NCBI RefSeq assembly: GCF_009931435.1
Contig: NZ_CP043414.1
Length of the DNA stretch: 64,000 bases
Source: Escherichia coli
Lineage (GTDB): Bacteria; Pseudomonadota; Gammaproteobacteria; Enterobacterales; Enterobacteriaceae
Reading direction: 5' to 3' (one strand)
The notes under the pieces: generated by a model
The model's input: only the letters and a program-made list of their open reading frames with translations
Told to the model about the DNA's origin: nothing
Databases searched by the model: none
Shown here: piece by piece, positions 1 to 64,000 of the stretch
Position numbering within the stretch: the stretch's first letter is position 1
Layout of the letters: the number at the start of each line of letters is the position of its first letter
Position numbers and translations under genes: made by a program

Positions 1-4179
<4,179 letters not shown>

Positions 4180-4182
4180 AAC

Positions 4183-4215
4183 AATCGGATGGCGACGTCG
4201 TATCGCCATCCGATT
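4183..4215. terminator. Bidirectional hairpin between convergent ygjH and patA
   Basis: aatcggatggcga cgtcgta tcgccatccgatt perfect inverted repeat. Confidence 0.6.
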
Positions 4216-4220
4216 TGATA

Positions 4221-5711
<1,491 letters not shown>

Positions 5712-5941
5712 TTACGCAATATTTAATGCTATTTGTTAACATTTGCTGTTATTTTGCACGGTCTATATTGGGTATGGATGTGGTGATCGCTGCGCAAATG
5801 CACGCTTTTAGGGCAATAAATGCCTGATTTTTGGGCAAGATAATTAACGTTTTCGTATAGTAACAGAGTGAAAGTATTTTAAATCAAGGAATTAGATTTG
5901 TGCTTTAATCGCAAATTGCGATCTAAATCAAATTAATCGGT

Positions 5942-5968
5942 TAAAGATAACCGCAGCGGGGCCGACAT
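5942..5968 (+). promoter_or_regulatory. sigma28 (FliA)-type promoter for aer: TAAAGATA-N11-GCCGACAT
   Basis: Match to TAAAGTTT-N11-GCCGATAA consensus about 50 bp upstream of aer start. Confidence 0.6.
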
Positions 5969-6017
5969 AAACTCTGACAAGAAGTTAACAACCATATAAC
6001 CTGCACAGGACGCGAAC

Positions 6018-7538
6018 ATGTCTTCTCATCCGTATGTCACCCAGCAAAATACCCCGCTGGCGGACGATACCACTCTGATGTCCACTACCGATCTGCAAAG
6101 CTATATCACTCATGCTAATGACACTTTTGTGCAGGTGAGCGGCTATACCTTGCAGGAGTTACAGGGGCAGCCGCACAATATGGTGCGTCATCCCGATATG
6201 CCAAAAGCGGCGTTTGCGGATATGTGGTTCACCCTGAAAAAAGGGGAGCCCTGGAGCGGCATCGTGAAAAATCGCCGCAAAAATGGCGACCATTATTGGG
6301 TGCGGGCCAATGCGGTACCGATGGTGCGCGAGGGAAAAATCAGTGGCTATATGTCGATTCGTACCCGGGCGACGGATGAAGAGATTGCGGCGGTGGAGCC
6401 ACTGTACAAAGCGTTGAACGCCGGACGTACCAGTAAGCGTATTCATAAAGGCCTGGTGGTGCGTAAAGGCTGGCTGGGAAAACTGCCTTCATTGCCGCTT
6501 CGCTGGCGGGCGCGTGGAGTGATGACGCTGATGTTTATCTTGTTGGCGGCTATGCTTGGGTTTGTTGCTGCCCCGGTGGTGTCGTATTTCCTCTGTGCAT
6601 TAGTGGTATTGTTAGTAAGCGCCTGTTTTGAATGGCAGATTGTGCGCCCGATAGAAAATGTCGCCCGTCAGGCACTGAAGGTGGCGACCGGAGAACGTAA
6701 TAGTGTTGAGCATCTGAATCGCAGCGATGAGCTGGGGCTGACATTACGCGCGGTAGGGCAGCTTGGCCTGATGTGCCGTTGGCTAATTAACGATGTCTCG
6801 AGCCAGGTGTCCAGTGTCAGAAACGGCAGCGAGACGCTGGCGAAAGGCACTGATGAACTGAACGAACATACCCAACAGACGGTTGATAATGTTCAGCAAA
6901 CGGTGGCGACCATGAACCAGATGGCGGCGTCGGTGAAACAGAACTCTGCCACGGCGTCGGCTGCCGATAAACTTTCGATCACCGCCAGTAATGCGGCCGT
7001 GCAGGGCGGGGAGGCGATGTCCACGGTGATCAAAACGATGGACGATATTGCTGACAGTACCCAGCGCATTGGCACCATTACTTCGCTGATTAACGATATT
7101 GCGTTTCAGACCAATATTCTCGCCCTGAATGCGGCGGTGGAAGCTGCGCGTGCCGGAGAACAAGGCAAAGGTTTTGCAGTGGTGGCAGGGGAAGTGCGTC
7201 ATTTAGCCAGCCGCAGTGCTAATGCCGCCAACGATATTCGCAAGCTGATTGATGCCAGTGCTGATAAGGTGCAATCCGGTTCGCAGCAGGTACACGCCGC
7301 CGGACGGACGATGGAAGATATTGTGGCGCAGGTAAAAAACGTCACCCAGTTGATAGCTCAGATTAGCCATTCAACGCTGGAACAGTCCGATGGGCTTTCC
7401 AGCCTGACCCGTGCGGTGGATGAGCTTAACCTGATCACCCAGAAAAACGCCGAGTTAGTGGAAGAGAGTGCGCAGGTGTCGGCGATGGTGAAACACCGCG
7501 CCAGCCGACTGGAAGACGCGGTGACGGTGCTGCATTAA
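6018..7538 (+). CDS. aer: Aerotaxis receptor (PAS domain plus methyl-accepting chemotaxis signalling domain)
   Basis: ORF track 506 aa; MCP signalling motifs ILALNAAVEAARAGEQGKGFAVVAGEVRHLA. Confidence 0.9.
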   Translation: MSSHPYVTQQNTPLADDTTLMSTTDLQSYITHANDTFVQVSGYTLQELQGQPHNMVRHPDMPKAAFADMWFTLKKGEPWSGIVKNRRKNGDHYWVRANAVPMVREGKISGYMSIRTRATDEEIAAVEPLYKALNAGRTSKRIHKGLVVRKGWLGKLPSLPLRWRARGVMTLMFILLAAMLGFVAAPVVSYFLCALVVLLVSACFEWQIVRPIENVARQALKVATGERNSVEHLNRSDELGLTLRAVGQLGLMCRWLINDVSSQVSSVRNGSETLAKGTDELNEHTQQTVDNVQQTVATMNQMAASVKQNSATASAADKLSITASNAAVQGGEAMSTVIKTMDDIADSTQRIGTITSLINDIAFQTNILALNAAVEAARAGEQGKGFAVVAGEVRHLASRSANAANDIRKLIDASADKVQSGSQQVHAAGRTMEDIVAQVKNVTQLIAQISHSTLEQSDGLSSLTRAVDELNLITQKNAELVEESAQVSAMVKHRASRLEDAVTVLH

Positions 7539-7544
7539 TCGGTA

Positions 7545-7640
7545 TGCCGCATCCGGCGGTTGGCGCACAATGCCTGATGCGATGCTGGCGCATCTTATCA
7601 GGCCTACGGGGTGTGTAGGGTACGCCGCATCCGGCAATCG
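7545..7640. repeat. REP/BIME palindromic units between convergent aer and yqjI
   Basis: gcctgatgcgatgctggcgcatcttatcaggcctac and gccgcatccggc motifs. Confidence 0.7.
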
Positions 7641-7644
7641 GTGA

Positions 7645-8268
7645 TTAATCCAGTTGGGTAATATCAAAAGCGGCGCGGTCGATCACCGCAATGATCTTTT
7701 TTATTTGTGCATCAGTGATATCGCTCTGGTTGACGCGTAAATCCAGCACCGCTTTAAAATTATCCAGCGCCCGCTTCATTTGCGGGTTCTGGCGCAGCGC
7801 AGCGCCAACGCAACGCGCTTTGATGCGCTCTTCAATCATCTCCACTTGTTCGCGGTTTTCTTCCAGCCACTGCGCGCCTTGTTCGGTCAGCGCAATCTGC
7901 TTCTTACCACCTTCCTCTTCGCGGATGGTAATTAGCGACTGTTCCTGAAGAAAATCCAGCGTCGGGTAGATGACGCCCGGGCTTGGGGTGTAATTTCCCT
8001 GGGTCAGATTTTCAATCGCTTTAATCAATTCGTAACCGTGGCTGTCATCGCGCGAGAGAATATCCAGAATCACCAGACGCAATTCACCGTGACCAAAGAA
8101 ACGTTGCCGACGACCGCCGCCGCGACCGTGGCGACCACCACAGCATTGACCGTGTTCATGCTGGTGACCGTGTCCGCAGTGTTCGTGTTCTGATTTCTCA
8201 CCTTTGCAGCAGCCTTCATGACGTGGCTGGCCTTCATGTTTACAACACCCTTCGTGGTGATGGCTCAT
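7645..8268 (-). CDS. yqjI: PadR-family metal-responsive repressor with His/Cys-rich N-terminus
   Basis: ORF track 207 aa MSHHHEGCCKHEGQPRHEGCC. Confidence 0.85.
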   Translation of the reverse strand: MSHHHEGCCKHEGQPRHEGCCKGEKSEHEHCGHGHQHEHGQCCGGRHGRGGGRRQRFFGHGELRLVILDILSRDDSHGYELIKAIENLTQGNYTPSPGVIYPTLDFLQEQSLITIREEEGGKKQIALTEQGAQWLEENREQVEMIEERIKARCVGAALRQNPQMKRALDNFKAVLDLRVNQSDITDAQIKKIIAVIDRAAFDITQLD

Positions 8269-8367
8269 ATCAGCCTCCTTTGGCTTAATTAGATATATCT
8301 AATTTATATCTGATATGAGCGCTCTTGCAAGTGTAAAAATGATTTTTAAACGTGGACTCATCTCACA

Positions 8368-8404
8368 CGTAGGCCGGATAAGGCGTTCACGCCGCATCCG
8401 GCGT
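8368..8404. repeat. REP element in yqjI-yqjH intergenic region
   Basis: gtaggccggataaggcgttcacgccgcatccggc. Confidence 0.6.
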
Positions 8405-8484
8405 TGAGTAATGATGCCTGAGAAGAGGCGGTTCGTCTTATCAGACTATAGACATATCAGTTCTACAAATCGCTTGCATTTATC

Positions 8485-8503
8485 ACGATTAACAATCATT
8501 ATC
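8485..8503. promoter_or_regulatory. Fur box upstream of yqjH (half-site aatcattatc exact), flanked by YqjI-type palindromes tagatatatcta at about 8289 and 8521
   Basis: About 13/19 match to GATAATGATAATCATTATC; repeated palindrome tagatatatct seen near both gene starts. Confidence 0.6.
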
Positions 8504-8555
8504 ATTTAATAATTTTATTTAGATATATCTGATTATCATCACGAAGGCGATAACA

Positions 8556-9320
8556 ATGAATAATTCCCCCAGCTACCCACAGCGCGTTCGCAATGATCTG
8601 CGCTTCCGTGAACTGACTGTGTTACGCGTTGAGCGTATCAGTGCCGGTTTTCAGCGCATTGTCCTCGGCGGCGAGGCGCTGGACGGTTTTACATCGCGCG
8701 GCTTTGACGATCACAGCAAACTCTTCTTTCCTCAATCTGACGTTCACTTTGTGCCGCCAACGGTAACGGAAGAGGGGATCGTCTGGCCGGAAGGACCACG
8801 CCCACCGTCGCGTGACTATACGCCGCTGTATGACGAACTACGCCATGAACTGGCGATTGATTTCTTTATTCACGAAGGCGGCGTCGCCAGCAGCTGGGCA
8901 ATGCAGGCGCAACCGGGCGATAAACTCACGGTGGCAGGTCCGCGCGGTTCGCTGGTGGTGCCGGAAGATTACGCGTATCAGGTGTATGTTTGCGATGAGT
9001 CCGGAATGCCGGCACTGCGCCGCCGCCTGGAAACGTTGAGTAAACTTGCCGTTAAACCGCAAGTTACCGCGCTGGTCAGCGTACAGGATAACGCCTGTCA
9101 GGATTATCTCGCGCACCTTGATGGTTTTAATATCGAATGGTTGGCGCATGATGAGCAGGCGGTAGACGCACGCCTGGCGCAGCTGCAAATCCCTGCCGAT
9201 GATTACTTCATCTGGATAACCGGCGAAGGCAAAGTCGTTAAGAATTTAAGCAGCCGCTTTGAAGCGGAACAGTATGACCCACAGCGGGTACGCGCAGCGG
9301 CTTACTGGCACGAAAAGTAA
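8556..9320 (+). CDS. yqjH: Siderophore-interacting NADPH-dependent ferric-chelate reductase
   Basis: ORF track 254 aa; FAD-binding siderophore-interacting protein family; Fur box upstream. Confidence 0.85.
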   Translation: MNNSPSYPQRVRNDLRFRELTVLRVERISAGFQRIVLGGEALDGFTSRGFDDHSKLFFPQSDVHFVPPTVTEEGIVWPEGPRPPSRDYTPLYDELRHELAIDFFIHEGGVASSWAMQAQPGDKLTVAGPRGSLVVPEDYAYQVYVCDESGMPALRRRLETLSKLAVKPQVTALVSVQDNACQDYLAHLDGFNIEWLAHDEQAVDARLAQLQIPADDYFIWITGEGKVVKNLSSRFEAEQYDPQRVRAAAYWHEK

Positions 9321-9344
9321 CTGATATATAAAAAGAAAAAGGCT

Positions 9345-9368
9345 GACGATTTCTCGTCAGCCTTTGCT
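9345..9368 (+). terminator. Rho-independent terminator after yqjH
   Basis: ggctgacga tttc tcgtcagcc followed by ttt. Confidence 0.55.
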
Positions 9369-9373
9369 ATGTC

Positions 9374-9449
9374 TGGTGGCCCCTGCTGGACTTGAACCAG
9401 CGACCAAGCGATTATGAGTCGCCTGCTCTAACCACTGAGCTAAGGGGCC
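9374..9449 (-). tRNA. ileX: tRNA-Ile2 (anticodon CAU, lysidine-modified class)
   Basis: Reverse complement reads GGCCCCTTAGCTCAGTGGTTAGAGCAGGCGACTCATAATCGCTTGGTCGCTGGTTCAAGTCCAGCAGGGGCCACCA; cloverleaf with CAT anticodon loop and CCA end. Confidence 0.9.
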
Positions 9450-9573
9450 ATGGTAGCGGATTATAAAGTAACTCCGTGTCGCAATCCAGCCATTACCGCT
9501 CGCCTGCTGTTTTTATAAACAATGTATTTTCAATCCGTTATACTTTTCCTGGTGATGTTAGAAAGGAGTAAAT

Positions 9574-10080
9574 ATGGTTGAGGATATTTTGGCTCCAGGG
9601 TTACGGGTTGTGTTTTGCGGTATCAATCCTGGTCTTTCATCCGCCGGAACTGGTTTTCCCTTTGCTCATCCGGCAAATCGCTTCTGGAAGGTGATATATC
9701 AGGCTGGGTTTACCGACCGTCAGTTGAAGCCGCAGGAGGCACAGCATCTGCTGGATTATCGTTGTGGTGTCACCAAACTGGTAGACCGTCCAACGGTGCA
9801 AGCCAATGAAGTTTCAAAGCAGGAGCTGCACGCAGGCGGGCGTAAGCTGATTGAAAAAATTGAAGATTACCAACCACAAGCGTTGGCAATTCTGGGCAAA
9901 CAGGCGTTTGAGCAAGGATTCAGCCAACGCGGTGCACAGTGGGGGAAGCAAACGCTCACTATTGGTTCGACGCAGATTTGGGTACTGCCAAATCCCAGCG
10001 GTTTAAGTCGCGTTTCACTGGAGAAACTGGTTGAGGCGTATCGGGAACTGGACCAGGCGCTGGTAGTGCGTGGGCGATAA
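9574..10080 (+). CDS. mug: G/U mismatch-specific uracil DNA glycosylase
   Basis: ORF track 168 aa; GINPGL motif. Confidence 0.9.
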
Positions 10081-10082
10081 AA

Positions 10083-10157
10083 AACGCCACCGAAAAGGTG
10101 GCGTTTGTGCAAAGGGAAAAGTGCCGGATGTGGTGTAACGCCTGATCCGGCCTACCG
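10083..10157. terminator. Bidirectional terminator hairpin (acgccacc gaaa ggtggcgt) plus REP unit between mug and rpoD
   Basis: Inverted repeat flanked by A-run and T-run; REP gtgccggatg...ccggcctac. Confidence 0.6.
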
Positions 10158-10158
10158 A

Positions 10159-12000
10159 TTAATCGTCCAGGAAGCTACGCAGTACTTCAGAACGGCTCGG
10201 GTGACGCAGTTTACGCAGCGCCTTCGCTTCGATCTGACGGATACGTTCGCGGGTAACGTCGAACTGTTTACCCACTTCTTCCAGCGTGTGGTCGGTGTTC
10301 ATGTCGATACCGAAACGCATACGCAGAACTTTCGCTTCACGCGCGGTCAGGCCAGCCAGCACGTCGTGCGTTGCCGCACGCAGGCTTTCAGTGGTCGCAG
10401 AATCCAGCGGCAGCTCGAGGGTGGTATCCTCGATGAAATCCCCCAGATGCGAATCTTCATCATCACCGATCGGCGTTTCCATGGAGATTGGCTCTTTGGC
10501 GATCTTCAGCACTTTGCGGATCTTGTCTTCTGGCATCAGCATACGTTCAGCCAGTTCTTCCGGCGTCGGCTCGCGGCCCATCTCTTGCAGCATCTGGCGA
10601 GAAATACGGTTGAGCTTATTGATAGTCTCAATCATATGCACCGGAATACGGATGGTGCGCGCCTGATCCGCGATAGAACGGGTGATAGCCTGACGAATCC
10701 ACCAGGTTGCGTAGGTGGAGAATTTGTAACCACGACGGTATTCGAACTTATCAACCGCTTTCATCAGGCCGATGTTACCTTCCTGAATCAGGTCAAGGAA
10801 CTGCAAGCCACGGTTGGTGTATTTCTTGGCGATAGAAATAACCAGACGTAAGTTCGCTTCAACCATCTCTTTCTTCGCACGGCGGGCTTTCGCTTCACCG
10901 ATGGACATACGACGGTTGATATCTTTAACCTGCTCGATGGTCAGGCCTGTTTCTTCTTCAATCTGTTGCAGCTTCTGCAGAGCGCGATGCACTTCTTCAG
11001 AGACATCGTGCAGTTTTTCCGACCACGGCTTGTTCATCGCAATTGCCGCGTTGAACCAGGTATCGCTGGTTTCGTTGCCGGTAAACAGGGTAATGAAGTT
11101 TTTCTTCGGCATTTTGCACTGTTCAACGCAGAGCTTCATGATCAGACGTTCTTGCGTACGAACGCGGTCCATCATGACGCGCATGCTGTTGACCAGGTAG
11201 TCAAACTGCTTCGGTACCAGGCGGAACTGTTTGAATACTTCAGACAGTTTCAGGATCTCTTCCTGAGCGGCTGCGTGACTGCGACCTTTCGCTTTGATGG
11301 TGTCACGTGTTACAACGTACTGAGCGCGCAGTTCCGCAAATTTTTCGCGAGCCAGTTCCGGGTCGATGCTGTTGTCATCATCGGCGCTATCGTCATCGCC
11401 ATCTTCTTCGTCTTCATCTTCGTCATCGTCCAGATCTTCCTGGGAAAGCTCAGAACCGACGTGAGTGGCGGTAGGTGCCAGATCTTCTTCTGCGTTCGGG
11501 TCAACAAAGCCGGTGATCAGATCGGACAGACGCGCTTCTTCTGCTTCAACACGATCGTACTGTTCCAGCAGATAGGTGATCGCTTCCGGATATTCAGCAA
11601 CGGAGCATTGAACCTGGTTGATCCCGTCTTCAATACGCTTAGCGATGTCAATTTCGCCTTCGCGGGTCAACAGTTCAACGGTGCCCATTTCACGCATGTA
11701 CATGCGTACCGGGTCAGTCGTGCGCCCGATTTCAGATTCCACGCTGGAAAGCACCTGCGCGGCGGCTTCGGCAGCATCTTCGTCCGCGGTGTTTTCAGCC
11801 AGCATCAGATCATCGGCATCCGGTGCTTCTTCCATCACCTGAATGCCCATGTCGTTGATCATTTGGATGATGTCTTCGATCTGATCTGAATCGACGATAT
11901 CTTCCGGCAGATGGTCATTGACCTCGGCATAGGTCAGATAGCCTTGCTCCTTACCACGGGTGACAAGAAGTTTCAGCTGTGACTGCGGGTTTTGCTCCAT
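10159..12000 (-). CDS. rpoD: RNA polymerase sigma-70
   Basis: ORF track 613 aa [35 protein letters not shown]; acidic region [14 protein letters not shown]. Confidence 0.97.
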
Positions 12001-12194
12001 AAGACGGTATCCACACTTATTTCATGAGGTTGGTGTTGGGCGATTGACCCGCTGTCCTTCAGCCGTTAACGCTGAAATCCAACGGTTGTTTACCGCCAAC
12101 GATAATTACGAGGGCGTACTTATATATTTGCCGCTGCCTCTCAGTGCGGCTGTCGGGGGCTTCCCGATCGCTCTTCGGCACTTAAGCCGTTAAA

Positions 12195-13940
12195 TTACTT
12201 TTTCGCCAGCTCCTGGTTTAATGTCCAGAGCTCAAGGCGTTCTTCGTTGCTTAAACCATGCGTGCGCTCACGAGCGATTAACTCTTCCTGGCGCAGTTCA
12301 AGCAGCGAATCAAACATATGGTTGAGTGAGTCGGTGAAGGTTTGCTCAGCAATATTCCTATCTGCTATATCGTCCCACATCGACAGTTTTTCAAGGGTGG
12401 CAGCATTATTTGTACCACGATAGTGCTCTAAAAGTTGCCCGGTGGTCAGACCTGGCTGAGAGAGACAAGTGTTGACCAGTTCTCTGAATAAGCCAAGTCC
12501 AGGGAGCTTATTTTCATCCAGATTCTCAAGCGGCGGGACCAATGTCGCTAATTCTGGATTTTGCACCAGCAACCCTATAAGTATACGCATGGTCGTGCGT
12601 TTTAGCTGTGGAACAGGGCGAGAAACGCTGCTCTCCGCCGCTTTTGGCATTAATCGTTCAAGCTGGCTGTCATCAAGTATGCCTAATTTGTTGCCTAATT
12701 CCTGACGAAGATATATTCGCAGCGTTTCGCCCGGCACCTGCGATATCAATGGCAGTGCCAGCGTACTCAAACGTGCGCGCCCGTCAGGGGTACTCAGATC
12801 AACTTGCGGCATCAGACTGTTAAACAGAAAAGCGGAGAGCGGCATCGCCTGCTCCATCCGCGCTTCAAACGCTTCTTTACCTTCTTTGCGCACCAGCGTG
12901 TCAGGGTCTTCGCCATCAGGCAAAAACATAAAACGTAGCTGCCGTCCGTCTGTCATGTAAGGCAACGCCGTTTCCAACGCTCGCCAGGCAGCATCGCGAC
13001 CTGCACGGTCGCCGTCATAACAGCAAATGACATTGTTGGTCGCGCGGAACAACAATTGAATGTGATCGGCAGTGGTTGACGTGCCTAACGACGCAACGGC
13101 GTAATTAATGCCGTATTGCGCCAACGCCACCACGTCCATATAGCCTTCGACCACAAGCAGACGATTGGGTTCAGCGTTATCCTGCTGCGCCTCATAAAGA
13201 CCGTATAGCTGGCGGCCTTTATGGAAAATATCGGTTTCCGGCGAGTTCAGGTATTTGGGGGTATCGTTGCCCAACACGCGCCCGCCAAAACCAATCACCC
13301 GACCGCGTTTATCGCGAATGGGGAACATCACCCGTTCGCGGAAACGATCGTAACTGCGACCCTGATCGTTGGTGACCAACATGCCCGCATCAATCAATGA
13401 CTGACGATTTTCTGGATTGCCGCCAAACCGTTTCAGGACGTTGTCCCAGCCGGGGGGCGCAAAACCAATCGCAAAGCGGGCGATAACCTCGTGGCTTAAT
13501 CCGCGTTTTTCCAGATACTGGCGCGCAGACGTGGCTACAGGTTGCTGTAAAGATTGTTGGTAAAACGTATTCAGACCGTCCATCAACTGATAAAGCGTTT
13601 GCCGTTGATGGCGCTCGATCTGACTGGGGCCGCTGCCTGCTTCAAATGGCACTTCAAGATTGTGCATTGCCGCCAGCTCTTCGACCGTTTCGACGAACTC
13701 GAGCTTGTCGTAGTTCATCAGGAAGTCGATCGCATTGCCGTGCGCGCCACATCCAAAGCAGTGGTAAAACTGTTTTTCACCGTTAACGGTGAATGACGGG
13801 GTTTTCTCGTTGTGGAATGGACAACACGCGTGGAAATTCTTGCCCTGCTTTTTCAGCTTTACACGGGCATCGATCAGATCGACGATGTCAGTGCGTGCCA
13901 GCAGATCATTAATGAATACGCGTGGGATTCGTCCAGCCAT
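12195..13940 (-). CDS. dnaG: DNA primase
   Basis: ORF track 581 aa; zinc-binding CCPFHNEKTPSFTVNGEKQFYHCFGCGAHG. Confidence 0.97.
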   Translation of the reverse strand: MAGRIPRVFINDLLARTDIVDLIDARVKLKKQGKNFHACCPFHNEKTPSFTVNGEKQFYHCFGCGAHGNAIDFLMNYDKLEFVETVEELAAMHNLEVPFEAGSGPSQIERHQRQTLYQLMDGLNTFYQQSLQQPVATSARQYLEKRGLSHEVIARFAIGFAPPGWDNVLKRFGGNPENRQSLIDAGMLVTNDQGRSYDRFRERVMFPIRDKRGRVIGFGGRVLGNDTPKYLNSPETDIFHKGRQLYGLYEAQQDNAEPNRLLVVEGYMDVVALAQYGINYAVASLGTSTTADHIQLLFRATNNVICCYDGDRAGRDAAWRALETALPYMTDGRQLRFMFLPDGEDPDTLVRKEGKEAFEARMEQAMPLSAFLFNSLMPQVDLSTPDGRARLSTLALPLISQVPGETLRIYLRQELGNKLGILDDSQLERLMPKAAESSVSRPVPQLKRTTMRILIGLLVQNPELATLVPPLENLDENKLPGLGLFRELVNTCLSQPGLTTGQLLEHYRGTNNAATLEKLSMWDDIADRNIAEQTFTDSLNHMFDSLLELRQEELIARERTHGLSNEERLELWTLNQELAKK

Positions 13941-14050
13941 AGGCCCCGATTTTTAGCAATTCATAAACGAAAATAAGCCGCGCATTCCTTTCGGAAGCAC
14001 GGCCTTACAACTACAACTCGGTCTGATCGGAGAGCAACGCTCTCGGGGAA

Positions 14051-14305
<255 letters not shown>

Positions 14306-14503
14306 TCAACGCCAGCTTATTTCAAAATGGTGCGGAATTTTACTGCAATTGCTGCTGCTTTGTAAAGCACCGCGGCCTTTTTTGAAAGGGACTTTTATAA
14401 GGGTGAGGAGTATACACGAGGCTTTCTCCAGGGGCGAACAAAGTTTTACATCAACCCGCATTGGTCCTACACTGCGCGGTAATAAAGCGAGGTAAAACAA
14501 GTC

Positions 14504-15517
14504 ATGCGTGTACTGGGTATTGAAACTTCCTGCGATGAAACCGGCATCGCCATTTACGACGATGAAAAAGGTTTGTTAGCCAACCAATTGTATAGTCAGG
14601 TGAAATTGCACGCTGACTACGGCGGCGTCGTGCCTGAACTGGCCTCCCGCGATCACGTGCGTAAAACCGTACCGTTGATCCAGGAGGCGCTGAAAGAGTC
14701 CGGTTTAACGGCAAAAGACATTGACGCCGTGGCCTATACTGCAGGCCCTGGATTAGTCGGTGCGCTGTTGGTTGGCGCAACGGTCGGGCGTTCGCTGGCG
14801 TTTGCCTGGGGCGTTCCGGCGATCCCGGTACACCATATGGAAGGGCATCTGTTAGCGCCGATGCTGGAAGATAACCCACCGGAATTTCCGTTTGTGGCGC
14901 TGCTGGTTTCCGGCGGTCATACGCAGTTAATCAGCGTGACTGGCATTGGTCAGTACGAGCTGCTCGGAGAGTCTATCGATGATGCCGCCGGGGAAGCGTT
15001 TGATAAAACCGCGAAGCTGCTGGGACTGGATTATCCTGGCGGGCCATTACTGTCGAAAATGGCGGCTCAGGGTACAGCCGGGCGCTTTGTCTTCCCGCGC
15101 CCGATGACTGACCGCCCAGGGCTGGATTTCAGCTTTTCTGGTCTGAAAACCTTTGCGGCGAACACGATTCGTGACAACGGCACCGACGACCAGACGCGTG
15201 CTGATATCGCCCGCGCCTTTGAAGATGCGGTGGTCGATACGTTGATGATTAAGTGTAAGCGAGCGCTGGATCAGACAGGCTTTAAGCGACTGGTCATGGC
15301 AGGCGGCGTGAGTGCTAACCGCACGTTACGGGCGAAGCTGGCTGAAATGATGAAAAAACGCCGTGGCGAAGTGTTCTACGCGCGTCCGGAATTTTGTACT
15401 GATAACGGCGCGATGATCGCCTATGCCGGAATGGTGCGGTTTAAAGCAGGCGTGACGGCGGATCTCGGCGTTAGCGTGCGTCCGCGCTGGCCGCTGGCAG
15501 AGTTACCGGCCGCGTAA
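14504..15517 (+). CDS. tsaD: tRNA N6-threonylcarbamoyladenosine synthase
   Basis: ORF track 337 aa [20 protein letters not shown]. Confidence 0.95.
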
Positions 15518-15559
15518 AACTATTAGGTGCCGGAGAGTCACTTCCGGCACCGTCCTCAC

Positions 15560-17023
15560 TTAAAGCAACACCACGGGCATCCACAGTAAGCCGGTAATCA
15601 CCAGCAACACGAGGAATATCAGCCCAAAAATTGCCCCCAGTCGCCAGTAATCCACCGTTGGCAGATAACCACTACCGTAGTAAATTGGACTGGGTCCGGT
15701 GGCGTATGGCGTAAGAATGCTCCCCAGACCAATTGCCGCGCCAACCATCAGGCAGAACACGGGAAGCGGGATTTCCGGCATCGCCAGCGCGGCGGCAATC
15801 ATCATCGGCGCGAGAGCGGAGGTATACGCCGTGGCGCTGGCAAAGAAGTAGCGTAGCAGATAAAAGACCACAATCAACGCCACCATCACCATCGTTGGCG
15901 AATAACCGCTTAAGCTGCCTGCTAACAGTTTGCCAAACCAGCTAATAAAACCGGTGTTGTTGAGTCCGGTAGCGAGGGTGATAAGCGAGGCCAGCCAGAA
16001 GAAAACGTTCCACGCCGCTTTATTACTGACAATATCGTCCCAGCAGATAATGCGCAGAAGCAGCATCAGTGCCACCACGCTGTAACCGACCATCGCGGCA
16101 TCGATATAATCACCGCCGAAAATCCACAGCACCAGTGCGCCTACCATCAGCCCCAGCATCCGTTTTTCACGAGAACAGAGCGGGCCCATTGCCTGCAGTT
16201 CCGTCTCTGCCCAGCGCGGCACCTGATCACCAGACTTCAGTACCGGCGGGTACAGCACGTAAGCCAGCCAGGGAACCAGCAGAACCAGTAAAATGCTGAG
16301 CGGCAACATGCCGAGAAACCAGTCGCCCCAACTCAGCGTGGCGTGAGATGCGCTTTTCATCAGTCCAATTAACAGCAAGTTAGGTGCCATCGCCGTCAGG
16401 AAAATGGCGCTGGTCACGCAGTCGGCAACAATCCCCATCCACATGATGTACGAGCCAATGCTGCGCGAACTGCTGTCGTTTGGTTGTGATTGATAGAGCG
16501 GTGGCAGGTTACGGATGATGGGATAGATAATCCCCGCACCGCGCGCTGAGTTGGACGGTGTTACAGGTGCCAGGATCAGCTCGGAGAACATCACCGCATA
16601 GCCGAGAAACAGCGTACGATGCCCCATCTTTTTCACCAGAATCAGCGCGATACGTCGCCCCAGCCCGGTTTTTTCATAGCCTGTGCCAAACATAAAGGCG
16701 GCGAAAATCAGCCAGATAACCGAATTAGAAAAACCAGAAACCGCCCAGGAGAGGGATTTGGCGGTGAACTTAAAACCTGGCTGGGCGAGCTGCTCCGGGC
16801 TAAACAGCAGCCACGGCGAGAGAATGGCGATAATGGAGATACCCACCATCGCCACCACGGCACCCGGCACGGGTTCGAGGATCAGTCCAACGATCACGCC
16901 AGTAAAAACGGCAAAGTAGAGCCAGGTATGACTCTCCAGCCCTGCGGGAACCGGAATTAGAGCAATAATGGCGATGACCGCCAGCGGCGCAAGGTATCGC
17001 CACCATTCAGTGGAAGGTTTCAT
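15560..17023 (-). CDS. ttdT: L-tartrate/succinate antiporter
   Basis: ORF track 487 aa polytopic membrane protein; adjacent to ttdAB. Confidence 0.85.
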   Translation of the reverse strand: MKPSTEWWRYLAPLAVIAIIALIPVPAGLESHTWLYFAVFTGVIVGLILEPVPGAVVAMVGISIIAILSPWLLFSPEQLAQPGFKFTAKSLSWAVSGFSNSVIWLIFAAFMFGTGYEKTGLGRRIALILVKKMGHRTLFLGYAVMFSELILAPVTPSNSARGAGIIYPIIRNLPPLYQSQPNDSSSRSIGSYIMWMGIVADCVTSAIFLTAMAPNLLLIGLMKSASHATLSWGDWFLGMLPLSILLVLLVPWLAYVLYPPVLKSGDQVPRWAETELQAMGPLCSREKRMLGLMVGALVLWIFGGDYIDAAMVGYSVVALMLLLRIICWDDIVSNKAAWNVFFWLASLITLATGLNNTGFISWFGKLLAGSLSGYSPTMVMVALIVVFYLLRYFFASATAYTSALAPMMIAAALAMPEIPLPVFCLMVGAAIGLGSILTPYATGPSPIYYGSGYLPTVDYWRLGAIFGLIFLVLLVITGLLWMPVVLL

Positions 17024-17071
17024 CGTGTTATGCCTGCGAAAAAGGAGAGGGGGTGAGCCTCTCCGGGAGGG

Positions 17072-17677
17072 TTATTTGATGTAGTGGACGTGCTCGCAAA
17101 TCTCTTCCACGATGGGATCGCGGCGTTCGGCGAACAGCTTTTTGTTTTCGGCTATCAGGTTGTTGCCGTGGGTATCAATAGAGACAATCAGCGGACCGAA
17201 CTCTTTGACCCGGCAGACCCACAGCGACTCCGGCATCCCGAGTTCTGTCCAGTGCACCTCTTCAATCTCTTCCACCTGGGTTGCCGCCAGTACTGCGCAG
17301 CCTGCCGGGAAAATCACATGCAGCGCCTTGAATTTCTGGCAGCCTTCTTCGGTCAGCGGCCCCATTCCGCCTTTGCCGACCACCAGTTTCACGCCAGTCT
17401 GTTCGATAAATTCACGTTCAAAACTTTCCATACGCATACTGGTTGTCGGGCCGACGGATACCATCTCCCATTTGTCGCCGTTTTTGCGCACGATGGGGCC
17501 AGCGTGGAATATCGCTTTGCCGTTGAGATCGTAAGGGATCGGACGTTTGAGTTCGATCAAGCGACGGTGACAAACGTCACGGCAGGTTACTAGCGTACCG
17601 GTCAGGTAGATCACATCGCCGACGCGAATATCTTGCAGATCTTCAGCTTTGATCGGGGTTGTCAGGATCTTTTTCAT
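17072..17677 (-). CDS. ttdB: L(+)-tartrate dehydratase beta subunit
   Basis: ORF track 201 aa; fumarase class I C-terminal-like. Confidence 0.85.
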
Positions 17678-18585
17678 AACGCGCTCCGGGTGTGAGACAG
17701 ATTTTCAAAGGTGAGATCGGCATGAACCAGCAGTGTGCCGCGACGATGCGCCCAGCAGCCGGTAGAAACAGCAACGCCGATGGTTGACGGATGGCGGGCG
17801 GCAGATTCGATATGTACGCCCATCACTGAACTGTTGCCAGTCAGCCCCTGTGGACCAATCCCCAGACGGTTGAGTCCTTCTTCCAGGCGTAGTTCCAGCT
17901 CTGCCGCTTTTGGATTGGGATGGCGGCTGCCAATCGGGCGCAAAATGGCTTTACGTGAGAGCACAGCGGCGGTTTCCACCGAGGTGGCGATGCCCACGCC
18001 TACCAGTACCGGTGGACAGGCGTTTACGGCGAGGGTGGAGATATTTTCGAAGACGAATTTCACTACGCCTTCGTAGCCTTCCGACGGCATTAACACTTTC
18101 GAACGACCAGGCAACGTGCAGCCGCCGCCTGCCATGTAAACTTCGATTTCCGCATCGTCACCGTCGGGGACGATATCCCAGGTGACCCACGGTACGCCGC
18201 TGCCGGTATTTTTGCCGGTGTTCACTTCGTCAAAAATTTCTACCGCATTGTGACGCAGTGGCGCTTTGACGGTTGCCTCTTCCACGGCTTGCTTAAGAAT
18301 GCTTTGCAGCTCGCCAAGCAGTGGGAAACGGGAACCGACCTTAACAAAAAACATGATTTCGCCGGTGTCCTGACAGGCAGGACGATTCAGGTCGATTGCT
18401 TTTTGCATGTTGTCGAACATCGTGTGGTAGATGATTTTCCCCATCGACGACGTTTCGGCATCCTTTAGCTGTTTTAGTTTGTCCACCACGTCATCGGGCA
18501 TTCGGGTAGAAATCATGGCGGTAAAGTTAGCGACAATCTCCGTCAACTTATTCACTGCCTGTTGCTTATTACTTTCGCTCATCAT
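17674..18585 (-). CDS. ttdA: L(+)-tartrate dehydratase alpha subunit
   Basis: ORF track 303 aa; overlaps ttdB start by 4 nt (operon). Confidence 0.85.
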
Positions 18586-18791
18586 GGCAACTCCAGTTTA
18601 TGTATTTGTCTGGAAAAATTCACCGCCACAAACTACCACTAAAAATGTGGCTTTATATTTTTTGCCGCCGTGAATATGTAATTCACAGTTCGTGAATCAA
18701 CGCGAAAATAAGAATGAATATTGCGCCAGAGCAGGGAATGGCAATGTTTTGCGAAATACACTGCGCTTATCACAACTGCGGATAATTAACG

Positions 18792-19724
18792 ATGCTGAAT
18801 AGCTGGCCTTTAGCCAAAGATTTGCAGGTACTGGTAGAAATCGTCCACAGCGGGAGTTTTAGTGCTGCAGCGGCGACGCTTGGGCAAACGCCTGCATTTG
18901 TCACCAAGCGGATCCAAATCCTTGAAAATACGCTGGCAACAACGCTGCTGAACCGCTCCGCCCGCGGCGTGGCGCTGACTGAAAGTGGCCAACGTTGTTA
19001 CGAGCATGCGCTGGAAATCCTCACCCAATATCAGCGACTGGTTGATGACGTCACGCAAATCAAAACGCGCCCGGAGGGGATGATTCGTATTGGCTGTAGT
19101 TTTGGTTTTGGGCGCAGCCATATTGCGCCAGCTATTACCGAACTGATGCGCAATTATCCTGAGTTACAGGTGCATTTTGAATTGTTCGATCGGCAAATTG
19201 ATTTAGTGCAGGATAATATTGATCTGGATATTCGTATTAATGACGAAATTCCTGATTATTATATTGCGCATCTTTTGACAAAAAATAAACGAATATTATG
19301 TGCAGCACCTGAGTATCTGCAAAAATATCCGCAGCCACAATCCTTGCAGGAATTAAGTCGTCATGACTGTCTGGTGACCAAAGAGCGCGATATGACCCAC
19401 GGAATATGGGAGTTGGGGAACGGTCAGGAGAAAAAATCGGTGAAGGTAAGCGGGCACCTTTCCTCCAATAGCGGCGAGATTGTGCTGCAATGGGCGCTGG
19501 AAGGAAAAGGAATTATGCTGCGTTCTGAGTGGGATGTTTTACCGTTTCTGGAGAGTGGCAAACTGGTGCGAGTATTGCCGGAGTATGCACAAAGCGCCAA
19601 TATCTGGGCTGTTTACCGGGAGCCGCTCTATCGCAGCATGAAATTACGTGTCTGCGTGGAATTTCTGGCGGCATGGTGCCAGCAGCGGCTGGGCAAGCCC
19701 GACGAAGGCTATCAGGTTATGTAG
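18792..19724 (+). CDS. ttdR: LysR-family activator of ttd operon
   Basis: ORF track 310 aa; divergent from ttdA. Confidence 0.85.
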
Positions 19725-19736
19725 ACTCGCGAAAAA

Positions 19737-20354
19737 TCACTCAGGATCCTTTTCGCGCTTTCTTTTGAATTTCGTCCAGATTTTTGTCTCCTGACGACGC
19801 CACAGACGCTGGATGTTGTCATGATGGCGCAGCAGGATCAGGCATGAGAGCATCGAAACCGGGAAGGTGAATTGTGGCTTAAACCACCAGACGTAAAATG
19901 GAGCAATCAGTGCGCTGACAATCGCTCCCAGCGACGAGTATCCGCTCAATAGCACGGTCAGTAACCAGGTTCCCGCCATTACTCCGGTGAGATCCCAGCC
20001 AATTGGTGCGATGGCACCAAAAGCGGTAGCAACGCCTTTTCCTCCTTTAAAACCGAAGAAAACGGGCCAGATGTGTCCAAGGCAGGCGGCGATGGCAATT
20101 AAGCCTAGCCAGAAGGGGCTGACACCTAATTCATACGCGCCCCAGACGGGCAACATTCCTTTCAGAACGTCGAAAATCAGTACTGCTACGGCTGCTCCCT
20201 TGCCACCGATACGTAACACATTGGTTGCGCCAGGATTACCGGAGCCGCTGGTTCGCGGATCGGGCAGCCCACACAAGCGGCAAACCAGAATGGCACTGGA
20301 AATGGAGCCGCAGAGGTACGCGATGAGGATCATTCCAGGCGCGATTGCACTCAT
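19737..20354 (-). CDS. plsY: Glycerol-3-phosphate acyltransferase (acyl-phosphate dependent)
   Basis: ORF track 205 aa [24 protein letters not shown]. Confidence 0.9.
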
Positions 20355-20458
20355 AAGCTGTTCCGTTTTGAAAATTCGTGTTCAACGATGAATCTGTGGA
20401 TAATACGCACATTTCGCCGGAAGTGGTATCCGGTTAGCCAAAAAGCAGGCAGGACGTG

Positions 20459-20827
20459 ATGGATATTGTATTTATAGAGCAACTTTCGGTAATCACCACT
20501 ATTGGTGTTTACGACTGGGAACAGACCATCGAACAGAAGTTAGTGTTCGATATCGAAATGGCGTGGGATAACCGTAAAGCGGCGAAAAGTGATGATGTGG
20601 CGGATTGCCTCAGTTACGCTGACATTGCAGAAACGGTAGTCAGCCACGTCGAGGGCGCGCGTTTTGCGCTGGTGGAACGTGTGGCGGAAGAGGTGGCGGA
20701 GCTGCTGTTAGCACGCTTCAACTCGCCGTGGGTGCGTATCAAACTCAGCAAGCCAGGCGCAGTGGCGCGGGCGGCGAATGTTGGCGTCATCATTGAGCGT
20801 GGCAATAATCTGAAAGAAAATAATTAA
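20459..20827 (+). CDS. folB: Dihydroneopterin aldolase
   Basis: ORF track 20456..20827; MDIVFIEQLSVITTIGVYDWEQ from ATG 20459. Confidence 0.9.
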   Translation: MDIVFIEQLSVITTIGVYDWEQTIEQKLVFDIEMAWDNRKAAKSDDVADCLSYADIAETVVSHVEGARFALVERVAEEVAELLLARFNSPWVRIKLSKPGAVARAANVGVIIERGNNLKENN

Positions 20828-20917
20828 TTTTACAGCTGTTAAACCAAACGGTTATAACCTGGTCATACTGCAGTAGTTTGGACAAGCGTTACATTTTTAT
20901 AATTTAGGGGTTTATTG

Positions 20918-21739
20918 ATGAGCGATATGCACTCGCTGCTGATAGCGGCAATATTGGGTGTGGTCGAAGGATTGACAGAATTTCTGCCGGTATCCAGCAC
21001 GGGCCATATGATTATTGTCGGTCACTTGTTGGGATTTGAGGGCGACACGGCGAAAACCTTTGAAGTCGTGATCCAGTTAGGATCAATTCTGGCGGTAGTA
21101 GTGATGTTCTGGCGGCGTCTGTTTGGCCTGATTGGCATTCACTTTGGTCGTCCGCTGCAACACGAAGGAGAAAGCAAAGGCCGTTTAACGCTGATCCACA
21201 TTCTGCTTGGCATGATCCCAGCGGTAGTACTGGGGCTGTTGTTCCACGACACGATTAAGTCGTTGTTTAATCCAATAAATGTGATGTATGCGCTGGTCGT
21301 TGGCGGCCTGTTGCTGATTGCCGCCGAATGCCTGAAACCAAAAGAACCGCGTGCGCCGGGTCTCGATGATATGACCTATCGTCAGGCGTTTATGATTGGC
21401 TGCTTCCAGTGTCTGGCGCTGTGGCCAGGTTTCTCCCGTTCCGGGGCGACCATTTCAGGTGGGATGCTGATGGGTGTGAGCCGTTATGCGGCTTCTGAGT
21501 TCTCGTTCCTGCTGGCGGTGCCGATGATGATGGGCGCAACGGCGCTCGATCTCTACAAAAGCTGGGGCTTCCTGACAACCGGCGATATCCCGATGTTTGC
21601 CGTTGGGTTTATCACCGCTTTTGTGGTGGCGCTGATAGCGATTAAAACCTTCCTGCAATTGATTAAGCGCATTTCGTTTATCCCTTTCGCCATTTATCGC
21701 TTTATTGTGGCGGCTGTGGTGTATGTCGTGTTCTTTTGA
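20918..21739 (+). CDS. bacA: Undecaprenyl-diphosphate phosphatase
   Basis: ORF track 20915..21739; [30 protein letters not shown]. Confidence 0.9.
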
Positions 21740-21751
21740 TTGAGGAATAGT

Positions 21752-21785
21752 GTCGGATATGACGCTTGTGCGTCTTATCCGACCT
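21752..21785. repeat. REP-like palindrome between convergent bacA and cca
   Basis: tgtcggatatgacgcttgtgcgtcttatccgac. Confidence 0.5.
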
Positions 21786-21819
21786 GGCCGGTGTTTGCAA
21801 TAAATTGAAATTCAAGTGC

Positions 21820-23058
21820 TTAATCAGGCTTTGGACAACGTTGTTCCTTCCAGCTGGATACCGCCGCAATCCGCCGTCGGGTCAGCTCCTCGCGAATCTC
21901 CACACCTTTAAATCCCGCTTCAACGACGGCTTTTGTCGGCACTGACTGTGCCACTTCCCAGGCTTCGCGCAACCAGCGGCCTTGCGGGTAGTCCGCTGAT
22001 TCAAAACCGGTTCTGCCGCGCACATCAGCCTCGCTGGTCAGCGCCAGTTGCTCGACACGCTGCGGTTTACGCCAGGCGTCGATGGAATCAAATAGTTTGA
22101 CGATGGTTTTTGGGTTCAGCATTGGGAAGGTGTGGATGAGATCGTGAAACTCAGCCACCAGTCTGGCTAAATCGCGAATTTCATTTGGCACGCGCAGACG
22201 CTGGCATAGTTGTTCCACTAACTTCACACCCGCCGGGCCATGACCATGATGACGCGGCCAAAGTTCTGGCGGCGTCAGTCCTTTACCGAGATCGTGGCAT
22301 AGCGTTGCGAAACGGACATCGACCTGCGGACTTAGCATCGCCGCCATTGAGAGCGTCATTAAGGTGTGAATACCGGTGTCGATTTCCGGATGCCACTTGG
22401 CAGGGGCCGGAACGCCAAACAGGGCGTCAATTTCCGGGAATAAAACGCGCAGTGCGCCGCAATCGCGCAGTACCTGGAAGAACACCTGGGGATTGCGGGT
22501 AGTGAGGGCGCTTTCCGTCTCTTTCCACACCCGTTCAGGCGTCAGGTGTTCCAGTTCACCCGCGTGGGTCATCTCGCGCATCAGCGCCAGAGTTTCATCG
22601 GCAATACGAAAACCGAGGTGGGCATAACGCGCAGCAAAACGCGCCACGCGCAGTACGCGTAACGGATCTTCGCCAAAAGCGGGGGAAACATGGCGCAACA
22701 GACGATTTTGCAGATCGCCCAGACCGTTGTACGGGTCGATAATCTCGCCGTTATCGTCCTGGGCCAGCGCATTAATGGTCAGATCGCGCCGCTTAAGATC
22801 ATCTTCCAGCGTGACATCCGGTGCGGCATAGCAGGTAAAACCGGTGTAACCGGAACCGGATTTCCGTTCGGTACGTGCCAGCGCATACTCTTCATGCGTT
22901 TGCGGATGCAGAAAAACAGGAAAATCGCGGCCTACCTGCTGGTAGCCCGCGTCGAGCATCTCCTGTGGCGTACTACCGACTACCACCCAATCTCTGTCTT
23001 TGACCGGTAGCCCTAACAATGCATCCCGAACAGCACCACCGACCAGATAAATCTTCAC
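21820..23058 (-). CDS. cca: tRNA CCA-adding nucleotidyltransferase / phosphohydrolase
   Basis: ORF track 412 aa [28 protein letters not shown]. Confidence 0.95.
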
Positions 23059-23121
23059 GCCATCATCCCTTCGTCAAATACACAATTCCTAATAATAAGA
23101 CAGTGCAACGAAGAAGGCGAT

Positions 23122-23742
23122 TTAGTTCATCCAGCGATCTTTACGTTTGCGCGTTGGGATCAGGTGCGGCAGTACCAGACCGAGCAGCAAGCCAAGCCCC
23201 AGCACGCCGCCACCATACATAAACCACTGCATGATGATGGTGCGCTGTTTGTCATCCAGCTGCACGCTGGCGGCATCGACCTTTTTCTGCGCGACAATCA
23301 GCTCGTTTTTCAGTTTCTGATTTTCTTCTTTTAACCCGTTGATCACGCTGTCGCTCTGCGCCACTTTTTGCTGCATTTCTGCGGTGCGCTGATTCCAGGT
23401 GTTATCGATATTGGTGAGCTTATCGGTCAGGGTTTTGACCTGATTTTCCAGATCTGGCACACGGGAGCGCAGGCTTGGCTCTGTGCTAAGTTGTTTCAAC
23501 GGGATCCAGGCGGTACGGCCAGAGCTGTCTTTCACCTGGGCATAATTGGTGTTGGCGTCAGTTTGTAATAAGGTCACTTCCTCGCCGGCGTTAACCGTGC
23601 CCACGAGGCGATAATGGTCTCCCGGACCGCTACGGACCCAGGTATTCAGTTCGTCAGAAACATAGCGCGTTTCTTCAGCGTGTGAGACGGCAGTGGCGCT
23701 AAGCGCGAGTAAAGTTAATCCGATCAGGCGTAATTTTGGCAT
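23122..23742 (-). CDS. ygiM: SH3-domain membrane-anchored protein
   Basis: ORF track 206 aa; signal peptide, coiled-coil, C-terminal TM. Confidence 0.8.
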   Translation of the reverse strand: MPKLRLIGLTLLALSATAVSHAEETRYVSDELNTWVRSGPGDHYRLVGTVNAGEEVTLLQTDANTNYAQVKDSSGRTAWIPLKQLSTEPSLRSRVPDLENQVKTLTDKLTNIDNTWNQRTAEMQQKVAQSDSVINGLKEENQKLKNELIVAQKKVDAASVQLDDKQRTIIMQWFMYGGGVLGLGLLLGLVLPHLIPTRKRKDRWMN

Positions 23743-24084
23743 CAGGCTGTCGTTATTGTCATGGAAAGTGGAACGATAGTAGTGGCATCAGTGTCGCTAC
23801 GCAAAGCATTCGACATCAATCGGAATCCTCTGTGTCAGGTCTTGCCACTGCTTCAAACTTTTACGCCCGTCAAATTGCCCGTTGCATGGCAATTTGGCGC
23901 AAAATACTATCTACTGACAAAAAAGATCGCATTAAGTTCGCCGTTCATCGTCACTTATGTGACATAACCGATAAGTAAAGGCCTTGACATCCTCCCCCAC
24001 CTTCGCGCAAAGCGACTCAGGAGGGGGATTCCCTTGTCAGGGTAGCAATACGTTGCCGCATTGCCCGGTTCCTCGCTCGACGGC

Positions 24085-25290
24085 TTACGCCGCCTTACGG
24101 GCGCGTCCTTTACGGACTGACGGCAATATTTGTCCTGCCGCCATGACTTCAAAACCTGCTGTTAATATATTGCGAGCGCCGTTTACATCGGCGTTTGCCG
24201 TATAGCCGCACGCGGTACAGATAAAGCTCGCCTGCGTCCTGCGGTTATTTTTCGATGTATGCCCACAACATGCGCATTTCTGACTGGTGTACGCCGGATT
24301 AATCGCCAGCACATCACCGCCGCGCCATGCCTGCTTATATTCGAGCTGGCGGCGCATTTCTGCCCAGCCCTGATCCAGTATCGCCCGGTTAAGACCTGAT
24401 TTTGCCGCGACGTTGCGCCCCGGCTGGTCTACCGTACCCACTGCTGATTTTGACATGTTCGAAACCTTTAAATCCTCAATGACTATCATCGCGTGGTTTT
24501 TGCTGATCGTCGTCGTGGTTTTATGAAGGTAATCGCGGCGGATGTTTGCGATATGAGAGTGGAAACGGGAAATCTTCGCTTTCTGCTTTTTCCAGTTGGC
24601 GGAGAATTTAACCATCCGGGCCAGACGGCGCTGTAAGCGAGCCAGCTTATCCTGATTTTTTTTAAAGCTGTTTACCGGTTCAAAGACCGTGCCGTCTGAA
24701 AGTGTTGCCAGCTTTGTTATACCTGCATCCAGGCCTATTGCGCTGGTCGATGCGTGAATCGGATCGGTAACAGCTAATTCGACCTGAAAAGACACATACC
24801 AGTGTCCGGCATGCTGGCTGATGGTGCAATTTTTAATGACGCCTTCAATCTTCCGGGACTGACGAAATTTAACCCAGCCCAGTCCTGACGGGAGTTTCAC
24901 ACGGCCATAATCCAGCCCACAATATTTGCTGAAATTGACGAACCGGATAGAGTCGCAGCCTTTGGTTTTCTTTTTGAAAACGGGCTTTTCAGCCGTCAGG
25001 GATTTATCAAAACAGCGATCCCATGCGCTCCGCAGGTCTTTCAGTTTCTGCTGGAGGTTGTCAGTGTAACCCTCAGCAAGAAAGGCCAGCTCAGGGAGTT
25101 TTTTCCAGCCCGTAAGTCGTTTATTCAGGTCGAAAGCTGACAGAATTTTTCCGCCCGCGTCATGAATGCTCAGTGTTTCATTCAGTGCATAGTTCCAGAC
25201 AAAGCGAGCGCAACCGCACAACTGACGCAACCTTTGCGCCTGCTGGTCAGTGGGGTAGAGCCTGTATTTATATGCTTTCTGGATTAACAT
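24085..25290 (-). CDS. tnpB: TnpB (IS605 OrfB family, RuvC-like RNA-guided endonuclease)
   Basis: ORF track 24085..25353; likely start MLIQKAYKYRLYPTDQQ at 25290; RuvC motifs GLDAGI, IEDL, C-x2-C...C-x2-C zinc finger CACCGH...CTACGY, DVNGARNI. Confidence 0.85.
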   Translation of the reverse strand: MLIQKAYKYRLYPTDQQAQRLRQLCGCARFVWNYALNETLSIHDAGGKILSAFDLNKRLTGWKKLPELAFLAEGYTDNLQQKLKDLRSAWDRCFDKSLTAEKPVFKKKTKGCDSIRFVNFSKYCGLDYGRVKLPSGLGWVKFRQSRKIEGVIKNCTISQHAGHWYVSFQVELAVTDPIHASTSAIGLDAGITKLATLSDGTVFEPVNSFKKNQDKLARLQRRLARMVKFSANWKKQKAKISRFHSHIANIRRDYLHKTTTTISKNHAMIVIEDLKVSNMSKSAVGTVDQPGRNVAAKSGLNRAILDQGWAEMRRQLEYKQAWRGGDVLAINPAYTSQKCACCGHTSKNNRRTQASFICTACGYTANADVNGARNILTAGFEVMAAGQILPSVRKGRARKAA

Positions 25291-25356
25291 TTTGCATTCA
25301 GTATGTGGTTGTTTAGAATGTACAATATATCCACATTTTTTTGGGAGGGTCAATAC

Positions 25357-25755
25357 GTGTGCGAAATCAATCGTTCACGCTATTCAGCTTACCTGTTGCA
25401 TGTTCACGTTGTTTTTATGACAAAATACCGCCGTCCAGTTTTTGGTGAATTGCATCATGCAAACATGCGTCAGTATGTAGCGGAGGTATGCGCGGACTTT
25501 GGCGCCGAGTTAAAGGAATGTGACGGCGAGGCAGATCATGTTCACATGCTGATTGAATACCCACCGTTGGTGCAACTCACAAAGCTGGTAAACAGCCTTA
25601 AGTCCGTTACCAGTAGGCGGCTGCGGAATGATTTTATTGATTTGCGCGCCGCGTATTCAAAGCCCGTACTCTGGTCACGCTCTTATTTCATCGGTTCATG
25701 TGGTGGAGCACCGCTGGAAGTTGTGAAAAAGTATATTCAGAATCAGCGTGGCTGA
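25357..25755 (+). CDS. tnpA: IS200-type Y1 (HuH) transposase TnpA
   Basis: ORF track 25303..25755; probable GTG start 25357 after gggaggg SD; HuH motif HVHMLI and catalytic Tyr in SRSYFIGS. Confidence 0.8.
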   Translation: MCEINRSRYSAYLLHVHVVFMTKYRRPVFGELHHANMRQYVAEVCADFGAELKECDGEADHVHMLIEYPPLVQLTKLVNSLKSVTSRRLRNDFIDLRAAYSKPVLWSRSYFIGSCGGAPLEVVKKYIQNQRG

Positions 25756-25825
25756 TAAACTGCGGGCTTAACAGCCCAAATTCCCCTCCCGCCTACGTTG
25801 GGGGGGAGTACCCAGTGGAGGAAGG

Positions 25826-27127
25826 ATGGCTCAGGAAATCGAATTAAAGTTTATTGTTAATCACAGTGCCGTTGAGGCGTTGCGTGACCATCTCAATACG
25901 CTGGGCGGTGAGCACCATGACCCCGTGCAGTTGCTGAATATTTACTACGAAACGCCGGATAACTGGTTGCGTGAACACGATATGGGCTTACGTATTCGTG
26001 GCGAAAACGGCCGCTATGAGATGACCATGAAAGTCGCAGGAAGAGTGACTGGCGGTTTACACCAGCGCCCGGAATATAACGTGGCGTTGAGCGAACCGAC
26101 GCTCGAGCTAGCGCAGTTACCGACGGAAGTCTGGCCGAACGGTGAGTTACCAGCCGATCTCGCGTCCCGCGTGAAGCCACTGTTCAGCACCGATTTTTAT
26201 CGCGAAAAATGGCTGGTGGAACTCGATGGCAGCCGAATTGAAATCGCTCTCGATCAGGGCGAGGTGAAGGCAGGCGAATTTGCTGAGCCTATCTGCGAGC
26301 TGGAACTGGAGCTGCTTAGCGGCGATACGCGCGCGGTACTGAAACTGGCGAACCAACTGGTATCGCAAACCGGATTACGTCAGGGCAGCCTGAGCAAAGC
26401 CGCGCGCGGCTATCATCTGGCGCAGGGCAATCCCGCGCGTGAAATCAAACCGATCACCATTTTGCATGTTGCGGCAAAAGCTGATGTGGAACAGGGGCTG
26501 GAAGCGGCGCTCGAGCTGGCGTTAGCGCAATGGCAGTATCATGAAGAACTGTGGGTACGTGGCAACGATGCGGCGAAAGAGCAGGTGCTGGCAGCCATCG
26601 GTCTGGTCCGTCATACGCTGATGCTGTTCGGCGGTATTGTGCCGCGTAAAGCGAGCACTCACTTACGTGACCTGCTGACCCAATGCGAAGCGACCATCGT
26701 TTCTGCGGTATCTGCCGTGACGGCGGTCTACTCTACCGAAACGGCGATGGCGAAGCTGGCGTTGACCGAATGGCTGGTAAGCAAAGCCTGGCAGCCGTTT
26801 TTAGATGCCAAAGCGCAGGGCAAAATCAGCGATTCTTTCAAACGCTTTGCCGATATCCATCTTTCCCGCCATGCCGCTGAACTGAAAAGCGTTTTCTGCC
26901 AGCCATTAGGCGATCGCTACCGTGACCAATTGCCGCGCCTGAAGCGTGACATTGACTCAATATTGTTGCTGGCGGGTTACTACGATCCTCTCGTCGCGCA
27001 AGCCTGGCTGGAGAACTGGCAGGGACTGCGTCATGCCATTGCGACCGGGCAACGCATTGAAATTGAACATTTCCGTAATGAGGCAAACAATCAGGAACCG
27101 TTCTGGTTGCACAGCGGAAAACGTTAA
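25826..27127 (+). CDS. ygiF: Inorganic triphosphatase (CYTH domain)
   Basis: ORF track 433 aa [11 protein letters not shown]. Confidence 0.9.
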
Positions 27128-27149
27128 TCAGGCAAGGATAAAATCGCTT

Positions 27150-29990
27150 ATGAAGCCGCTCTCTTCACCGTTACAGCAGTACTGGCAGACCGTTGTTGAG
27201 CGGCTGCCAGCGCCTTTAGCCGAGGAATCACTTAGCGCACAGGCGAAGTCAGTACTTACCTTCAGTGATTTTGTGCAGGACAGCGTAATTGCGCATCCAG
27301 AGTGGCTGACGGAACTGGAAAGCCAGCCGCCGCAGGCCGACGAATGGCAGCATTACGCTGCATGGTTGCAGAAGGCGCTCAGTGATGTAAGCGACGAAGC
27401 AGGGTTAATGCGCGAGCTGCGTCTGTTCCGGCGGCGCATTATGGTGCGCATTGCCTGGGCGCAAACGCTGGCACTGGTTACTGAAGAGAGCATATTGCAG
27501 CAGCTCAGCCATCTGGCGGAGACATTGATTGTCGCCGCGCGTGACTGGCTGTATGAGGCCTGCTGCCGCGAGTGGGGTACGCCCTGCAATGCGCAGGGTG
27601 AAGCGCAACCGCTGCTGATTTTAGGCATGGGTAAACTGGGCGGCGGGGAGCTGAATTTTTCCTCAGATATCGATCTGATTTTTGTCTGGCCGGAACATGG
27701 TTGCACGCAGGGCGGACGCAGGGAACTGGATAACGCTCAGTTCTTTACCCGCATGGGTCAGCGGCTGATTAAAGTGCTGGATCAACCAACGCAGGATGGT
27801 TTTGTTTATCGCGTGGATATGCGACTGCGTCCGTTTGGCGAAAGTGGCCCGCTGGTGCTGAGCTTTGCGGCGCTGGAAGACTATTACCAGGAGCAGGGGC
27901 GCGACTGGGAGCGATACGCCATGGTCAAGGCGCGGATTATGGGCGATAGCGACGGCGTCTATGCTAACGAGTTGCGTGCGATGCTGCGCCCGTTTGTTTT
28001 CCGCCGTTACATCGATTTCAGCGTGATCCAGTCGCTGCGCAACATGAAAGGGATGATTGCCCGTGAAGTGCGCCGACGCGGTTTGACCGACAACATCAAA
28101 CTTGGCGCGGGTGGCATTCGCGAAATTGAATTTATCGTTCAGGTGTTCCAGCTCATTCGCGGTGGGCGCGAGCCGTCGCTGCAATCCCGCTCTTTACTAC
28201 CCACTCTCAGCGCCATTGCCGCGCTGCATCTGCTTTCTGAAAACGATGCTGAACAATTGCGAGTGGCGTATCTGTTCCTGCGGCGTCTGGAAAACCTGCT
28301 GCAAAGCATTAACGACGAACAAACTCAGACGCTTCCTTCGGATGAGCTTAACCGTGCGCGGCTGGCATGGGCAATGGATTTCGCGGACTGGCCGCAACTG
28401 ACCGGGGCGCTGACCGGACATATGACCAATGTGCGCCGGGTGTTTAATGAATTGATTGGCGACGACGAAAGCGAAACTCAGGAAGAGTCGCTGTCGGAAC
28501 AGTGGCGTGAGCTGTGGCAGGATGCGTTGCAGGAAGATGACACCACGCCAGTGCTGGCGCATCTTAGCGAAGATGATCGCAAACAGGTGCTGACGCTGAT
28601 TGCTGATTTCCGCAAAGAGCTGGATAAGCGCACTATTGGGCCGCGAGGACGTCTGGTGCTCGACCATCTGATGCCGCATCTGCTAAGTGATGTCTGTGCG
28701 CGTGAAGACGCTGCTGTCACGCTGTCGCGCATTACGGCTTTGCTGGTGGGGATTGTTACCCGCACTACCTATCTTGAGCTGCTTAGTGAATTCCCCGCAG
28801 CGCTTAAGCATTTGATTTCGCTGTGCGCCGCATCGCCGATGATTGCCAGCCAACTGGCGCGTTATCCATTATTGCTGGACGAACTGCTCGATCCGAACAC
28901 TCTTTACCAGCCGACGGCGACGGATGCCTACCGTGATGAACTGCGCCAGTATTTGCTGCGCGTGCCGGAAGATGACGAAGAGCAACAGCTTGAGGCGCTG
29001 CGTCAGTTCAAACAGGCGCAACTTTTACGCATCGCGGCGGCGGATATCGCCGGTACGCTACCGGTAATGAAAGTGAGCGATCACTTAACCTGGCTGGCAG
29101 AAGCCATGATAGATGCTGTCGTACAACAGGCATGGGTTCAAATGGTTGCCCGCTACGGTAAGCCAAATCACCTGAACGAACGCGAAGGGCGTGGTTTTGC
29201 GGTGGTCGGCTACGGCAAGCTGGGCGGCTGGGAGTTAGGCTACAGTTCTGATCTTGACCTGATCTTCCTCCATGATTGCCCAATGGATGCGATGACTGAC
29301 GGCGAGCGGGAAATCGACGGGCGACAGTTTTATCTGCGTCTGGCGCAACGCATTATGCATCTGTTCAGTACGCGAACCTCTTCCGGCATTTTGTATGAAG
29401 TGGATGCTCGACTGCGTCCGTCCGGGGCGGCGGGAATGCTGGTGACATCTGCAGAAGCGTTTTCCGATTATCAGAAAAACGAGGCCTGGACGTGGGAACA
29501 TCAGGCGCTGGTGCGTGCGCGTGTAGTGTACGGCGATCCGCAGCTCACCGCGCACTTTGACGCGGTGCGTCGCGAGATTATGACGCTGCCGCGTGAAGGT
29601 AAAACTCTGCAAACGGAAGTGCGGGAAATGCGCGAGAAAATGCGCGCTCATCTCGGCAATAAACATCGCGATCGCTTTGATATCAAAGCCGATGAAGGCG
29701 GAATTACCGATATCGAATTTATTACCCAATATCTGGTGTTGCGCTACGCTCATGAAAAACCGAAGTTAACGCGCTGGTCAGACAACGTGCGTATTCTGGA
29801 GCTGCTGGCGCAAAACGACATTATGGAAGAGCAGGAAGCGATGGCGCTGACCCGTGCTTACACGACGCTGCGCGATGAACTTCATCATCTGGCATTACAG
29901 GAATTGCCGGGTCATGTGCCGGAAGATTGCTTTACCGCAGAGCGTGAACTGGTGCGGGCAAGCTGGCAGAAGTGGCTGGTGGAAGAATGA
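27150..29990 (+). CDS. glnE: Glutamine synthetase adenylyltransferase / adenylyl-removing enzyme
   Basis: ORF track 26946..29990; true start [13 protein letters not shown] at 27150 (946 aa); two nucleotidyltransferase domains. Confidence 0.95.
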
Positions 29991-30037
29991 AGTATGGTAT
30001 TATCGCGCGCAAATTTTGAATCTCTCAGGAGACAGGA

Positions 30038-31471
30038 ATGAAAGTAACGCTGCCAGAGTTTGAACGTGCAGGAGTGATGGTGGTTGGTGATGTGATGCTG
30101 GATCGTTACTGGTACGGTCCCACCAGCCGTATCTCGCCGGAAGCGCCGGTGCCCGTGGTTAAAGTGAATACCATCGAAGAACGTCCGGGCGGCGCGGCTA
30201 ACGTGGCGATGAATATCGCTTCTCTCGGTGCTAATGCACGCCTGGTCGGGTTGACGGGCATTGACGATGCGGCGCGCGCGCTGAGTAAATCTCTGGCCGA
30301 CGTCAACGTCAAATGCGACTTCGTTTCTGTACCGACGCATCCGACCATCACCAAATTACGGGTACTTTCCCGCAACCAACAGCTGATCCGTCTGGATTTT
30401 GAAGAAGGTTTCGAAGGGGTTGATCCGCAGCCGCTGCACGAGCGGATTAATCAGGCGCTGAGTTCGATTGGCGCGCTGGTGCTCTCTGACTACGCGAAAG
30501 GTGCGCTGGCAAGCGTGCAGCAGATGATCCAACTGGCGCGTAAAGCGGGCGTTCCGGTGCTGATTGATCCAAAAGGCACCGATTTTGAGCGCTACCGCGG
30601 CGCTACGCTGTTAACGCCGAATCTCTCGGAATTTGAAGCTGTTGTTGGTAAATGTAAAACAGAAGAAGAGATTGTTGAACGCGGCATGAAACTGATTGCC
30701 GACTACGAACTCTCGGCTCTGTTGGTGACCCGTTCCGAACAAGGGATGACCCTGCTGCAACCGGGTAAAGCGCCGCTGCATATGCCAACCCAGGCGCAGG
30801 AAGTGTATGACGTTACCGGTGCGGGCGACACGGTGATTGGCGTCCTGGCGGCAACGCTGGCAGCGGGTAATTCGCTGGAAGAAGCCTGCTTCTTTGCCAA
30901 TGCGGCAGCTGGTGTGGTGGTTGGCAAACTGGGAACATCCACGGTTTCACCGATCGAGCTGGAAAACGCAGTACGTGGACGTGCAGATACCGGCTTTGGT
31001 GTGATGACCGAAGAGGAGCTGAAGCTGGCGGTAGCGGCGGCGCGTAAACGCGGTGAAAAAGTGGTGATGACCAACGGCGTCTTCGACATTCTGCACGCCG
31101 GGCATGTCTCCTATCTGGCAAACGCCCGTAAACTGGGTGACCGCCTGATTGTCGCTGTGAACAGCGATGCCTCCACCAAACGGCTGAAAGGGGATTCCCG
31201 CCCCGTTAACCCTCTCGAACAGCGTATGATTGTGCTGGGGGCACTGGAAGCGGTCGACTGGGTGGTGTCGTTTGAAGAAGATACGCCGCAGCGCTTGATC
31301 GCCGGGATCTTGCCAGACCTGCTGGTGAAAGGCGGCGACTATAAACCAGAAGAGATTGCCGGGAGTAAAGAAGTCTGGGCCAACGGTGGCGAAGTGTTGG
31401 TGCTCAACTTTGAAGACGGTTGCTCAACGACCAACATCATCAAGAAGATCCAACAGGATAAAAAAGGCTAA
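30038..31471 (+). CDS. hldE: Bifunctional heptose 7-phosphate kinase / heptose 1-phosphate adenylyltransferase
   Basis: ORF track 477 aa [27 protein letters not shown]. Confidence 0.95.
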
Positions 31472-31564
31472 CCGGAAAGCGGTTCACAGATCTCGCTTCG
31501 AACCAGGCAGGCCTATTGACGCTGTTGTTTTTTCAACCTAAAGTAAAGGAACAAGGGTAAGGGA

Positions 31565-31700
31565 GGATTTCTCCCCCCTCTGAATTGGTTGTTAGTAAGT
31601 CGGGAAACTTAACAGTAACAACACAATCAGTATGATGACGAACTTCATCATAACCCTTTCCTTATACAAGGCCCCTTCCTCGGGAGGGGCTTTCCCGTTT
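31565..31700 (+). ncRNA. sib: Sib-type antisense sRNA overlapping ibs (antitoxin); ends approximate
   Basis: Inferred from ibs position; GC hairpin ccccttcc tc gggagggg plus ctttcccgttt at 31669..31700 as plus-strand terminator. Confidence 0.45.
31592..31651 (-). CDS. ibs: Ibs-family type I toxin, 19-aa hydrophobic peptide MMKFVIILIVLLLLSFPTY
   Basis: Read from minus strand: ATG ATG AAG TTC ... TAC TAA with aaggaaaggg SD; close resemblance to K-12 Ibs peptides (from memory). Confidence 0.7.
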   Translation of the reverse strand: MMKFVIILIVLLLLSFPTY

Positions 31701-31889
31701 CAGCCCCTTGCTGACTACCCGATTGTTGATGAGCGCCAGACCCCGCGCAATGCTTTCTCTTATGCAGTTTTCTCTTCCCCGAGTTGGCTCGCAAAACGCT
31801 GTAACAACCTGATCATTTGTACTTTTTAGCGGAACGCAGATATAAAAAATCCCCGGCTTTTTGGGCCAGGGATGTTCATAGTTGAAAAT

Positions 31890-33551
31890 TTATTCTATGT
31901 TTTCTGCGACGGGAGTTGTTGAGGTTAAGGGTGAAGTCAATGCCGCTAGCGAGCCGCCTGAAACACCGATTTCATTGAGTAAGGAGTCAATCAGCGGTGC
32001 CTGTGTGCGATAAGAAAGCGCGGCTGATAACGCTTGTTCCGCCAGATTTCCTCCACCAACGCTACCTGATATTGCATCCCCTGCGGTACCACCACGGTTC
32101 AGACCATCGACCTGAATAATCTTAATACCGTCGATAGACTTCATTGGTTCCACAGATTTCTCAATTACCGCAGGGAGCGCCTGCAACAATGCCAGTTTGA
32201 ATTTAAGGCTGGTTTGCTCGTCAGAAAGTACGTTGATAGCATCGTTCAGCGCACGTTGCGCTTCTGCTTCCGCCAGGCCTTTTTTACGCGTAGCTTCGGC
32301 TAACTCAACGATCGCCGCCGCCTGCATCTCTGCGGCTTCTTTTTCTGCTTTCGCCCGCACGGTCAGTTCAACCGCTTTGGTTTCTGCATCCTGCGCGGCA
32401 GCGATTAGGGCAACTTGTTTAGCACGATCGGCTTCTGCGGTCTGGCGAGTGGTTTCTACGTTTTGCTGGGCGCTTACCGCTTCTGCAAGTGCAAGGTTGG
32501 CACGCGCTTCCGCTTGTGACTGCTGTTCCGATTTGGCGGCAATAGCGATCGATTTCGTCTGGTTGGCGATTTCGGTGACCTGCTGCTGTTCGATCTCTTT
32601 AATGCGAACTTCACGTTCAGCTTCAACTTTTCTGGAACGGACGGCCTGTTCGCGGTCGATTTCCGTTTCCTGAATCTGTCGTTCAGCCAGAATTCGCGTC
32701 TGCTCTGCTTCCCGACGACGCTCGGCCTCAAAAGCCGCAATTTTCGCATTCTGCTCAGCGGTACGGGTTTTAACCTGCTGCTCCTGCTCAAGCGTCATAA
32801 ACGCTTCTTGCTGTTCAATCTCCAGCTTCCGCGATAGCGCATCACGGTTTTTCTCACGCACCGCAACTTCTACATCTTGTTCAACTTCGTTACGTTCGCG
32901 GCGACGGCGCTCCGTCTCCTGCGTCAGCTTGGTTAAACCTTCGGCGTCAAAGGCGTTGTTAGGATTGAAATGTTCTTTCGACGTCTGGTTAAAGTTGGTA
33001 AGTGAAACGCTTTCCAGTTCCAGGCCGTTTTTCGACAGATCTTCAGCAACGGTATTTTGTACGCCCTGCACGAAGTTCTCGCGGGTATCCTGTAACTCAT
33101 GCATGGTCATTTGTGCAGCTGTTGCACGGAGGGCATCGACAAATTTATCTTCAACCAACATACGTAAGTCTTCAGGCGACAGGGTGCGTTGCCCCAGCGT
33201 CTGGGCGGCGGTGGCAATACCTTCCACTGACGGTTTTACCCGCACAAAGAAAGCGACAACGACATCGACGCGCATACGATCTTTCGTAATCAGGCTATCA
33301 ATGGTTGAGCGGCTGACTTCCAGCTTCAGAGTATTCATATTGATGGGGATTATTTCATGAAAGATCGGCATCACGATTGCGCCACCGCTCATTACCACTT
33401 TTTGCCCACCTAAACCAGTACGAACAAAAGCTTGCTCTGCCGAAGCGCGACGATAGAGCCTGGCGAAAATAATTCCAATAATAAACAGAATGCATACGGC
33501 AATAATTGCGGTAAACATCCAGGAGGGCACAGAATTAACAATATCATCCAT
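31890..33551 (-). CDS. yqiK: SPFH/band-7 (flotillin-like) membrane protein
   Basis: ORF track 553 aa; N-terminal TM plus long coiled-coil. Confidence 0.85.
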   Translation of the reverse strand: MDDIVNSVPSWMFTAIIAVCILFIIGIIFARLYRRASAEQAFVRTGLGGQKVVMSGGAIVMPIFHEIIPINMNTLKLEVSRSTIDSLITKDRMRVDVVVAFFVRVKPSVEGIATAAQTLGQRTLSPEDLRMLVEDKFVDALRATAAQMTMHELQDTRENFVQGVQNTVAEDLSKNGLELESVSLTNFNQTSKEHFNPNNAFDAEGLTKLTQETERRRRERNEVEQDVEVAVREKNRDALSRKLEIEQQEAFMTLEQEQQVKTRTAEQNAKIAAFEAERRREAEQTRILAERQIQETEIDREQAVRSRKVEAEREVRIKEIEQQQVTEIANQTKSIAIAAKSEQQSQAEARANLALAEAVSAQQNVETTRQTAEADRAKQVALIAAAQDAETKAVELTVRAKAEKEAAEMQAAAIVELAEATRKKGLAEAEAQRALNDAINVLSDEQTSLKFKLALLQALPAVIEKSVEPMKSIDGIKIIQVDGLNRGGTAGDAISGSVGGGNLAEQALSAALSYRTQAPLIDSLLNEIGVSGGSLAALTSPLTSTTPVAENIE

Positions 33552-33577
33552 TATTAAATTTCCTTTTGATTAATAAA

Positions 33578-34207
33578 TTACAATATCTGGGGCCAGGGAT
33601 TGTTTTCCGCCAAATATCGCGTTGCAGAAAGTCGGCAAATAATTAACACTTTGTCTCCTTTAGTGAAAATTTTTCCTTCTTCAGGCTCTAGTAGTAAATA
33701 ATGTATTTGGCCAAATTGATCGGTGAGTTTTCCTTCGCAGGGATTACCTGAAGTGGCCTGATGACCGGTAATGAACGCCATGCTACCAATATATTCTTCT
33801 TCTGTAATAGCTGAACTATGGTCGCGTGGAATCCAGGGCGCAACTATTTTACCGGTATAATGCACCGCAATAATCGTAAACAGTAAACTGACAGGAGCCA
33901 CGAACAGGTTCGAGAGTGGTGATTGCCAAACCATGATGCAGGCATGCTGCAACAGGATGCCAATAAGACCAAAAAAACCAGCCAGTAAACAGAGAACGAC
34001 GAGAGCTGGCAATCTTCCGATATTGAGATAATGAAGTGCCTGGCTAATATGACCTGTGGTTATGGAATCATAATGGTCAAGATGTGCATCAAGAGCACCG
34101 GAGAGCATGTGACCGCAGATAAGCGCAAAAATTTCTAAAAGGCCGATCAACAGTACAAAGGAAATAGCGAAAAGATAAGGGGTGTTATAGTCGGCGAATA
34201 AAATCAT
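33578..34207 (-). CDS. yqiJ: NfeD-like inner-membrane protein, partner of YqiK
   Basis: ORF track 209 aa polytopic membrane protein upstream of yqiK. Confidence 0.8.
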
Positions 34208-34475
34208 ATGTCACTCCAATGTCCATTTAGTGACGCAATATTTACTTTAGGATAGTTTCCTTGCTTACATTTATCTTTGTTAATAATAACACATGTTAGA
34301 GAGGTTCTGGAAGAGAAAGTCTTTTAATATGGTTTTTTATTTTTCACTAAAAAGTGTGATCGGGGACAATATATTTACGCACGTTATGTTTAAAGGCACT
34401 ACACTGATTGGGGAATACTGAAATCAGAAAAAGCATATGGCCTTAAAAGGTATGCGATAACCGGAGGATGTGCTT

Positions 34476-34676
34476 ATGGATCATAGTCTTAATTCTTTAA
34501 ATAATTTCGATTTCCTGGCGCGTAGTTTTGCCAGAATGCACGCAGAAGGTCGCCCGGTCGATATTCTAGCCGTTACTGGTAACATGGATGAAGAACATAG
34601 AACCTGGTTTTGCGCACGTTATGCCTGGTATTGCCAACAGATGATGCAAACCAGAGAACTGGAATTAGAACATTGA
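34476..34676 (+). CDS. glgS: Glycogen synthesis / surface-composition regulator
   Basis: ORF track 34470..34676; [25 protein letters not shown] from ATG 34476 with ggagg SD. Confidence 0.9.
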
Positions 34677-34680
34677 TATT

Positions 34681-34703
34681 ACGGGCCGTCTGGCCCGTTT
34701 TTG
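34681..34703 (+). terminator. Rho-independent terminator of glgS
   Basis: acgggccgtctggcccg followed by ttttt. Confidence 0.65.
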
Positions 34704-34710
34704 TGGTGCT

Positions 34711-35010
34711 TTATTCTGCTTTATCAACCGGCGGGATAGCCGGAGGAGATTGAAGTTCTGCTACCGGATTATTGCGCGCTTCCAGTTCGCTGATGCGTTG
34801 TTCCAGTAACGCCAGTTTTTCACGAGTCCGTAACAGGACTTGCGTCTGAACGTCGAATTCTTCGCGGCTTACCAGATCGAGACGCGTCAACTGCGCTTGT
34901 AGGGTTTGGCGGATTTTTTTCTCCACATCTTCCCCGAACTCCCTGATTCCTTTAGGCATTGATTCGTGAACCTGGCGAGCGATTTGCTCAATTTTTTTCG
35001 GGTCAATCAT
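34711..35010 (-). CDS. ubiK: Ubiquinone biosynthesis accessory factor UbiK
   Basis: ORF track 34711..35070; likely start [21 protein letters not shown] at 35010. Confidence 0.85.
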
Positions 35011-35129
35011 TGTAGTTTCCCTGTACTGATAGGTGTTGAGTGCCATTGTAGTGCGATAAGGGTAAGTCATAAACCAGAATAATGTGAAGCTATGCGTTGC
35101 TGCCGCTAATCATTAGCGTTATAGTGAAT

Positions 35130-35383
35130 CCGCTTATTCTCAGGGCGGGGCGAAATTCCCCACCGGCGGTAAATCAACTCAGTTGAAAGCCCGCGAGCGC
35201 TTTGGGTGCGAACTCAAAGGACAGCAGATCCGGTGTAATTCCGGGGCCGACGGTTAGAGTCCGGATGGGAGAGAGTAACGATTCTGTCGGGCATGGACCC
35301 GCTCACGTTATTTTGGCTATATGCCGCCACTCCTAAGACTGCCCTGATTCTGGTAACCATAATTTTAGTGAGGTTTTTTTACC
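35130..35383 (+). ncRNA. FMN riboswitch (RFN element) in ribB leader
   Basis: Conserved RFN segments gcttattctcagggcggggcgaaattccccaccggcggtaaa ... ccggggccgacggttagagtccggatgggagagagtaacg; downstream hairpin and T-run. Confidence 0.85.
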
Positions 35384-36037
35384 ATGAATCAGACGCTACT
35401 TTCCTCTTTTGGTACGCCTTTCGAACGTGTTGAAAATGCACTGGCTGCGCTGCGTGAAGGACGCGGTGTAATGGTGCTTGATGATGAAGACCGTGAAAAC
35501 GAAGGCGATATGATCTTCCCGGCAGAAACCATGACCGTTGAGCAGATGGCGCTGACCATTCGCCACGGTAGCGGTATTGTTTGCCTGTGCATCACTGAAG
35601 ATCGCCGTAAACAACTCGATCTGCCAATGATGGTAGAAAATAACACCAGCGCCTATGGCACCGGTTTTACCGTGACCATTGAAGCGGCTGAAGGGGTGAC
35701 TACCGGTGTTTCTGCCGCTGACCGTATTACGACCGTTCGTGCTGCGATTGCCGATGGCGCTAAACCTTCTGATCTGAATCGTCCTGGCCACGTTTTCCCA
35801 CTGCGCGCGCAGGCGGGTGGTGTGCTGACGCGTGGCGGCCATACCGAAGCGACTATTGATCTGATGACGCTGGCAGGCTTTAAACCAGCTGGTGTGTTGT
35901 GTGAGCTGACTAATGACGATGGCACGATGGCGCGTGCGCCAGAGTGCATTGAGTTTGCCAAGAAACACAATATGGCGCTCGTGACTATTGAAGACCTGGT
36001 GGCATACCGTCAGGCACATGAGCGTAAAGCTAGCTGA
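35384..36037 (+). CDS. ribB: 3,4-dihydroxy-2-butanone 4-phosphate synthase
   Basis: ORF track 217 aa [42 protein letters not shown]. Confidence 0.95.
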
Positions 36038-36299
36038 AAACCGCTGCTTAATTTACCGCGTTAATCAAGAAACCGAAGCTATTACTGGCTTCGGTTTTTA
36101 TTTTGCTCTTGTTATGCAAGATGTTAATTCCTCTTCTCTTTCTATGAGAAAATTTCATTAATATCAGGCATTCTTTTCCATTATGATCAAAATCATATAA
36201 TTGTTCCGTTATTATGCGACCATATGAATATATCCGAAAAAGGATATGTGAATTTTATGCGCTAAATGTTTAGTATTGTTAAATATTAAGGGTAAAAGG

Positions 36300-36470
36300 A
36301 TGTTTATCGCCTGGTACTGGATTGTATTGATTGCTCTGGTTGTGGTGGGTTATTTACTGCATTTGAAACGTTATTGTCGGGCGTTTCGTCAGGACAGAGA
36401 CGCACTGCTTGAAGCGCGGAATAAATACTTAAACAGTACGAGAGAAGAGACAGCCGAGAAGGTAGAATAG
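36300..36470 (+). CDS. Hypothetical small membrane protein (one TM helix, charged C-terminus); start could also be 36276
   Basis: ORF track 36276..36470; MFIAWYWIVLIALVVVGYLLHLKRY...; SD-like taaggg upstream of ATG 36300. Confidence 0.4.
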   Translation: MFIAWYWIVLIALVVVGYLLHLKRYCRAFRQDRDALLEARNKYLNSTREETAEKVE

Positions 36471-36527
36471 GGCTTTAGTGAAGCTGGCAGAAGTTGTCCA
36501 TGCGCTGGACAACTTCTGATGTTGCTT

Positions 36528-37301
36528 TTAACCAATTCCCGCCGTTTGTAGTAGCACTAAACTGAATCCCATCACTGACATTCCACATAGCACGCCATAG
36601 CTGGGGTTATTATTGGGGTCAATCTCTTTAGCTAGCGGCATTAATTCATCAACCGAGAGCGCCACCATAATTCCTGCAACCGCCGCCATGATTGCCGCCA
36701 TGACCACCGGAGAAATCATGCTACCGAGGATTAACCACGCCAGAACACCACCAAGAATTTCTGCCAGCCCAGAAATGCCCGCCCACAAAATTGCGGTGCG
36801 TTTTGACCCCGTTGCCGCGTAAACCGGCCCCGCAACTGCCAGACCTTCAGGAATATTATGCAATGCAACAGCCAGCGCGATGCCAAAGCCCAGCTCCAGG
36901 TTACTGCTCGCCGTGACAAAGGTGGCAATGCCTTCCGGGAAGTTATGCAGACTGATGCCGAGAGTGAGCAGAATGGCTGTGCGCTTGATCGATTTTGGCA
37001 ACGGCTGCACCGATTTTTGCATTAAATCCTGCGGATGCGCATGTGGCAACATGCGGTCCAGACCAAAATAGCCAAGCAGACCGAAGATAAACATTCCATA
37101 ACCCAGCACAGGCGACATTCCTTCGGCGGCTAATGCGGCAGGAAGCATTTCCATTAATGAGATGAGCAACATAATCCCCGCCGCAAATCCTAGCGAAAAC
37201 GCCAGTAAGCGGTTCGAGGGTTTTTGTCCGAGAACGCCGAGAAACGCGCCAATAAACGTGGCTGCCCCCGCCAGTATGGTCAGAATGAGAGGTACTGACA
37301 T
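36528..37301 (-). CDS. zupT: Zinc/metal transporter (ZIP family)
   Basis: ORF track 36528..37343; start [19 protein letters not shown] at 37301 with aaggag SD. Confidence 0.9.
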
Positions 37302-37443
37302 CGACAACTCCTTATAAATCTTTACCTTCAGGCAGATCGTCAAAATAACTGATGATCATCATCATTGTTATCCGGGTTCTTACTCCGCCGAACAAGCGTA
37401 TTGTGAGGATATCAAAATGACACCTTTAGTTAAGGATATCATC

Positions 37444-38232
37444 ATGTCTTCAACACGTATGCCAGCATTGTTTTTAGGTCACGGTAGTCCGATGAACGTG
37501 CTGGAAGATAATTTGTATACCCGCAGCTGGCAGAAGTTGGGGATGACATTGCCACGCCCGCAAGCGATTGTGGTGGTTTCGGCTCACTGGTTTACCCGTG
37601 GAACAGGAGTGACCGCGATGGAGACGCCGCCCACGATTCATGATTTTGGCGGTTTTCCGCAGGCGCTGTACGACACCCATTATCCTGCTCCGGGTTCGCC
37701 TGCGCTGGCACAGCGTCTGGTTGAGCTGTTAGCGCCGGTCCCTGTGACGCTGGATAAAGAAGCCTGGGGCTTTGACCACGGTTCCTGGGGCGTGCTGATT
37801 AAGATGTATCCTGACGCCGATATCCCGATGGTGCAGTTGAGTATCGACAGTACCAAACCTGCCGCCTGGCACTTTGAGATGGGGCGTAAACTGGCGGCTC
37901 TGCGAGACGAAGGAATAATGTTGGTCGCCAGCGGTAACGTGGTGCATAACCTGCGTACGGTGAAGTGGCACGGTGATAGTTCACCGTATCCGTGGGCGAC
38001 GTCATTTAATGAGTATGTGAAAGCGAATCTGACGTGGCAAGGACCGGTAGAGCAGCATCCTCTGGTGAATTATCTCGACCATGAAGGTGGCGCGTTATCG
38101 AACCCAACGCCAGAGCACTATCTGCCGTTGTTGTATGTCTTAGGTGCGTGGGATGGGCAGGAGCCAATTACCATTCCGGTCGATGGTATAGAAATGGGCA
38201 GTTTAAGTATGTTGTCGGTGCAGATAGGCTAA
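37444..38232 (+). CDS. ygiD: 4,5-DOPA dioxygenase extradiol-like protein
   Basis: ORF track 37417..38232; MSSTRMPALFLGHGSPMN. Confidence 0.85.
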   Translation: MSSTRMPALFLGHGSPMNVLEDNLYTRSWQKLGMTLPRPQAIVVVSAHWFTRGTGVTAMETPPTIHDFGGFPQALYDTHYPAPGSPALAQRLVELLAPVPVTLDKEAWGFDHGSWGVLIKMYPDADIPMVQLSIDSTKPAAWHFEMGRKLAALRDEGIMLVASGNVVHNLRTVKWHGDSSPYPWATSFNEYVKANLTWQGPVEQHPLVNYLDHEGGALSNPTPEHYLPLLYVLGAWDGQEPITIPVDGIEMGSLSMLSVQIG

Positions 38233-38238
38233 TAATTA

Positions 38239-38260
38239 CCGGATGGCGAGTGCCATCCGG
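38239..38260. terminator. Bidirectional hairpin between convergent ygiD and ygiC
   Basis: ccggatggc gagt gccatccgg. Confidence 0.55.
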
Positions 38261-38269
38261 TATCATGGC

Positions 38270-39430
38270 TTATTCAACAAAAATATGTGGATAAAACCGA
38301 GACATATCCTGGGTGATCAATGCACGGTCTTCACGAATGCCAATTCCGGCAGGTTGATCGTTCACCAGCCAGCTACCAATCAGCATATAGCTATCGCCGA
38401 ATTTCGGTAACGGGTGGAATTGCTGAACAATCATCCCTTCTTCGCCATACGGACCTTCTGCTGCTTCAATGGTTTTGCCGTTCTCAATGATCGACACGTT
38501 TGCGCCTTCACGGGAGAAGATCGGTTTAACCACATATTTTTCCATTTGCGGATGATCATCTTCCGCAAAATAAGCGGGCAACAGGTTTGGGTGATTCGGG
38601 AACATCTCCCACAGCAGCGGTAGAAGCGCCTTGTTGGAGATAATGCTCTTCCACGCCGGTTCCAGCCAGCGTACGCCTGCATCCTCCAGCTTGGTTGAGA
38701 ACATCTCACGCAGCATAAATTCCCACGGATACAGCTTGAACAGGTTGGAAATCACCTGATCCTGTAAATCCGTGAACTGACCTTTTTCGCCTAAACCGAT
38801 ATCGTCGATGTAGAGGAATTCGGTAGCGATTTCAGCTTCGGTTGCGCAGTCCTGCAAATATTGAATGGTGCCGCGATCTTCCACTGTATCGCGACAGCAG
38901 GTGAGATGTAGCAATTGGAAGCCGAACTGCTCACGCAGCTCGACAAAGCGATCAATAAGCTTTTCTTGCAGACTGTTAAACTGGTCGCTGCCTTCCGGCA
39001 GGTTACCGGCGTTAAGCTGATCTTCCAGCCAGATCCACTGAAAGAATGCGGCTTCATACAGTGACGTTGGCGTATCGGCGTTATTTTCCAGAAGTTTAGG
39101 TTCGCCAGTACCATCCCACGCCAGATCAAGACGCGAATAAAGCGATGGCTGGTGAGTCAGCCATGACTGGCGCACAAAACTCCAGGTGTGTTTTGGAATG
39201 CGGAATTTGGTCATCAGCTCATCGCTGGCGATCACTTTTTCAACCACTTTCAGGCACATCTGGTGCAGTTCGGCGGTGACTTCTTCCAGCTTTTCAACCT
39301 GGGCGAGGGTCAACTTGTAGTAAGCATCTTCACACCAGTACGGTTCGCCGTACATGGTGTGAAAATTGAAACCGTATTCGTGGGCTTTTTCGCGCCAGTC
39401 CGGGCGCTCGGTAATACTGACTCTTTCCAT
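38270..39430 (-). CDS. ygiC: Glutathionylspermidine synthase-like ATP-grasp protein
   Basis: ORF track 386 aa. Confidence 0.85.
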
Positions 39431-39435
39431 CGGTA

Positions 39436-40107
39436 TCAGCCACCCATTGAACGAGAAGAGGTGCCAGTTGCGCTACGCTGCATGGTGCTTTGTTTGGCAA
39501 CAGATTCACCAAAGCCACCGCGGGTAACGGTAGTGGTGGTCGCCGGTTTTGGTGCCATGGCTGTCTTCGGTACGGTCATGGTGCGGCCTGGCTGAGCTGC
39601 GCCATAGTTTTTACCGGTGGCATCAGTATATTTACCGTAAGCCGGGCTGGCTGGGTTTTTCGAGGAGAACAGCGGTTGTTGTGCAAAGCCCGCGCCGCCG
39701 CCCATCAAACGTCCCATCATGTAACCTGCCATCAGCGGCATCCAGAAACTCCCGCTGGATTGCTGGGCCTGCGCCTGATTTTCAGGTGCCATGCCAGCCT
39801 GGGCTGGTGCCTGCTGGCACTGACCTTCACCAAATTCGGCAACACAGTCTTCACGTGTGGCGTATTTCGGCGCAGTACGTTCGGCTTCTTTCAGCGCATT
39901 GTTATACGCAGTGGTACATTCTGCGCTTTTGCCTGGGTTTGCGGCTGAGCAGTCATCAGCATTTTGATACAGAGACACTGTCTCATCACTCTTTTCACAG
40001 CCTGCCAGCATAAAAACAGTGGCAACAGCAAGAGCGACAGGTGTCAGATGGCGTGCGCTCCAGTTTTTGCGGAACGATGCGTGGCGTATGGATTTTGTCC
40101 GTTTCAT
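39436..40107 (-). CDS. ygiB: DUF1190 lipoprotein-like protein
   Basis: ORF track 39436..40140; likely start [12 protein letters not shown] at 40107. Confidence 0.8.
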
Positions 40108-40254
40108 TTTTGTCTTCCGGGACCAGTGGTAAATACCCATCAGAATAGAGGATGGCTGGTCGAAATTGAAGCGGGAAGGGGGAAGAATGCGGCAGATAAC
40201 CCGTATCTTTACGTTGCCTTACGTTCAGACGGGGCCGAAGCCCCGTCGTCAGCA

Positions 40255-41736
40255 TCAGTTACGGAAAGGGTTATGACCGTTACTGGTAGTCGTGCGTGCG
40301 GATGCTTGCTGAACGGCTGGGGCTGGGCTATCTGGTGCATAACCATCAGCAATAGCATTTTGTTCTGGCGTTTGCGGCGCAACGTTTTCTGGATTAGTGG
40401 AAACCGGTTTGCTCAGCGCATTGTTCAGTGCCAGCAGATCCTGCTCGTTCAACGTACCCAGAGCTGATTTAATATTCAACTGGTTAATCAGGTAGTTATA
40501 ACGCGCATTCGCCAACTCTTGCTTGGCGTTGTACAGCGTGGTGGTCGCATCCAACACATCAACAATGGTACGCGTACCGACCGAGTAGCCCGCTTCCATC
40601 GCGTCTAATGAGCTTTGAGCGGAAACTACGGCTTGTTTGTAGGCGTTAATGCTACTGATAGAAGCATTAATGTTGTTGAATGAGGAACGTACGGTTTGCA
40701 CGACGCTACGATGGGCGCTTTCCAGTTGCTCACTGGCACCAACAAAGTTGTACTGGGCCTGTTTCACCTGCGAGTTAACCATTCCGCCCTGATAAATCGG
40801 CAGCGAGAAGCTCAGGCCAACTTTGTTCTGGCCCATATTGCTATCGTCATACTGGGTACCAGCGGCACCACGGGTTTTCGAACCGCTATATGAGGTGTCA
40901 GAAATCCCGGTAGAAGCCGTTAAATCCAGAGTCGGTAAGTGACCATCCTGCGCCTGGCGAATTTGCTCGCGCGCCAGGTCTTGGCTCAAGCGTGCCTGTA
41001 ACAGCGACAGGTTGCGTTTTTCGGCTTCTTTCAGCAGCGCGTTAACCGGCTGCGGTTTGTCGGTTTTAAAGTTTTCGACATTCAGCGCCGCCAGTTCCGG
41101 ATAATAGTTACCGGTGATCTGACGCAGTTGCTCTACAGCGTTATCGAGGTTATTACGTGCGGTCACTTCATTCGCCAGCACGGTATCGTACTGTGCACGG
41201 GCGTTCTGCACGTCGGTGATCGCCACCAGGCCCACGTTAAAACGTTGAGTGGTTTGATCTAACTGACGGTAGATCGCTTCTTTTTGCGCCTGTGTATAGG
41301 AAAGAACGTCAATCGCATTCAACACGTTGAAATAAGCGGTCGCGGTGTTGAGGATCAAGGTTTGTTGATCGGTCTGATACGTGACGTCCTGAATACCCGC
41401 TGCTTTTTCCTGTAGCGTTAACGCACGCCATTTTGACATATCAAAAATGGATTGAGTTAACTGCAGGGACGCACTGGTCGCGTTAGAGTTGATGCCGTTC
41501 GCGTCGCGGTAGCCGTTGCTATAGGTGTAATCTGCACCTAAACCTAGCTGTGGCAGTAATGGACTGCGCGCTTCATTAATTTTTTCAAAGGCAGCATCAC
41601 GATCGGCGGCAGACTTACGCAATTCCGGGTTACTAAGGCGTGCTTGCTGATAAACTTGCATCAGGTTCTCGGCCTGGCTCAACGTACTGAACCCAGAAAG
41701 GCTCAGGCCGATAAGAATGGGGAGCAATTTCTTCAT
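40255..41736 (-). CDS. tolC: Outer-membrane efflux channel TolC
   Basis: ORF track 40255..41775; mature start MKKLLPILIGLSLSGFS at 41736. Confidence 0.95.
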   Translation of the reverse strand: MKKLLPILIGLSLSGFSTLSQAENLMQVYQQARLSNPELRKSAADRDAAFEKINEARSPLLPQLGLGADYTYSNGYRDANGINSNATSASLQLTQSIFDMSKWRALTLQEKAAGIQDVTYQTDQQTLILNTATAYFNVLNAIDVLSYTQAQKEAIYRQLDQTTQRFNVGLVAITDVQNARAQYDTVLANEVTARNNLDNAVEQLRQITGNYYPELAALNVENFKTDKPQPVNALLKEAEKRNLSLLQARLSQDLAREQIRQAQDGHLPTLDLTASTGISDTSYSGSKTRGAAGTQYDDSNMGQNKVGLSFSLPIYQGGMVNSQVKQAQYNFVGASEQLESAHRSVVQTVRSSFNNINASISSINAYKQAVVSAQSSLDAMEAGYSVGTRTIVDVLDATTTLYNAKQELANARYNYLINQLNIKSALGTLNEQDLLALNNALSKPVSTNPENVAPQTPEQNAIADGYAPDSPAPAVQQASARTTTSNGHNPFRN

Positions 41737-41940
41737 TTGCATTCCTTGTGGTGAAGCAGTATTTAGCGCGATCAAACTGTAAAATTATTGCGGATTCTAG
41801 CAGAAGCCGCTACCGCAAAAGGTTGGCGTTACGTGCCATAGGGCGTTAATGTGCCTCAATTTAACACATGACTGCTCAAACGGCAGTCAAACGTCGCTGA
41901 AATTCACATTTAATTCACTATTAGTGCCAGGACATTAACA

Positions 41941-42570
41941 ATGCTTAAGCCAGACAACCTGCCCGTTACTTTTGGCAAAAACGATGTTGAAATTATTGCA
42001 CGAGAAACACTTTATCGCGGCTTTTTTTCATTAGATCTTTATAGATTTCGTCATCGTCTATTCAACGGGCAAATGAGTCGTGAGGTACGGCGGGAAATTT
42101 TTGAGCGCGGTCACGCCGCAGTCTTGCTACCCTTTGACCCAGTGCGCGATGAAGTTGTGCTGATTGAGCAGATTCGGATTGCCGCGTATGACACCAGCGA
42201 AACCCCCTGGCTACTGGAGATGGTGGCCGGGATGATTGAAGAGGGTGAAAGTGTGGAAGATGTCGCCCGTCGCGAAGCGATTGAAGAGGCGGGACTGATA
42301 GTCAAACGGACCAAACCGGTGTTAAGTTTCCTGGCAAGCCCTGGGGGCACCAGTGAGCGTTCGTCAATTATGGTGGGCGAAGTGGACGCCACGACCGCAA
42401 GCGGTATTCACGGTCTGGCTGATGAAAACGAAGATATTCGCGTTCATGTGGTAAGCCGGGAACAGGCATACCAATGGGTAGAAGAGGGGAAAATCGACAA
42501 CGCAGCGTCGGTCATCGCTTTGCAATGGCTGCAGCTGCATCATCAAGCGTTAAAAAATGAGTGGGCATAA
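41941..42570 (+). CDS. nudF: ADP-ribose pyrophosphatase (Nudix)
   Basis: ORF track 209 aa; Nudix box [22 protein letters not shown]. Confidence 0.9.
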
Positions 42571-42993
42571 ATGAAGCGTTACACACCTGACTTTCCTGAA
42601 ATGATGCGCCTGTGCGAGATGAACTTTTCACAATTGCGGCGTTTGTTACCGCGCAATGACGCACCCGGCGAAACTGTAAGCTATCAGGTGGCAAACGCAC
42701 AATATCGGCTAACGATTGTGGAATCGACCCGATACACTACCCTGGTGACAATCGAACAGACTGCGCCCGCGATCAGTTACTGGAGCCTTCCGTCAATGAC
42801 GGTGCGTCTGTATCATGACGCGATGGTGGCTGAAGTGTGTTCAAGTCAGCAGATTTTTCGCTTCAAAGCGCGGTATGATTATCCTAATAAAAAGTTGCAT
42901 CAACGCGACGAAAAGCATCAAATTAACCAGTTTTTAGCGGACTGGTTGCGATACTGTTTAGCACATGGAGCGATGGCGATTCCGGTTTATTAG
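42571..42993 (+). CDS. yqiB: DUF1249 protein
   Basis: ORF track 140 aa. Confidence 0.8.
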
Positions 42994-43017
42994 CGTCGTG
43001 AAACCTAAGGACACCAT

Positions 43018-43845
43018 TTGGAAAGCCTGTTAACCCTTCCTCTGGCTGGTGAGGCCAGAGTCAGGATTTTACAAATTACCGACACTCACCTGTTTGCGCA
43101 AAAGCACGAAGCCCTGTTGGGGGTAAATACCTGGGAAAGCTACCAGGCGGTGCTGGAGGCGATTCGTCCACACCAGCACGAATTCGACCTGATTGTCGCG
43201 ACCGGTGATTTAGCGCAGGATCAATCCTCTGCGGCCTATCAGCATTTCGCTGAAGGCATCGCAAGTTTTCGTGCGCCCTGCGTCTGGCTGCCGGGCAACC
43301 ACGATTTTCAGCCTGCGATGTACAGCGCGCTACAGGATGCGGGGATTTCCCCGGCGAAGCGGGTGTTTATTGGTGAGCAATGGCAAATCCTGTTGCTGGA
43401 TAGCCAGGTGTTTGGCGTGCCGCACGGTGAGCTGAGCGAGTTTCAGCTTGAGTGGCTGGAACGTAAACTGGCCGATGCGCCAGAACGCCATACGTTGCTG
43501 CTGCTGCACCATCATCCGCTACCTGCGGGTTGTAGCTGGCTCGACCAACACAGTCTGCGTAACGCGGGCGAACTGGATAACGTGCTGGCGAAGTTTCCGA
43601 ACGTTAAATACTTGTTGTGTGGACATATCCATCAGGAGCTGGATCTCGACTGGAATGGTCGCCGCCTGCTGGCAACGCCATCGACCTGCGTGCAGTTTAA
43701 GCCGCACTGTTCCAACTTCACGCTGGACACCATAGCGCCTGGTTGGCGTACGCTGGAACTCCATGCCGATGGCACGTTGACCACCGAGGTGCACCGCCTG
43801 GCAGACTCCCGTTTCCAACCAGATACCGCTTCAGAAGGTTACTGA
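43018..43845 (+). CDS. cpdA: 3',5'-cyclic AMP phosphodiesterase (TTG start)
   Basis: ORF track 275 aa; metallophosphoesterase motifs GDLAQD, GNHD, GHIH. Confidence 0.9.
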
Positions 43846-44426
43846 TGTCGACGCTTCTTTATTTACACGGTTTCAATAGTTCGCCGCGTTCTGCGAAAGC
43901 GAGCTTGTTGAAAAACTGGCTGGCGGAACATCACCCTGACGTTGAGATGATCATTCCGCAGTTGCCGCCGTATCCTTCCGACGCGGCAGAACTGCTGGAA
44001 TCCATTGTCCTGGAACATGGCGGCGATTCACTGGGGATCGTCGGTTCATCACTGGGGGGATATTACGCCACCTGGTTGTCGCAATGTTTTATGCTGCCCG
44101 CCGTGGTGGTAAACCCAGCGGTGCGCCCGTTTGAACTGTTGACGGACTATCTCGGTCAGAACGAGAACCCCTACACCGGGCAGCAATATGTGCTAGAGTC
44201 ACGCCATATTTACGATCTCAAAGTCATGCAGATTGACCCGCTGGAAGCGCCGGATTTGATCTGGCTGCTGCAACAGACGGGAGATGAAGTGCTGGATTAC
44301 CGCCAGGCAGTTGCGTATTACGCCTCCTGCCGCCAGACGGTGATTGAAGGCGGTAACCACGCATTCACGGGCTTCGAAGATTATTTCAACCCGATCGTCG
44401 ATTTTCTTGGTCTGCACCATCTCTGA
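43845..44426 (+). CDS. yqiA: Esterase YqiA (alpha/beta hydrolase)
   Basis: ORF track 43743..44426; start [13 protein letters not shown] at 43845 overlapping cpdA stop (TGATG). Confidence 0.85.
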
Positions 44427-44451
44427 CGATCAACTCGAATTGCTAACTTAA

Positions 44452-46347
<1,896 letters not shown>

Positions 46348-46373
46348 TAATCCTCCCGCCAGAAGAATAAAAC

Positions 46374-46408
46374 ATAGCCCGGTATACAAGTGTATACCGG
46401 GCTTTTTT
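46374..46408. terminator. Bidirectional terminator between parE and the islet receptor gene
   Basis: gcccggtataca agtg tataccgggc followed by tttttt; receptor stop codon abuts at 46411. Confidence 0.7.
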
Positions 46409-46410
46409 GA

Positions 46411-48552
46411 TCAAAATTCCATTTTCACCGTGAATTGCACTTCACGAGGATCGCCAATCTGGTTGCCCAGATTATTTGTGGCGATGGAAGAGGTGTAATA
46501 CGTTTTATCAAACAGGTTTTTGACGTTTAATTGCAGTGTGACCGGATACTGCAATTTCATTTTGTATGCGGCGAAGGCATCGGCAACAAAATAGCCTGGC
46601 AGATAATAGTCAGCCCCATTGGTTGCCGAACGACGGCTTACACCATGTCCACCACCGCCAAACGTCAGTGTGTTATTGCCTGGCATGTTATGAATATCAT
46701 AGGTCAGGAATAGCGAACCGGTATGACGAGGAACATTCGGCAATGGTTTCCCTGCATAATCAGGATCCTCCAGAACCTTAGCATCGGTATAGCCGTAGCT
46801 GGCAATGATATTAATGTTTTCAGTTAATGCTCCCGCAAGGTCGACTTCTACCCCTCTTGAACGAACACGGCCTGCCGTTTTGGCAATGGTTTCATCACCA
46901 ACACTTTCGGTATACAACACATTACGTTTATGGATATCAAACAGCGCAATATCTGCGGTGATACCATCGAATAGCTCGAATTTTGCCCCGACTTCGTAAG
47001 CATTAGATGATTCTGGTGGTAGATCGCCAATGTAGCTGGCAATTGACGATTGCGGCATAAATGTTTGCGAATAATTGGCAAATAAGGATACCGATGGCGT
47101 CAGTTTGTAGACCAATCCCAGTTTGGGAGTCCATTGTTCATCGCGGCTGTCAGTATTGACATTAAAAGGACGGCCTTTACCCGCATACTGCGTGTAATAC
47201 TGATAGCGGAGCCCGGCGACGGCAATCCAGTTATCGGTCAGATAGAGTGCATCCTGTGCATAAGCTGAGTAGCTCTCCTGTTTGATCGTCTGATCACTGT
47301 CCGACGCCGAGACCGTTGTGCATTTGCTGGTATTGCCATAAACAGGGTTGTAGATATTGAAATCTTTAGCTTTTTTACAGCGAATCATATCTGTGCGCAG
47401 AAGATCATAATATTCATATGACACCCCACCCAGAATCTCATTATAGAATCCAGCAACATCAACATTCCCTTGCAGATCCGCACGAGTAGCATGCATACGC
47501 TGGGTAGATCCTTGAGTTGCATCAACACGCCGTGTCAGCGTTCCTGTCGTTGCATCATACGCGGTAACACGCGCCTGATTATCGCTGTATTTATCCTGGC
47601 TGTAGCTGTAATCAAAGCGCGCTGTCCACTGGCTATTGAGATGATATTCTGCGTTGAGTTGCGCCAGATCGGACTGACCATCTGTAATATTAAACGGTTC
47701 GTCAAAACGTATTTTTCGATCAACGTTTACGGGCTGTTTCGTCGTAAGGTCGAAAATCGTTCCACGATCGAACGGAGTTTTATAGTCCCGATGGGAATAG
47801 AGCATGGTTACTGTTGCATTATCACCAAACCAGGTGAGTGACGGGGCAATAAATGTACTGCGCTCTTTACCGAAGTTTCGCCAGTAATCTTCATCCTGCA
47901 CTTCCCCGGTAAGGCGATACGCCAGCTGAGTGCCTTCAATGGGACCTGTGATATCCAATTGCCCAGTGCCTCCGCCAAAACTGGAGGAAGTGGCTGAGAC
48001 AGTACCATGGAATGTTTTTTCCGGGCGCTTTGTCACGACGTTAATCAGTCCGCCAGGATCGAGAATGCCATACAGCGTGGAGGCCGGACCTTTTAGCACT
48101 TCCACACGTTCTGTGGCGGCGTTGAAACTGCGAGGAAGTACAGTTCGCAGGCCGTTGGTCATGATGGAGCCATCCCGGTTAGCACCAAACCCACGACGTA
48201 CAAAAGCATCCTGAGTCCCGCCTAATGTATTGGTCTGTACCACGTTACTGACGTTATAAAGTGCCTCATCCAGCGTCGTCGCATTCTGATTTTCCAGAAC
48301 TTGATCGCTAACCGTATTGACCACCTGCGGGATATCCAGCATCGGCATATCGGTTAATGTCGCCGTGGAGGTGCTCAGAGGTTGATAACCATCGGTCGCC
48401 TCAGTTGCGGTATTTGCATCCGCTGTAACAGTGATTGTTTCGCCATCTTTGGTCGTTACAGTGTCGGTTGCATGAATCATCGGTGCTGCAAAGAGCAGTG
48501 AAAAGAGCGCTCGACCTTTGAGTCCTGAGAATGAAGGTGTGAACATAGCCAT
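46411..48552 (-). CDS. TonB-dependent outer-membrane receptor (siderophore-type)
   Basis: ORF track 713 aa; signal peptide, TonB box ETITVTA, plug domain, C-terminal aromatic residue (FTVKMEF). Confidence 0.85.
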   Translation of the reverse strand: MAMFTPSFSGLKGRALFSLLFAAPMIHATDTVTTKDGETITVTADANTATEATDGYQPLSTSTATLTDMPMLDIPQVVNTVSDQVLENQNATTLDEALYNVSNVVQTNTLGGTQDAFVRRGFGANRDGSIMTNGLRTVLPRSFNAATERVEVLKGPASTLYGILDPGGLINVVTKRPEKTFHGTVSATSSSFGGGTGQLDITGPIEGTQLAYRLTGEVQDEDYWRNFGKERSTFIAPSLTWFGDNATVTMLYSHRDYKTPFDRGTIFDLTTKQPVNVDRKIRFDEPFNITDGQSDLAQLNAEYHLNSQWTARFDYSYSQDKYSDNQARVTAYDATTGTLTRRVDATQGSTQRMHATRADLQGNVDVAGFYNEILGGVSYEYYDLLRTDMIRCKKAKDFNIYNPVYGNTSKCTTVSASDSDQTIKQESYSAYAQDALYLTDNWIAVAGLRYQYYTQYAGKGRPFNVNTDSRDEQWTPKLGLVYKLTPSVSLFANYSQTFMPQSSIASYIGDLPPESSNAYEVGAKFELFDGITADIALFDIHKRNVLYTESVGDETIAKTAGRVRSRGVEVDLAGALTENINIIASYGYTDAKVLEDPDYAGKPLPNVPRHTGSLFLTYDIHNMPGNNTLTFGGGGHGVSRRSATNGADYYLPGYFVADAFAAYKMKLQYPVTLQLNVKNLFDKTYYTSSIATNNLGNQIGDPREVQFTVKMEF

Positions 48553-48650
48553 TTAGTCTGTTATCCCAAAAACTCGCGGATTGTCGCGAGTGAAAATTGT
48601 TTCTTATTGCTCACTAAGCACTATCCGTTTGTTATTTCGCCATCGGATAT

Positions 48651-48669
48651 GTAATTGAGAATCATTCAA
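48651..48669. promoter_or_regulatory. Candidate Fur box in the receptor/ABC divergent control region
   Basis: gtaattgagaatcattcaa, about 12/19 match to Fur consensus, core GAGAATCATT. Confidence 0.35.
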
Positions 48670-48925
48670 TCACGCGGTAATGTAGTAGTAAATGAGAAAT
48701 AACAAAAAATTGCTACATGTGTTTTTATGAAAGGTTTATACAATTTAATTGTTTTTAATTTATTAATATTTAATGTTTTTATTTTTATGTGCAAAAATAT
48801 TTTACCTGTTATTTACCTTGTTTTTGTGTGGCTTTTAACTGCTTGACTACTACATTTTGTGGCATCAAACTCTCAAAGGAGAATGAGTTTTATTTTTGTT
48901 TGTCTTTGATTAAGTTGGCGTACAC

Positions 48926-49735
48926 GTGGCACATAACGCAAAAGGGCAGGGGCTGATCCTCGACAATGTTTCTGCCGGGTATCACAAGAAAATCATTGTT
49001 GATGGTGTTTCTTTCTCCGTTCCCACAGAAAAAATGACCGTTCTGGTTGGGGCAAACGGCTGTGGAAAGTCGACGCTGCTCAGCACCATTGCTCGTATCT
49101 TGCATCCCATGGGCGGTTCGATATTGCTTGATGGCAACGCGATTCACGAGCAACCAACGAAAGCGTTATCCCGTAGACTTGGGATCTTGCCGCAGTCGCC
49201 ATTATTGCCGGAGGGCTTAACCGTTTATGAACTGGTGTCGCGTGGGCGTTTTCCCTGGCAGAATTTCATTCGTCAATGGAGCGACGCCGATGAGCTGGCG
49301 GTAGAAGAGGCCCTGAAATTAACGGGTACGCAGGAGTTTGCACATTTACCTGTTGAAAAACTCTCTGGTGGGCAGCGCCAGCGTTGCTGGATTGCGATGG
49401 TGTTGGCGCAAAAGACGCCTTATATCCTGCTGGATGAACCCACAACCTGGCTTGATTTACGTTATCAGGTTGAAATTCTTGAGTTATTACATGATTTAAC
49501 GCGTCATCACGGGCGTACAGTCGTCGTGGTGTTGCATGATCTGAATTTTGCCGTCAATTATGGCGATACGTTGATATTTTTACGCCAGGGGAAAGTGGTG
49601 CGTGTGTTGAATGAGGGGGAGCATTGCACGCCTGAGCTGGTAAAAGCGGTCTTTGACGTTGATGTTCACGCATCAATAAATCCTCTGACGGGAAAGCCGT
49701 TCTTCATGCCGTTTCGTGGTGTAGAAAAAGTATGA
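48926..49735 (+). CDS. Iron-siderophore ABC transporter ATP-binding protein (FecE/FepC-like)
   Basis: ORF track 269 aa; Walker A GANGCGKST, signature LSGGQRQR, Walker B ILLDEP; GTG start with weak SD. Confidence 0.85.
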   Translation: MAHNAKGQGLILDNVSAGYHKKIIVDGVSFSVPTEKMTVLVGANGCGKSTLLSTIARILHPMGGSILLDGNAIHEQPTKALSRRLGILPQSPLLPEGLTVYELVSRGRFPWQNFIRQWSDADELAVEEALKLTGTQEFAHLPVEKLSGGQRQRCWIAMVLAQKTPYILLDEPTTWLDLRYQVEILELLHDLTRHHGRTVVVVLHDLNFAVNYGDTLIFLRQGKVVRVLNEGEHCTPELVKAVFDVDVHASINPLTGKPFFMPFRGVEKV

Positions 49736-50715
49736 TGCGCACAGGGCTGGTTACTGTAATTTTCCTCGCCTTACTGCTGGTGGGATGCGTGGTATATCCA
49801 GGGATTGGTGCCCGATTTATTGCACCACAAACGGTGTTGCAGGCATTTCTTCATTTTGATCTGCAAAACTTCGATCACAACGTAATTGTAAGACTCCGTT
49901 TGCCGCGTTTAGCGGCAGCATTGCTTACCGGTGCTTCTCTTGGCGTTGCTGGTGCTTTGTTGCAGGCTGTCATTCGTAACCCATTGGGGGAGCCACATAT
50001 TTTAGGCTTAAATGCCGGAGCCGCTCTTGCTGTCGTTGCCGCCAGTGCGCTTGGACTGGCCTTTCCGATTGGACGCCCACTGCTGGCATCTACGGGGGGC
50101 GCGTTATTGTTCCTGTTGATATTGCTGCTTTCCTCCGCAGGGCGTTCAGGGTTAACGCCAATGAAAGTTACTTTATGCGGCGTGGCGCTATCGGCGTTCG
50201 TGTCCTCAATAACGGCTGCAATCCTGATTCTTGACGAACAAACACTGCTGGCGATGCGGACATGGCTAGCAGGTGATTTAGCGGGGCAGGATTGGGCGAC
50301 GCTGGGTACGTCCGCCTGGTTTTCTCTGGGGGGATTTGTGTTAGCCCTTTACCTTGCACCCTCCCTTAACATGTTGGCACTGGGCGATCGCATGGCGCAG
50401 GGGCTGGGCGTCTCTGTATTCCGCACGCGAACATTCACCCTGCTTGCGATCGCGTTGCTCTGTGGCGCAGCCGTATCGATTGCTGGCCCCATTGGTTTTG
50501 TCGGCCTGCTAGTACCGCAGATTGTCCGGCGTCTGGTATCAGCGGATCTGCGCGTTCTGCTCCCTCTTTCAGCTTGTGTCGGCGCACTTTTGTTATTACT
50601 GGCAGATATTATTGCCCGTACGCTTTTCACGCCCCATGAGTTAGCGACCGGTGTCATGACGGCGTTAGTTGGTGCGCCTGTTTTTGTCATTATGGCGACG
50701 AGGATGTTCAAATGA
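49732..50715 (+). CDS. ABC transporter permease (FecCD family)
   Basis: ORF track 327 aa polytopic; overlaps neighbours by 4 nt. Confidence 0.85.
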   Translation: MMRTGLVTVIFLALLLVGCVVYPGIGARFIAPQTVLQAFLHFDLQNFDHNVIVRLRLPRLAAALLTGASLGVAGALLQAVIRNPLGEPHILGLNAGAALAVVAASALGLAFPIGRPLLASTGGALLFLLILLLSSAGRSGLTPMKVTLCGVALSAFVSSITAAILILDEQTLLAMRTWLAGDLAGQDWATLGTSAWFSLGGFVLALYLAPSLNMLALGDRMAQGLGVSVFRTRTFTLLAIALLCGAAVSIAGPIGFVGLLVPQIVRRLVSADLRVLLPLSACVGALLLLLADIIARTLFTPHELATGVMTALVGAPVFVIMATRMFK

Positions 50716-51761
50716 GTCGGATAATGAACGTCGGGCTACGCCCACTACGTGTTGGTAAGTTTTCGACACTGGTACGCCCTAAAAATCTGCTGTTGCTTGG
50801 TGGGCTGTTCCTGCTTGCGGTTGGAATACTGATATTCGGTCTGATGCAGGGTTCTTTCTCTGTTCCGGCATCGGAAGTAGGACGAGCGTTGTTTGCTCCA
50901 GAAAACGTAAGCACAGACGCACGTTATATTGTGCAGGATATTCGCTTGCCGAGAGTCATCATGGCATTGCTATGCGGGGCCATGTTAGGTATGGCAGGGG
51001 CCGCAATGCAATCCATTGCACGTAACGGCCTTGCCGATCCTGGTTTAATCGGCGTCAAAGAAGGATGTAGCGTGGCTGTGCTGTGGCTGATTTTCCAGTT
51101 TCCAATGCTGGGAATGTTCTGGCGTCCAGTGGCTGGTCTTGCTGGCGGCCTGTTGGTGGCTTTAATCGTGATTTTTTGTGCGCGCGATATTTCCCGCCCG
51201 CGATTTGTTCTGATTGGTATTGGTGTTTCCTGGTTTTTCGCCGCCGGTATCGGTGTATTTATGACCACTGCAGATGTTCGAGATGTACAAACTGCATTGA
51301 TGTGGTTATCGGGAAGCCTGCATGCAGCTAACTGGATGTTAGTCGGTATTTCAGCCTGTTGGATGTTGCCAGCCGCTCTTTTATTGCTGTTCACCGCCAG
51401 GACGGCGGATATCGCTCTGCTTGGTCATCAGGTGGCAACCGGGTTAGGCGTGAATAGTTCTCGCCTGGCGTTGTTACGTGTCGCCGCACCCATAATCCTG
51501 ACAGCCGTCTGCGTTTCGTGTGTTGGTAACATAGGTTTTGTCGGATTGATAGCACCCCATATATCACGTTTTATTCTACGTGGCGGGCAGACGACATTAC
51601 TGCTGGGGAGCGCGGTATCGGGGGCGTTGTTAGTTATTCTGGCGGATAGCATTGGTCGTTTGGCTTTTTTGCCTTTGCAACTGCCTGCCGGAATCATTAT
51701 CTCACTGATTGGTGGACCATTTTTTTTGCTACTGCTCTGGCAGCGCAGGAACAGTTTTTAA
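50712..51761 (+). CDS. ABC transporter permease (FecCD family), second subunit
   Basis: ORF track 349 aa polytopic. Confidence 0.85.
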   Translation: MSRIMNVGLRPLRVGKFSTLVRPKNLLLLGGLFLLAVGILIFGLMQGSFSVPASEVGRALFAPENVSTDARYIVQDIRLPRVIMALLCGAMLGMAGAAMQSIARNGLADPGLIGVKEGCSVAVLWLIFQFPMLGMFWRPVAGLAGGLLVALIVIFCARDISRPRFVLIGIGVSWFFAAGIGVFMTTADVRDVQTALMWLSGSLHAANWMLVGISACWMLPAALLLLFTARTADIALLGHQVATGLGVNSSRLALLRVAAPIILTAVCVSCVGNIGFVGLIAPHISRFILRGGQTTLLLGSAVSGALLVILADSIGRLAFLPLQLPAGIIISLIGGPFFLLLLWQRRNSF

Positions 51762-51771
51762 CGGGAGTTAT

Positions 51772-52719
51772 ATGCGTTTATTTTTTTCTCTGCTGATACT
51801 GTTGTCATTTTTTTCCCGTGCAACAGAACCTGTTCAGGTATTTACTGATGATTTAGGGCGCAAAGTCACTGTTCCTGCTCATCCAAAGAGAATTGTCTCT
51901 TTACACGATCTTGATATCACTATTCCTCTGATTGAGCTCGGTGTACCTCCTATCGCCAGCCACGGGCGAACTCGGCCTGACGGTAGCCATTTCATTCGAT
52001 CTGGCGCGTTATTGACAGGTGTCGACTTTGATAATTCATCGATCGCCTTTATTGGTACCGCTGATATTGATATTGAAGCGATTGTGGCGGCAAAGCCTGA
52101 CCTGATCATCACAGAACCGACCCGTAATACGCCCATTGAACAACTTGAAAAAATTGCGCCCACGGTGAGCATTGATCATCTCAAAGGGGGCGCGCCAGAA
52201 ATCTATCGCAAGCTGGCAGAACTTACAGGAACGCAGTCGCAGCTGGCGATACTTGAACGCCGCTATCAGGCACAAATCAATGCGCTGAAGGCGACGCTGG
52301 ACAGCCAAAAAATAACGGTATCGGTGATTCAGGCAAACCAGGGAAAAATTAATGTGATGCATAGCTATCATTCGCTGGGGCGGGTATTACGCGATGCTGG
52401 TTTTCGTTTTCCGCCGCTGATTGAGAGCATTCCTGAAGGTGGGCGAATGGATGTGAGCGCGGAGCGTTTACCTGAACTGGATGCCGATTTTGTTTTTGCA
52501 ACCTGGCGCGGTGACACCGGGGGTAAACCTCAGGATGAGCTGGCAGCAATGGAAAAAGTCATGCCGGGATGGTGTCAGTTTCTGACTGCCTGTCGTTCCG
52601 GGCGTTATGTGCTGATTTCTCGTGAAGAGGCAATTTCTAACTCCTTTGCATCTCTGGGGCTGATGGCTGCGCAGATACAATCACAAATTGCAGGGCGACC
52701 TCTACCGGAGGCTAAATGA
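51772..52719 (+). CDS. Periplasmic siderophore-binding protein (class III, FecB/FhuD-like)
   Basis: ORF track 51709..52719; start MRLFFSLLILLSFFSRA at 51772 with gggag SD; signal peptide. Confidence 0.8.
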   Translation: MRLFFSLLILLSFFSRATEPVQVFTDDLGRKVTVPAHPKRIVSLHDLDITIPLIELGVPPIASHGRTRPDGSHFIRSGALLTGVDFDNSSIAFIGTADIDIEAIVAAKPDLIITEPTRNTPIEQLEKIAPTVSIDHLKGGAPEIYRKLAELTGTQSQLAILERRYQAQINALKATLDSQKITVSVIQANQGKINVMHSYHSLGRVLRDAGFRFPPLIESIPEGGRMDVSAERLPELDADFVFATWRGDTGGKPQDELAAMEKVMPGWCQFLTACRSGRYVLISREEAISNSFASLGLMAAQIQSQIAGRPLPEAK

Positions 52720-53604
52720 TCCAGAAAGATAAAGCGCGGGTTGATATTTTTGGTGAGCGTTTTCGCACTCGCGCGAGTCAGTTAACGCCTGGGTTAAGAG
52801 CTGTCGCCAGCTACATTAATGAGCATCGTGAAGTGGTACTCGAGCAAACGGCGATGGAAATTGCGGCCACGTTGAACACTTCCGATGCCACAGTTATCAG
52901 GGCTATACAGGCCCTGGGGTTTGCCGGGCTGCGTGATCTGAAACGCACTCTGGAACAGTGGCTTGGTCCAGCCCTTAGTTCCAGCGAAAAGATGTCTACG
53001 ACGGTGAGTAACTTGACGAGCGATGTTAACACCGCAATCGACTTTGTTCTTGAAGGGCATTTGTATACCTGTAATGTCCTGTCAGAGCCTGAAAACCGCC
53101 ACGCGCTTGCGCAAGCTGTAGCGTTGTTGGTGCAGGCACGGCAAGTCGCAATTTTTGGCATTGGCGCTTCGGGTATTCTGGCGGACTATACCGCACGACT
53201 ATTCAACCGCATAGGTTTGCCTGCCACGGCACTAAACCGTACGGGTATTGGCCTTGCCGAGCAACTGATCGCGCTTCAACGTGGCGATGTTCTGATCATG
53301 ATGGCGCAAAAATCTGCGCACCGGGAAGGGGTGACAACGCTTCGTGAGGCGAGGCGGCTGGGGAATCCCTGTTATTTTGCTGACAAACGCGCTGGATTCA
53401 CGTTTTAGCAAAGACGCCAGTATCGTGATTCATGTTCCGCGCGGGGATGAAAAAGGGAAAACGCCGCTACATGGTACGGTATTGTTGTGTCTGGAAATGA
53501 TTGTCTGGTCGGTAGCTTCCGCAGTGCCGCAGCGTGCGGTTAAAACCATTAAGCGAATTAACGATTTCCATCGAGGACTGAAAACGGGAAGAAAGAATGG
53601 CTAA
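52716..53604 (+). pseudogene. RpiR/MurR-family regulator (HTH_6 plus SIS domain) interrupted by a +1 frameshift near 53357..53362
   Basis: ORF 52716..53408 ends in NPCYFADKRAGFTF; ORF 53344..53604 in the next frame continues the SIS domain as GIPVILLTNALDSRF...; the two join across a gggg/aa run. Confidence 0.7.
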
Positions 53605-53616
53605 TCTGGGCTGAGA

Positions 53617-53645
53617 CCGGTAGCAGCACCGGCCTCTTTTCAGGA
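53617..53645 (+). terminator. Hairpin after the regulator gene (ccggtagcagcaccgg plus T-rich tail)
   Basis: Inverted repeat seen in sequence between regulator and ygiN. Confidence 0.45.
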
Positions 53646-53648
53646 ATG

Positions 53649-53963
53649 TTAAATCCCCGGTTGCAGGATACGAATATTCATCTCCAGCACGTCGCCTTTT
53701 ACGGCTTCGCTGTACGCCTTCATGTGCGGGGTTTGCAGGTGCGCTTCAAGGTGCGCGATGCTTTCCCACTGCTCAATCATCACGATAGAATCCGGTGCCA
53801 TAGACTGGAAACTCACGCCAGCAGCGCAATCCACCATTGGCGCATAGCCGTGGCAACCTTCTTCTTTCAATACGGTTGGAACGATTTTAGCAAACTGATC
53901 CAACACTGCCTGACGGTGATGTTGACCTGGACGAGTACGGATTTCTGCGATTACTGTAATCAT
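53649..53963 (-). CDS. ygiN: Quinol monooxygenase
   Basis: ORF track 104 aa MITVIAEIRTRPGQHHRQAVLDQF. Confidence 0.9.
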   Translation of the reverse strand: MITVIAEIRTRPGQHHRQAVLDQFAKIVPTVLKEEGCHGYAPMVDCAAGVSFQSMAPDSIVMIEQWESIAHLEAHLQTPHMKAYSEAVKGDVLEMNIRILQPGI

Positions 53964-53993
53964 GGTTAACTCCTTCTAAAGCCAGAGCTCTAG

Positions 53994-54575
53994 TTAACCA
54001 AAAATTTCCACAAGATGCTTGCGATATTCTTCAGTATAGCGGGGAACATCAGGCATTTTTATCACGTCATTAGCGATAAATGTCGGTAGCGGTTCCATAC
54101 CGAGGAATTGGTTTGCTTTATGGAACGGCAGGTACACACCGTCAACACCAACGCCGTGGAAGAACTGATCTTTTTCGGTGAAGGCTTCCATTGGTGCGTT
54201 CCAGGTCAGGGAAAGCATATATTTTTTGCCCTGTATCAGGCCGCCGGAACCGTATTTTTTTGATGGATCTTTGCGGGTACGACCATCGCTGGCATACAGA
54301 GTCCCGTGACCTTCGGTGAATACATCATCAATATATTTTTTCACTGTCCACGGCGCGCCCATCCACCAGCCTGGCATCTGCCAGATCACCACATCAGCCC
54401 AGAGAAAGTTTTGTACTTCGGCTTTGACATCGTAGTCGCTCTCGGCGCGAACAATACGGACATCATGCCCGAGGTCGCGCAGCGTGCCATCCGCGACTTC
54501 GGTCAGGGTGTCGTTCAGTTGACCATTGGAGTGGGCGAATTTTTTCGCGCCGTTGATAATCAGGATGTTGCTCAT
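53994..54575 (-). CDS. mdaB: NADPH:quinone oxidoreductase
   Basis: ORF track 193 aa MSNILIINGAKKFAHSNGQLN. Confidence 0.9.
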   Translation of the reverse strand: MSNILIINGAKKFAHSNGQLNDTLTEVADGTLRDLGHDVRIVRAESDYDVKAEVQNFLWADVVIWQMPGWWMGAPWTVKKYIDDVFTEGHGTLYASDGRTRKDPSKKYGSGGLIQGKKYMLSLTWNAPMEAFTEKDQFFHGVGVDGVYLPFHKANQFLGMEPLPTFIANDVIKMPDVPRYTEEYRKHLVEIFG

Positions 54576-54891
54576 TTTTTAACCTCAAGGTGAGACGTTT
54601 GCCGACTATAGTACGTCACAGAGCGGTACGGTGAAATTAGCAAAATGTGCAAAGTCTTTTGCGAATTTAGCAAAAGTCTGATCTTGCTCCGATTCACCGA
54701 TGCAGGATAAATATTTTCTGAAAATGACAATACTGATAGCCATTCCTCATAATTCCTACTCGCACCGGATTAATTTACAGGTTTGGTTCGGTTTTTTGGG
54801 GATTAAAAATATGGCGTTGGATAAGTAAAAATGAAAATATCAACGCGTCACGTTGATAATTATAAATGGATTTTTATGAGCGTGCTAACAT

Positions 54892-55224
54892 ATGTTAAAG
54901 CATAAAATTCAAACAATATTTGAAGCTCTGTTATATATAGTGCTTACTTATTGGTTAATAGATGCTTTTTTTGCATTCAATAAGTATGACTGGATGCTTG
55001 AGTCGGGAGACAATATTTGCAGTATACCTTCCGTTTCAGGCGAAGATCGTATATTGCAAACAATGATTGCAGCATTTTTTCTTCTGACGCCACTTATTAT
55101 TCTTATCTTAAGAAAACTCTTTGTGCGAGAAATCTTTGAGTTTTGGTTATATGTAATCTCGCTCGTTATTTGTTTGGTTTGTGGTTGGTGGCTTTTTTGG
55201 GGACGGTTTATATTTTGCTATTAA
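54892..55224 (+). CDS. ygiZ: Inner-membrane protein
   Basis: ORF track 110 aa, 3 predicted TM segments. Confidence 0.7.
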   Translation: MLKHKIQTIFEALLYIVLTYWLIDAFFAFNKYDWMLESGDNICSIPSVSGEDRILQTMIAAFFLLTPLIILILRKLFVREIFEFWLYVISLVICLVCGWWLFWGRFIFCY

Positions 55225-55269
55225 TAAAATCTATGAGAGTCGTTTTAACGGCTCTCATAGACAGAGAAG

Positions 55270-56619
55270 TTACCAGCTTACTTTCGCCTCAAATCCACCT
55301 TGTTCCGCATTCCCAAACTCAACATTCATGCCATGCAGCTTGGCGATTCGCTGGACAATTGAAAGCCCAAGTCCACTGCCGGTAGCGGTTTGTCCGGGTG
55401 GGCGATAGAAGCGTTCGCCAATTCTCGCCAGTGCCTCTGGTGTCACACCGGGGCCGTTATCCCTCACGATGAAATTATCGGCATTCAGCGTGACGTCCAC
55501 CACGCTACCTTGTGGACTGTAGCGCACGGCGTTATCCAGCAAATTTCGCACCAACAAACTTAGCAATAGCGGTTGTCCGGTGCGTTTGATGCCGTGGGCA
55601 TTGAGTGTCAGTCGCACGTCAATTTTTGCCTGCTGCGCCGTGTGGTAAATATCCATCACCGACGATTGCAGGAGATCTTCAAGCGGGATCTCCGCGACGT
55701 CCTGAAGGTTATCCAGTGAGTCCAGCCGCGATAGCGTGAGCAGTTGATCAACCAGACGAGTAGCACGATCGATCCCGGAATGTAATTGGAGCAGCGCTTT
55801 TTTCCGCGCCTGCGGATCATCGTCAGAGAGCTGCGCAACTTCGGTTTGCACTTTCAGCGCCGTTAACGGGCTTCGTAGTTCATGCGCTGCGTCGGAGGTA
55901 AAGCGTCGTTCACGAACCATCATCGCATGTGTGCGGGCGAACAGTTGATTTAGCGACTCAACCAGTGGACGCACTTCGCTGGGTACGCCCGTCGCGTTTA
56001 GTGGTTTTTCCGAGTCAGGGTCACGCATACGTAGTGCCAGCGCCAGTTTGTTCAGCGGCGCGAGTTCACGACCCAGTAGTACCATCATGATGATTAACAT
56101 AATCGGCAGTGCGACAAGCCACGGGATCAATTGCCCGGCAACAATTGCCAGCGCCATGTCTTCGCGGTATTCCCATTCCTGACCAACAACGATGCGATAT
56201 TTGCCATCAGGTGAGGTCATCCAGACAAAACGCCAGGGATCGTCTTCACCGACCAGTTGCCCGTCAGCAAAACCTTCCCGTTGATAGCTATAGGGAATAT
56301 CTTCTCCGTTATCCCCATCATTAAGGACCATTCTGCCGTCGTGGGTAAAGATGGCAAAGGTCAGCGCATCGTCATCAACATGACCGTGTTTTAATTTATT
56401 TGGCGTCTGTGCCATGCGATCCGCCGCGTTGATTTCGTTGAGATCGAGCGTACTTAACCGTTTGGCAAACAGCATCAGTTGGGTGTCGAACAACTCATCG
56501 ACGTTATCCGTTGTTTGTTTCCAGGCGACAAAGCTGGAAAGCAGCCAGGTCACCGAGGCCAGAATTAAAAAGATTAGCGTCAGCCTGACTCGCAGACTAA
56601 GACGTTGGGTAAATTTCAT
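55270..56619 (-). CDS. qseC: Quorum-sensing sensor histidine kinase
   Basis: ORF track 449 aa; H-box AAHELRSPL, HATPase motifs. Confidence 0.9.
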
Positions 56620-57275
56620 TTCTCACCTAATGTGTAGCCAATACCATGAACGGTACGAATAAAATCACTGCCGAGTTTGCGTCGCAGATGATGTACATGC
56701 ACTTCAACGGCATTACTGGTGACCTCTTCGTCCCAGGTATACAGTTTCTCTTCAATCAGTTTGCGCGGCAGTACCCGACCAGCGTTACGCATCAGTAATT
56801 CCAGCAGGGCAAATTCTTTTGGTTTCAGCGTTAAGGGTTCGCCAGCCAGCGTGGCGATACGTTTGCCGGGGTCGAGCATGACGTTACCGTGGCGCAGCTC
56901 GTTGCTGGCCTGGCCGTTGGTTCGGCGCATCAGAGCTTCCAGCCTGGCGGCGACTTCTATCAACGCAAAAGGTTTACACAGATAATCGTCAGCTCCCAGA
57001 CGCAGCCCTTCTACACGTTCCGCCAGCGCATCGCGCGCAGTCAGGATTAATACCGGCTCACGCTGACCTTTTTCTCGCCATTCGCGCAAAATATCGCGAC
57101 CATCCATGCCCGGTAAGGTTAAATCCAGGATCACCGCATCATAAGGTGCGCTATATAGCGCCTCTTTTCCCTGACGACCTTGTGTAAACCAGTCGACGCT
57201 AAAACCCATTTTACTAAGGCCCGTTTTGATGCCGTCGCCAATCAGCATGTCATCTTCTATCAGTAAAATTCGCAT
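56616..57275 (-). CDS. qseB: Response regulator (OmpR family)
   Basis: ORF track 219 aa [15 protein letters not shown]; overlaps qseC by 4 nt. Confidence 0.9.
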
Positions 57276-57426
57276 TTTTTCATCCCTGCGATAACCATAT
57301 TTGCTGCCAGTAAACCGTGTTGTAACGCGCTCTGTACAGCACTAAATTTTATTTTTTTCCCTTAAGAAGTTGTTAAGGACTATCTTGTTAAATGCTCGAA
57401 AACAGACATTAAAGGGAGTAATAAAC

Positions 57427-57819
57427 ATGAAAAAATTCGCAGCAGTAATCGCAGTAATGGCCCTGTGCAGTGCACCGGTGATGGCAGCAGAGCAGGGCGG
57501 TTTTTCTGGTCCATCGGCAACACAAAGTCAGGCCGGAGGATTCCAGGGGCCGAATGGCAGCGTAACGACCGTAGAAAGCGCAAAATCCCTGCGTGATGAC
57601 ACTTGGGTCACCCTGCGCGGCAATATCGTTGAACGTATCTCTGACGATCTCTACGTGTTCAAAGATGCCAGCGGTACTATCAATGTTGATATCGACCACA
57701 AACGCTGGAACGGCGTGACGGTGACCCCGAAAGATACCGTTGAGATTCAGGGTGAAGTCGATAAAGACTGGAACTCTGCTGAAATTGACGTCAAACAGAT
57801 CCGCAAAGTAAATCCGTAA
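57427..57819 (+). CDS. ygiW: BOF-family periplasmic OB-fold protein
   Basis: ORF track 57370..57819; start MKKFAAVIAVMALCSAPVMA at 57427. Confidence 0.85.
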   Translation: MKKFAAVIAVMALCSAPVMAAEQGGFSGPSATQSQAGGFQGPNGSVTTVESAKSLRDDTWVTLRGNIVERISDDLYVFKDASGTINVDIDHKRWNGVTVTPKDTVEIQGEVDKDWNSAEIDVKQIRKVNP

Positions 57820-57871
57820 TTGTTAGCGCTCCCGGGACACGTTCCCGGGAATAATTTCGCAGGGAGGCAAA

Positions 57872-58354
57872 ATGAAAAACCTGACACTGGATGTAAATAT
57901 TATCGATTTCCCATCAATCCCTGTGGCGATGTTGCCACATCGCTGTAGCCCTGAATTGCTCAACTACAGCGTGGCGAAATTTATCATGTGGCGTAAAGAA
58001 ACGGGGCTTTCTCCTGTTAACCAAAGCCAGACTTTTGGTGTCGCCTGGGATGACCCTGCCACCACCGTACCGGAAGCGTTTCGCTTTGATATCTGCGGCA
58101 GCGTTAACGAACCGATTCCCGATAATCGTTATGGCGTGAGTAATGGTGAACTTACCGGTGGACGTTATGCCGTGGCCCGCCACGTTGGCGAGCTGGACGA
58201 TATTTCACATACGGTATGGGGCATCATTCGCCACTGGCTGCCTGCAAGCGGCGAGAAAATGCGTAAAGCACCGATTCTGTTTCACTACACCAATCTTGCC
58301 GAAGGGGTAACAGAGCAGCGACTGGAAACGGATGTTTATGTGCCGTTGGCGTGA
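57872..58354 (+). CDS. ygiV: GyrI-like effector-binding domain protein
   Basis: ORF track 160 aa. Confidence 0.8.
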   Translation: MKNLTLDVNIIDFPSIPVAMLPHRCSPELLNYSVAKFIMWRKETGLSPVNQSQTFGVAWDDPATTVPEAFRFDICGSVNEPIPDNRYGVSNGELTGGRYAVARHVGELDDISHTVWGIIRHWLPASGEKMRKAPILFHYTNLAEGVTEQRLETDVYVPLA

Positions 58355-58462
58355 TGAAGAATCTTTACCGGAGTGTGAGCCAAATCACTCGCGATAAGTT
58401 TGAGCGAACAATGCCACAGGCGTATTGTTGTTGGGCTTATAATTTCTCCGGTAAGGAATACC

Positions 58463-60070
58463 ATGTATACGCGAAATTTATTATGGCTGGTCAGCCTGGT
58501 AAGTGCGGCTCCTCTCTACGCTGCTGACGTTCCCGCCAACACACCGCTCGCCCCGCAACAAGTCTTTCGTTACAACAATCATAGCGACCCAGGTACGCTC
58601 GACCCGCAAAAGGTGGAGGAGAATACTGCCGCGCAGATTGTGCTGGATCTGTTTGAAGGTCTGGTATGGATGGACGGTGAAGGCCAGGTGCAGCCCGCTC
58701 AGGCTGAACGCTGGGAGATACTGGACGGCGGCAAGCGCTATATTTTCCATCTGCGTAGAGGTTTGCAGTGGTCAGACGGTCAGCCTCTGACGGCAGAGGA
58801 TTTTGTCCTCGGCTGGCAGCGCGCGGTTGACCCGAAAACGGCAAGCCCTTTTGCTGGCTATCTGGCACAGGCGCACATTAACAATGCCGCGGCTATTGTT
58901 GCGGGTAAAGCAGATGTTACATCGCTGGGTGTCAAAGCGATGGATGATCGTACTATTGAAGTTACGCTTGAGCAGCCGGTTCCTTGGTTCACGACGATGC
59001 TCGCCTGGCCGACGCTGTTCCCGGTTCCCCATCATGTAATCGCGAAATATGGCGATAGCTGGAGTAAGCCTGCGCATATGGTTTACAACGGTGCCTTTGT
59101 GCTTGATAAATGGGTAGTTAACGAAAAGATTACTGCACGCAAAAATCCAAAGTACCGCGATGCGCAACATACGGTATTGCAACAGGTTGAGTATCTGGCG
59201 CTGGATAATTCGGTCACCGGCTATAACCGCTATCGCGCGGGAGAGGTCGATCTCACCTGGGTTCCGGCACAGCAAATTCCTGCCATTGAAAAATCACTGC
59301 CTGGCGAGCTACGAATTATCCCGCGTCTGAACAGCGAATATTACAACTTTAACCTTGAGAAACCGCCATTTAACGATGTGCGGGTGCGTCGGGCGCTATA
59401 TCTTACGGTTGATCGACAGCTTATTGCGCAAAAGGTACTGGGGTTGAGAACGCCCGCAACCACGCTGACGCCGCCAGAGGTAAAAGGCTTTAGCGCGACG
59501 ACGTTCGATGAACTGCAAAAGCCAATGAGTGAGCGTGTCGCGATGGCAAAAGCCTTGCTGAAACAGGCGGGATACGACGCCTCTCATCCGCTACGCTTTG
59601 AGCTGTTCTACAACAAGTACGATCTGCATGAAAAAACCGCGATAGCGTTGTCTTCCGAATGGAAAAAATGGCTGGGTGCACAGGTGACGCTGCGCACAAT
59701 GGAGTGGAAAACCTATCTTGATGCCCGACGAACCGGTGATTTCATGCTGTCTCGGCAGTCGTGGGATGCGACGTACAATGATGCTTCCAGCTTTCTGAGC
59801 ACGCTCAAAAGCGATAGTGAAGAAAACGTCGGTCACTGGAAAAATGCGCAGTATGACGCCTTACTAAACCAGGCCACGCAGATCACTGATGCGACAAAGC
59901 GTAATGCGTTGTATCAGCAGGCAGAAGTAATCATCAACCAGCAGGCACCGCTGATTCCTATCTACTATCAGCCGTTAATCAAACTGCTTAAACCCTACGT
60001 TGGCGGTTTTCCGCTGCATAATCCCCAGGATTATGTCTACAGCAAAGAGTTGTATATCAAGGCACATTGA
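58463..60070 (+). CDS. ygiS: Periplasmic solute-binding protein (family 5, oligopeptide/deoxycholate type)
   Basis: ORF track 58400..60070; start MYTRNLLWLVSLVSAAPLYA at 58463. Confidence 0.85.
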   Translation: MYTRNLLWLVSLVSAAPLYAADVPANTPLAPQQVFRYNNHSDPGTLDPQKVEENTAAQIVLDLFEGLVWMDGEGQVQPAQAERWEILDGGKRYIFHLRRGLQWSDGQPLTAEDFVLGWQRAVDPKTASPFAGYLAQAHINNAAAIVAGKADVTSLGVKAMDDRTIEVTLEQPVPWFTTMLAWPTLFPVPHHVIAKYGDSWSKPAHMVYNGAFVLDKWVVNEKITARKNPKYRDAQHTVLQQVEYLALDNSVTGYNRYRAGEVDLTWVPAQQIPAIEKSLPGELRIIPRLNSEYYNFNLEKPPFNDVRVRRALYLTVDRQLIAQKVLGLRTPATTLTPPEVKGFSATTFDELQKPMSERVAMAKALLKQAGYDASHPLRFELFYNKYDLHEKTAIALSSEWKKWLGAQVTLRTMEWKTYLDARRTGDFMLSRQSWDATYNDASSFLSTLKSDSEENVGHWKNAQYDALLNQATQITDATKRNALYQQAEVIINQQAPLIPIYYQPLIKLLKPYVGGFPLHNPQDYVYSKELYIKAH

Positions 60071-60207
60071 TGCCTTTATCGCCGTCGGAGCACGTCCGGC
60101 GGCGCTATTCACGCTGATCTCCTGTGACTCGACGCGGCAGATAATGTAGTATCTCCGGCAATATTGCCCCTTTGAAGGCTGGCGAATAAGTTGAGGAATC
60201 AGAATTA

Positions 60208-62466
60208 ATGAGCGATATGGCAGAGCGCCTTGCGCTACATGAATTTACGGAAAACGCCTACTTAAATTACTCCATGTACGTAATCATGGACCGTGCGTTG
60301 CCGTTTATTGGTGATGGTCTGAAACCTGTTCAGCGCCGCATTGTGTATGCGATGTCTGAACTGGGACTAAATGCCAGCGCCAAATTTAAAAAATCGGCCC
60401 GTACCGTCGGTGACGTACTGGGTAAATACCATCCGCACGGCGATAGCGCTTGTTATGAAGCGATGGTCCTGATGGCACAGCCGTTCTCTTACCGTTATCC
60501 GCTGGTTGATGGTCAGGGGAACTGGGGCGCGCCGGACGATCCGAAATCGTTCGCAGCAATGCGTTACACCGAATCCCGGTTGTCGAAATATTCCGAGCTG
60601 CTATTGAGCGAGCTGGGGCAGGGTACGGCTGACTGGGTGCCAAACTTCGACGGTACTTTGCAGGAGCCGAAAATGCTACCTGCCCGTCTGCCAAACATTT
60701 TGCTTAACGGCACCACCGGTATTGCCGTCGGCATGGCGACCGATATTCCACCGCATAACCTGCGTGAAGTGGCTCAGGCGGCAATCGCATTAATCGACCA
60801 GCCGAAAACCACGCTCGACCAGCTGCTGGATATCGTGCAGGGGCCGGATTATCCGACCGAAGCGGAAATCATCACCTCGCGTGCCGAGATCCGTAAAATC
60901 TACGAAAATGGTCGCGGTTCTGTGCGTATGCGCGCGGTGTGGAAGAAAGAAGACGGTGCGGTGGTTATCAGCGCATTGCCGCATCAGGTTTCTGGTGCGC
61001 GCGTACTGGAGCAAATTGCTGCGCAAATGCGCAACAAAAAGCTGCCGATGGTTGACGATCTGCGCGATGAGTCTGACCACGAGAACCCGACCCGTCTGGT
61101 GATTGTGCCGCGTTCCAACCGCGTGGATATGGATCAGGTGATGAACCACCTCTTCGCAACCACCGATCTGGAAAAGAGCTATCGTATTAACCTCAATATG
61201 ATCGGTCTGGATGGGCGTCCGGCGGTGAAAAACCTGCTGGAAATCCTTTCCGAATGGCTGGTGTTCCGCCGTGATACCGTGCGCCGCCGTCTGAACTATC
61301 GTCTGGAGAAAGTCCTCAAGCGCCTGCATATTCTGGAAGGTTTGCTGGTGGCGTTTCTCAATATCGACGAAGTGATTGAGATCATTCGCAATGAAGATGA
61401 ACCGAAACCGGCGCTGATGTCGCGCTTTGGCCTCACGGAAACTCAGGCGGAAGCGATCCTCGAACTGAAACTGCGTCATCTCGCCAAACTGGAAGAGATG
61501 AAGATTCGCGGTGAGCAGAGTGAGCTGGAAAAAGAGCGCGACCAGTTGCAGGGCATTTTGGCTTCCGAGCGTAAAATGAATAACCTGCTGAAGAAAGAAC
61601 TGCAGGCAGACGCGCAAGCCTACGGTGACGATCGTCGTTCGCCGTTGCAGGAACGCGAAGAAGCGAAAGCGATGAGCGAGCACGACATGTTGCCGTCTGA
61701 ACCTGTCACCATTGTGCTGTCGCAGATGGGCTGGGTACGCAGCGCTAAAGGCCATGACATCGACGCGCCGGGCCTGAATTATAAAGCGGGTGATAGTTTC
61801 AAAGCAGCGGTGAAAGGCAAGAGTAACCAACCGGTAGTGTTTGTTGATTCCACCGGTCGTAGCTATGCCATCGACCCGATTACGCTGCCGTCGGCGCGTG
61901 GTCAGGGCGAACCGCTCACCGGCAAATTAACGTTGCCGCCTGGGGCGACCGTTGACCATATGCTGATGGAAAGCGACGATCAGAAACTGCTGATGGCTTC
62001 CGATGCGGGTTACGGTTTCGTCTGTACCTTTAACGATCTGGTGGCGCGTAACCGTGCAGGTAAGGCTTTGATCACCTTACCGGAAAATGCCCATGTTATG
62101 CCGCCGGTGGTGATTGAAGATGCTTCCGATATGCTGCTGGCAATCACTCAGGCAGGCCGTATGTTGATGTTCCCGGTAAGCGATCTGCCGCAGCTGTCGA
62201 AGGGCAAAGGCAACAAGATTATCAACATTCCGTCGGCAGAAGCCGCGCGTGGCGAGGATGGTCTGGCGCAACTGTACGTTCTGCCGCCGCAAAGCACGCT
62301 GACCATTCATGTTGGGAAACGCAAAATTAAACTGCGTCCGGAAGAGCTACAGAAAGTCACTGGCGAACGTGGACGCCGCGGTACGTTGATGCGCGGTTTG
62401 CAGCGTATCGATCGTGTCGAGATCGACTCTCCTCGCCGCGCCAGCAGCGGCGATAGCGAAGAGTAG
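60208..62466 (+). CDS. parC: DNA topoisomerase IV subunit A
   Basis: ORF track 752 aa; active-site region [10 protein letters not shown]. Confidence 0.97.
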
Positions 62467-62699
62467 TATGCCGGGGAGGGTATTGCTTCCTCCCGCTTGC
62501 AAGGAACGCCGGATGAAACGTTAAGTCGTCATCCGGCAGCATATTCAACCCCCGGAAACGATAAAAATTCCCTTGAAACCGTTGTTTATTCATGCGTTGC
62601 GATTAACAATACGCTTTTCCAGAGAGCGGCTTTTAACAATGCCCTAACCTGATTTCAGGTGACGTACAATGCCAGTCTCTCAGACCTTCAGAGGGTGTT

Positions 62700-63437
62700 A
62701 TGCTATATATCTTTCGTCTTATTATTACCGTGATTTACAGCATCTTAGTCTGTGTATTCGGCTCCATTTACTGCCTTTTCAGCCCGCGTAACCCGAAACA
62801 TGTAGCCACCTTTGGGCATATGTTTGGTCGTCTTGCGCCGCTGTTCGGCCTGAAAGTTGAGTGTCGCAAACCTGCAGATGCTGAAAGCTACGGCAATGCT
62901 ATTTATATTGCTAACCACCAGAACAACTATGACATGGTGACAGCATCGAACATTGTGCAACCGCCGACGGTGACGGTAGGTAAAAAGAGTTTGCTGTGGA
63001 TCCCCTTCTTTGGTCAGTTGTACTGGCTAACCGGCAACTTATTGATCGACAGAAATAACCGCACTAAAGCTCACGGCACCATTGCAGAAGTAGTGAATCA
63101 CTTCAAAAAACGCCGTATTTCCATCTGGATGTTCCCGGAAGGTACCCGCAGCCGTGGTCGCGGCCTGCTGCCGTTCAAGACAGGAGCATTTCACGCGGCA
63201 ATTGCGGCGGGCGTCCCGATTATTCCCGTGTGCGTCTCTACAACTTCGAATAAGATTAATCTTAATCGGCTACACAACGGTCTGGTGATTGTCGAAATGC
63301 TGCCGCCAATTGACGTCAGTCAGTATGGCAAAGATCAGGTTCGCGAGTTGGCTGCCCATTGTCGTTCGATAATGGAACAAAAAATCGCTGAGCTCGATAA
63401 AGAAGTCGCAGAACGCGAAGCCGCCGGAAGAGTTTAA
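62700..63437 (+). CDS. plsC: 1-acyl-sn-glycerol-3-phosphate acyltransferase
   Basis: ORF track 245 aa; HxxxxD motif NHQNNYD. Confidence 0.95.
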   Translation: MLYIFRLIITVIYSILVCVFGSIYCLFSPRNPKHVATFGHMFGRLAPLFGLKVECRKPADAESYGNAIYIANHQNNYDMVTASNIVQPPTVTVGKKSLLWIPFFGQLYWLTGNLLIDRNNRTKAHGTIAEVVNHFKKRRISIWMFPEGTRSRGRGLLPFKTGAFHAAIAAGVPIIPVCVSTTSNKINLNRLHNGLVIVEMLPPIDVSQYGKDQVRELAAHCRSIMEQKIAELDKEVAEREAAGRV

Positions 63438-63509
63438 GTCGGCAATCTGTATTTTTGCGGGAACACTTTCCTGCACGGTATTACTTTAGCCAGTTTTACA
63501 TGGAGCAAA

Positions 63510-64000
63510 TATGTCACTCAGTCGGCGTCAGTTCATTCAGGCATCGGGGATTGCACTTTGTGCAGGCGCTGTTCCCCTGAAGGCCAGCGCAGCCGGGCAA
63601 CAGCAACCGCTACCCGTTCCGCCGCTGCTTGAATCTCGCCGTGGGCAACCGCTGTTTATGACTGTACAACGTGCGCACTGGTCATTTACGCCAGGAACGC
63701 GCGCATCGGTCTGGGGAATCAATGGTCGTTACCTGGGGCCGACTATCCGCGTCTGGAAGGGCGATGATGTTAAGCTGATCTACAGTAACCGCCTGACAGA
63801 AAATGTCTCAATGACGGTGTCTGGTTTACAGGTGCCTGGCCCGCTGATGGGCGGTCCGGCACGGATGATGTCGCCAAACGCTGACTGGGCACCCGTATTA
63901 CCCATTCGCCAGAACGCAGCGACATTGTGGTATCACGCTAATACCCCCAATCGCACGGCTCAGCAGGTCTATAATGGCCTTGCCGGAATGTGGCTGGTGG
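63510..64000 (+). CDS. ftsP: Cell-division multicopper-oxidase-like protein FtsP, 5' part (runs off window end)
   Basis: ATG 63510 gives MSLSRRQFIQASGIALCAGAVPLKASA (Tat signal RRQF); no stop in window. Confidence 0.9.

Follow-up and report, generated by a model that had tools for sequence, protein, structure and literature searches.

The AT-rich DNA between fitA and fitB serves the fit islet as a bidirectional promoter that Fur and FitR repress, as has been known since 2006-2008, and this identification in itself adds nothing new. What is added here is a set of precise predicted sites, which were stated as not identified for either Fur or FitR in the 2008 paper (PMC2593036). The spacer is probably the promoter-operator of the islet with the anatomy that we propose, comprising two Fur boxes, a phased pair of RccR-type FitR operators that sit on the -35 hexamers, an IHF-like site at the centre, and a structured fitA leader. 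A literature search on fit and FitR found no work beyond the 2008 paper, and this operator and leader anatomy, as deduced from sequence, appears to be unmapped before.

The spacer belongs to the fit islet

The window, that is, the whole stretch of 64,000 nucleotides of Escherichia coli DNA that was analysed, contains the islet between parE and ygiN. The receptor gene fitA (TonB siderophore receptor) is transcribed leftwards and fitBCDE-fitR rightwards, encoding a FecE-like ATPase (fitB), two FecCD permeases (fitC and fitD), a binding protein (fitE), and an RpiR-type regulator with HTH and SIS domains (fitR), which is the gene content of the fit locus. The RefSeq annotation was taken from an E. 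coli locus 99.7% identical to the window. The first-pass annotation had described the 373 bp spacer as a divergent, iron- and Fur-regulated control region between a receptor gene and an ABC operon, more AT-rich than its surroundings. All of this was borne out: the G+C content was 30.0% in the spacer and 23-25% in its centre, compared with 51.5% for the whole window, the region is the published fitA-fitB bidirectional promoter, and fitA was up 23-fold in a fur mutant (PMC2593036). The published work, carried out in strain i484, further reported that Fur-Fe2+ and the RpiR-family protein FitR repress both promoters independently, that FitR binds the intergenic DNA in EMSA, and that a lacZ fusion with the intergenic region is expressed and responsive to Fur and FitR (PMC2593036). 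FitR with its likely operators, the fitB-side Fur box, the central IHF-like site, and a second leader hairpin had been missed in the first pass.

The islet is accessory. Of 5426 complete E. coli genomes, 1870 (34%) carry the spacer, with 93-99.5% identity to that of the window. In the window, fitR is frameshifted by a 1-bp insertion, so that Fur is probably the only functional repressor in the source strain.

Four near-invariant blocks define the control region

Footprinting was carried out over 39 orthologous loci, and more distant FitR-linked loci were also compared. Four near-invariant blocks (A1, A2, B1, and B2) stood out from scrambled, otherwise unalignable AT-rich DNA in the 39 loci, a count that overstates the support because related sequences are not independent. 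Within E. coli, the variation was concentrated in the spacer centre. A consensus promoter and terminator scan of the region gave no matches at its thresholds, and the promoters were therefore predicted from the conserved hexamers, which are weak and lie below the scan threshold. Rfam 15 covariance models gave no match in 48300-49200 on either strand at E values up to 1. Because the blocks never vary, a protein could be proposed for each block by motif resemblance rather than by co-variation. The features are listed in Table 1.

Table 1. Observed and predicted features of the fitA-fitB control region (window coordinates)
Feature	Position	Strand	Basis or remark
fitA-fitB intergenic control region	48553..48925	.	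ORFs and families, RefSeq annotation, published regulation, 30% G+C
Probable fitA Shine-Dalgarno core GGGA	48564..48567	-	~11 nt before ATG 48552..48550; putative role
HP2, 7-bp hairpin in the fitA 5' UTR	48572..48591	-	Ends 19 nt before AUG
Conserved unpaired leader motif, here GUGAGCAAUAA	48604..48614	-	Complementary to RyhB core CAUUGCUCAC
HP1, 5'-proximal stem-loop of the fitA leader	48622..48649	-	Outer stem UAUCCG/CGGAUA
Block A1, fitA-side Fur-like site	48650..48669	.	Exact 20-mer in 35/39 loci
Block A2, TGTAGTAGTAAA	48681..48692	.	Invariant in 38 aligned loci
Auxiliary half-site GCTACA	48712..48717	.	31 bp (~3 turns) from the A2 half-site
IHF-consensus-like element TATTAATAAATTA	48756..48768	-	8/9 to WATCAANNNNTTR; centre of the A2-B1 interval
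Block B1, TTGACTACTACA	48843..48854	.	Invariant in 38 aligned loci
Predicted fitB -10 (CAAACT)	48866..48871	+	17 bp after TTGACT; putative
Block B2 (GAGAATGAGTTTTATTTTT), highest-scoring Fur box	48879..48897	.	13/19, 13.0 bits, conservation
8-codon ORF MSFIFVCL, probably no gene	48883..48909	+	End, length, and frame not conserved
fitB GTG start codon	48926..48928	+	Alignment, RefSeq, FecE profile

Fur-like sites overlap both predicted promoters

The first-pass annotation had pointed to a Fur-box-like site at 48651..48669 (GTAATTGAGAATCATTCAA) matching the consensus at 12 of 19 positions. The site is present as described and forms part of the invariant block A1, but its score alone is at chance level. 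With a Fur matrix trained on 14 promoters under Fur control in E. coli K-12, it scored 7.7 bits, while the best scores in shuffled spacers had a mean of 5.7 (sd 2.5) and a 95th percentile of 10.3, indicating that the match by itself is no better than chance; this value is also at the low end of true sites (leave-one-out scores of 5.3 for fhuE and 8.1 for tonB, in a range of 5.3-19.0 for all training sites). The significance of A1 comes from its conservation, since the 20-mer is exact in 35 of the 39 orthologous loci and the block is invariant across at least 10 genera. In a genome of 70% G+C, the receptor promoter carries a homologous ATCATTCTCAAT block of 8.8 bits. A1 overlaps the predicted fitA -10 hexamer TTGAAT (48669..48664, minus strand), the TG of a predicted extended -10 lies at 48672..48671 (minus strand), and transcription of fitA is predicted to start at ~48656 (minus strand).

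Block B2 was the better site. It matches the 19-bp consensus GATAATGATAATCATTATC at 13 positions, and its score is above the 99th percentile of the shuffles (12.3 bits). B2 is conserved in all genera and occupies about +1 to +19 of the predicted fitB promoter, whose transcription start is predicted near 48878. The fitB -10 reads CAAAAT or CATGAT in other genera, with the A at position 2 and the T at position 6 kept. A distant FitR-linked promoter (L060) has a 15.5-bit Fur box at the same 36-bp offset from TTGACTACTAC. Thus, Fur-like sites overlap the -10/+1 region of both promoters, these starts being predictions in a region where the promoter scan was empty at its threshold, and Fur would cover a strong box on the fitB side and a box that is weak by score on the fitA side. 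The possibility of a further Fur box, in the centre of the spacer, was rejected, as the matrix finds none in the window and the semi-conserved element there fits the IHF consensus better.

The 8-codon ORF is probably a by-product of the Fur box

In the first-pass model, 48651-48669 was the single Fur box, and the 8-codon ORF was translated and coupled to a fitB gene without a Shine-Dalgarno (SD) sequence. The ORF and its aggag motif 1 nt before the ATG are indeed both present. Its ATG is invariant and its first 4-6 codons are similar everywhere; in distant genera it is always 6 codons long (4 in Kluyvera), ending with TAA, TGA, or TAG, and fitB of the Escherichia/Enterobacter clade starts with GTG and has no SD. 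However, it is in this very clade that the ORF runs from 7 to more than 37 codons in varying frames, whereas the genera with a constant ORF length carry a strong fitB SD of their own. Across all loci, the shortest version has 4 codons and the longest more than 50, and the frame relative to fitB varies. One E. coli allele has lost the stop codon, most loci (E. coli alleles among them) have AAGAG in place of AGGAG, the gap between this motif and the ATG is only 1 nt, and the substitutions are non-synonymous (S/R/I and F/V). Moreover, the block scores as a Fur box containing the ATG, which is conserved only as part of the DNA motif GAGAATGAG, and the predicted fitB transcription start at ~48878 falls inside the AGGAG. 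As judged from start, stop, length, peptide, SD distance, and location inside the transcript, the ORF did not behave as a leader peptide, and RefSeq has no CDS annotated at 48883..48909. The first-pass model as a whole is therefore very unlikely, and the ORF is probably a by-product of the Fur box rather than a gene.

The absence of an SD-like sequence upstream of the fitB GTG, noted in the first pass, was confirmed, but the start itself is no longer uncertain. No start codon lies between GTG 48926 and the in-frame TAA upstream of it. In Citrobacter, Kosakonia, Erwinia, and Pantoea, this GTG aligns with an ATG behind an AGGAG, and GCAGGAGT precedes the aligned ATG in these four genera and in Yokenella. 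RefSeq uses the same start, and the FecE profile begins at residue 10 of the protein. By this alignment, the fitB start is resolved as GTG 48926. For annotation, these results caution against calling the 8-codon ORF and fix the start of fitB.

RccR-type half-sites are fused to the predicted -35 hexamers

Blocks A2 and B1 are inverted copies of TTKACTACTACA, and the 64 kb contain no copies of ACTACTACA other than the two in A2 and B1, against 0.13 copies expected. In A2, a FitR-type half-site TGTAGT (48681-48686) abuts the predicted fitA -35 TTTACT (48692..48687, minus strand); in B1, the predicted fitB -35 TTGACT (48843-48848) is combined with FitR-type half-sites ACTACT/ACTACA (48846-48854). 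The inverted TGTAGT/ACTACA half-sites of an RccR-type operator are thus found at 48681-86 and 48849-54. The auxiliary half-site is weak in the window (5/6) and reads ACTACA in 15 other loci, recurring at +30/31 from A2. RccR is a tetrameric protein with a footprinted TGTAGT/ACTACA motif of variable spacers, and it was the best PDB match of FitR (8JU9, E 1.3e-14), which carries HTH_6 and SIS domains. The cognate regulator encoded nearby is therefore an RpiR-family relative of RccR. Linkage to fitR was observed in all loci checked. Three loci seemingly without fitR (L029, L031, and L039) were considered as counter-examples; this was rejected for L029, from Erwinia JUb26 and the sole extendable locus, in which fitR lies beyond three extra genes. 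The same motif TTKACTACTACAT adjoins FitR-like genes in unrelated contigs of 63-70% G+C, and no TGTAGT motif was found near one FitR homologue with 52% identity (L058). By eye, sigma-54, sigma-E, and ECF promoters and IscR, CpxR, and NarL sites gave no match to the TTKACTACTACA block.

The TTKACTACTACA blocks might alternatively be core promoter only, with FitR binding elsewhere, for example, at TGTAAT-N8-ATTCAA in A1 or at B2. Both blocks do contain good -35 hexamers 17 bp from plausible -10s, blocks that never vary can show no co-variation with FitR, and A1 begins with TGTAAT (48650-48655), a HexR/RccR-like half-site. But a -35 hexamer accounts for 6 of the 12-13 invariant positions, and the extra ACTACA is the footprinted half-site of the closest solved relative of FitR. 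In addition, an inverted TGTAGTAGT copy lies 127 bp upstream of a promoter in L059, where there is no divergent gene to serve, the motif is present three times around the FitR-like gene of L061, and the spacing of the blocks is phased, all of which makes this alternative highly improbable. In the operator reading, both fit promoters would be weak sigma-70 promoters, with FitR half-sites (TGTAGT/ACTACA) joined to the -35 of each (TTTACT or TTGACT).

The putative operators are phased around a central IHF-like element

The half-site centres of A2 and B1 are 167-169 or 189-191 bp apart, corresponding to 16 or 18 helical turns. Within each of these two classes, the distance is fixed within 1 bp, and the classes differ by ~21 bp, with about 10.5 bp of this on either side of the IHF-like site. 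The spacings of 31, 168, and 190 bp are all near integral helical turns. Other E. coli alleles match the IHF consensus at 9/9 in this element. Of 37 distinct sequences, 33 carry a match of 8/9 or better within 15 bp of the A2-B1 midpoint, compared with 8.7% of shuffled spacers, consensus matches being common in AT-rich DNA; about 30 of these 33 are on the minus strand about -6 bp from the midpoint, in both spacing classes. The element is therefore a candidate IHF site.

Since H-NS prefers AT-rich DNA, the centre could instead be horizontally acquired, H-NS-bound DNA whose constant spacing is inherited and not selected, in line with the accessory nature of the islet (34% of E. coli genomes) and the 23-25% G+C of the centre. 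Yet the centre is scrambled between genera and polymorphic in E. coli while its length is fixed within 1 bp, and the sole length change, of ~21 bp, is evenly split around a positionally conserved motif. We consider this explanation unlikely, and H-NS binding as such would be compatible with the phased operators.

With inverted FitR sites an integral number of turns (16 or 18) apart, symmetric about an IHF-like site in bendable AT-rich DNA, the spacing suggests that one looped repressor complex may close both promoters together, with IHF binding at the centre.

The predicted fitA leader contains two covarying hairpins and a RyhB-complementary motif

The predicted fitA leader is ~104 nt long, and GGGA/GGAA upstream of the fitA ATG is conserved in a 28-sequence leader alignment. 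The 7-bp inverted repeat actcgcg-gattgt-cgcgagt of the first-pass annotation is real, but had been placed 6 nt off, at 48566..48586 (HP2 in Table 1). On the fitA strand, HP2 RNA has a folding energy of -12.4 kcal/mol (z = -3.51; 0/200 shuffles as stable). A hairpin of differing sequence, ending 15-24 nt before the AUG, is found at this position in 40/40 sequences (Fisher p = 5.5e-14 for 18 lineage representatives), and within E. coli a G-C to A-U double change has proceeded via G-U. Because the stems share no sequence, HP2 was missed by RNAalifold in the all-genus MAFFT alignment; it was accordingly tested by per-sequence shuffles and within-clade alignment, and RNAalifold recovered it in the Enterobacter-group alignment. 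By its covariation, HP2 is a real, conserved element. HP1, found by RNAalifold on the MAFFT alignment, showed compensatory changes in 5 of 6 pairs, with 89.3% of cells paired compared with 78.3% in shuffles (0/500) and ~32% with slid partners. Significance was reached by the individual hairpins only, and not by the folding z-scores of the whole leader.

HP2 might serve in attenuation or intrinsic termination, in which case the bulk of fitA transcripts would end ahead of the coding sequence whenever no antiterminating factor acts. The 7-bp stem is GC-rich, Escherichia has UUUUU behind it, and tails rich in U are likewise present in Citrobacter, Kluyvera, and Yokenella; the place of HP2 just before the SD is conserved. 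However, the first 8 nt downstream of the stem contain 5 or more U in only 11/40 sequences (Erwinia and Pantoea have 1-2 U), the terminator scan was negative, and no conserved alternative (antiterminator) pairing was seen. Termination would also have to be reconciled with the lacZ fusion, which expresses and answers to Fur and FitR (PMC2593036). A terminator is thus quite unlikely, and HP2 would rather be part of a structured leader.

Between HP1 and HP2 lies the conserved unpaired motif, which reads GGGCAAUGA in most genera with near-invariant G-CAAU columns. RyhB was compared with the leaders by a 14-nt window scan, because unrestricted RNAduplex gave meaningless full-length duplexes. The motif was the best or near-best (rank 1-6) binding window for the RyhB core in 17/18 leaders, pairing over 8-9 bp at -9 to -15 kcal/mol; 0/100 shuffled RyhB cores reached the observed mean, in what is effectively a single test. 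The leader therefore offers an accessible RyhB-complementary site, and while such complementarity alone does not establish regulation, we hypothesize a role for RyhB here. Together, the two hairpins with compensatory changes and this motif make a post-transcriptional control layer likely. Separately, a 7-nt resemblance to the 5' end of OmrA/B was noted antisense to the early fitA coding sequence; it is subject to coding constraint and too short.

Discussion

The two levels can be joined tentatively, as a possible but doubtful combination, in an undescribed RyhB-type riboregulatory fitA leader and a FitR tetramer looping across an IHF bend. In the leader, RyhB, or an sRNA sharing its seed, would bind a single-stranded site between the two covarying hairpins, and FitA synthesis would need RyhB/Hfq action in addition to Fur derepression. 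In the loop, a FitR tetramer would bridge the two -35-overlapping operators at a fixed helical phase (16 or 18 turns), and one complex, responsive to a sugar-phosphate-like ligand, would close both divergent promoters. If true, fit would be a compact case of a SIS-domain repressor of the sugar-phosphate-sensing type that gates siderophore uptake by looping DNA, and fitA would join cirA as a receptor mRNA with RyhB acting on its leader, making it the second such case.

The locus, gene order, and parE-side insertion site are the same as those of the fit system of Ouyang and Isaacson (2006, 2008), and the intergenic fragment described there as 347 bp corresponds to the 373-bp spacer. In the window, fitR is frameshifted; newly proposed here are the assignment of the sites, the rule for their spacing, the IHF-like element, and the structure of the leader. 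Like fit, fepA-fes, fepB-entC, and fepD-entS are divergent receptor/transport operons. Their Fur boxes lie over -10/+1, as is predicted for fit, and the score of B2 is within the range of their sites; the fitA-side box is weaker than the ent-cluster boxes, and fit has an added dedicated RpiR-type repressor and a fixed-length spacer of ~170 bp between its promoters. For the leader, the comparison is with cirA, whose 5' UTR is reportedly controlled by RyhB/Hfq (Salvail et al. 2013). Both are mRNAs of iron-regulated TonB-dependent receptors, and the fitA leader has an unpaired site complementary to the RyhB core as well as a hairpin and a U-rich tract adjoining the SD; the putative RyhB pairing at fitA differs in spanning just 8-9 bp, ~50 nt upstream of the AUG.

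The closest likeness of the operators is to those of RccR and HexR. The half-site hexamers, TGTAGT/ACTACA, are identical, the RccR aceA probe and the reverse complement of fit B1 both read TGTAGTAGTC, and FitR shares HTH_6 and SIS domains with the tetrameric repressor RccR, to which it aligns only at an E value of about 1e-14. KDPG is the signal for RccR and HexR, which regulate carbon metabolism, whereas the fit half-sites would control iron uptake. The half-site spacers are 3 or ~16 bp in RccR/HexR operators and 31 bp and 168 or 190 bp at fit, where the short pseudo-palindrome (15 or 28 bp) of those operators, to which a single dimer or tetramer binds, was not found. The fit region would thus work like an RccR operator in a different layout.

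Conserved blocks in the fit control region

The locus is the E. coli fit islet (fitA/fitBCDE-fitR), and the 373-bp fitA-fitB spacer is the already known fit control region. Ouyang and Isaacson cloned this region in both orientations and obtained a specific EMSA shift of the intergenic fragment by FitR, leaving the exact positions of the Fur and FitR sites unassigned (PMC2593036). The site-level anatomy that we infer here is new and of moderate specialist interest. Of 5426 complete E. coli genomes, 1870 carry the spacer, in whose interior no feature is annotated. As the first-pass annotation had noticed, it is AT-rich (30.0% G+C vs 51.5% for the window), and its Fur reading of the spacer accords with the published data.

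A FitA scan gave 39 orthologous loci (FitA identity 70-98%) in Escherichia, Enterobacter, Lelliottia, Silvania, Huaxiibacter, Citrobacter, Kosakonia, Kluyvera, Yokenella, Erwinia, Pantoea, and Affinibrenneria, in all of which fitB was divergent from fitA. The bulk of the spacer was unalignable, yet four blocks, A1 and A2 on the fitA side and B1 and B2 on the fitB side, were invariant or nearly so. Within E. coli, spacer identity was 93-99.5%; substitutions concentrated at 48727-48809, and the four blocks did not vary. This central stretch kept a constant length even in alleles as little as 93% identical across 401 bp, and the flanking genes, ~98% identical within E. coli, were far less polymorphic.

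Features of the fit region, and stretches with the 12-13-mer in contigs with FitR-like genes
Feature	Coordinates	Strand or remark
parE	44455-46347	
fitA, TonB-dependent siderophore receptor, 713 aa	46411-48552	minus
HP2, leader hairpin	48572-48591	minus
HP1, leader hairpin	48622-48649	minus
A1, TGTAATTGAGAATCATTCAA	48650-48669	exact in 35/39 loci
A2, TGTAGTAGTAAA	48681-48692	(near-)invariant in aligned spacers
B1, TTGACTACTACA	48843-48854	(near-)invariant in aligned spacers
B2, GAGAATGAGwTTTATTTTTATTT	from 48879	(near-)invariant in aligned spacers
fitB, FecE-like ATPase	48926-49735	plus
Two FecCD permeases, periplasmic binding protein, MurR/RpiR-family regulator		plus, after the ATPase
ygiN, mdaB		beyond the regulator gene
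TTKACTACTACA(T) in L059	763-930	
TTKACTACTACA(T) in L061	697-709, 851-860, 1861-1873	
TTKACTACTACA(T) in L060	655-709	

Predicted promoters and Fur boxes

In the orientation of the gene it faces, A2 yields TTTACT (fitA side) and B1 yields TTGACT (fitB side). An extended -10 (TGnTTGAAT) lies within A1, 17 bp past the former, and CAAACT (CAAAAT or CATGAT in other genera) lies 17 bp past the latter; the predicted transcription starts are ~48656 (fitA) and ~48878 (fitB). Because both promoters scored below the 9/12 threshold of a consensus promoter scan, these assignments draw on conservation and spacing only.

A symmetrised Fur matrix was built from 14 Fur-regulated promoters of E. coli K-12, with the best site taken from each; these sites scored 5.3-19.0 bits when left out. 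B2, a predicted Fur box, scored 13.0 bits, the 99th percentile of best scores in shuffled spacers being 12.3. Here a 13/19 consensus match (48879-48897), overlooked in the first-pass annotation, includes the ATG of the upstream ORF. The 12/19 match that had been proposed at 48651-48669 is present and scored 7.7 bits, within the shuffle range, above fhuE and near tonB. A1 is probably a weaker Fur box, whose invariance would be due to the predicted -10 and start site that it also houses. Two distant loci add support to these Fur assignments. In L060, where the promoter is associated with a FitR homologue, a 15.5-bit Fur box lies 36 bp from TTGACTACTAC, the same offset as that of B2 from B1; the receptor promoter of L059, from a 70% G+C genome, retains TTTACTACTACAT and then TTGACAATCATTCTCAAT, the A1 counterpart (8.8 bits). 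Other 19-mers in the window, at 35105, 18704, and 5697-5728, scored 10.5-13.4 bits, the one at 35105 (13.4 bits) exceeding B2.

In the source strain, fitR (52716-53604) has a 1-bp insertion at ~53364 (GGGGAATCCC vs GGGGATCCC in other E. coli), so that the frame shifts near codon 217 of 295; broken at this site (53360-53370), the gene reads as two pieces, 52716..53369 and 53362..53601. This is probably a pseudogene or a sequencing error. If the frameshift is real, Fur would be the sole repressor of the fit promoters in this strain. In L001, a strain 99.7% identical, fitE is frameshifted instead.

The upstream ORF and the fitB start

The 8-codon ORF MSFIFVCL noted at 48883-48909 exists, with aggag 1 nt ahead of its ATG, which is invariant because it falls within GAGAATGAG. 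From this ATG, the ORF runs for 4 to >50 codons among loci, and its end has no fixed frame with respect to fitB, with an in-frame fusion to fitB in one Enterobacter. Substitutions in the ORF alter the amino acid, and in one E. coli allele the TGA stop has become TGG. AGGAG, within which the predicted fitB transcription start falls, reads AAGAG in most loci and in two Escherichia alleles, LR14 and MOD1. With length, frame, stop, and AGGAG all variable, the comparison does not support the ORF as a gene.

The fitB GTG indeed has no clear SD in the window, but the doubt raised about this start is removed by ortholog alignment: GTG 48926 aligns with an ATG preceded by GCAGGAGT in distant genera, indicating that the annotated start is correct. 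By the same alignment, the Escherichia/Enterobacter clade has lost a strong fitB SD. Between B2 and the fitB start (window 48905-48925), loci L015-L039 carry a 30-45 nt GC-rich insert, GCGCGCGCAGG...CCACGCCGTTGCGGC. This insert, a strong AGGAG, and an ATG start occur together in genera outside the clade; within it, both the insert and the strong AGGAG are missing and fitB starts with GTG.

The fitA leader

The inverted repeat actcgcg/cgcgagt reported in the fitA 5' region exists, 6 nt from the position first assigned, and the hairpin (HP2) is real and conserved, as judged from covariation and position. On the fitA strand, HP2 folds at -12.4 kcal/mol (z = -3.51). All 40 sequences have a hairpin at this position, with stems unrelated in sequence, starting 7-18 nt past a conserved motif and ending 15-24 nt ahead of the AUG (combined p = 5.5e-14, 18 lineage representatives). 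One stem pair varies G-C/G-U/A-U within E. coli, and RNAalifold detects HP2 in the Enterobacter group. HP1 starts a few nucleotides past the predicted fitA start; pairing held in 89% of cells vs 78% in shuffles (0/500) and ~32% with slid partners, with compensatory changes in five of six pairs. A U-rich tract follows HP2 in Enterobacteriaceae and is missing in Erwinia and Pantoea, and HP2 therefore does not qualify as a general terminator.

The stretch separating HP1 from HP2 contains a near-invariant unpaired motif, GGGCAAUGA (GUGAGCAAUAA in the window), complementary to the RyhB core. As a site for this core it was best or near-best (rank 1-6) in 17 of 18 leaders, a result that no shuffled core equalled (0/100); because the motif is conserved, the leaders amount to a single test. 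The leader and spacer matched no Rfam family. A post-transcriptional role of the leader is likely, and a link to RyhB is a tentative hypothesis, to which we give well under an even chance.

The antisense of fitA codons 3-10 (window 48523-48544) reads CCCAGAG in most orthologues and TCCTGAG in the window. CCCAGAG matches the opening 7 nt of OmrA/OmrB, a likeness in coding sequence that is too short to weigh.

Candidate FitR operators

FitR is the likely binder of A2 and B1 on several grounds. The two blocks are mutually inverted copies, and ACTACTACA occurs in the 64 kb at these two places only (0.13 expected). Half of each block is left over once the -35 hexamer is accounted for. Moreover, fitR was linked in every locus checked; where it had seemed absent, it probably sits beyond three extra genes, as confirmed for Erwinia JUb26. 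FitR-like genes in unrelated contigs are accompanied by the motif: in L059 an inverted ATGTAGTAGT lies 127 bp upstream of the TTTACTACTACAT promoter, with no divergent gene there, and in L061 three copies surround the regulator gene. No such motif was found near the FitR homologue of L058.

Extra genes between fitE and fitR occur in Erwinia, Pantoea, and Affinibrenneria (L029, L031, L039, L053). Those of Erwinia sp. JUb26 (L053 4981-12830) encode a PepSY_TM protein (siderophore-reductase-like) and two PBP_like_2 proteins, and L031 likewise carries PepSY_TM and PBP_like_2.

The half-site centres of A2 and B1 are 167-169 bp apart (16.0 helical turns) in the Escherichia/Enterobacter group and 189-191 bp (18.1 turns) in Citrobacter, Kosakonia, Kluyvera, Yokenella, Erwinia, Pantoea, and Affinibrenneria, the DNA between them being otherwise scrambled. 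In both classes, an IHF-consensus-like element lies ~6 bp off the midpoint on one common strand (~30 of 37 distinct sequences), so each arm takes up about one turn of the 21-bp difference; a comparable match near the centre was present in only 8.7% of shuffled spacers. Together with further half-site hexamers in the spacers, this points to a FitR complex that is phased, probably looped, and would be aided by a bend.

In unrelated contigs, two of which have 63-70% G+C, the 12-13-mer TTKACTACTACA(T) adjoins genes encoding RpiR regulators that resemble FitR (42-45% identity). L061 lacks a TonB receptor within 10 kb, and the role of this family and of its operator may therefore extend past siderophore uptake.

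A further ground for FitR as the binder is its closest solved relative, Pseudomonas RccR (8JU9), a tetramer that binds TGTAGT/ACTACA repeats with variable spacers (ChIP-seq, SPR, footprinting, EMSA); one RccR probe has the sequence TGTAGTAGTC. Further TGTAGT/ACTACA hexamers recur in the fit spacers, most notably ACTACA 31 bp from A2 (GCTACA in the window).

Follow-up and report, generated by a model that had tools for sequence, protein, structure and literature searches.

A frameshifted allele of fitR, a probable RpiR/MurR-type repressor gene of the Escherichia coli fit iron-uptake locus, and the pairing of its family with siderophore receptors

The window analysed in this study, a 64-kb stretch of Escherichia coli DNA, carries the fit island between parE and ygiN with its six-gene make-up complete: a receptor gene (fitA) diverges from genes for an ATPase, two permeases, a binding protein and a regulator (fitBCDE-fitR). 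The TonB-dependent siderophore receptor (TBDT) gene fitA (46411..48552, minus strand) is an intact ORF of 713 aa that matched TIGR01783 with 375 bits (cut-off 223.5) and is so named by RefSeq in relatives; its nearest named receptors in NCBIfam were FhuA, FoxA and FhuE, with all scores under their cut-offs. On the plus strand, an intact gene for a FecE-like ABC ATPase, fitB (48926..49735), was identified from its ORF, a profile match and the RefSeq annotation of relatives, and is followed by two intact FecCD-family permease genes, fitC (49732..50715; ORF and profile match) and fitD (50724..51761 from the RefSeq start; the mechanical ORF begins at 50712). The intact gene fitE (51772..52719) encodes a 315-aa periplasmic siderophore-binding protein with a Peripla_BP_2 match and the signal peptide MRLFFSLLILLSFFSRA. 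Its stop codon overlaps the ATG of fitR (52716..53604, plus strand), the final gene of the operon that runs divergent from fitA, which was delineated from ORFs, Pfam matches and the alignment of relatives as an RpiR/MurR-type repressor gene with a frameshift. A terminator-like hairpin, CCGGTAGCAGCACCGG, with a T-run lies at 53617..53632 (plus strand) between the convergent fitR and ygiN.

The same locus was found in 1,870 of 5,426 complete E. coli genomes with a DNA identity of 97–99.7%, and in RefSeq the gene of relatives is annotated as 'MurR/RpiR family transcriptional regulator' beside siderophore ABC and TBDT genes. The gene order also agrees with that in the 2008 Open Microbiol J paper on FitR (PMC2593036), in which the FitB ATPase, the FitC and FitD permeases and the FitE binding protein precede FitR, itself an HTH and SIS protein encoded divergently from fitA. 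Because of the gene order, the parE/ygiN site, the DNA identity and the published description of fitA-E and fitR, the interval 52716–53604 is very probably fitR of the E. coli fit locus, an already published repressor gene whose allele is frameshifted here.

According to the published work, FitR has an HTH and a sugar-isomerase domain (SIS), binds the DNA between fitA and fitB, and as an auto-repressor lowers the activity of both of these divergent promoters by ∼2–5 fold; its effect adds to that of Fur and does not depend on it, Fur repression of fit having been reported as unpublished data (PMC2593036). The protein was reported as 28 kDa, 'consistent with prediction' (PMC2593036), whereas the 295-aa FitR computes to 32.2 kDa, which we counted against the identity picture. 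The regulator–receptor pairing is real and unusual among iron systems, yet it is not new, the association of an RpiR-type regulator with the fit iron-uptake genes having been known since FitR was published in 2006/2008. The fit system of E. coli strain i484 was reportedly described by Ouyang and Isaacson in Infect Immun in 2006. A literature search for later work, covering both what Fit transports and TonB-dependent receptors under RpiR control, turned up nothing beyond the 2008 paper and one from 2022, which states that there are no data for FitA (PMC9409007). The published FitR work left the operator, the ligand and the distribution outside E. coli undefined; new here are the distribution beyond E. 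coli, a predicted operator, the loss of phosphate-binding serines and a private frameshift.

In the window ORF 52716–53408 (230 aa), Pfam searches placed HTH_6 (PF01418) at residues 15–82 (E 6e-10) and SIS (PF01380) at residues 138–219 (E 3e-7), the latter covering model positions 2–83 of 131. In the intact 295-aa orthologue WP_032185141.1, SIS extended over residues 138–247 (E 9e-14) and HTH_6 matched with E 1e-9. The HTH_6 plus SIS architecture claimed in the initial annotation was thus recovered by profile search, at full length in the intact orthologue and with the SIS domain cut in this window. The AlphaFold model of the intact orthologue (pLDDT 92.6) matched full-length RpiR-family structures by Foldseek, namely RccR (8k3b, E 6.5e-16) and Vibrio vulnificus NanR (4ivn, E 1e-14), and RccR was the top PDB match by sequence too (E 1e-14, 22–23% identity). 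No named NCBIfam equivalog (AlsR, HexR, MurR, PRK11337 and others) was reached, the best score being 78.5 bits against cut-offs of 296–920; by these sequence comparisons, FitR is a distinct, unnamed branch of the RpiR/MurR family.

The interval 52716–53604 had been taken to be one gene, and a regulator gene does lie at exactly these coordinates, but its 889 nt are not a multiple of 3 and hold two ORFs (52716–53408 and 53344–53604). One extra A at 53364 breaks the frame (CTGGGGAATCCC here versus CTGGGGATCCC in all relatives), and without this base the translation is a 295-aa protein identical to reference FitR. The 230-aa product is native through residue 216 and continues with 14 out-of-frame residues to a stop at 53408; in the AF2 model, the 79 residues lost from the end make up two β-strands of the SIS domain and its two C-terminal helices. 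An intact FitR repressor is accordingly not encoded here, and the allele differs from the published FitR by a +1 frameshift that is private to this sequence, the same insertion not recurring in any of the other 1,867 complete E. coli genomes with fit. Programmed frameshifting was rejected on the grounds of this absence and of the lack of a slippery heptamer at CTG GGG AAT CCC. The fitR allele is most likely null in this genome, which would modestly derepress fit with Fur control still in place. Alternatively, a single miscalled base might have produced the frameshift in an organism with an ordinary intact fitR, a reading that we regard as possible although the less probable one. The uniqueness of the insertion against 1,867 genomes and the complete lack of other amino acid changes relative to the reference protein would suit such an artefact. 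However, the sequence is not error-ridden, since a comparison over 12 kb with the nearest genome gave just one other indel, of 3 nt and in frame; moreover, the change is from A to AA outside long homopolymers, and fit gene decay occurs elsewhere, as in strain 2020CK-00188, where fitE is frameshifted. For annotation, fitR should be recorded here as a pseudogene, or the base be re-checked, and the fit transporter genes as intact.

Beyond E. coli, the regulator–receptor pairing was found in 80 loci from ∼16 enterobacterial genera, some with the six-gene cassette and others with a minimal pair of regulator and receptor, in the sense that nearly every locus, among those with the upstream region covered, showed one or the other. 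Genera with the six-gene cassette include Raoultella, Kosakonia, Erwinia and Sodalis, and the flanks of the module fell into at least 22 (downstream) and at least 16 unrelated contexts. A 45%-identical homologue lies within a co-directional TBDT-ABC operon; no receptor was found near another homologue with 52% identity (P0123), and the contexts of distant homologues on the P0129 and P0132 contigs were uninformative. The proposed attachment of the regulator to a siderophore-type transporter therefore held, as TBDT, ATPase, two permease and binding protein genes all adjoin it and the pairing is conserved across genera. Judged from these gene neighbourhoods, the functional link between regulator and transporter is evolutionarily conserved. 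Some related loci also encode two PstS-like proteins (oxyanion-binding fold) between the binding protein and the regulator; these accessory proteins gave only a weak PstS-family match, and a PepSY_TM protein had no NCBIfam name.

A scan of the 373-bp fitA-fitB intergenic region for consensus sigma-70 promoters found no site, and we placed the promoters by their conservation across genera instead, with good −35 elements, weak −10 elements and an extended TG for PfitA. The proposed PfitA has its −35 at 48687–48692 (reverse complement TTTACT), its −10 at 48664–48669 (reverse complement TTGAAT) and the extended TG at 48671–48672. The proposed PfitB has a −35 of TTGACT (48843–48848, plus strand) and, after a 17-nt spacer, a −10 of CAAACT (48866–48871, plus strand), the position of which is kept in other genera as CAtGAT, CAAAAT or TAAGAT. 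The −35 and spacer of PfitA are overlapped by a predicted FitR box, A1 (48681..48689, minus strand), which reads TGTAGTAGT on the plus strand and ACTACTACA in the direction of fitA, and which together with a partner half-site, A2 (GCTACA, 48712..48717), makes TGTAGT-N25-GCTACA. Over the PfitB −35 lies a second predicted box, B (ACTACTACA, 48846–48854, plus strand), an inverted copy of A1 (93% complementary) that is invariant in type-1 loci.

The ACTACTACA/TGTAGTAGT box over the receptor-promoter −35 travels with the regulator: box A1 had at most one mismatch in every locus analysed, even where the receptor was just 35–38% identical to FitA. Exact box matches in the 64-kb window occurred at the two fit promoters only, against a chance expectation of 0.15, and a third match with one mismatch (33687–33698) lies within an ORF and was taken as chance. 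In 47 of the 73 non-redundant receptor promoters, TGTAG preceded the ACTACTACA core by exactly 28 nt, and in 4 more by 27 nt. A single-palindrome operator was rejected in favour of spaced half-sites, the 13-nt box itself not being palindromic. From this conservation and by analogy with RccR, the FitR operator is predicted to consist of the TGTAGTAGT boxes at both −35 regions. The conservation of the box partly reflects promoter function, as the box includes the −35 hexamer. The distances between the two boxes fell into classes of 164–166, 178 and 184–189 bp, close to 16, 17 and 18 turns of the helix; this hints at looping, but as the classes track phylogeny it was not counted as evidence.

Two Fur-box-like blocks flank these elements. 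Block A (GTAATTGAGAATCATTCAA, 48651..48669) overlaps the −10 and start region of the fitA promoter and is invariant over six genera and in essentially all 73 non-redundant loci, and block B (GAGAATGAGTTTTATTTTT, 48879..48897, plus strand) lies 3′ of the PfitB −10 and is conserved in the alignment. Their matches to the Fur consensus (GATAATGATAATCATTATC) are modest, at 12/19 and 13/19, respectively, although the score of block B was reached at only 17 of the ∼64,000 window positions, and its match rises to 14–15/19 in some genera (GATAATGAGAG..., GATAATGATATTTATTAC; hand count). We infer candidate Fur sites at both blocks, which cover the −10/+1 of the two promoters. Block A is so extremely invariant that another protein, or FitR itself, might be its binder.

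The closest structurally solved relatives are RccR and HexR of Pseudomonas (8k3b, 8ju9; PMC11014249), whose recognition helix is like that of FitR (S-[ED]-x-T-[IV]-[VI]-R), the DNA-contacting R53 of RccR corresponding to R62, which is invariant across the FitR family. The footprinted sites of RccR are TGTAGTAAAACTACA and GTGTAGTAGTCTTG...ACTACA (PMC11014249), and the fit promoters carry TGTAGT/ACTACA half-sites of this type, including the TGTAGTAGT form of the aceA site; the half-site spacing for FitR (N25) exceeds that of the long RccR site by about one helical turn (our own count on the published sequence). By this analogy, FitR would work as RccR does, probably as a tetramer in which TGTAGT/ACTACA half-sites are recognised by the HTH domains, with one predicted box over the −35/spacer of PfitA and a half-site 25 nt off, and the inverted copy over the PfitB −35. 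Together with Fur boxes over the −10/+1 of each promoter, the FitR boxes would give a promoter pair with two locks. The probable role of the SIS domain is to sense a ligand, so that repression would be eased when the cognate siderophore, probably of the hydroxamate type, or its product enters the cytoplasm. As a whole, fitR as the last gene of fitBCDE-fitR, this mechanism and a probable null allele form the best explanation of the locus, which we hold with good confidence.

RccR and HexR differ from FitR in controlling central carbon metabolism and in sensing KDPG, the phosphate of which is held in RccR by four serines, S139, S183, S185 and S188 (PMC11014249). These align with S152, A197, K199 and H202 of FitR, so that only one of the four is kept; the loss holds in all FitR orthologues, and the wider subfamily reads A-Y-G-R-x-Y-x-E. 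The NanR loop S-S-S-G-S-T likewise aligns with A-Q-K-S-A-H of FitR. Since the canonical phosphosugar-phosphate site is not conserved, a classical sugar phosphate is an improbable ligand for FitR. The initial annotation had raised a sugar-containing substrate, such as a glycosylated siderophore, with a breakdown product sensed by the SIS domain as a phosphosugar or amino-sugar derivative. All RpiR-family members with a known ligand do bind sugar phosphates (KDPG, ManNAc-6P, MurNAc-6P), FitR retains the G-x-G-x-S loop (S152) and R165 and has basic residues (K199, H202, R203) where the phosphate sits, and PstS-like proteins occur in some related loci. However, the quadruple Ser-to-Ala mutant of RccR greatly reduces or abolishes the KDPG response, and with three of the four phosphate-binding serines replaced throughout the orthologues and the wider subfamily, the idea of a glycosylated siderophore is left unsupported. 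It is further weakened by the receptors, which resemble the hydroxamate-type FhuA, FoxA and FhuE, and by the surroundings of the module, in which, over at least 22 downstream contexts, no sugar gene (glycosidase, kinase, deacetylase or another) is conserved alongside it; we consider sugar sensing unlikely.

The loss of the canonical ligand-binding loop would suit a ligand-free FitR, in which a degenerate SIS domain only oligomerises and the protein acts as a constitutive negative-feedback damper on fit under Fur derepression. In agreement with this, fitR is co-transcribed with its own targets, an autoregulatory design, and the published effect is just 2–5 fold and iron-independent with no inducer reported (PMC2593036). 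On the other hand, pocket-lining positions are strongly conserved in the subfamily, down to ∼25–30% identity (Y158 in 72 of 83, R165 in 82, E204 in 70 and H252 in 55), which speaks for a binding site still in place. Regulators dedicated to a neighbouring receptor also normally confer substrate specificity, and we judge a ligand-free damper unlikely. Much more tentatively than for the locus as a whole, FitR-type proteins could form a receptor-dedicated RpiR branch, in Enterobacterales and beyond, whose re-tooled SIS pocket would sense an imported siderophore, its iron-free form or a non-sugar product. In such a branch the S-x-S-G-x-T loop is gone and Y158, R165, E204 and H252 are conserved instead. 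If true, this would be the first example of an SIS domain that senses something other than a phosphosugar, and TonB-dependent uptake would gain a new class of substrate-responsive repressors.

MurR (7en5/7en7) and V. vulnificus NanR (4ivn) share the two-domain fold of FitR and likewise repress divergent or adjacent operons, in their case for transport and catabolism, with relief by the cytoplasmic product of import. Their ligands are amino-sugar phosphates bound via an S-x-S-G-x-[ST] loop, which FitR reads as A-Q-K-S-A-H, and their targets are sugar pathways, whereas that of FitR is iron uptake. An SIS domain match alone is no safe ground for inferring 'sugar sensing'. Among iron systems, FecIR, the AraC-type PchR, YbtA, AlcR and FoxR, and PfeRS combine iron control by Fur with a dedicated, system-specific local regulator, as FitR does. 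They belong, however, to unrelated families and are mostly activators, while FitR is a one-component RpiR repressor. The predicted operator and the unconserved phosphosugar site open cheap tests of this second lock on an iron transporter. The fit island is present in about one-third of complete E. coli genomes, and a paper of 2022 proposes that fitA, together with chuA and eefC, marks adherent-invasive (AIEC) strains, most of them in phylogroup B2 (PMC9409007).

The chromosome in the window is E. coli-like, with 99.0% identity to the nearest complete genome over 12 kb, and carries a six-gene block between parE (44455-46347) and ygiN/mdaB (53649-54575, minus strand). A TonB-dependent siderophore receptor gene (fitA, 46411-48552, minus strand) is divergent from plus-strand genes for an ABC ATPase (fitB, 48926-49735), two FecCD permeases (fitC, 49732-50715; fitD, 50724-51761), a periplasmic binding protein (fitE, 51772-52719) and a regulator (fitR), whose start at 52716 overlaps the fitE stop codon. 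In Pfam, the 230-aa ORF at 52716-53408 matched HTH_6 (E 6e-10) and, in truncated form, SIS (E 3e-7), and therefore the initial annotation was correct both in its domain call and in attaching this regulator to a siderophore-type transporter. The fit block was found in 1,870 of 5,426 complete E. coli genomes (~34%). In E. coli genomes without fit, the match to a 1.1-kb query begins only near the ygiN end, and relative to four such genomes (H27-H30) the whole block (46348-53648) is an insert that separates parE from ygiN.

The locus is the already known E. coli fit system, for which Ouyang and Isaacson described a receptor (fitA), an ATPase (fitB), permeases (fitC/D) and a binding protein (fitE), plus fitR, encoding a protein with a helix-turn-helix at its N-terminus and a sugar-isomerase domain at its C-terminus (PMC2593036). 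The flagged pairing is indeed unusual, yet it is not new, having been in the literature since 2006/2008. Over-expression of fitR repressed fitA and fitB, its knockout derepressed them 2-5 fold, and purified FitR shifted the fitA-fitB intergenic fragment (PMC2593036). The effect was independent of iron and Fur (23-fold in the fur, 2.2-fold in the fitR and 52-fold in the double mutant), such that FitR auto-represses the divergent promoters PfitA and PfitB additively with Fur (PMC2593036).

From domain composition, it had been speculated that the substrate or its breakdown product might be a sugar-containing molecule such as a glycosylated siderophore or aminoglycoside-like compound. In the structure of RccR, a Pseudomonas regulator of the RpiR family, the KDPG phosphate is held by S139, S183, S185 and S188, and a quadruple alanine mutant has a greatly reduced or abolished KDPG response. 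A high-confidence phmmer alignment placed these residues at S152, A197, K199 and H202 of FitR, and the S-S-S-G-S-T loop of V. vulnificus NanR was aligned to A-Q-K-S-A-H. FitR thus has a phosphosugar-sensor fold without its phosphate site. The segment reads M-[AG]-Q-K-S-[AP]-H-R-E in all FitR orthologues and A-Y-G-R-x-Y-x-E in the wider subfamily, to about 25-30% identity, in which Y158, R165, E204 and H252 are strongly conserved. None of the NCBIfam equivalogs for named RpiR regulators came near its own cut-off against FitR. Because the phosphate site is absent, the receptors resemble those for hydroxamates and no sugar genes are co-conserved, the idea of a glycosylated siderophore or aminoglycoside is unsupported; the initial interpretation was right in architecture and linkage, while its speculative sugar ligand is weakened. 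FitR might still accept an anionic, even phosphorylated, ligand because of the basic residues at the site.

FitR orthologues with 66-88% identity were found in at least 16 named genera (Salmonella, Enterobacter, Lelliottia, Kosakonia, Phytobacter, Citrobacter, Klebsiella, Raoultella, Kluyvera, Erwinia, Pantoea, Tatumella, Serratia, Rahnella, Shimwellia and Sodalis). Gene-by-gene inspection in five genera showed the same cassette, a receptor divergent from ATPase-FecCD-FecCD-binding protein-regulator, among unrelated neighbours. The proposed survey of co-occurrence, run by tblastn of the window's Fit proteins against 80 genome loci, revealed a conserved pairing with two main architectures, the six-gene cassette and a minimal regulator-receptor module. 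In the latter, seen in some Erwinia as well as in Pantoea, Serratia and Rahnella, another receptor, with 35-38% identity to FitA and likewise FhuA/FoxA-like, is encoded directly divergent to the regulator, and no ABC genes were detected within 10 kb by the same search. In a third architecture, the regulator is preceded by a PepSY_TM membrane protein together with two PstS-like proteins, the latter scoring 51.8-75.2 bits to TIGR02136 and under its cut-off. In one locus (L003, 7007-10004), these genes separate that of the binding protein from the regulator gene, and both PstS-like proteins translated from it appear to lack signal peptides; two further loci (L044 and L049) have the same arrangement, with fitE and fitR about 3 kb apart. 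The last gene of a co-directional receptor-ABC-PstS-like operon encodes a FitR homologue with 45% identity; it follows two PstS-like proteins (L089, 6010-7946). The DNA downstream of the regulator fell into at least 22 unrelated groups and that beyond the receptor into at least 16, so that only a TonB-dependent receptor and, often, the ABC importer are constant partners of the regulator. No sugar-metabolism gene travelling with the regulator was found in these flanks.

The divergent intergenic regions were aligned for six genera and then for all loci, and a few invariant blocks were found within otherwise unalignable DNA. The first, TGTAGTAGT (48681-48689), reads TTTACTACTACA in the fitA direction, with ACTACA joined to a -35 TTTACT; the second, TTGACTACTACA (48843-48854), is its inverted copy at the PfitB -35. 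Each is followed, 17 nt downstream, by a conserved -10 element. The third, GTAATTGAGAATCATTCAA (48651-48669), spans the PfitA -10/+1 and the fourth, GAGAATGAGTTTTATTTTT (48879-48897), lies downstream of the PfitB -10. These last two are the best Fur-consensus matches in the intergenic region (12/19 and 13/19, respectively; scores of at least 13 occur at 17 of about 64,000 window positions), and as predicted Fur boxes they fit the reported Fur repression. The best match in the window (15/19, 56086-56104) is inside qseC, and overlapping 13-14/19 matches (GATGATCATCATCATT) occur near 37350 (37345-37372); both findings probably reflect chance or coding repeats.

The ACTACTACA box was present at the receptor promoter of every locus, even with an unrelated receptor type, and therefore tracks the regulator, not the receptor. 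TGTAG was located exactly 28 nt upstream of the box in 47 of 73 non-redundant promoters, giving TGTAGY-N25-ACTACA, and the exact 12-mer box had no occurrence in the 64-kb window outside the two fit promoters (0.15 matches expected by chance). P. aeruginosa RccR, the best solved-structure match of FitR by both sequence and fold, has footprinted operators in which a TGTAGT/ACTACA palindrome surrounds either a short or a long spacer, including the aceA site GTGTAGTAGTCTTG...ACTACA (PMC11014249). This site shares TGTAGTAGT with the fit promoters, and the DNA-contacting R53 of RccR aligns with R62 of FitR, a residue that does not vary within the FitR family. Box conservation is in part that of the -35 hexamer; from this conservation together with the likeness to RccR operators, we propose the boxes as operators of FitR that overlap the -35/spacer at PfitA and PfitB alike. 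In the PfitA region (48650-48719, fitA direction), the centres of TGTAG, ACTACA and ATTACA follow one another at intervals of exactly 31 nt, or roughly three helical turns. ATTACA lies within the third, Fur-like block, which stays invariant across genera over 20 nt, beyond what a degenerate Fur box needs; it could be a third FitR contact.

In the most likely mechanism, FitR would bind TGTAGT half-sites at both -35 regions as RccR does, Fur would occupy both -10/+1 regions, and a cytoplasmic signal of substrate import would lift FitR repression, a logic of 'low iron AND substrate present' as with other receptor-specific regulators. The remaining interest lies in the FitR ligand, the Fit substrate and this operator model, which is now testable.

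The regulator gene is indeed present at 52716-53604, but its frameshift had been missed: the interval is 889 nt, while its counterpart in strains 2020CK-00188 and RMDEC465 is 888 nt (295 aa, RefSeq 'MurR/RpiR family transcriptional regulator'). Alignment with both strains located an extra A at 53364 (CTGGGGAATCCC in the window versus CTGGGGATCCC) and otherwise one synonymous SNP. The product is native up to residue 216, followed by 14 out-of-frame residues and a stop, and the remaining 3' part forms a separate ORF (53344-53604); deletion of the extra base gives a protein identical to the intact orthologue WP_032185141.1. The 1,867 complete E. coli genomes with this region all lacked the exact 61-mer spanning the insertion and aligned to it with one gap at best. 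The only other indel against the nearest genome over 12 kb was an in-frame 3-nt one in ygiZ (a TTC insertion at 55100-55102), so the window sequence is not generally error-prone. The frameshift therefore reflects either a mutation that is private and very recent or one miscalled base.

In the AlphaFold model of intact FitR (pLDDT 92.6), residues 217-295 hold two of the five strands of the SIS domain and the two long helices at the C-terminus, and the matching elements of RccR form the interfaces of its oligomer and contribute to the ligand pocket. By this model and analogy, the truncated FitR is most likely inactive, and the frameshift would take away the FitR lock in this genome, with the transporter genes intact and Fur-controlled. 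In strain 2020CK-00188, whose fitR is nearest to that of the window, fitE is flagged as frameshifted by RefSeq (L001, 7174-8120). That the broken fit genes differ between close relatives suggests weak selection on the island in this lineage. Purified FitR was reported as 28 kDa, 'consistent with prediction' (PMC2593036), while the 295-aa protein is 32.2 kDa and a start at Met47 would give 26.9 kDa; a shorter fitR ORF may have been used in that study.

Follow-up and report, generated by a model that had tools for sequence, protein, structure and literature searches.

The fit islet and its regulator

The stretch of DNA analysed here (the window; 64,000 nt of contig NZ_CP043414.1, Escherichia coli assembly GCF_009931435.1) contains, between parE and ygiN, an islet of six genes that is missing from genomes in which ygiN directly adjoins parE. 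From the open reading frames (ORFs) and the annotation of reference genomes the complete layout of the fit system can be recognized, with fitA divergent from fitB, fitC and fitD (FecCD permeases), fitE and fitR, Table 1. The last of these genes is present as two ORFs in different frames, and it is this interruption that forms the subject of what follows.

Table 1. Features of the fit islet and of the interrupted regulator gene
Feature	Position	Strand	Evidence
fitA, TonB-dependent outer-membrane receptor, 713 aa, intact	46411-48552	-	qPCR primers at 47732-47808; exact protein common to the clone
Divergent fitA/fitB promoter region	48553-48925	.	published fit-promoter primers at 48574-48595 and 48909-48932
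fitB (ATPase), intact	48926-49735	+	qPCR primers in order; collinear with references
fitC (permease), intact	49732-50715	+	qPCR primers in order; exact protein on record
fitD (permease), intact	50724-51761	+	qPCR primers in order; exact protein on record
fitE (binding protein), intact	51772-52719	+	qPCR primers in order; exact protein on record
fitR 5' part: 216 native residues (HTH_6, linker helix, SIS b1-b3), 14 out-of-frame residues, TAG	52716-53408	+	ORF list, Pfam, primers
G (Val206) in place of C (Leu206) of most E. coli, lineage marker	53331	+	clone-mate, metagenome and other assemblies, orthologue alignment
fitR 3' part, +1 frame: residues 217-295 of intact FitR (SIS b4, b5, three helices), TAA	53365-53604	+	ORFs, reverse primers, structure model
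Terminator-like hairpin (53617-53632) and T tract, between convergent fitR and ygiN	53617-53641	+	sequence, gene layout

In order to establish the identity of the interrupted gene we have made use of the primers listed in Table 2 of Ouyang and Isaacson (PMC2593036) for strain i484, which cover fitA-E, fitR, the promoter and two fitR cloning pairs. All 18 have sites in the window with 0-1 mismatches, in the order and orientation expected, and because of this the split gene is fitR. The fitR2 forward primer corresponds to 52716-52738, the fitR qPCR primers to 52819-52906 and the fitR reverse primers to 53584/53587-53601, so that the published construct for expression of FitR begins with the ATG at 52716 and closes with the codon that ends at 53601, an intact frame of 295 codons. 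A 295-aa product between the published cloning primers would have a mass of ∼32 kDa, in minor discrepancy with the Results section of PMC2593036.

The split ORFs are thus fitR, the already characterized autorepressor of the fit siderophore/iron-uptake islet. In strain i484 FitR binds the fitA-fitB promoter in electrophoretic mobility shift assays and represses fit, acting as an autorepressor of fitA/fitBCDER; a fitR knockout raises fitA and fitB expression 2.2-4.9-fold in a Fur-independent manner, while increases of 23-fold and 52-fold are seen in a fur mutant and in the double mutant, respectively, and FitR still represses at leaky levels of expression (PMC2593036). The i484 system and the window share the gene, the operon layout (fitA divergent from fitBCDE-fitR) and the HTH plus SIS architecture of the regulator; the window allele differs from published FitR in the extra A after codon 216 that truncates the SIS domain, and in the substitution Leu206Val.

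Repression of fit by Fur has likewise been reported (PMC2593036). When the AT-rich fitA-fitB promoter region (48553-48925) was scanned with a 19-bp Fur-box consensus the best sites, at 48879 and 48651, had 6-7 mismatches out of 19. Small inverted repeats are found in this region at 48864-48893 and 48794-48803. The draft contig L008 of a clone-mate ends within the same region, at window position 48730.

One extra base in fitR

The first of the two ORFs (52716-53408, plus strand, 230 aa) ends ...LREARRLGNPCYFADKRAGFTF*, and the second (53344-53604, plus strand, 86 aa) reads ...GIPVILLTNALDSRFSKDASIVIHVP... in the +1 frame relative to the first, with its stop at 53602-53604. The last 14 residues of the 230-aa product, NPCYFADKRAGFTF, are out of frame and are followed by TAG. 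Deletion of one base gives a single protein of 295 aa with HTH_6 and SIS domains, the length found in orthologues, in agreement with the initial annotation, which had proposed that the regulator is split by one extra base, that the next frame continues the SIS domain and that a single-base difference would restore a protein of roughly 295 aa.

Base-by-base alignment to intact alleles (ATCC 11775, 2020CK-00188, CP057959.1 and L019-L022) identifies the additional base as an A at 53364/53365, the window reading GGGGAATCCC and the intact alleles GGGGATCCC. Two candidate runs had been named in the initial annotation as the place of the insertion, gggg and aa. The second is correct and the first is not, since the GGGG run is the same in the window and in the intact alleles and it is the lone A of the intact allele that has been duplicated. 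Because the intact allele has a single A here the site is not a true homopolymer, so that the short homopolymer run that had been given as the context falls away; a homopolymer-tract, slipped-strand mechanism was rejected for the same reason and because GGGG is unchanged. The intact site is a Dam GATC sequence at the center of the GC-rich palindrome GGGATCCC, and the insertion destroys this GATC. Slots for an insertion inside a GATC make up 1.4% of all slots in the window.

Over a region of 895 nt the identity to the intact fitR of the type strain ATCC 11775 is 99.8%, with exactly two differences, the extra A and a G for C at 53331. Downstream of the break the sequence agrees fully with intact alleles, and hence there is no secondary decay. 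We had first suspected that the two differences were a cluster of local errors; this was rejected when G53331 was found in lineage-mates. Because the chromosome of a clone-mate, CP057959.1, also carries G53331, Leu206Val is a genuine marker of the lineage. The column of residue 206 is variable in orthologues (L/Q/M/T).

The repaired protein is 98-99% identical to common E. coli FitR and contains an rpiR-type HTH_6 domain (PF01418, residues 15-81, E = 1.1e-9) and a SIS domain (PF01380, residues 138-247, E = 9e-14). The order of the domains, N-terminal HTH_6 followed by C-terminal SIS, is that of the MurR/RpiR repressors (RpiR/AlsR, MurR, HexR), of which FitR is a distant member, its target being a siderophore transporter instead of a sugar pathway. 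FitR matches the solved structures 8K3B, 8JU9 and 4IVN over nearly its full length, with E values of ∼1e-15, and lies far under every curated NCBIfam equivalog cut-off (the best scores being 78 bits against a cut-off of 920, and 73 against 378). Among the matches listed, at least 120 relatives from Escherichia, Salmonella, Lelliottia, Kosakonia, Raoultella, Klebsiella, Erwinia and Sodalis have lengths of 295-299 aa, apart from partial sequences at contig ends, and orthologues of Enterobacter fall in this range as well; orthologues that end naturally at the break, which had been named as the finding that would speak against a frameshift, do not appear among them.

The truncated product retains the HTH but lacks a complete C-terminal SIS domain. 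An alignment of 30 orthologues (∼70-99% identity to the query) shows that of the 79 residues past the break ∼30 are invariant, among them V240-P-R-G243, P250-L-H252 and C258-L-E-M261. In an AlphaFold2 model of FitR (mean pLDDT 72, and 84-95 over SIS residues 121-240) the strands of the SIS sheet are placed at 144-147 (b1), 170-173 (b2), 192-196 (b3), 219-223 (b4) and 236-239 (b5), and helices past the break at 229-233, 251-269 and 272-288. With the native sequence ending at Gly216, two of the five strands (b4, b5) and the three helices are lost. Because the lost segment is both strongly conserved and structurally essential we infer that, as the sequence is written, the truncated product would be unable to fold the SIS domain and the allele would be that of a null repressor, in which the HTH would remain in the absence of a folded oligomerization and sensor domain. 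Because fitR closes its operon, ahead of a convergent terminator, the frameshift would have no polar effect.

Occurrence and origin of the extra base

The extra A is private to this sequence among public data. A 61-nt query centered on the site gave no 100% match in any of the 1,867 RefSeq-complete E. coli genomes with the locus, all of which lack the extra A, and Val206 (G53331) is absent from the 1,863 genomes of this collection in which it was sought, a collection that includes ordinary genomes, the complete genomes of the window lineage (CP057959.1, OZ038830.1) lying outside it. CP057959.1 itself was retrieved by means of an exact-protein anchor (QseC). Over window positions 47269-64000 (16.7 kb), for which the two were compared as DNA, there are zero mismatches and a single gap, the extra A. 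For the first 47 kb of the window exact-protein look-ups took the place of a comparison of DNA. All 18 of the other proteins looked up across the window match the clone exactly, and the lineage-restricted Aer, NfeF, TsaD, TnpB, GlnE, YgiF, ParE and FitA are each found on 14-28 contigs that include CP057959.1, leaving FitR as the only product in these look-ups for which the window departs from its clone. An independent metagenome contig, L021, has 3 SNPs and the same gap relative to the window over 20.9 kb, and GGGGATCCC is likewise the reading in three further assemblies, of 98.9-99.4% identity; the site is intact and G53331 is present in each of L019-L022. The intact Val206 form of the FitR protein occurs on 256 contigs.

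Neither truncated product, of 230 or 86 aa, was found among ∼15 billion proteins and 153 billion gene positions, Logan assemblies of read sets included, which is weak evidence because PGAP pseudogenes give no protein record. A scan of metagenome contigs returned 0 frameshifted copies and only 4 intact ones, too few to carry much weight, and a scan of genome contigs with exact strings matched neither allele, although ATCC 11775 holds the intact 35-nt string, so that this collection is uninformative here.

The initial annotation had left open whether the regulator is inactivated in this strain or whether the frameshift is a sequencing error, and this either/or is supported. We infer, with roughly even confidence, that the A is a consensus or base-calling error of the assembly and that the organism has an intact 295-aa FitR. 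That the base is genuine, a very recent, strain-private insertion that has made fitR a pseudogene and left fitA and fitBCDE mildly and constitutively derepressed, is a serious possibility to which we give slightly less than an even chance. The base is unique in public data, being found in no other assembly, including the 14-28 contigs of the same clone and the 256 with Val206, and nothing else distinguishes the window from CP057959.1 over 16.7 kb; as an indel, and not a SNP, this one visible difference has the form that a consensus error would be expected to take. The insertion falls within a Dam GATC at the center of a palindrome, and methylated motifs (Dam, Dcm) are known hot spots for residual long-read base-calling and consensus errors. 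The truncated product is missing even from the read-derived Logan assemblies, and the sequence past the break shows no decay. All of this favors an error and counts against a mutation, although the lack of protein records for PGAP pseudogenes weakens the argument from the missing product.

The quality of the remaining sequence points in the opposite direction. The base is present in the sequence as given, and across 64 kb no other coding indel separates the window from a 98.7%-identical genome or from clone-mates, the other indels relative to that genome being at three intergenic sites and in its own frameshifted fitE; the consensus is thus of high quality. The window has 851 homopolymer runs of at least 4 bases, and since coding sequence contains no disturbed one the assembly is not indel-prone in general; nor is the site one of the long homopolymers where platform indel errors concentrate. 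Real single-base frameshifts in accessory genes of E. coli are common, with an independent one in fitE of the nearest other relative, and selection for the loss of a repressor is plausible. Were the insertion genuine, the allele would be null, the ∼30 invariant columns and the structurally essential strands and helices being lost. The other fit genes are all intact, so that a working transporter would be there to be derepressed, and a fitR knockout derepresses fit 2.2-4.9-fold independently of Fur (PMC2593036).

Two further explanations can be weighed against the same data. It is most improbable that the insertion is real but leaky, with tRNA-Pro slipping by +1 at CCC (53367-53369) onto CCU so that some full-length FitR(I217N) is made. 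From inspection of the sequence the mutant mRNA would read CUG GGG AAU CCC UGU, and a +1 shift at CCC-U would give ...LGNP-VILLTN..., native except for I217N. CCC-N is a known +1-prone context in the P site, and the programmed site of prfB uses AGGGGG-N3-CUU; the GGGG that lies 3 nt upstream of CCC mimics the spacing of the Shine-Dalgarno-like stimulator there. The fitR allele and prfB would have in common a G-rich tract 3 nt 5' of a shift-prone codon and the need for the +1 frame to obtain the full-length product, and the putative shift site falls in the one stretch where a shift could succeed, past the +1-frame stop at 53332-53334 and ahead of the 0-frame stop at 53406. That FitR represses even when its expression is leaky (PMC2593036) would allow a small amount of product to matter. 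In contrast to prfB, the A site holds UGU, an ordinary sense codon that is neither stop, rare nor hungry, and the insertion represents a derived and not an ancestral state. With the allele private, no conservation points to selection for recoding: the shift site is absent from the 1,867 genomes and the 256 contigs with the same marker, and the orthologues are all in frame. Residue 217 is always hydrophobic in orthologues (I/V/M/L), and Asn may thus be damaging. Were such slippage to occur, the repressor would be down-tuned and not absent, in an accidental and newly arisen prfB-like recoding.

We give practically no credence to the possibility that the two ORFs are distinct genes by nature, the first for a short HTH regulator and the second for a small protein downstream of it. 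Both are open in the window, and nothing further speaks for it. The orthologues are all single proteins of 295-299 aa, and the functional FitR construct of the published work covers 52716-53601 as one reading frame. The break falls midway through the SIS fold, no Shine-Dalgarno sequence precedes the GTG with which the 86-aa ORF begins, and the nucleotides are identical to those of intact alleles save for one base. A naturally short regulator was rejected on the basis of the orthologue lengths and of the difference of one base only from the clone-mate.

If the extra A is an error, the slightly favored reading, the record needs correcting and fitR should be annotated as an intact gene of 295 aa. 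If the base is real, fit would be expected, by analogy with the published knockout, to be derepressed ∼2-5-fold whatever the ligand of FitR, with control by iron through Fur retained; the strain would then be a natural fitR-null comparator to the otherwise identical CP057959.1 that could help in finding the ligand or the regulon of FitR. Either way the lesion is an ordinary single-base frameshift in a gene that is known, as is its function, and no new kind of system is involved. It is like the pseudogenes marked 'frameshifted' by PGAP and the frameshifts of assemblies, where the same one-base indel splits a conserved coding sequence into two overlapping ORFs; nothing material differs, this one simply not being recorded elsewhere, and its importance is small beyond annotation hygiene.

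Neighboring regions and lineage

The nearest RefSeq relative of the window, E. coli 2020CK-00188, has a one-base deletion of its own in fitE (L002, 24273-25219), annotated as 'frameshifted' by PGAP. Here GGGGG (window 52182-52190) has become GGGG, in a true G5 homopolymer, and a different fit gene is broken or mis-sequenced.

Identity of the window to the B2 type strain ATCC 11775 (window 43716-54575) rises along the islet, from 94.2% in parE to 97.2% in fitA, 98.6% in fitB, 99.3% in fitC, 99.7% in fitE and 99.8% in fitR, and is 96.2% in ygiN. In the comparison with 2020CK-00188 there is near identity at 48000-53500, against 10-24 differing bases per 500 nt in the flanks. From these comparisons of sequence the right half of the fit islet looks to have been exchanged recently between lineages whose core flanks are 3-6% apart.

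The window lineage shares ∼97% identity with mainstream E. coli across 24.5 kb, and its proteins (CP057959.1, OZ038830.1) are recorded under the names E. coli or 'MULTISPECIES Escherichia'. The lineage may represent a divergent group of Escherichia, cryptic-clade-like or of another kind.

Between mdaB and ygiZ, ATCC 11775 has a gene for an Hcp-family type VI effector and a hypothetical gene (L001, 11109-12301), both of which are lacking from the window (54576-54891). The mdaB-ygiZ intergenic region of the window holds the only other indels relative to 2020CK-00188, at 54791 and 54823-54828. An element of the IS200/IS605 family lies at ∼23600-25290, between ygiF and ygiM, with an ISEc41-like tnpA and a gene for a TnpB/InsQ RNA-guided nuclease of 401 aa; the exact TnpB is found on only ∼20 contigs.

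Follow-up and report, generated by a model that had tools for sequence, protein, structure and literature searches.

Orphan immunity genes that persist after the loss of a type VI secretion effector are a general phenomenon. The Escherichia coli gene ygiZ resembles them: it is the last gene of a conserved hcp-effector-DUF2645 triad and, with hcp and the effector deleted, is retained alone in 61% of E. coli; it differs in that the immunity of YgiZ and the toxicity of the effector, here called X236, are deduced from gene order, fusion partners and fold. For X236 the closest described systems are Tse3-Tsi3 of Pseudomonas aeruginosa and the lytic transglycosylases MltE/Slt (PDB 4m5e, 3wa5, 2y8p), which its predicted model resembles in fold and in SLT-like motif residues, but at an identity of only 14-18% and with a partner that, unlike Tsi3, is a small multi-pass membrane protein. 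A third described system lies in the spacer between mdaB and ygiZ. According to the accessible text of Salscheider et al. 2014 (PMC3950696), the ygiZ promoter is activated by BglJ-RcsB and tightly controlled, being silent without BglJ; its transcription start site (TSS) was mapped by 5'-RACE, and the BglJ-RcsB box is asymmetric, with the core wwTTCykA and a centre 65-68 bp 5' of the TSS. The inverted repeat considered here occupies the same spacer, 3' of that mapped promoter; it is unlike the box in form and is sited elsewhere. Finally, there are the template-switched quasipalindromes (Ripley model; Lovett laboratory; Lavi et al. 2018, PMC5941160; Klaric et al. 2020, PMC7202029). The perfecting of imperfect repeats by template switching is an established mutational process in E. 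coli (PMC7202029, PMC5941160), and the present repeat is similar in being a short imperfect E. coli repeat whose alleles gain complementarity, one gain being a change of two neighbouring bases (CA>TT) for which the other arm serves as template, and in needing no function. It is dissimilar in that switching is deduced from the comparison of alleles, which point mutations and ascertainment could mimic.

The window, by which we mean the whole 64-kb stretch of E. coli DNA that was analysed, carries the repeat in the following setting.

54838-54858, no strand assigned: inverted repeat TATCAACG-cgtca-CGTTGATA, with 8-nt arms and a 5-nt spacer.
54892-55224, + strand: ygiZ, encoding a 110-aa DUF2645 inner-membrane protein, last gene of the ancestral hcp-X236-DUF2645 cassette and a putative orphan immunity gene.
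55230-55261, no strand assigned: inverted repeat with 15-nt arms, 93% complementary, and a 2-nt loop, between the convergent ygiZ and qseC stops; a probable bidirectional terminator.

Positions 54838-54858 read TATCAACGCGTCACGTTGATA, and the arms are fully complementary (8/8), which bears out the original prediction of a perfect 8-bp dyad at this place. When one mismatch is allowed the arms grow to 11 nt at 91% (54835-54845 / 54851-54861), and over 21 bp the dyad is near-perfect, with 19 of 20 symmetric positions. Since mdaB starts at 54575 on the minus strand and the ygiZ ATG is at 54892 on the plus strand, the genes are divergent; the repeat ends about 33-34 bp 5' of the ATG, so that the predicted distance of 34 bp also agrees with the gene coordinates. 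The mdaB-ygiZ spacer is 316 bp long with 37% GC, within an AT-rich island that has a GC fraction of 0.29-0.37 across 54700-55300 as against 0.50-0.57 in the flanks, and the gene neighbours of the repeat are mdaB, ygiN, ygiZ and qseC, the last ending at 55270 with its own hairpin at 55230-61. Beside ygiN there is also a MurR/RpiR-family regulator gene (52716-53604), in which an extra base pair at 53364 leaves ORFs of 230 and 86 aa where lineage L014 has an intact gene of 295 aa; the split marks either a pseudogene with a frameshift or an error in the sequencing, and the gene is missing from K-12, where parE abuts ygiN. A further imperfect inverted repeat of 21 nt, 71% complementary (54858-54878 / 54901-54921), brackets the ygiZ start codon and is absent from the minimum-energy fold of the leader.

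How surprising is an 8-bp perfect repeat in such a spacer? At least one, with a loop of 3-10 nt, appears in 6.1% of shuffled spacers, and the whole window holds 40 perfect 8-bp arm matches with loops of 3-10 nt, compared with 9.2 +/- 3.5 after shuffling, a count that includes nested registers and collapses by eye to about 20 distinct repeats. By chance alone the repeat is thus borderline, and with 64 kb scanned it is not significant. Its half-site symmetry agrees with the 6-10 bp criterion for operators (8/8 in the window allele, 7/8 in the K-12 type). No second copy exists in the 64-kb window apart from a two-mismatch match inside the qseB coding sequence (TATCAACGCAAAAGGTTTACA, 56958-56978), which shares the left 9 nt with the repeat, departs at two positions from TATCAAC-N7-GTTGATA and is most likely a chance match. 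A metagenome scan with TATCAACG-N5-CGTTGATA gave at least 120 matches on environmental contigs, with unrelated flanks and spacers among the matches listed; these look like chance and are uninformative on an enterobacterial regulon. Dispersed elements (REP, MITE or IS ends) were considered and rejected because the segment is single-copy, mapping to a median of one place per E. coli genome and at most two. The motif had not been recognised as a known operator, and this stands: Rfam at a permissive threshold returned no family match above noise, only eukaryotic snoRNA noise, and to our knowledge the repeat matches no operator.

The comparison of locus architectures is what gives the repeat a history. 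A long haplotype, mdaB-hcp-X236-ygiZ-qseC, is found in E. coli strains Nissle 1917, 2012C-4227 and ATCC 11775, and also in a cryptic Escherichia clade, Citrobacter and Pseudocitrobacter, and is therefore ancestral. Short haplotypes, in which ygiZ stands alone behind a spacer of 316-365 bp, include the window, K-12, BL21, O111, O145 and E. whittamii, while in O157:H7 (L005:1501-1610, Z1815) the entire cassette including ygiZ is deleted and 109 bp separate the mdaB start from the qseC stop. Of the 5,426 complete genomes of E. coli, 1,262 (23%) have X236, 3,334 (61%) have the short-haplotype segment, which the other 39% are without, and 4,598 have ygiZ (about 15% lack it). The segment is absent from the long haplotypes and from O157:H7, and the spacer is polymorphic even within the species, at least 80% of it being covered in only 3,320 of 5,425 genomes.

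L004:1750-2942; L012, L016-L019 and L031-L038: loci of the hcp-X236-ygiZ cassette.

Outside the mdaB/qseC locus the hcp-X-DUF2645 triad occurs on Serratia contigs beside replication-protein (Rep) genes, which are probably plasmids, and on a Pectobacterium chromosome between pagP and eamA, and from these three settings it follows that the triad moves as a unit. The middle gene encodes a 236-aa product with 371 representative relatives. X236 itself has no sequence matches in Pfam, NCBIfam or the PDB, and Pfam SLT is matched, under an E-value filter, by 10 of 77 members of its family; the same domain is also found as the C-terminal part of PAAR, Rhs-repeat and eCIS-core proteins. In the family alignment E82, G85, S112, G114 and Q119 are invariant and R187-Y188-N189-x-G191 is near-invariant, and E82, S112-x-G114, Q119 and Y188-N189-x-G191 resemble SLT motifs. 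A model with a pLDDT of 93.9 matches the folds of MltE, Slt, MltF, g-type lysozymes and the T6SS muramidase Tse3, with probability about 1.0, TM-scores of 0.45-0.55 and a Foldseek E-value of about 0.02; the assignment needed the 77-sequence alignment, a model from 17 close homologues reaching a pLDDT of only 56.5. The domain fusions, the SLT matches, the motifs and the predicted fold thus make X236 a candidate lysozyme/SLT-like T6SS cargo effector, and by the same gene order, fusion partners and fold YgiZ (DUF2645), annotated as an inner-membrane protein, would be its immunity protein. As the third gene of a conserved mobile cassette, ygiZ of K-12 therefore looks like an orphan T6SS immunity gene. 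Our literature search found no paper mentioning DUF2645; a paper on Hcp of APEC (PMC5874247) was set aside as a source on the cassette, as it concerns a different hcp locus.

On the evidence of profile homology, the segment with the repeat is the scar of a deletion, with one flank homologous to the hcp side and the other to the 3' side of X236. Three features describe it.

54576-54842, + strand: homologue of the mdaB-hcp spacer and the first ~8 hcp codons, by nhmmer and junction test.
54843-54891, + strand: decayed remnant of the X236 3' end, which takes in all of the repeat except the outer left arm.
54831-54905, + strand: remnant ORF of 24 codons, MKISTRHVDNYKWIFMSVLTYVKA and a stop, with hcp codons 4-8 fused in frame to X236 C-terminal codons.

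A profile of the long haplotypes aligns window positions 54576-54818 with long-haplotype positions 1-244 (nhmmer, E = 5e-51), the 170 bp nearest mdaB (54576-54745) being almost invariant and 54746-54842 strongly diverged, and the junction test carries the homology on the hcp side to the TATCA that ends at 54842. On the other side, the X236 3' end (its last ~130 nt) is recognized in L014 (E = 1.1e-6) and in O145 (E = 0.009), and the window segment matches O145-type genomes at 74.6% identity (E = 2e-10). This homology is established only by nhmmer profile search with the O145 and L014 haplotypes as stepping stones; when the window segment is set against the long haplotypes in a simple local alignment, the result is not significant (z about 1-4). 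In L014, hcp scores 15/17 against 11/17 for X236 to the left of TATCA|GCG, and from GCG rightward X236 scores 18 against 10 for hcp, so the best-supported junction would lie inside the left arm of the repeat (TATCA|GCG), with an alternative up to about 20 bp further left. At the peptide level, the L014 remnant MKLSACDADNYK, which ends in a stop, corresponds to Hcp MIYLS (M4 to S8) followed by X236 ARDTDDYKF, when set against Hcp MSNMIYLS and X236 ...NLPARDTDDYKF....

The remnant ORF begins with ATGAAA (54831 in the window), contains the repeat as its codons 3-9 and crosses the ygiZ start codon in another frame. Its length is 26 codons in K-12 and a shortened 12 in O145 and L014, and with its ATG gone in E. 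whittamii it is not a conserved ORF. Decay has continued around it: K-12-type and window-type genomes have lost a further ~39 bp 3' of the repeat, and lineage L026 has lost the repeat region and kept ygiZ.

The original prediction had named conservation as one check on the repeat, and here it largely fails. The exact 30-mer of the window is found in 18 of 5,426 E. coli genomes, and the haplogroups divide into 17 window-type, about 3,010 K-12-type and 306 O145-type genomes. The commonest allele, the K-12 type, is imperfect, its symmetry being broken at the inner position: the 30-mer TATCAACG-tgtca-TGTTGATA, with an inner G.T pair, occurs exactly in 1,808 genomes. In the O145 type, TATCAGCG-tgtta-CGCAGATT, a single pair has changed in compensation (A-T to G-C) while two positions are unpaired, and L014 has six Watson-Crick pairs, one G.U and one A.A. 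In E. whittamii, a separate species, the repeat is perfect and only the loop differs (cgtga). When the 16 arm positions are compared with the other 122 positions of the scar, divergence is equal in 10 of 10 lineage pairs (Fisher p = 0.22-1.0), and half-site conservation above the neutral background was found in none of those 10 pairs. A 40-nt block around the repeat is better conserved, with an invariant fraction of 0.62-0.67 versus 0.38-0.57 in the rest of the scar. The repeat exists only in deletion haplotypes and, to judge from these alignments, evolves at the neutral local rate. Its coding homologue in X236 pairs poorly, with three Watson-Crick and three G.U pairs in E. coli and three Watson-Crick pairs in Citrobacter (counted from the sequences), and relative to the X236 ancestor pair 5-17 reads T-A > A.A > A-T.

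The placement of the repeat with respect to the promoter was addressed by reconstructing the TSS from the published distance between box and TSS, as given in the accessible text of PMC3950696, and from motif matches in the spacer. There are only two matches to wwTTCykA in the spacer, both on the plus strand (54714-21 and 54751-58).

54708-54721, + strand: candidate RcsB-type box A, TAAATATTTTCTGA, with the core TTTTCTGA at 54714-21.
54751-54758, + strand: candidate BglJ-RcsB core B, AATTCCTA (AATTCTTA in K-12).

Box A (TAAATATTTTCTGA) is conserved in Escherichia, Citrobacter and Pseudocitrobacter, and taken with a -10-like ATTAAT at 54769-74 (AATAAT in K-12) it puts the predicted TSS near 54781. 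Core B, with a -35-like TTGGTT at 54783-88 and a -10-like element at 54805-10 that is present in all short lineages (AAAAAT in the window, GAAAAT in K-12, GATAAT in O145 and L014), predicts a TSS near 54817-22. The two solutions would fit equally well, and both predicted start sites are 5' of the repeat, which would put it inside the ygiZ 5' UTR (transcript positions +17 to +42 or +55 to +78, approximately), as neither core promoter nor activator site. Neither ygiZ nor mdaB is mentioned in the supplements to Adams et al. 2021 and the ROSE paper. So much of the earlier suggestion of a 5' UTR hairpin as concerns the UTR can stand, through the distance rule and the two wwTTCykA matches; a function for the hairpin does not follow.

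Elsewhere in the spacer, the block GATGCAGGATAAATATTTTCTGAAAATGACAATACTGATAGC (54697-54745) is invariant in all short Escherichia haplotypes, and Citrobacter and Pseudocitrobacter keep its core TAAAnnnWTTCTGA 5' of hcp. The block looks like a box of the RcsB type, possibly the true BglJ-RcsB site as well as the ancestral control element of the hcp cassette. The mdaB promoter region (54634-54679) contains overlapping repeats, TTAGCAAAA twice and the inverted pair AAATTAGCAAAA / TTTTGCGAATTT, and its core GAGCAAAATGTGCAAAGTCTTTTGC does not differ between Escherichia, Citrobacter and Pseudocitrobacter. This region is a far better candidate for a regulator site than the repeat at 54838-54858, perhaps a box of the MarA/SoxS/Rob type.

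As RNA, the window allele is predicted to form a hairpin of -8.1 kcal/mol (z = -2.9) on the plus strand and one of -9.3 kcal/mol (z = -3.6), followed by TTTTCATTTT, on the minus strand. The plus-strand hairpin is kept at -6.6 to -8.1 kcal/mol in all four short lineages that have the region, despite 4-6 differences, and is still present when the whole leader is folded; an attenuator on this strand was rejected, as the stem has no U tract 3' of it. The strong minus-strand fold is confined to the window allele: in the K-12 type the stem has an A.C mismatch and drops to -5.7 kcal/mol, and the T run is broken (CTTTCATC). Counted over the alleles, 94.6% of pair cells are standard pairs. On the plus strand one pair has changed at both positions in full compensation (A-U to G-C), and two further changes are compatible with wobble pairing; this covariation rests on one event and is equalled by 24 of 500 shuffles, within the null of the pair-counting tool, in which 5-25% of unconstrained alignments give the like.

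With moderate confidence, we read the repeat as a neutral quasipalindrome without dedicated function in a pseudogene scar, possibly perfected by template switching and forming a weak UTR hairpin. The course of events would have been as follows. The ancestor carried a type VI secretion cassette made up of hcp, X236 and the immunity-like ygiZ, from which hcp and X236 were lost through a deletion. The deletion brought partly complementary segments side by side and joined the opening codons of hcp (...TTA TCA) in frame to some 30 codons at the end of X236 (GCG CGT GAT ACA GAT GAT TAT AAA...), the outer left arm (TATCA) most likely coming from hcp and the remaining repeat from X236. A weak dyad (CTG...CAG) was already there in X236, and a handful of substitutions in the short haplotypes raised its complementarity; among these, the adjacent CA>TT in the right arm mirrors the AA of the left arm, and is the type of change expected from quasipalindrome template switching. 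The product would be transcribed in the ygiZ 5' UTR from the relic hcp promoter, BglJ-RcsB-activated in K-12, and may fold as a modest hairpin. It should affect translation or decay little, since 33 nt separate it from the start codon, which leaves the ribosome-binding region free, and the 5' end is 17 nt or more away.

The main competitor is a hairpin under selection, a leader stem-loop acquired and maintained by ygiZ after the deletion, either to make the orphan mRNA more stable or to tune how the remnant ORF is translated. The retained hairpin, the 94.6% pairing, the path of pair 5-17, the perfection of the repeat in E. whittamii and the better-conserved 40-nt block would all fit weak selection on structure, and one may add that the predicted start sites place the repeat within the transcript, that the stem survives whole-leader folding, and that alongside the one compensatory pair G.U-type changes are tolerated on the plus strand only. 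Template-switch correction would yield the same points of fit, as would ascertainment, the window having been chosen for its perfect repeat, and template switching reproduces "compensatory" patterns without selection. Moreover, the covariation is a single event that shuffles can match, the arms evolve at the rate of the scar, and the stem is weak and AU-rich, standing well away from both the ATG and the 5' end; the repeat has no overlap with the ribosome-binding site, start codon or 5' end and no match to a described RNA family in Rfam. The remnant ORF that such a structure might modulate is shortened in two lineages and lacks its ATG in a third, and L026 has ygiZ without the repeat, which is dispensable there. 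We regard a selected hairpin as unlikely on this balance. More doubtful still is a bolder version, that the hairpin is a regulatory RNA born from coding sequence, shaped out of the fused hcp-X236 remnant by selection, perhaps with the help of template-switch mutation, and that it helps the relic hcp promoter to go on expressing ygiZ as an orphan immunity gene; if it were true, cassette-less E. coli would be protected from toxin-carrying kin.

The original prediction also offered a binding site for a dimeric regulator, and an operator, for instance for a repressor that acts as a roadblock 3' of the ygiZ promoter, has its attractions: the near-perfect dyad, a position just 3' of the predicted TSS, and a promoter described in the accessible text of PMC3950696 as tightly controlled and silent without BglJ. 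But no regulator gene adjoins the site, the only known regulator of this promoter, BglJ-RcsB, binds an asymmetric box elsewhere (PMC3950696, same text), and the sequence arose from coding DNA within the genus. Nor does the distribution of the motif help: the window has only the two-mismatch match in qseB, the metagenome matches to the exact arms have unrelated flanks and spacers among those listed, the arms are as divergent as their surroundings, the commonest allele is asymmetric at the inner position and the O145 type is so at two more. An operator is improbable for these reasons, and that part of the prediction was not upheld. On the minus strand the repeat is flagged as terminator-like, with a stem of nine pairs, a 3-nt loop and then TTTTCATTTT; an intrinsic terminator there could insulate mdaB from antisense or qseBC read-through, and it would account for the strongest of the predicted folds and for the T5 run that also follows the minus-strand stem in E. 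whittamii (read from the sequence). Against it, no minus-strand gene ends here, the stem has only three G-C pairs, and about 3,010 genomes of the K-12 type have the mismatched stem and the broken T run; furthermore, the qseC 3' end already has its 15-bp hairpin, and with a likely bidirectional terminator at 55230-55261 a second one at 54838-58 is unnecessary. A minus-strand terminator is very improbable, and the same must be said of a site for IHF or another nucleoid protein in this AT-rich, likely H-NS-silenced region. For IHF one can cite TATCAAcgcgTCA, one mismatch from the IHF core WATCAANNNNTTR, an A-rich tract 5' of it, a match of the relaxed pattern WATCAANNNNTNR to 54838-50 and the low GC of 54700-55300, but there is no match to the strict consensus and the dyad is left unexplained. 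The IHF consensus is highly degenerate, and a one-mismatch match in AT-rich DNA is therefore expected by chance.

If the repeat is a neutral quasipalindrome, then in itself it matters little, and the lesson is that a perfect palindrome before a gene can be a rare allele of a pseudogene scar and not an operator. The part worth following is the cassette relic. The gene ygiZ, of unknown function in K-12, appears to be an orphan immunity gene of an undescribed family of Hcp-linked lysozyme/SLT-like type VI effectors, a reading that provides a directly testable function for it. By the same token, the published BglJ-RcsB-activated "ygiZ promoter" is probably the relic promoter of an hcp cassette, and this reading points to a reason for the activation of an AT-rich and likely H-NS-silenced locus by a cryptic partner of RcsB.

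What the first reader, a model, noticed from the sequence alone, without database searches (positions are those of the whole stretch)
58355..58462. No mqsR-mqsA toxin-antitoxin genes between ygiV and ygiS
Only about 108 bp separates ygiV from ygiS. In K-12, as I recall, the mqsRA toxin-antitoxin pair lies between them. Their absence indicates a non-K-12 lineage and matters for persistence and biofilm phenotypes attributed to MqsR/MqsA.
Basis: partly seen in the sequence, partly recalled or inferred. Interest (0 to 1): 0.3.

Follow-up and report, generated by a model that had tools for sequence, protein, structure and literature searches.

The report
Empty mqsRA site between ygiV and ygiS
This E. 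coli strain has no MqsR/MqsA toxin-antitoxin genes between ygiV and ygiS because it keeps the original, never-occupied form of that spot, which is the commoner form in E. coli and the only one seen in five sister species, so the finding is correct but ordinary.

Summary
The ygiV stop codon ends at 58354 and the ygiS ATG is at 58463, so 108 bp separate them, and the 64-kb window has no mqsR or mqsA. K-12 has 1,030 bp at this position. A self-contained 927-bp, 41%-GC cassette (promoter and operators, mqsR, mqsA, terminator) sits where the window has 5 bp (AAGAA, 58357-58361). The flanks are otherwise almost identical.

The absence is not a loss. The same junction (TGATG-GGGAA/GAGAA/AAGAA-TCTTTACCGGAG) occurs in O157:H7, in UPEC 536 and in other E. 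coli. It also occurs in E. albertii, E. whittamii and three further Escherichia species representatives, and none of these carries mqsRA.

Among 5,426 complete E. coli genomes:
- 2,299 (42%) carry the cassette, all at 99% identity or more.
- 3,120 (58%) have the empty junction.
- About 1,350-1,410 of the empty-junction genomes also lack ygiS.

Genuine secondary losses exist (IS1 and IS30 deletions) and leave scars; the window has none.

The window therefore shows the ancestral configuration of a known accessory-gene polymorphism. "Non-K-12 lineage" is true but uninformative. The phenotypic relevance is inferred only, and the MqsRA phenotypes are themselves disputed (Fraikin 2019). Already known, low interest.

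The parts
57427..57819 (+). ygiW (OB-fold stress-tolerance protein), the upstream neighbour. Gene order is as in K-12.
   Evidence: ORF. TIGR00156 YgiW/YdeI family, 220 bits. 96.7% identical to K-12 ygiW.
57872..58354 (+). ygiV (GyrI-like/AraC-family regulator), intact at 160 aa. It forms the left flank of the site.
   Evidence: ORF. 97.1% identical to K-12 ygiV over 483/483 bp and 100% identical to the annotated ygiV of 2020CK-00188.
58355..58462 (.). The 108-bp ygiV-ygiS spacer, which is the unoccupied mqsRA site.
   Evidence: A contiguous junction like this one is present in 3,120 of 5,426 complete E. coli genomes.
58357..58361 (.). The 5-bp AAGAA segment that occupies the position of K-12's 927-bp mqsRA cassette. 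It is homologous to GGGAA or GAGAA in other empty-site E. coli and in other Escherichia species.
   Evidence: Alignments A1, A2 and A3; boundary computation.
58362..58462 (+). Conserved 101-bp ygiS upstream region, identical to K-12. It contains a perfect -10 hexamer TATAAT (58438-58443) and the Shine-Dalgarno sequence AAGGA (58453-58457). It is also an imperfect palindrome: outer arms 58362-58373 (TCTTTACCGGAG) and 58446-58457 (CTCCGGTAAGGA), with inner stem 58374-58381.
   Evidence: Sequence. RNA fold -38 kcal/mol, z = -2.83. Inverted repeat I2 in K-12. 93-95% identical to other Escherichia species, against 86-91% for the flanking coding sequences. No compensatory changes.
58463..60070 (+). 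ygiS (periplasmic OppA-like ABC substrate-binding protein, the putative deoxycholate-binding protein), intact at 535 aa. It forms the right flank of the site.
   Evidence: PRK09755 equivalog, 1274 bits. 98.2% identical to K-12 ygiS.
60208..62466 (+). parC, the downstream neighbour. It confirms synteny with K-12.

Best explanation
The window carries the ancestral, never-occupied ygiV-ygiS intergenic region. The mqsRA module of K-12 is a 927-bp, low-GC, self-contained cassette: its own promoter with two MqsA operator palindromes, then mqsR, mqsA and a terminator. It was acquired horizontally by only part of the species. It replaced 5 bp immediately after the ygiV stop codon and left the ygiS upstream region untouched. 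The window's lineage never received it, so ygiV and ygiS are 108 bp apart, as in most E. coli and in sister species.

Shown here:
- the exact boundaries of the cassette;
- homology of the empty site across lineages and species;
- the frequencies of the alleles;
- the absence of any scar in the window.

Inferred:
- a single horizontal acquisition followed by spread through descent and homologous recombination;
- that this strain has no MqsR-dependent RNA cleavage or MqsA-dependent repression, which assumes there is no copy elsewhere in its genome.
For: 1. Boundaries. K-12 has 927 bp (GC 41.1%) where the window has AAGAA, and the flanks are collinear. The surrounding DNA has GC 51%.
2. The same junction, with point variants of the 5-mer (GGGAA, GAGAA, AAGAA), is found in O157:H7 strain 611, UPEC 536, ETEC4070, E7, 1162invT2 and RM13752.
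3. All five other Escherichia species representatives recovered with YgiV lack mqsRA: E. albertii, E. whittamii, Escherichia sp. MOD1-EC7003, Escherichia sp. E1V33, and the roughly 90%-divergent 'E. coli' SCPM-O-B-8794. Three of them have ygiV and intact ygiS about 107-114 bp apart, with the homologous GGGA(A) junction.
4. Allele counts in 5,426 complete genomes. 3,120 have the contiguous empty junction. 2,299 have cassette DNA, every copy at 99% identity or more, although the flanks differ by 1-5% among genomes. The two counts add up to 5,419.
5. True secondary losses leave scars. H9Ecoli has an IS1 plus a 63-bp mqsA 3' remnant. MB20 has an IS30 between truncated ygiV and truncated ygiS. The window has intact ygiV and ygiS, no IS and no remnant.
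6. MqsR-family toxins occur on plasmids of Rahnella, Yersinia, Burkholderia, Pseudomonas and others at 55-67% identity, so the family is horizontally mobile.
7. The literature treats chromosomal type II TA modules, including mqsRA, as horizontally transferred accessory genes that are unevenly distributed among phylogroups. This comes from references cited in PMC7167474 and PMC5120126. mqsRA was reported absent from the B2 strain NRG857c (PMC7232551).
Against: The window's right flank (101 bp) is 100% identical to K-12. Its ygiS is closer to K-12 (98.2%) than its neighbouring genes are (96.5-97.4%). Recombination with K-12-like DNA has therefore touched this region, and a history of 'occupied, then replaced by an empty allele through homologous recombination' cannot be strictly excluded. 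Only 64 kb of the genome is visible, so a copy of mqsRA elsewhere in the genome is not directly excluded. A single acquisition is inferred from sequence uniformity, not from a phylogeny.
Confidence: 0.9

Rival explanations
1. Secondary loss. An ancestor of this strain carried mqsRA at this site and lost it, either by a precise deletion or by homologous replacement with an empty allele from another E. coli.
For: The immediate right flank is identical to K-12, and ygiS is more K-12-like than its neighbours, which suggests local recombination. Secondary losses of mqsRA do occur in E. coli.
Against: The window retains a 5-mer (AAGAA) homologous to the GGGAA/GAGAA of empty sites in distant lineages and in other species. 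K-12 lacks this 5-mer, so a simple deletion from a K-12-like allele would not recreate it. The observed secondary losses are IS-mediated and leave scars, and the window has none. The closest complete genome (2020CK-00188) has the same empty allele.
Confidence: 0.07
2. The module is present in this genome but at another locus outside the 64-kb window, so the strain is not MqsRA-free.
For: Only 64 kb can be inspected. MqsR-family modules occur on plasmids of other genera.
Against: In 5,426 complete genomes the mqsRA-positive set (2,299) and the empty-junction set (3,120) sum to 5,419. No E. coli plasmid in that collection carries the cassette: 0 places lay on plasmids. The two sets therefore look essentially complementary. 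The only near-identical 'plasmid' hit in PLSDB is a 4.9-Mb record, which is a mislabelled chromosome. Nothing was found in the window itself.
Confidence: 0.02
3. Assembly artefact: the cassette was collapsed or dropped during assembly.
For: None.
Against: The identical junction is present in thousands of independent complete genomes and in other species. The cassette is unique, non-repetitive sequence that assemblers do not collapse.
Confidence: 0.01

Closest known systems
E. coli K-12 MG1655 ygiV-mqsR-mqsA-ygiS locus (b3023-b3020), the type II MqsR/MqsA toxin-antitoxin module
   Same: The flanking genes, their order and orientation are the same (qseCB / ygiW ygiV ... ygiS parC plsC). The 101-bp ygiS upstream region is identical, and the ygiV stop codon context is identical.
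   Different: K-12 carries a 927-bp cassette (GC 41%) with two MqsA operator palindromes, mqsR (98 aa), mqsA (131 aa) and a terminator. The window has 5 bp (AAGAA) in its place and no homologue within 64 kb.
Empty-site allele of other E. coli (for example O157:H7 strain 611 and UPEC 536) and of E. albertii, E. whittamii and the divergent isolate SCPM-O-B-8794
   Same: ygiV and ygiS are contiguous, about 108 bp apart, with the same junction and the same conserved ygiS upstream region. ygiS is intact.
   Different: Only point differences. The 5-mer is AAGAA here and in 2020CK-00188, against GGGAA in most others and GAGAA in ETEC4070. The window's flanks are more K-12-like than those of B2 or E strains.
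ygiS-less empty allele (for example RM13752; about 1,350-1,410 complete genomes)
   Same: No mqsRA. The ygiV-side junction and the ygiS upstream region, including the first 22 bp of ygiS, are the same.
   Different: In that allele ygiS codons about 8-522 are replaced by 236 bp of unrelated sequence, so ygiV is followed by parC. The window keeps a full-length ygiS.

Membership tests
MqsR/MqsA type II toxin-antitoxin module | An mqsR toxin gene (RelE-like mRNA interferase of about 98 aa) | tested here: not met
   tblastn with K-12 MqsR against the whole window gave a best E of 1.9, which is noise. No ORF fits in the 108-bp spacer.
MqsR/MqsA type II toxin-antitoxin module | An mqsA antitoxin gene (zinc-binding N-terminal domain plus HTH, about 131 aa) immediately downstream of the toxin | tested here: not met
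   tblastn with K-12 MqsA against the window gave a best E of 1.4, which is noise.
MqsR/MqsA type II toxin-antitoxin module | Promoter with MqsA operator palindromes (AACCTTTTAGGT, two copies in K-12) | tested here: not met
   Both copies are seen in K-12 (repeat family D1). The window has 0 matches with up to 1 mismatch.
Ancestral unoccupied ygiV-ygiS allele | A contiguous junction TGATG-(G/A)(G/A)GAA-TCTTTACCGGAG shared with independent lineages | tested here: met
   Alignments A2 and A3. 3,120 of 5,426 genomes have a contiguous match across the junction.
Ancestral unoccupied ygiV-ygiS allele | The same state in outgroup species of the genus | tested here: met
   E. albertii, E. whittamii, SCPM-O-B-8794, Escherichia sp. 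MOD1-EC7003 and Escherichia sp. E1V33 all lack mqsRA downstream of ygiV. E. fergusonii and genera outside Escherichia were not recovered by the scan.
Ancestral unoccupied ygiV-ygiS allele | Both flanking genes intact and no IS element or cassette remnant | tested here: met
   ygiV is 160 aa and ygiS is 535 aa, both full length. The only cassette blastn match is the shared 21-bp flank.
Secondary-deletion allele of mqsRA | A deletion scar: an IS element, a truncated neighbouring gene or residual mqsA/mqsR sequence | tested here: not met
   Scars are seen in H9Ecoli (IS1 plus a 63-bp mqsA remnant) and MB20 (IS30 with truncated ygiV and ygiS). The window has none.

The most novel reading that the evidence does not exclude
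The 101-bp ygiV-ygiS spacer may itself be a functional element. It is a genus-conserved imperfect palindrome of about 96 nt (58362-58457), and its 3' arm covers the ygiS Shine-Dalgarno sequence. It is more conserved across Escherichia species (93-95%) than the genes on either side (86-91%). It could be a translation-masking leader hairpin for read-through transcripts, or a paired operator for a regulator such as YgiV. The mqsRA cassette landed exactly at its 5' edge without disturbing it.
Probability: 0.2. Interest if true: 0.3.

Novelty: already known. Interest (0 to 1): 0.08.

Why it matters
It matters little beyond bookkeeping. The result tells an annotator that this strain belongs to the majority of E. 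coli that never acquired mqsRA, so K-12-derived models involving MqsR or MqsA cannot be transferred to it. Those models include ghoST control, ygiS mRNA cleavage and deoxycholate tolerance, and rpoS/csgD repression. Because 58% of complete E. coli genomes and all sampled sister species lack the module, MqsRA cannot be a core stress-response regulator of the species. This agrees with the view that it is an accessory, horizontally acquired module whose reported physiological roles are disputed (PMC6918082, PMC7167474).

Tried and rejected
- Cassette ends. I looked for terminal direct or inverted repeats in K-12 that would indicate a transposon or integrase mechanism. I found only short chance repeats and the MqsA operators. 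No mobility mechanism can be named.
- Rfam on the spacer. Only two matches appeared at E about 5, far below the gathering thresholds, so no known RNA family is present.
- Covariation test of the spacer hairpin on 9 sequences. None of the 41 pairs has a compensatory change because the sequences are too similar. The result is inconclusive and is not claimed.
- Consensus promoter/terminator scan of 57300-58600. It found no sigma-70 site passing its rule and one weak terminator-like site, no more than in shuffled sequence.
- Rfam on the 236-bp sequence that replaces ygiS in RM13752-type genomes. No match.
- MqsR against the phage collection. No match.
The search tool returns counts and at most 60 rows, not per-genome lists. 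The published survey (Fiedoruk 2015) and the HGT analysis (Ramisetty & Santhosh 2016) are not held in the library.
- Norton & Mulvey 2012 (PMC3464220) mentions mqsR only in its reference list.

Full report
**Observation.** The ORF list and sequence place ygiW at 57427-57819, ygiV at 57872-58354, ygiS at 58463-60070 and parC at 60208-62466, all on the + strand. qseB and qseC lie upstream on the - strand. The ygiV stop codon ends at 58354 and the ygiS ATG starts at 58463, so the spacer 58355-58462 is exactly 108 bp, as reported. RefSeq annotation of the closest complete genome (2020CK-00188) uses the same boundaries. NCBIfam confirms the flanks: YgiS matches the PRK09755 equivalog at 1274 bits against a cut-off of 1098, and YgiW matches TIGR00156.

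**K-12 comparison.** In NC_000913.3 the order is parC, ygiS (b3020), mqsA (b3021), mqsR (b3022), ygiV (b3023), ygiW. Alignment and an exact boundary computation show that K-12 has 927 bp (3167820-3168746, GC 41.1%) where the window has 5 bp (AAGAA, 58357-58361). To the left both read ...GGCGTGATG, and to the right both read TCTTTACCGGAG... The 101 bp up to the ygiS ATG are identical. The K-12 spacer is 1,030 bp against 108 bp here.

The 927 bp form a self-contained unit. It holds two AACCTTTTAGGT operator palindromes, mqsR, mqsA, and a stem followed by a T-run directly before the right junction. The window contains no MqsR or MqsA homologue (best E above 1), no cassette DNA beyond the shared flank, and no operator palindrome.

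**Is it a loss or an empty site?** The same junction occurs in unrelated E. coli: O157:H7 strain 611, UPEC 536, ETEC4070, E7, 1162invT2 and RM13752. Only the 5-mer varies, as GGGAA, GAGAA or AAGAA. A scan of one genome per GTDB species with YgiV returned five other Escherichia lineages. These were E. albertii, E. whittamii, Escherichia sp. MOD1-EC7003, Escherichia sp. E1V33, and a roughly 90%-divergent isolate labelled E. coli SCPM-O-B-8794. None has mqsRA. Three have ygiV and an intact ygiS about 107-114 bp apart with the homologous GGGA(A)-TCTTTACCGGAG junction.

The empty site is therefore ancestral for the genus, and the K-12 state is a derived insertion that replaced 5 bp. The cassette's low GC (41% against 51%) fits horizontal acquisition. 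So does the presence of MqsR-family toxins on plasmids of several proteobacterial genera. Real secondary losses do exist: an IS1 plus a 63-bp mqsA remnant in H9Ecoli, and an IS30 between truncated ygiV and ygiS in MB20. These leave scars that the window lacks.

**Frequencies.**
- A 105-bp probe across the junction matches contiguously in 3,120 of 5,426 complete E. coli genomes (57.5%).
- The K-12 cassette is found in 2,299 genomes (42.4%), always on chromosomes and always at 99% identity or more. The flanks differ by 1-5% among genomes. This suggests one acquisition that spread by descent and recombination, which is an inference.
- The two sets sum to 5,419, so they are essentially complementary.
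- A third allele exists. In about 1,354-1,412 genomes the empty site is followed by a ygiS in which codons about 8-522 are replaced by 236 bp of unrelated sequence.
- The window's exact state, empty with ygiS intact, therefore accounts for roughly 1,710-1,770 genomes (about 32%).

**Lineage.** The window is E. coli but not K-12. Its genes are 96.5-98.3% identical to K-12. It carries a 7.2-kb iron-siderophore uptake cluster between parE and ygiN (46411-53604) that K-12 lacks. Its closest complete genomes are only about 99% identical (2020CK-00188 and R32_14_1F). I could not assign a phylogroup from 64 kb.

**Interpretation.** The functional consequence is inferred and rests on the module being absent genome-wide: no MqsR endoribonuclease, no MqsA repressor, and so none of the K-12-specific regulation attributed to them. 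The literature held here shows that the attributed phenotypes were not reproduced independently. These include biofilm formation, rpoS/csgD repression, and deoxycholate tolerance through cleavage of the neighbouring ygiS mRNA (PMC6918082; PMC7167474). It also shows that mqsRA is already treated as a variably present, horizontally transferred accessory module.

**Side observation.** The conserved 101-bp spacer is an imperfect palindrome. The arms TCTTTACCGGAG (58362-58373) and CTCCGGTAAGGA (58446-58457) plus an inner stem fold at -38 kcal/mol, z = -2.8. The 3' arm covers the ygiS Shine-Dalgarno sequence. The spacer is 93-95% identical to other Escherichia species, against 86-91% for the adjacent coding sequences. 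There is no covariation and no Rfam match. If the perfect -10 hexamer at 58438-58443 drives ygiS, the main transcript would start inside the 3' arm. The hairpin would then form only in read-through RNA. This is unresolved.

**Verdict.** The feature is an already-known presence/absence polymorphism, seen here in its ancestral and majority state. Interest is low.

Noticed in passing
window 58362-58457: The ygiV-ygiS spacer is an imperfect palindrome of about 96 nt. It has a 12-bp outer stem and an 8-bp inner stem, and folds at -38 kcal/mol with z = -2.8. The 3' arm covers the ygiS Shine-Dalgarno sequence. The spacer is more conserved across Escherichia species (93-95%) than the flanking genes (86-91%). 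The mqsRA cassette of K-12 abuts its 5' edge exactly. There is no covariation and no Rfam family.
   Followed up: partly
L002 6614-6849 (E. coli RM13752); also L009 4554-4925 and L011 3716-4143: ygiS has been lost repeatedly. About 1,354 complete E. coli genomes share one allele in which nearly all of ygiS is replaced by 236 bp of unrelated sequence with no Rfam match. Escherichia sp. MOD1-EC7003 and Escherichia sp. E1V33 carry independent internal deletions of ygiS. The origin of the 236 bp is unknown.
   Followed up: partly
window 46411-53604: A 7.2-kb iron-siderophore uptake cluster lies between parE and ygiN, where K-12 has only 47 bp. It encodes a TonB-dependent receptor, an ABC ATPase, two FecCD permeases, a substrate-binding protein and a MurR/RpiR regulator. 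The substrate-binding gene is annotated as frameshifted in 2020CK-00188. The window differs from that strain by a 1-base indel in this gene and another in the regulator gene.
   Followed up: partly
window about 25303-25755: An IS200/IS605-family ISEc41 tnpA lies next to ygiF, with a TnpB/InsQ gene beside it in the closest genome. This is probably why the 1-25000 query hit a median of 8 places per genome.
   Followed up: no
whole window; mdaB 53994-54575: The source lineage is poorly represented among complete E. coli genomes. The best matches are 98.9-99.2% identical, and most genomes are about 97% identical over 39001-64000. Identity to the closest genome is mosaic: mdaB 95.9%, hldE 96.4% and parE 96.8%, against 99-100% for neighbouring genes. 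This indicates recombination.
   Followed up: no
L014 (H9Ecoli) 1748-2584; L015 (MB20) 3001-5338; H81 (strain 203740): Rare derived alleles at the locus involve IS elements. H9Ecoli has an IS1-associated deletion running from mdaB's neighbour through qseBC, ygiW, ygiV, mqsR and most of mqsA. MB20 has an IS30 between truncated ygiV and ygiS. Strain 203740 has an IS1 inserted in mqsR.
   Followed up: partly
plasmid collection hit H158 (NZ_CP141089.1): PLSDB holds a 4.9-Mb E. coli record, evidently a chromosome filed as a plasmid. It is the only 100% MqsR hit in the plasmid collection.
   Followed up: no
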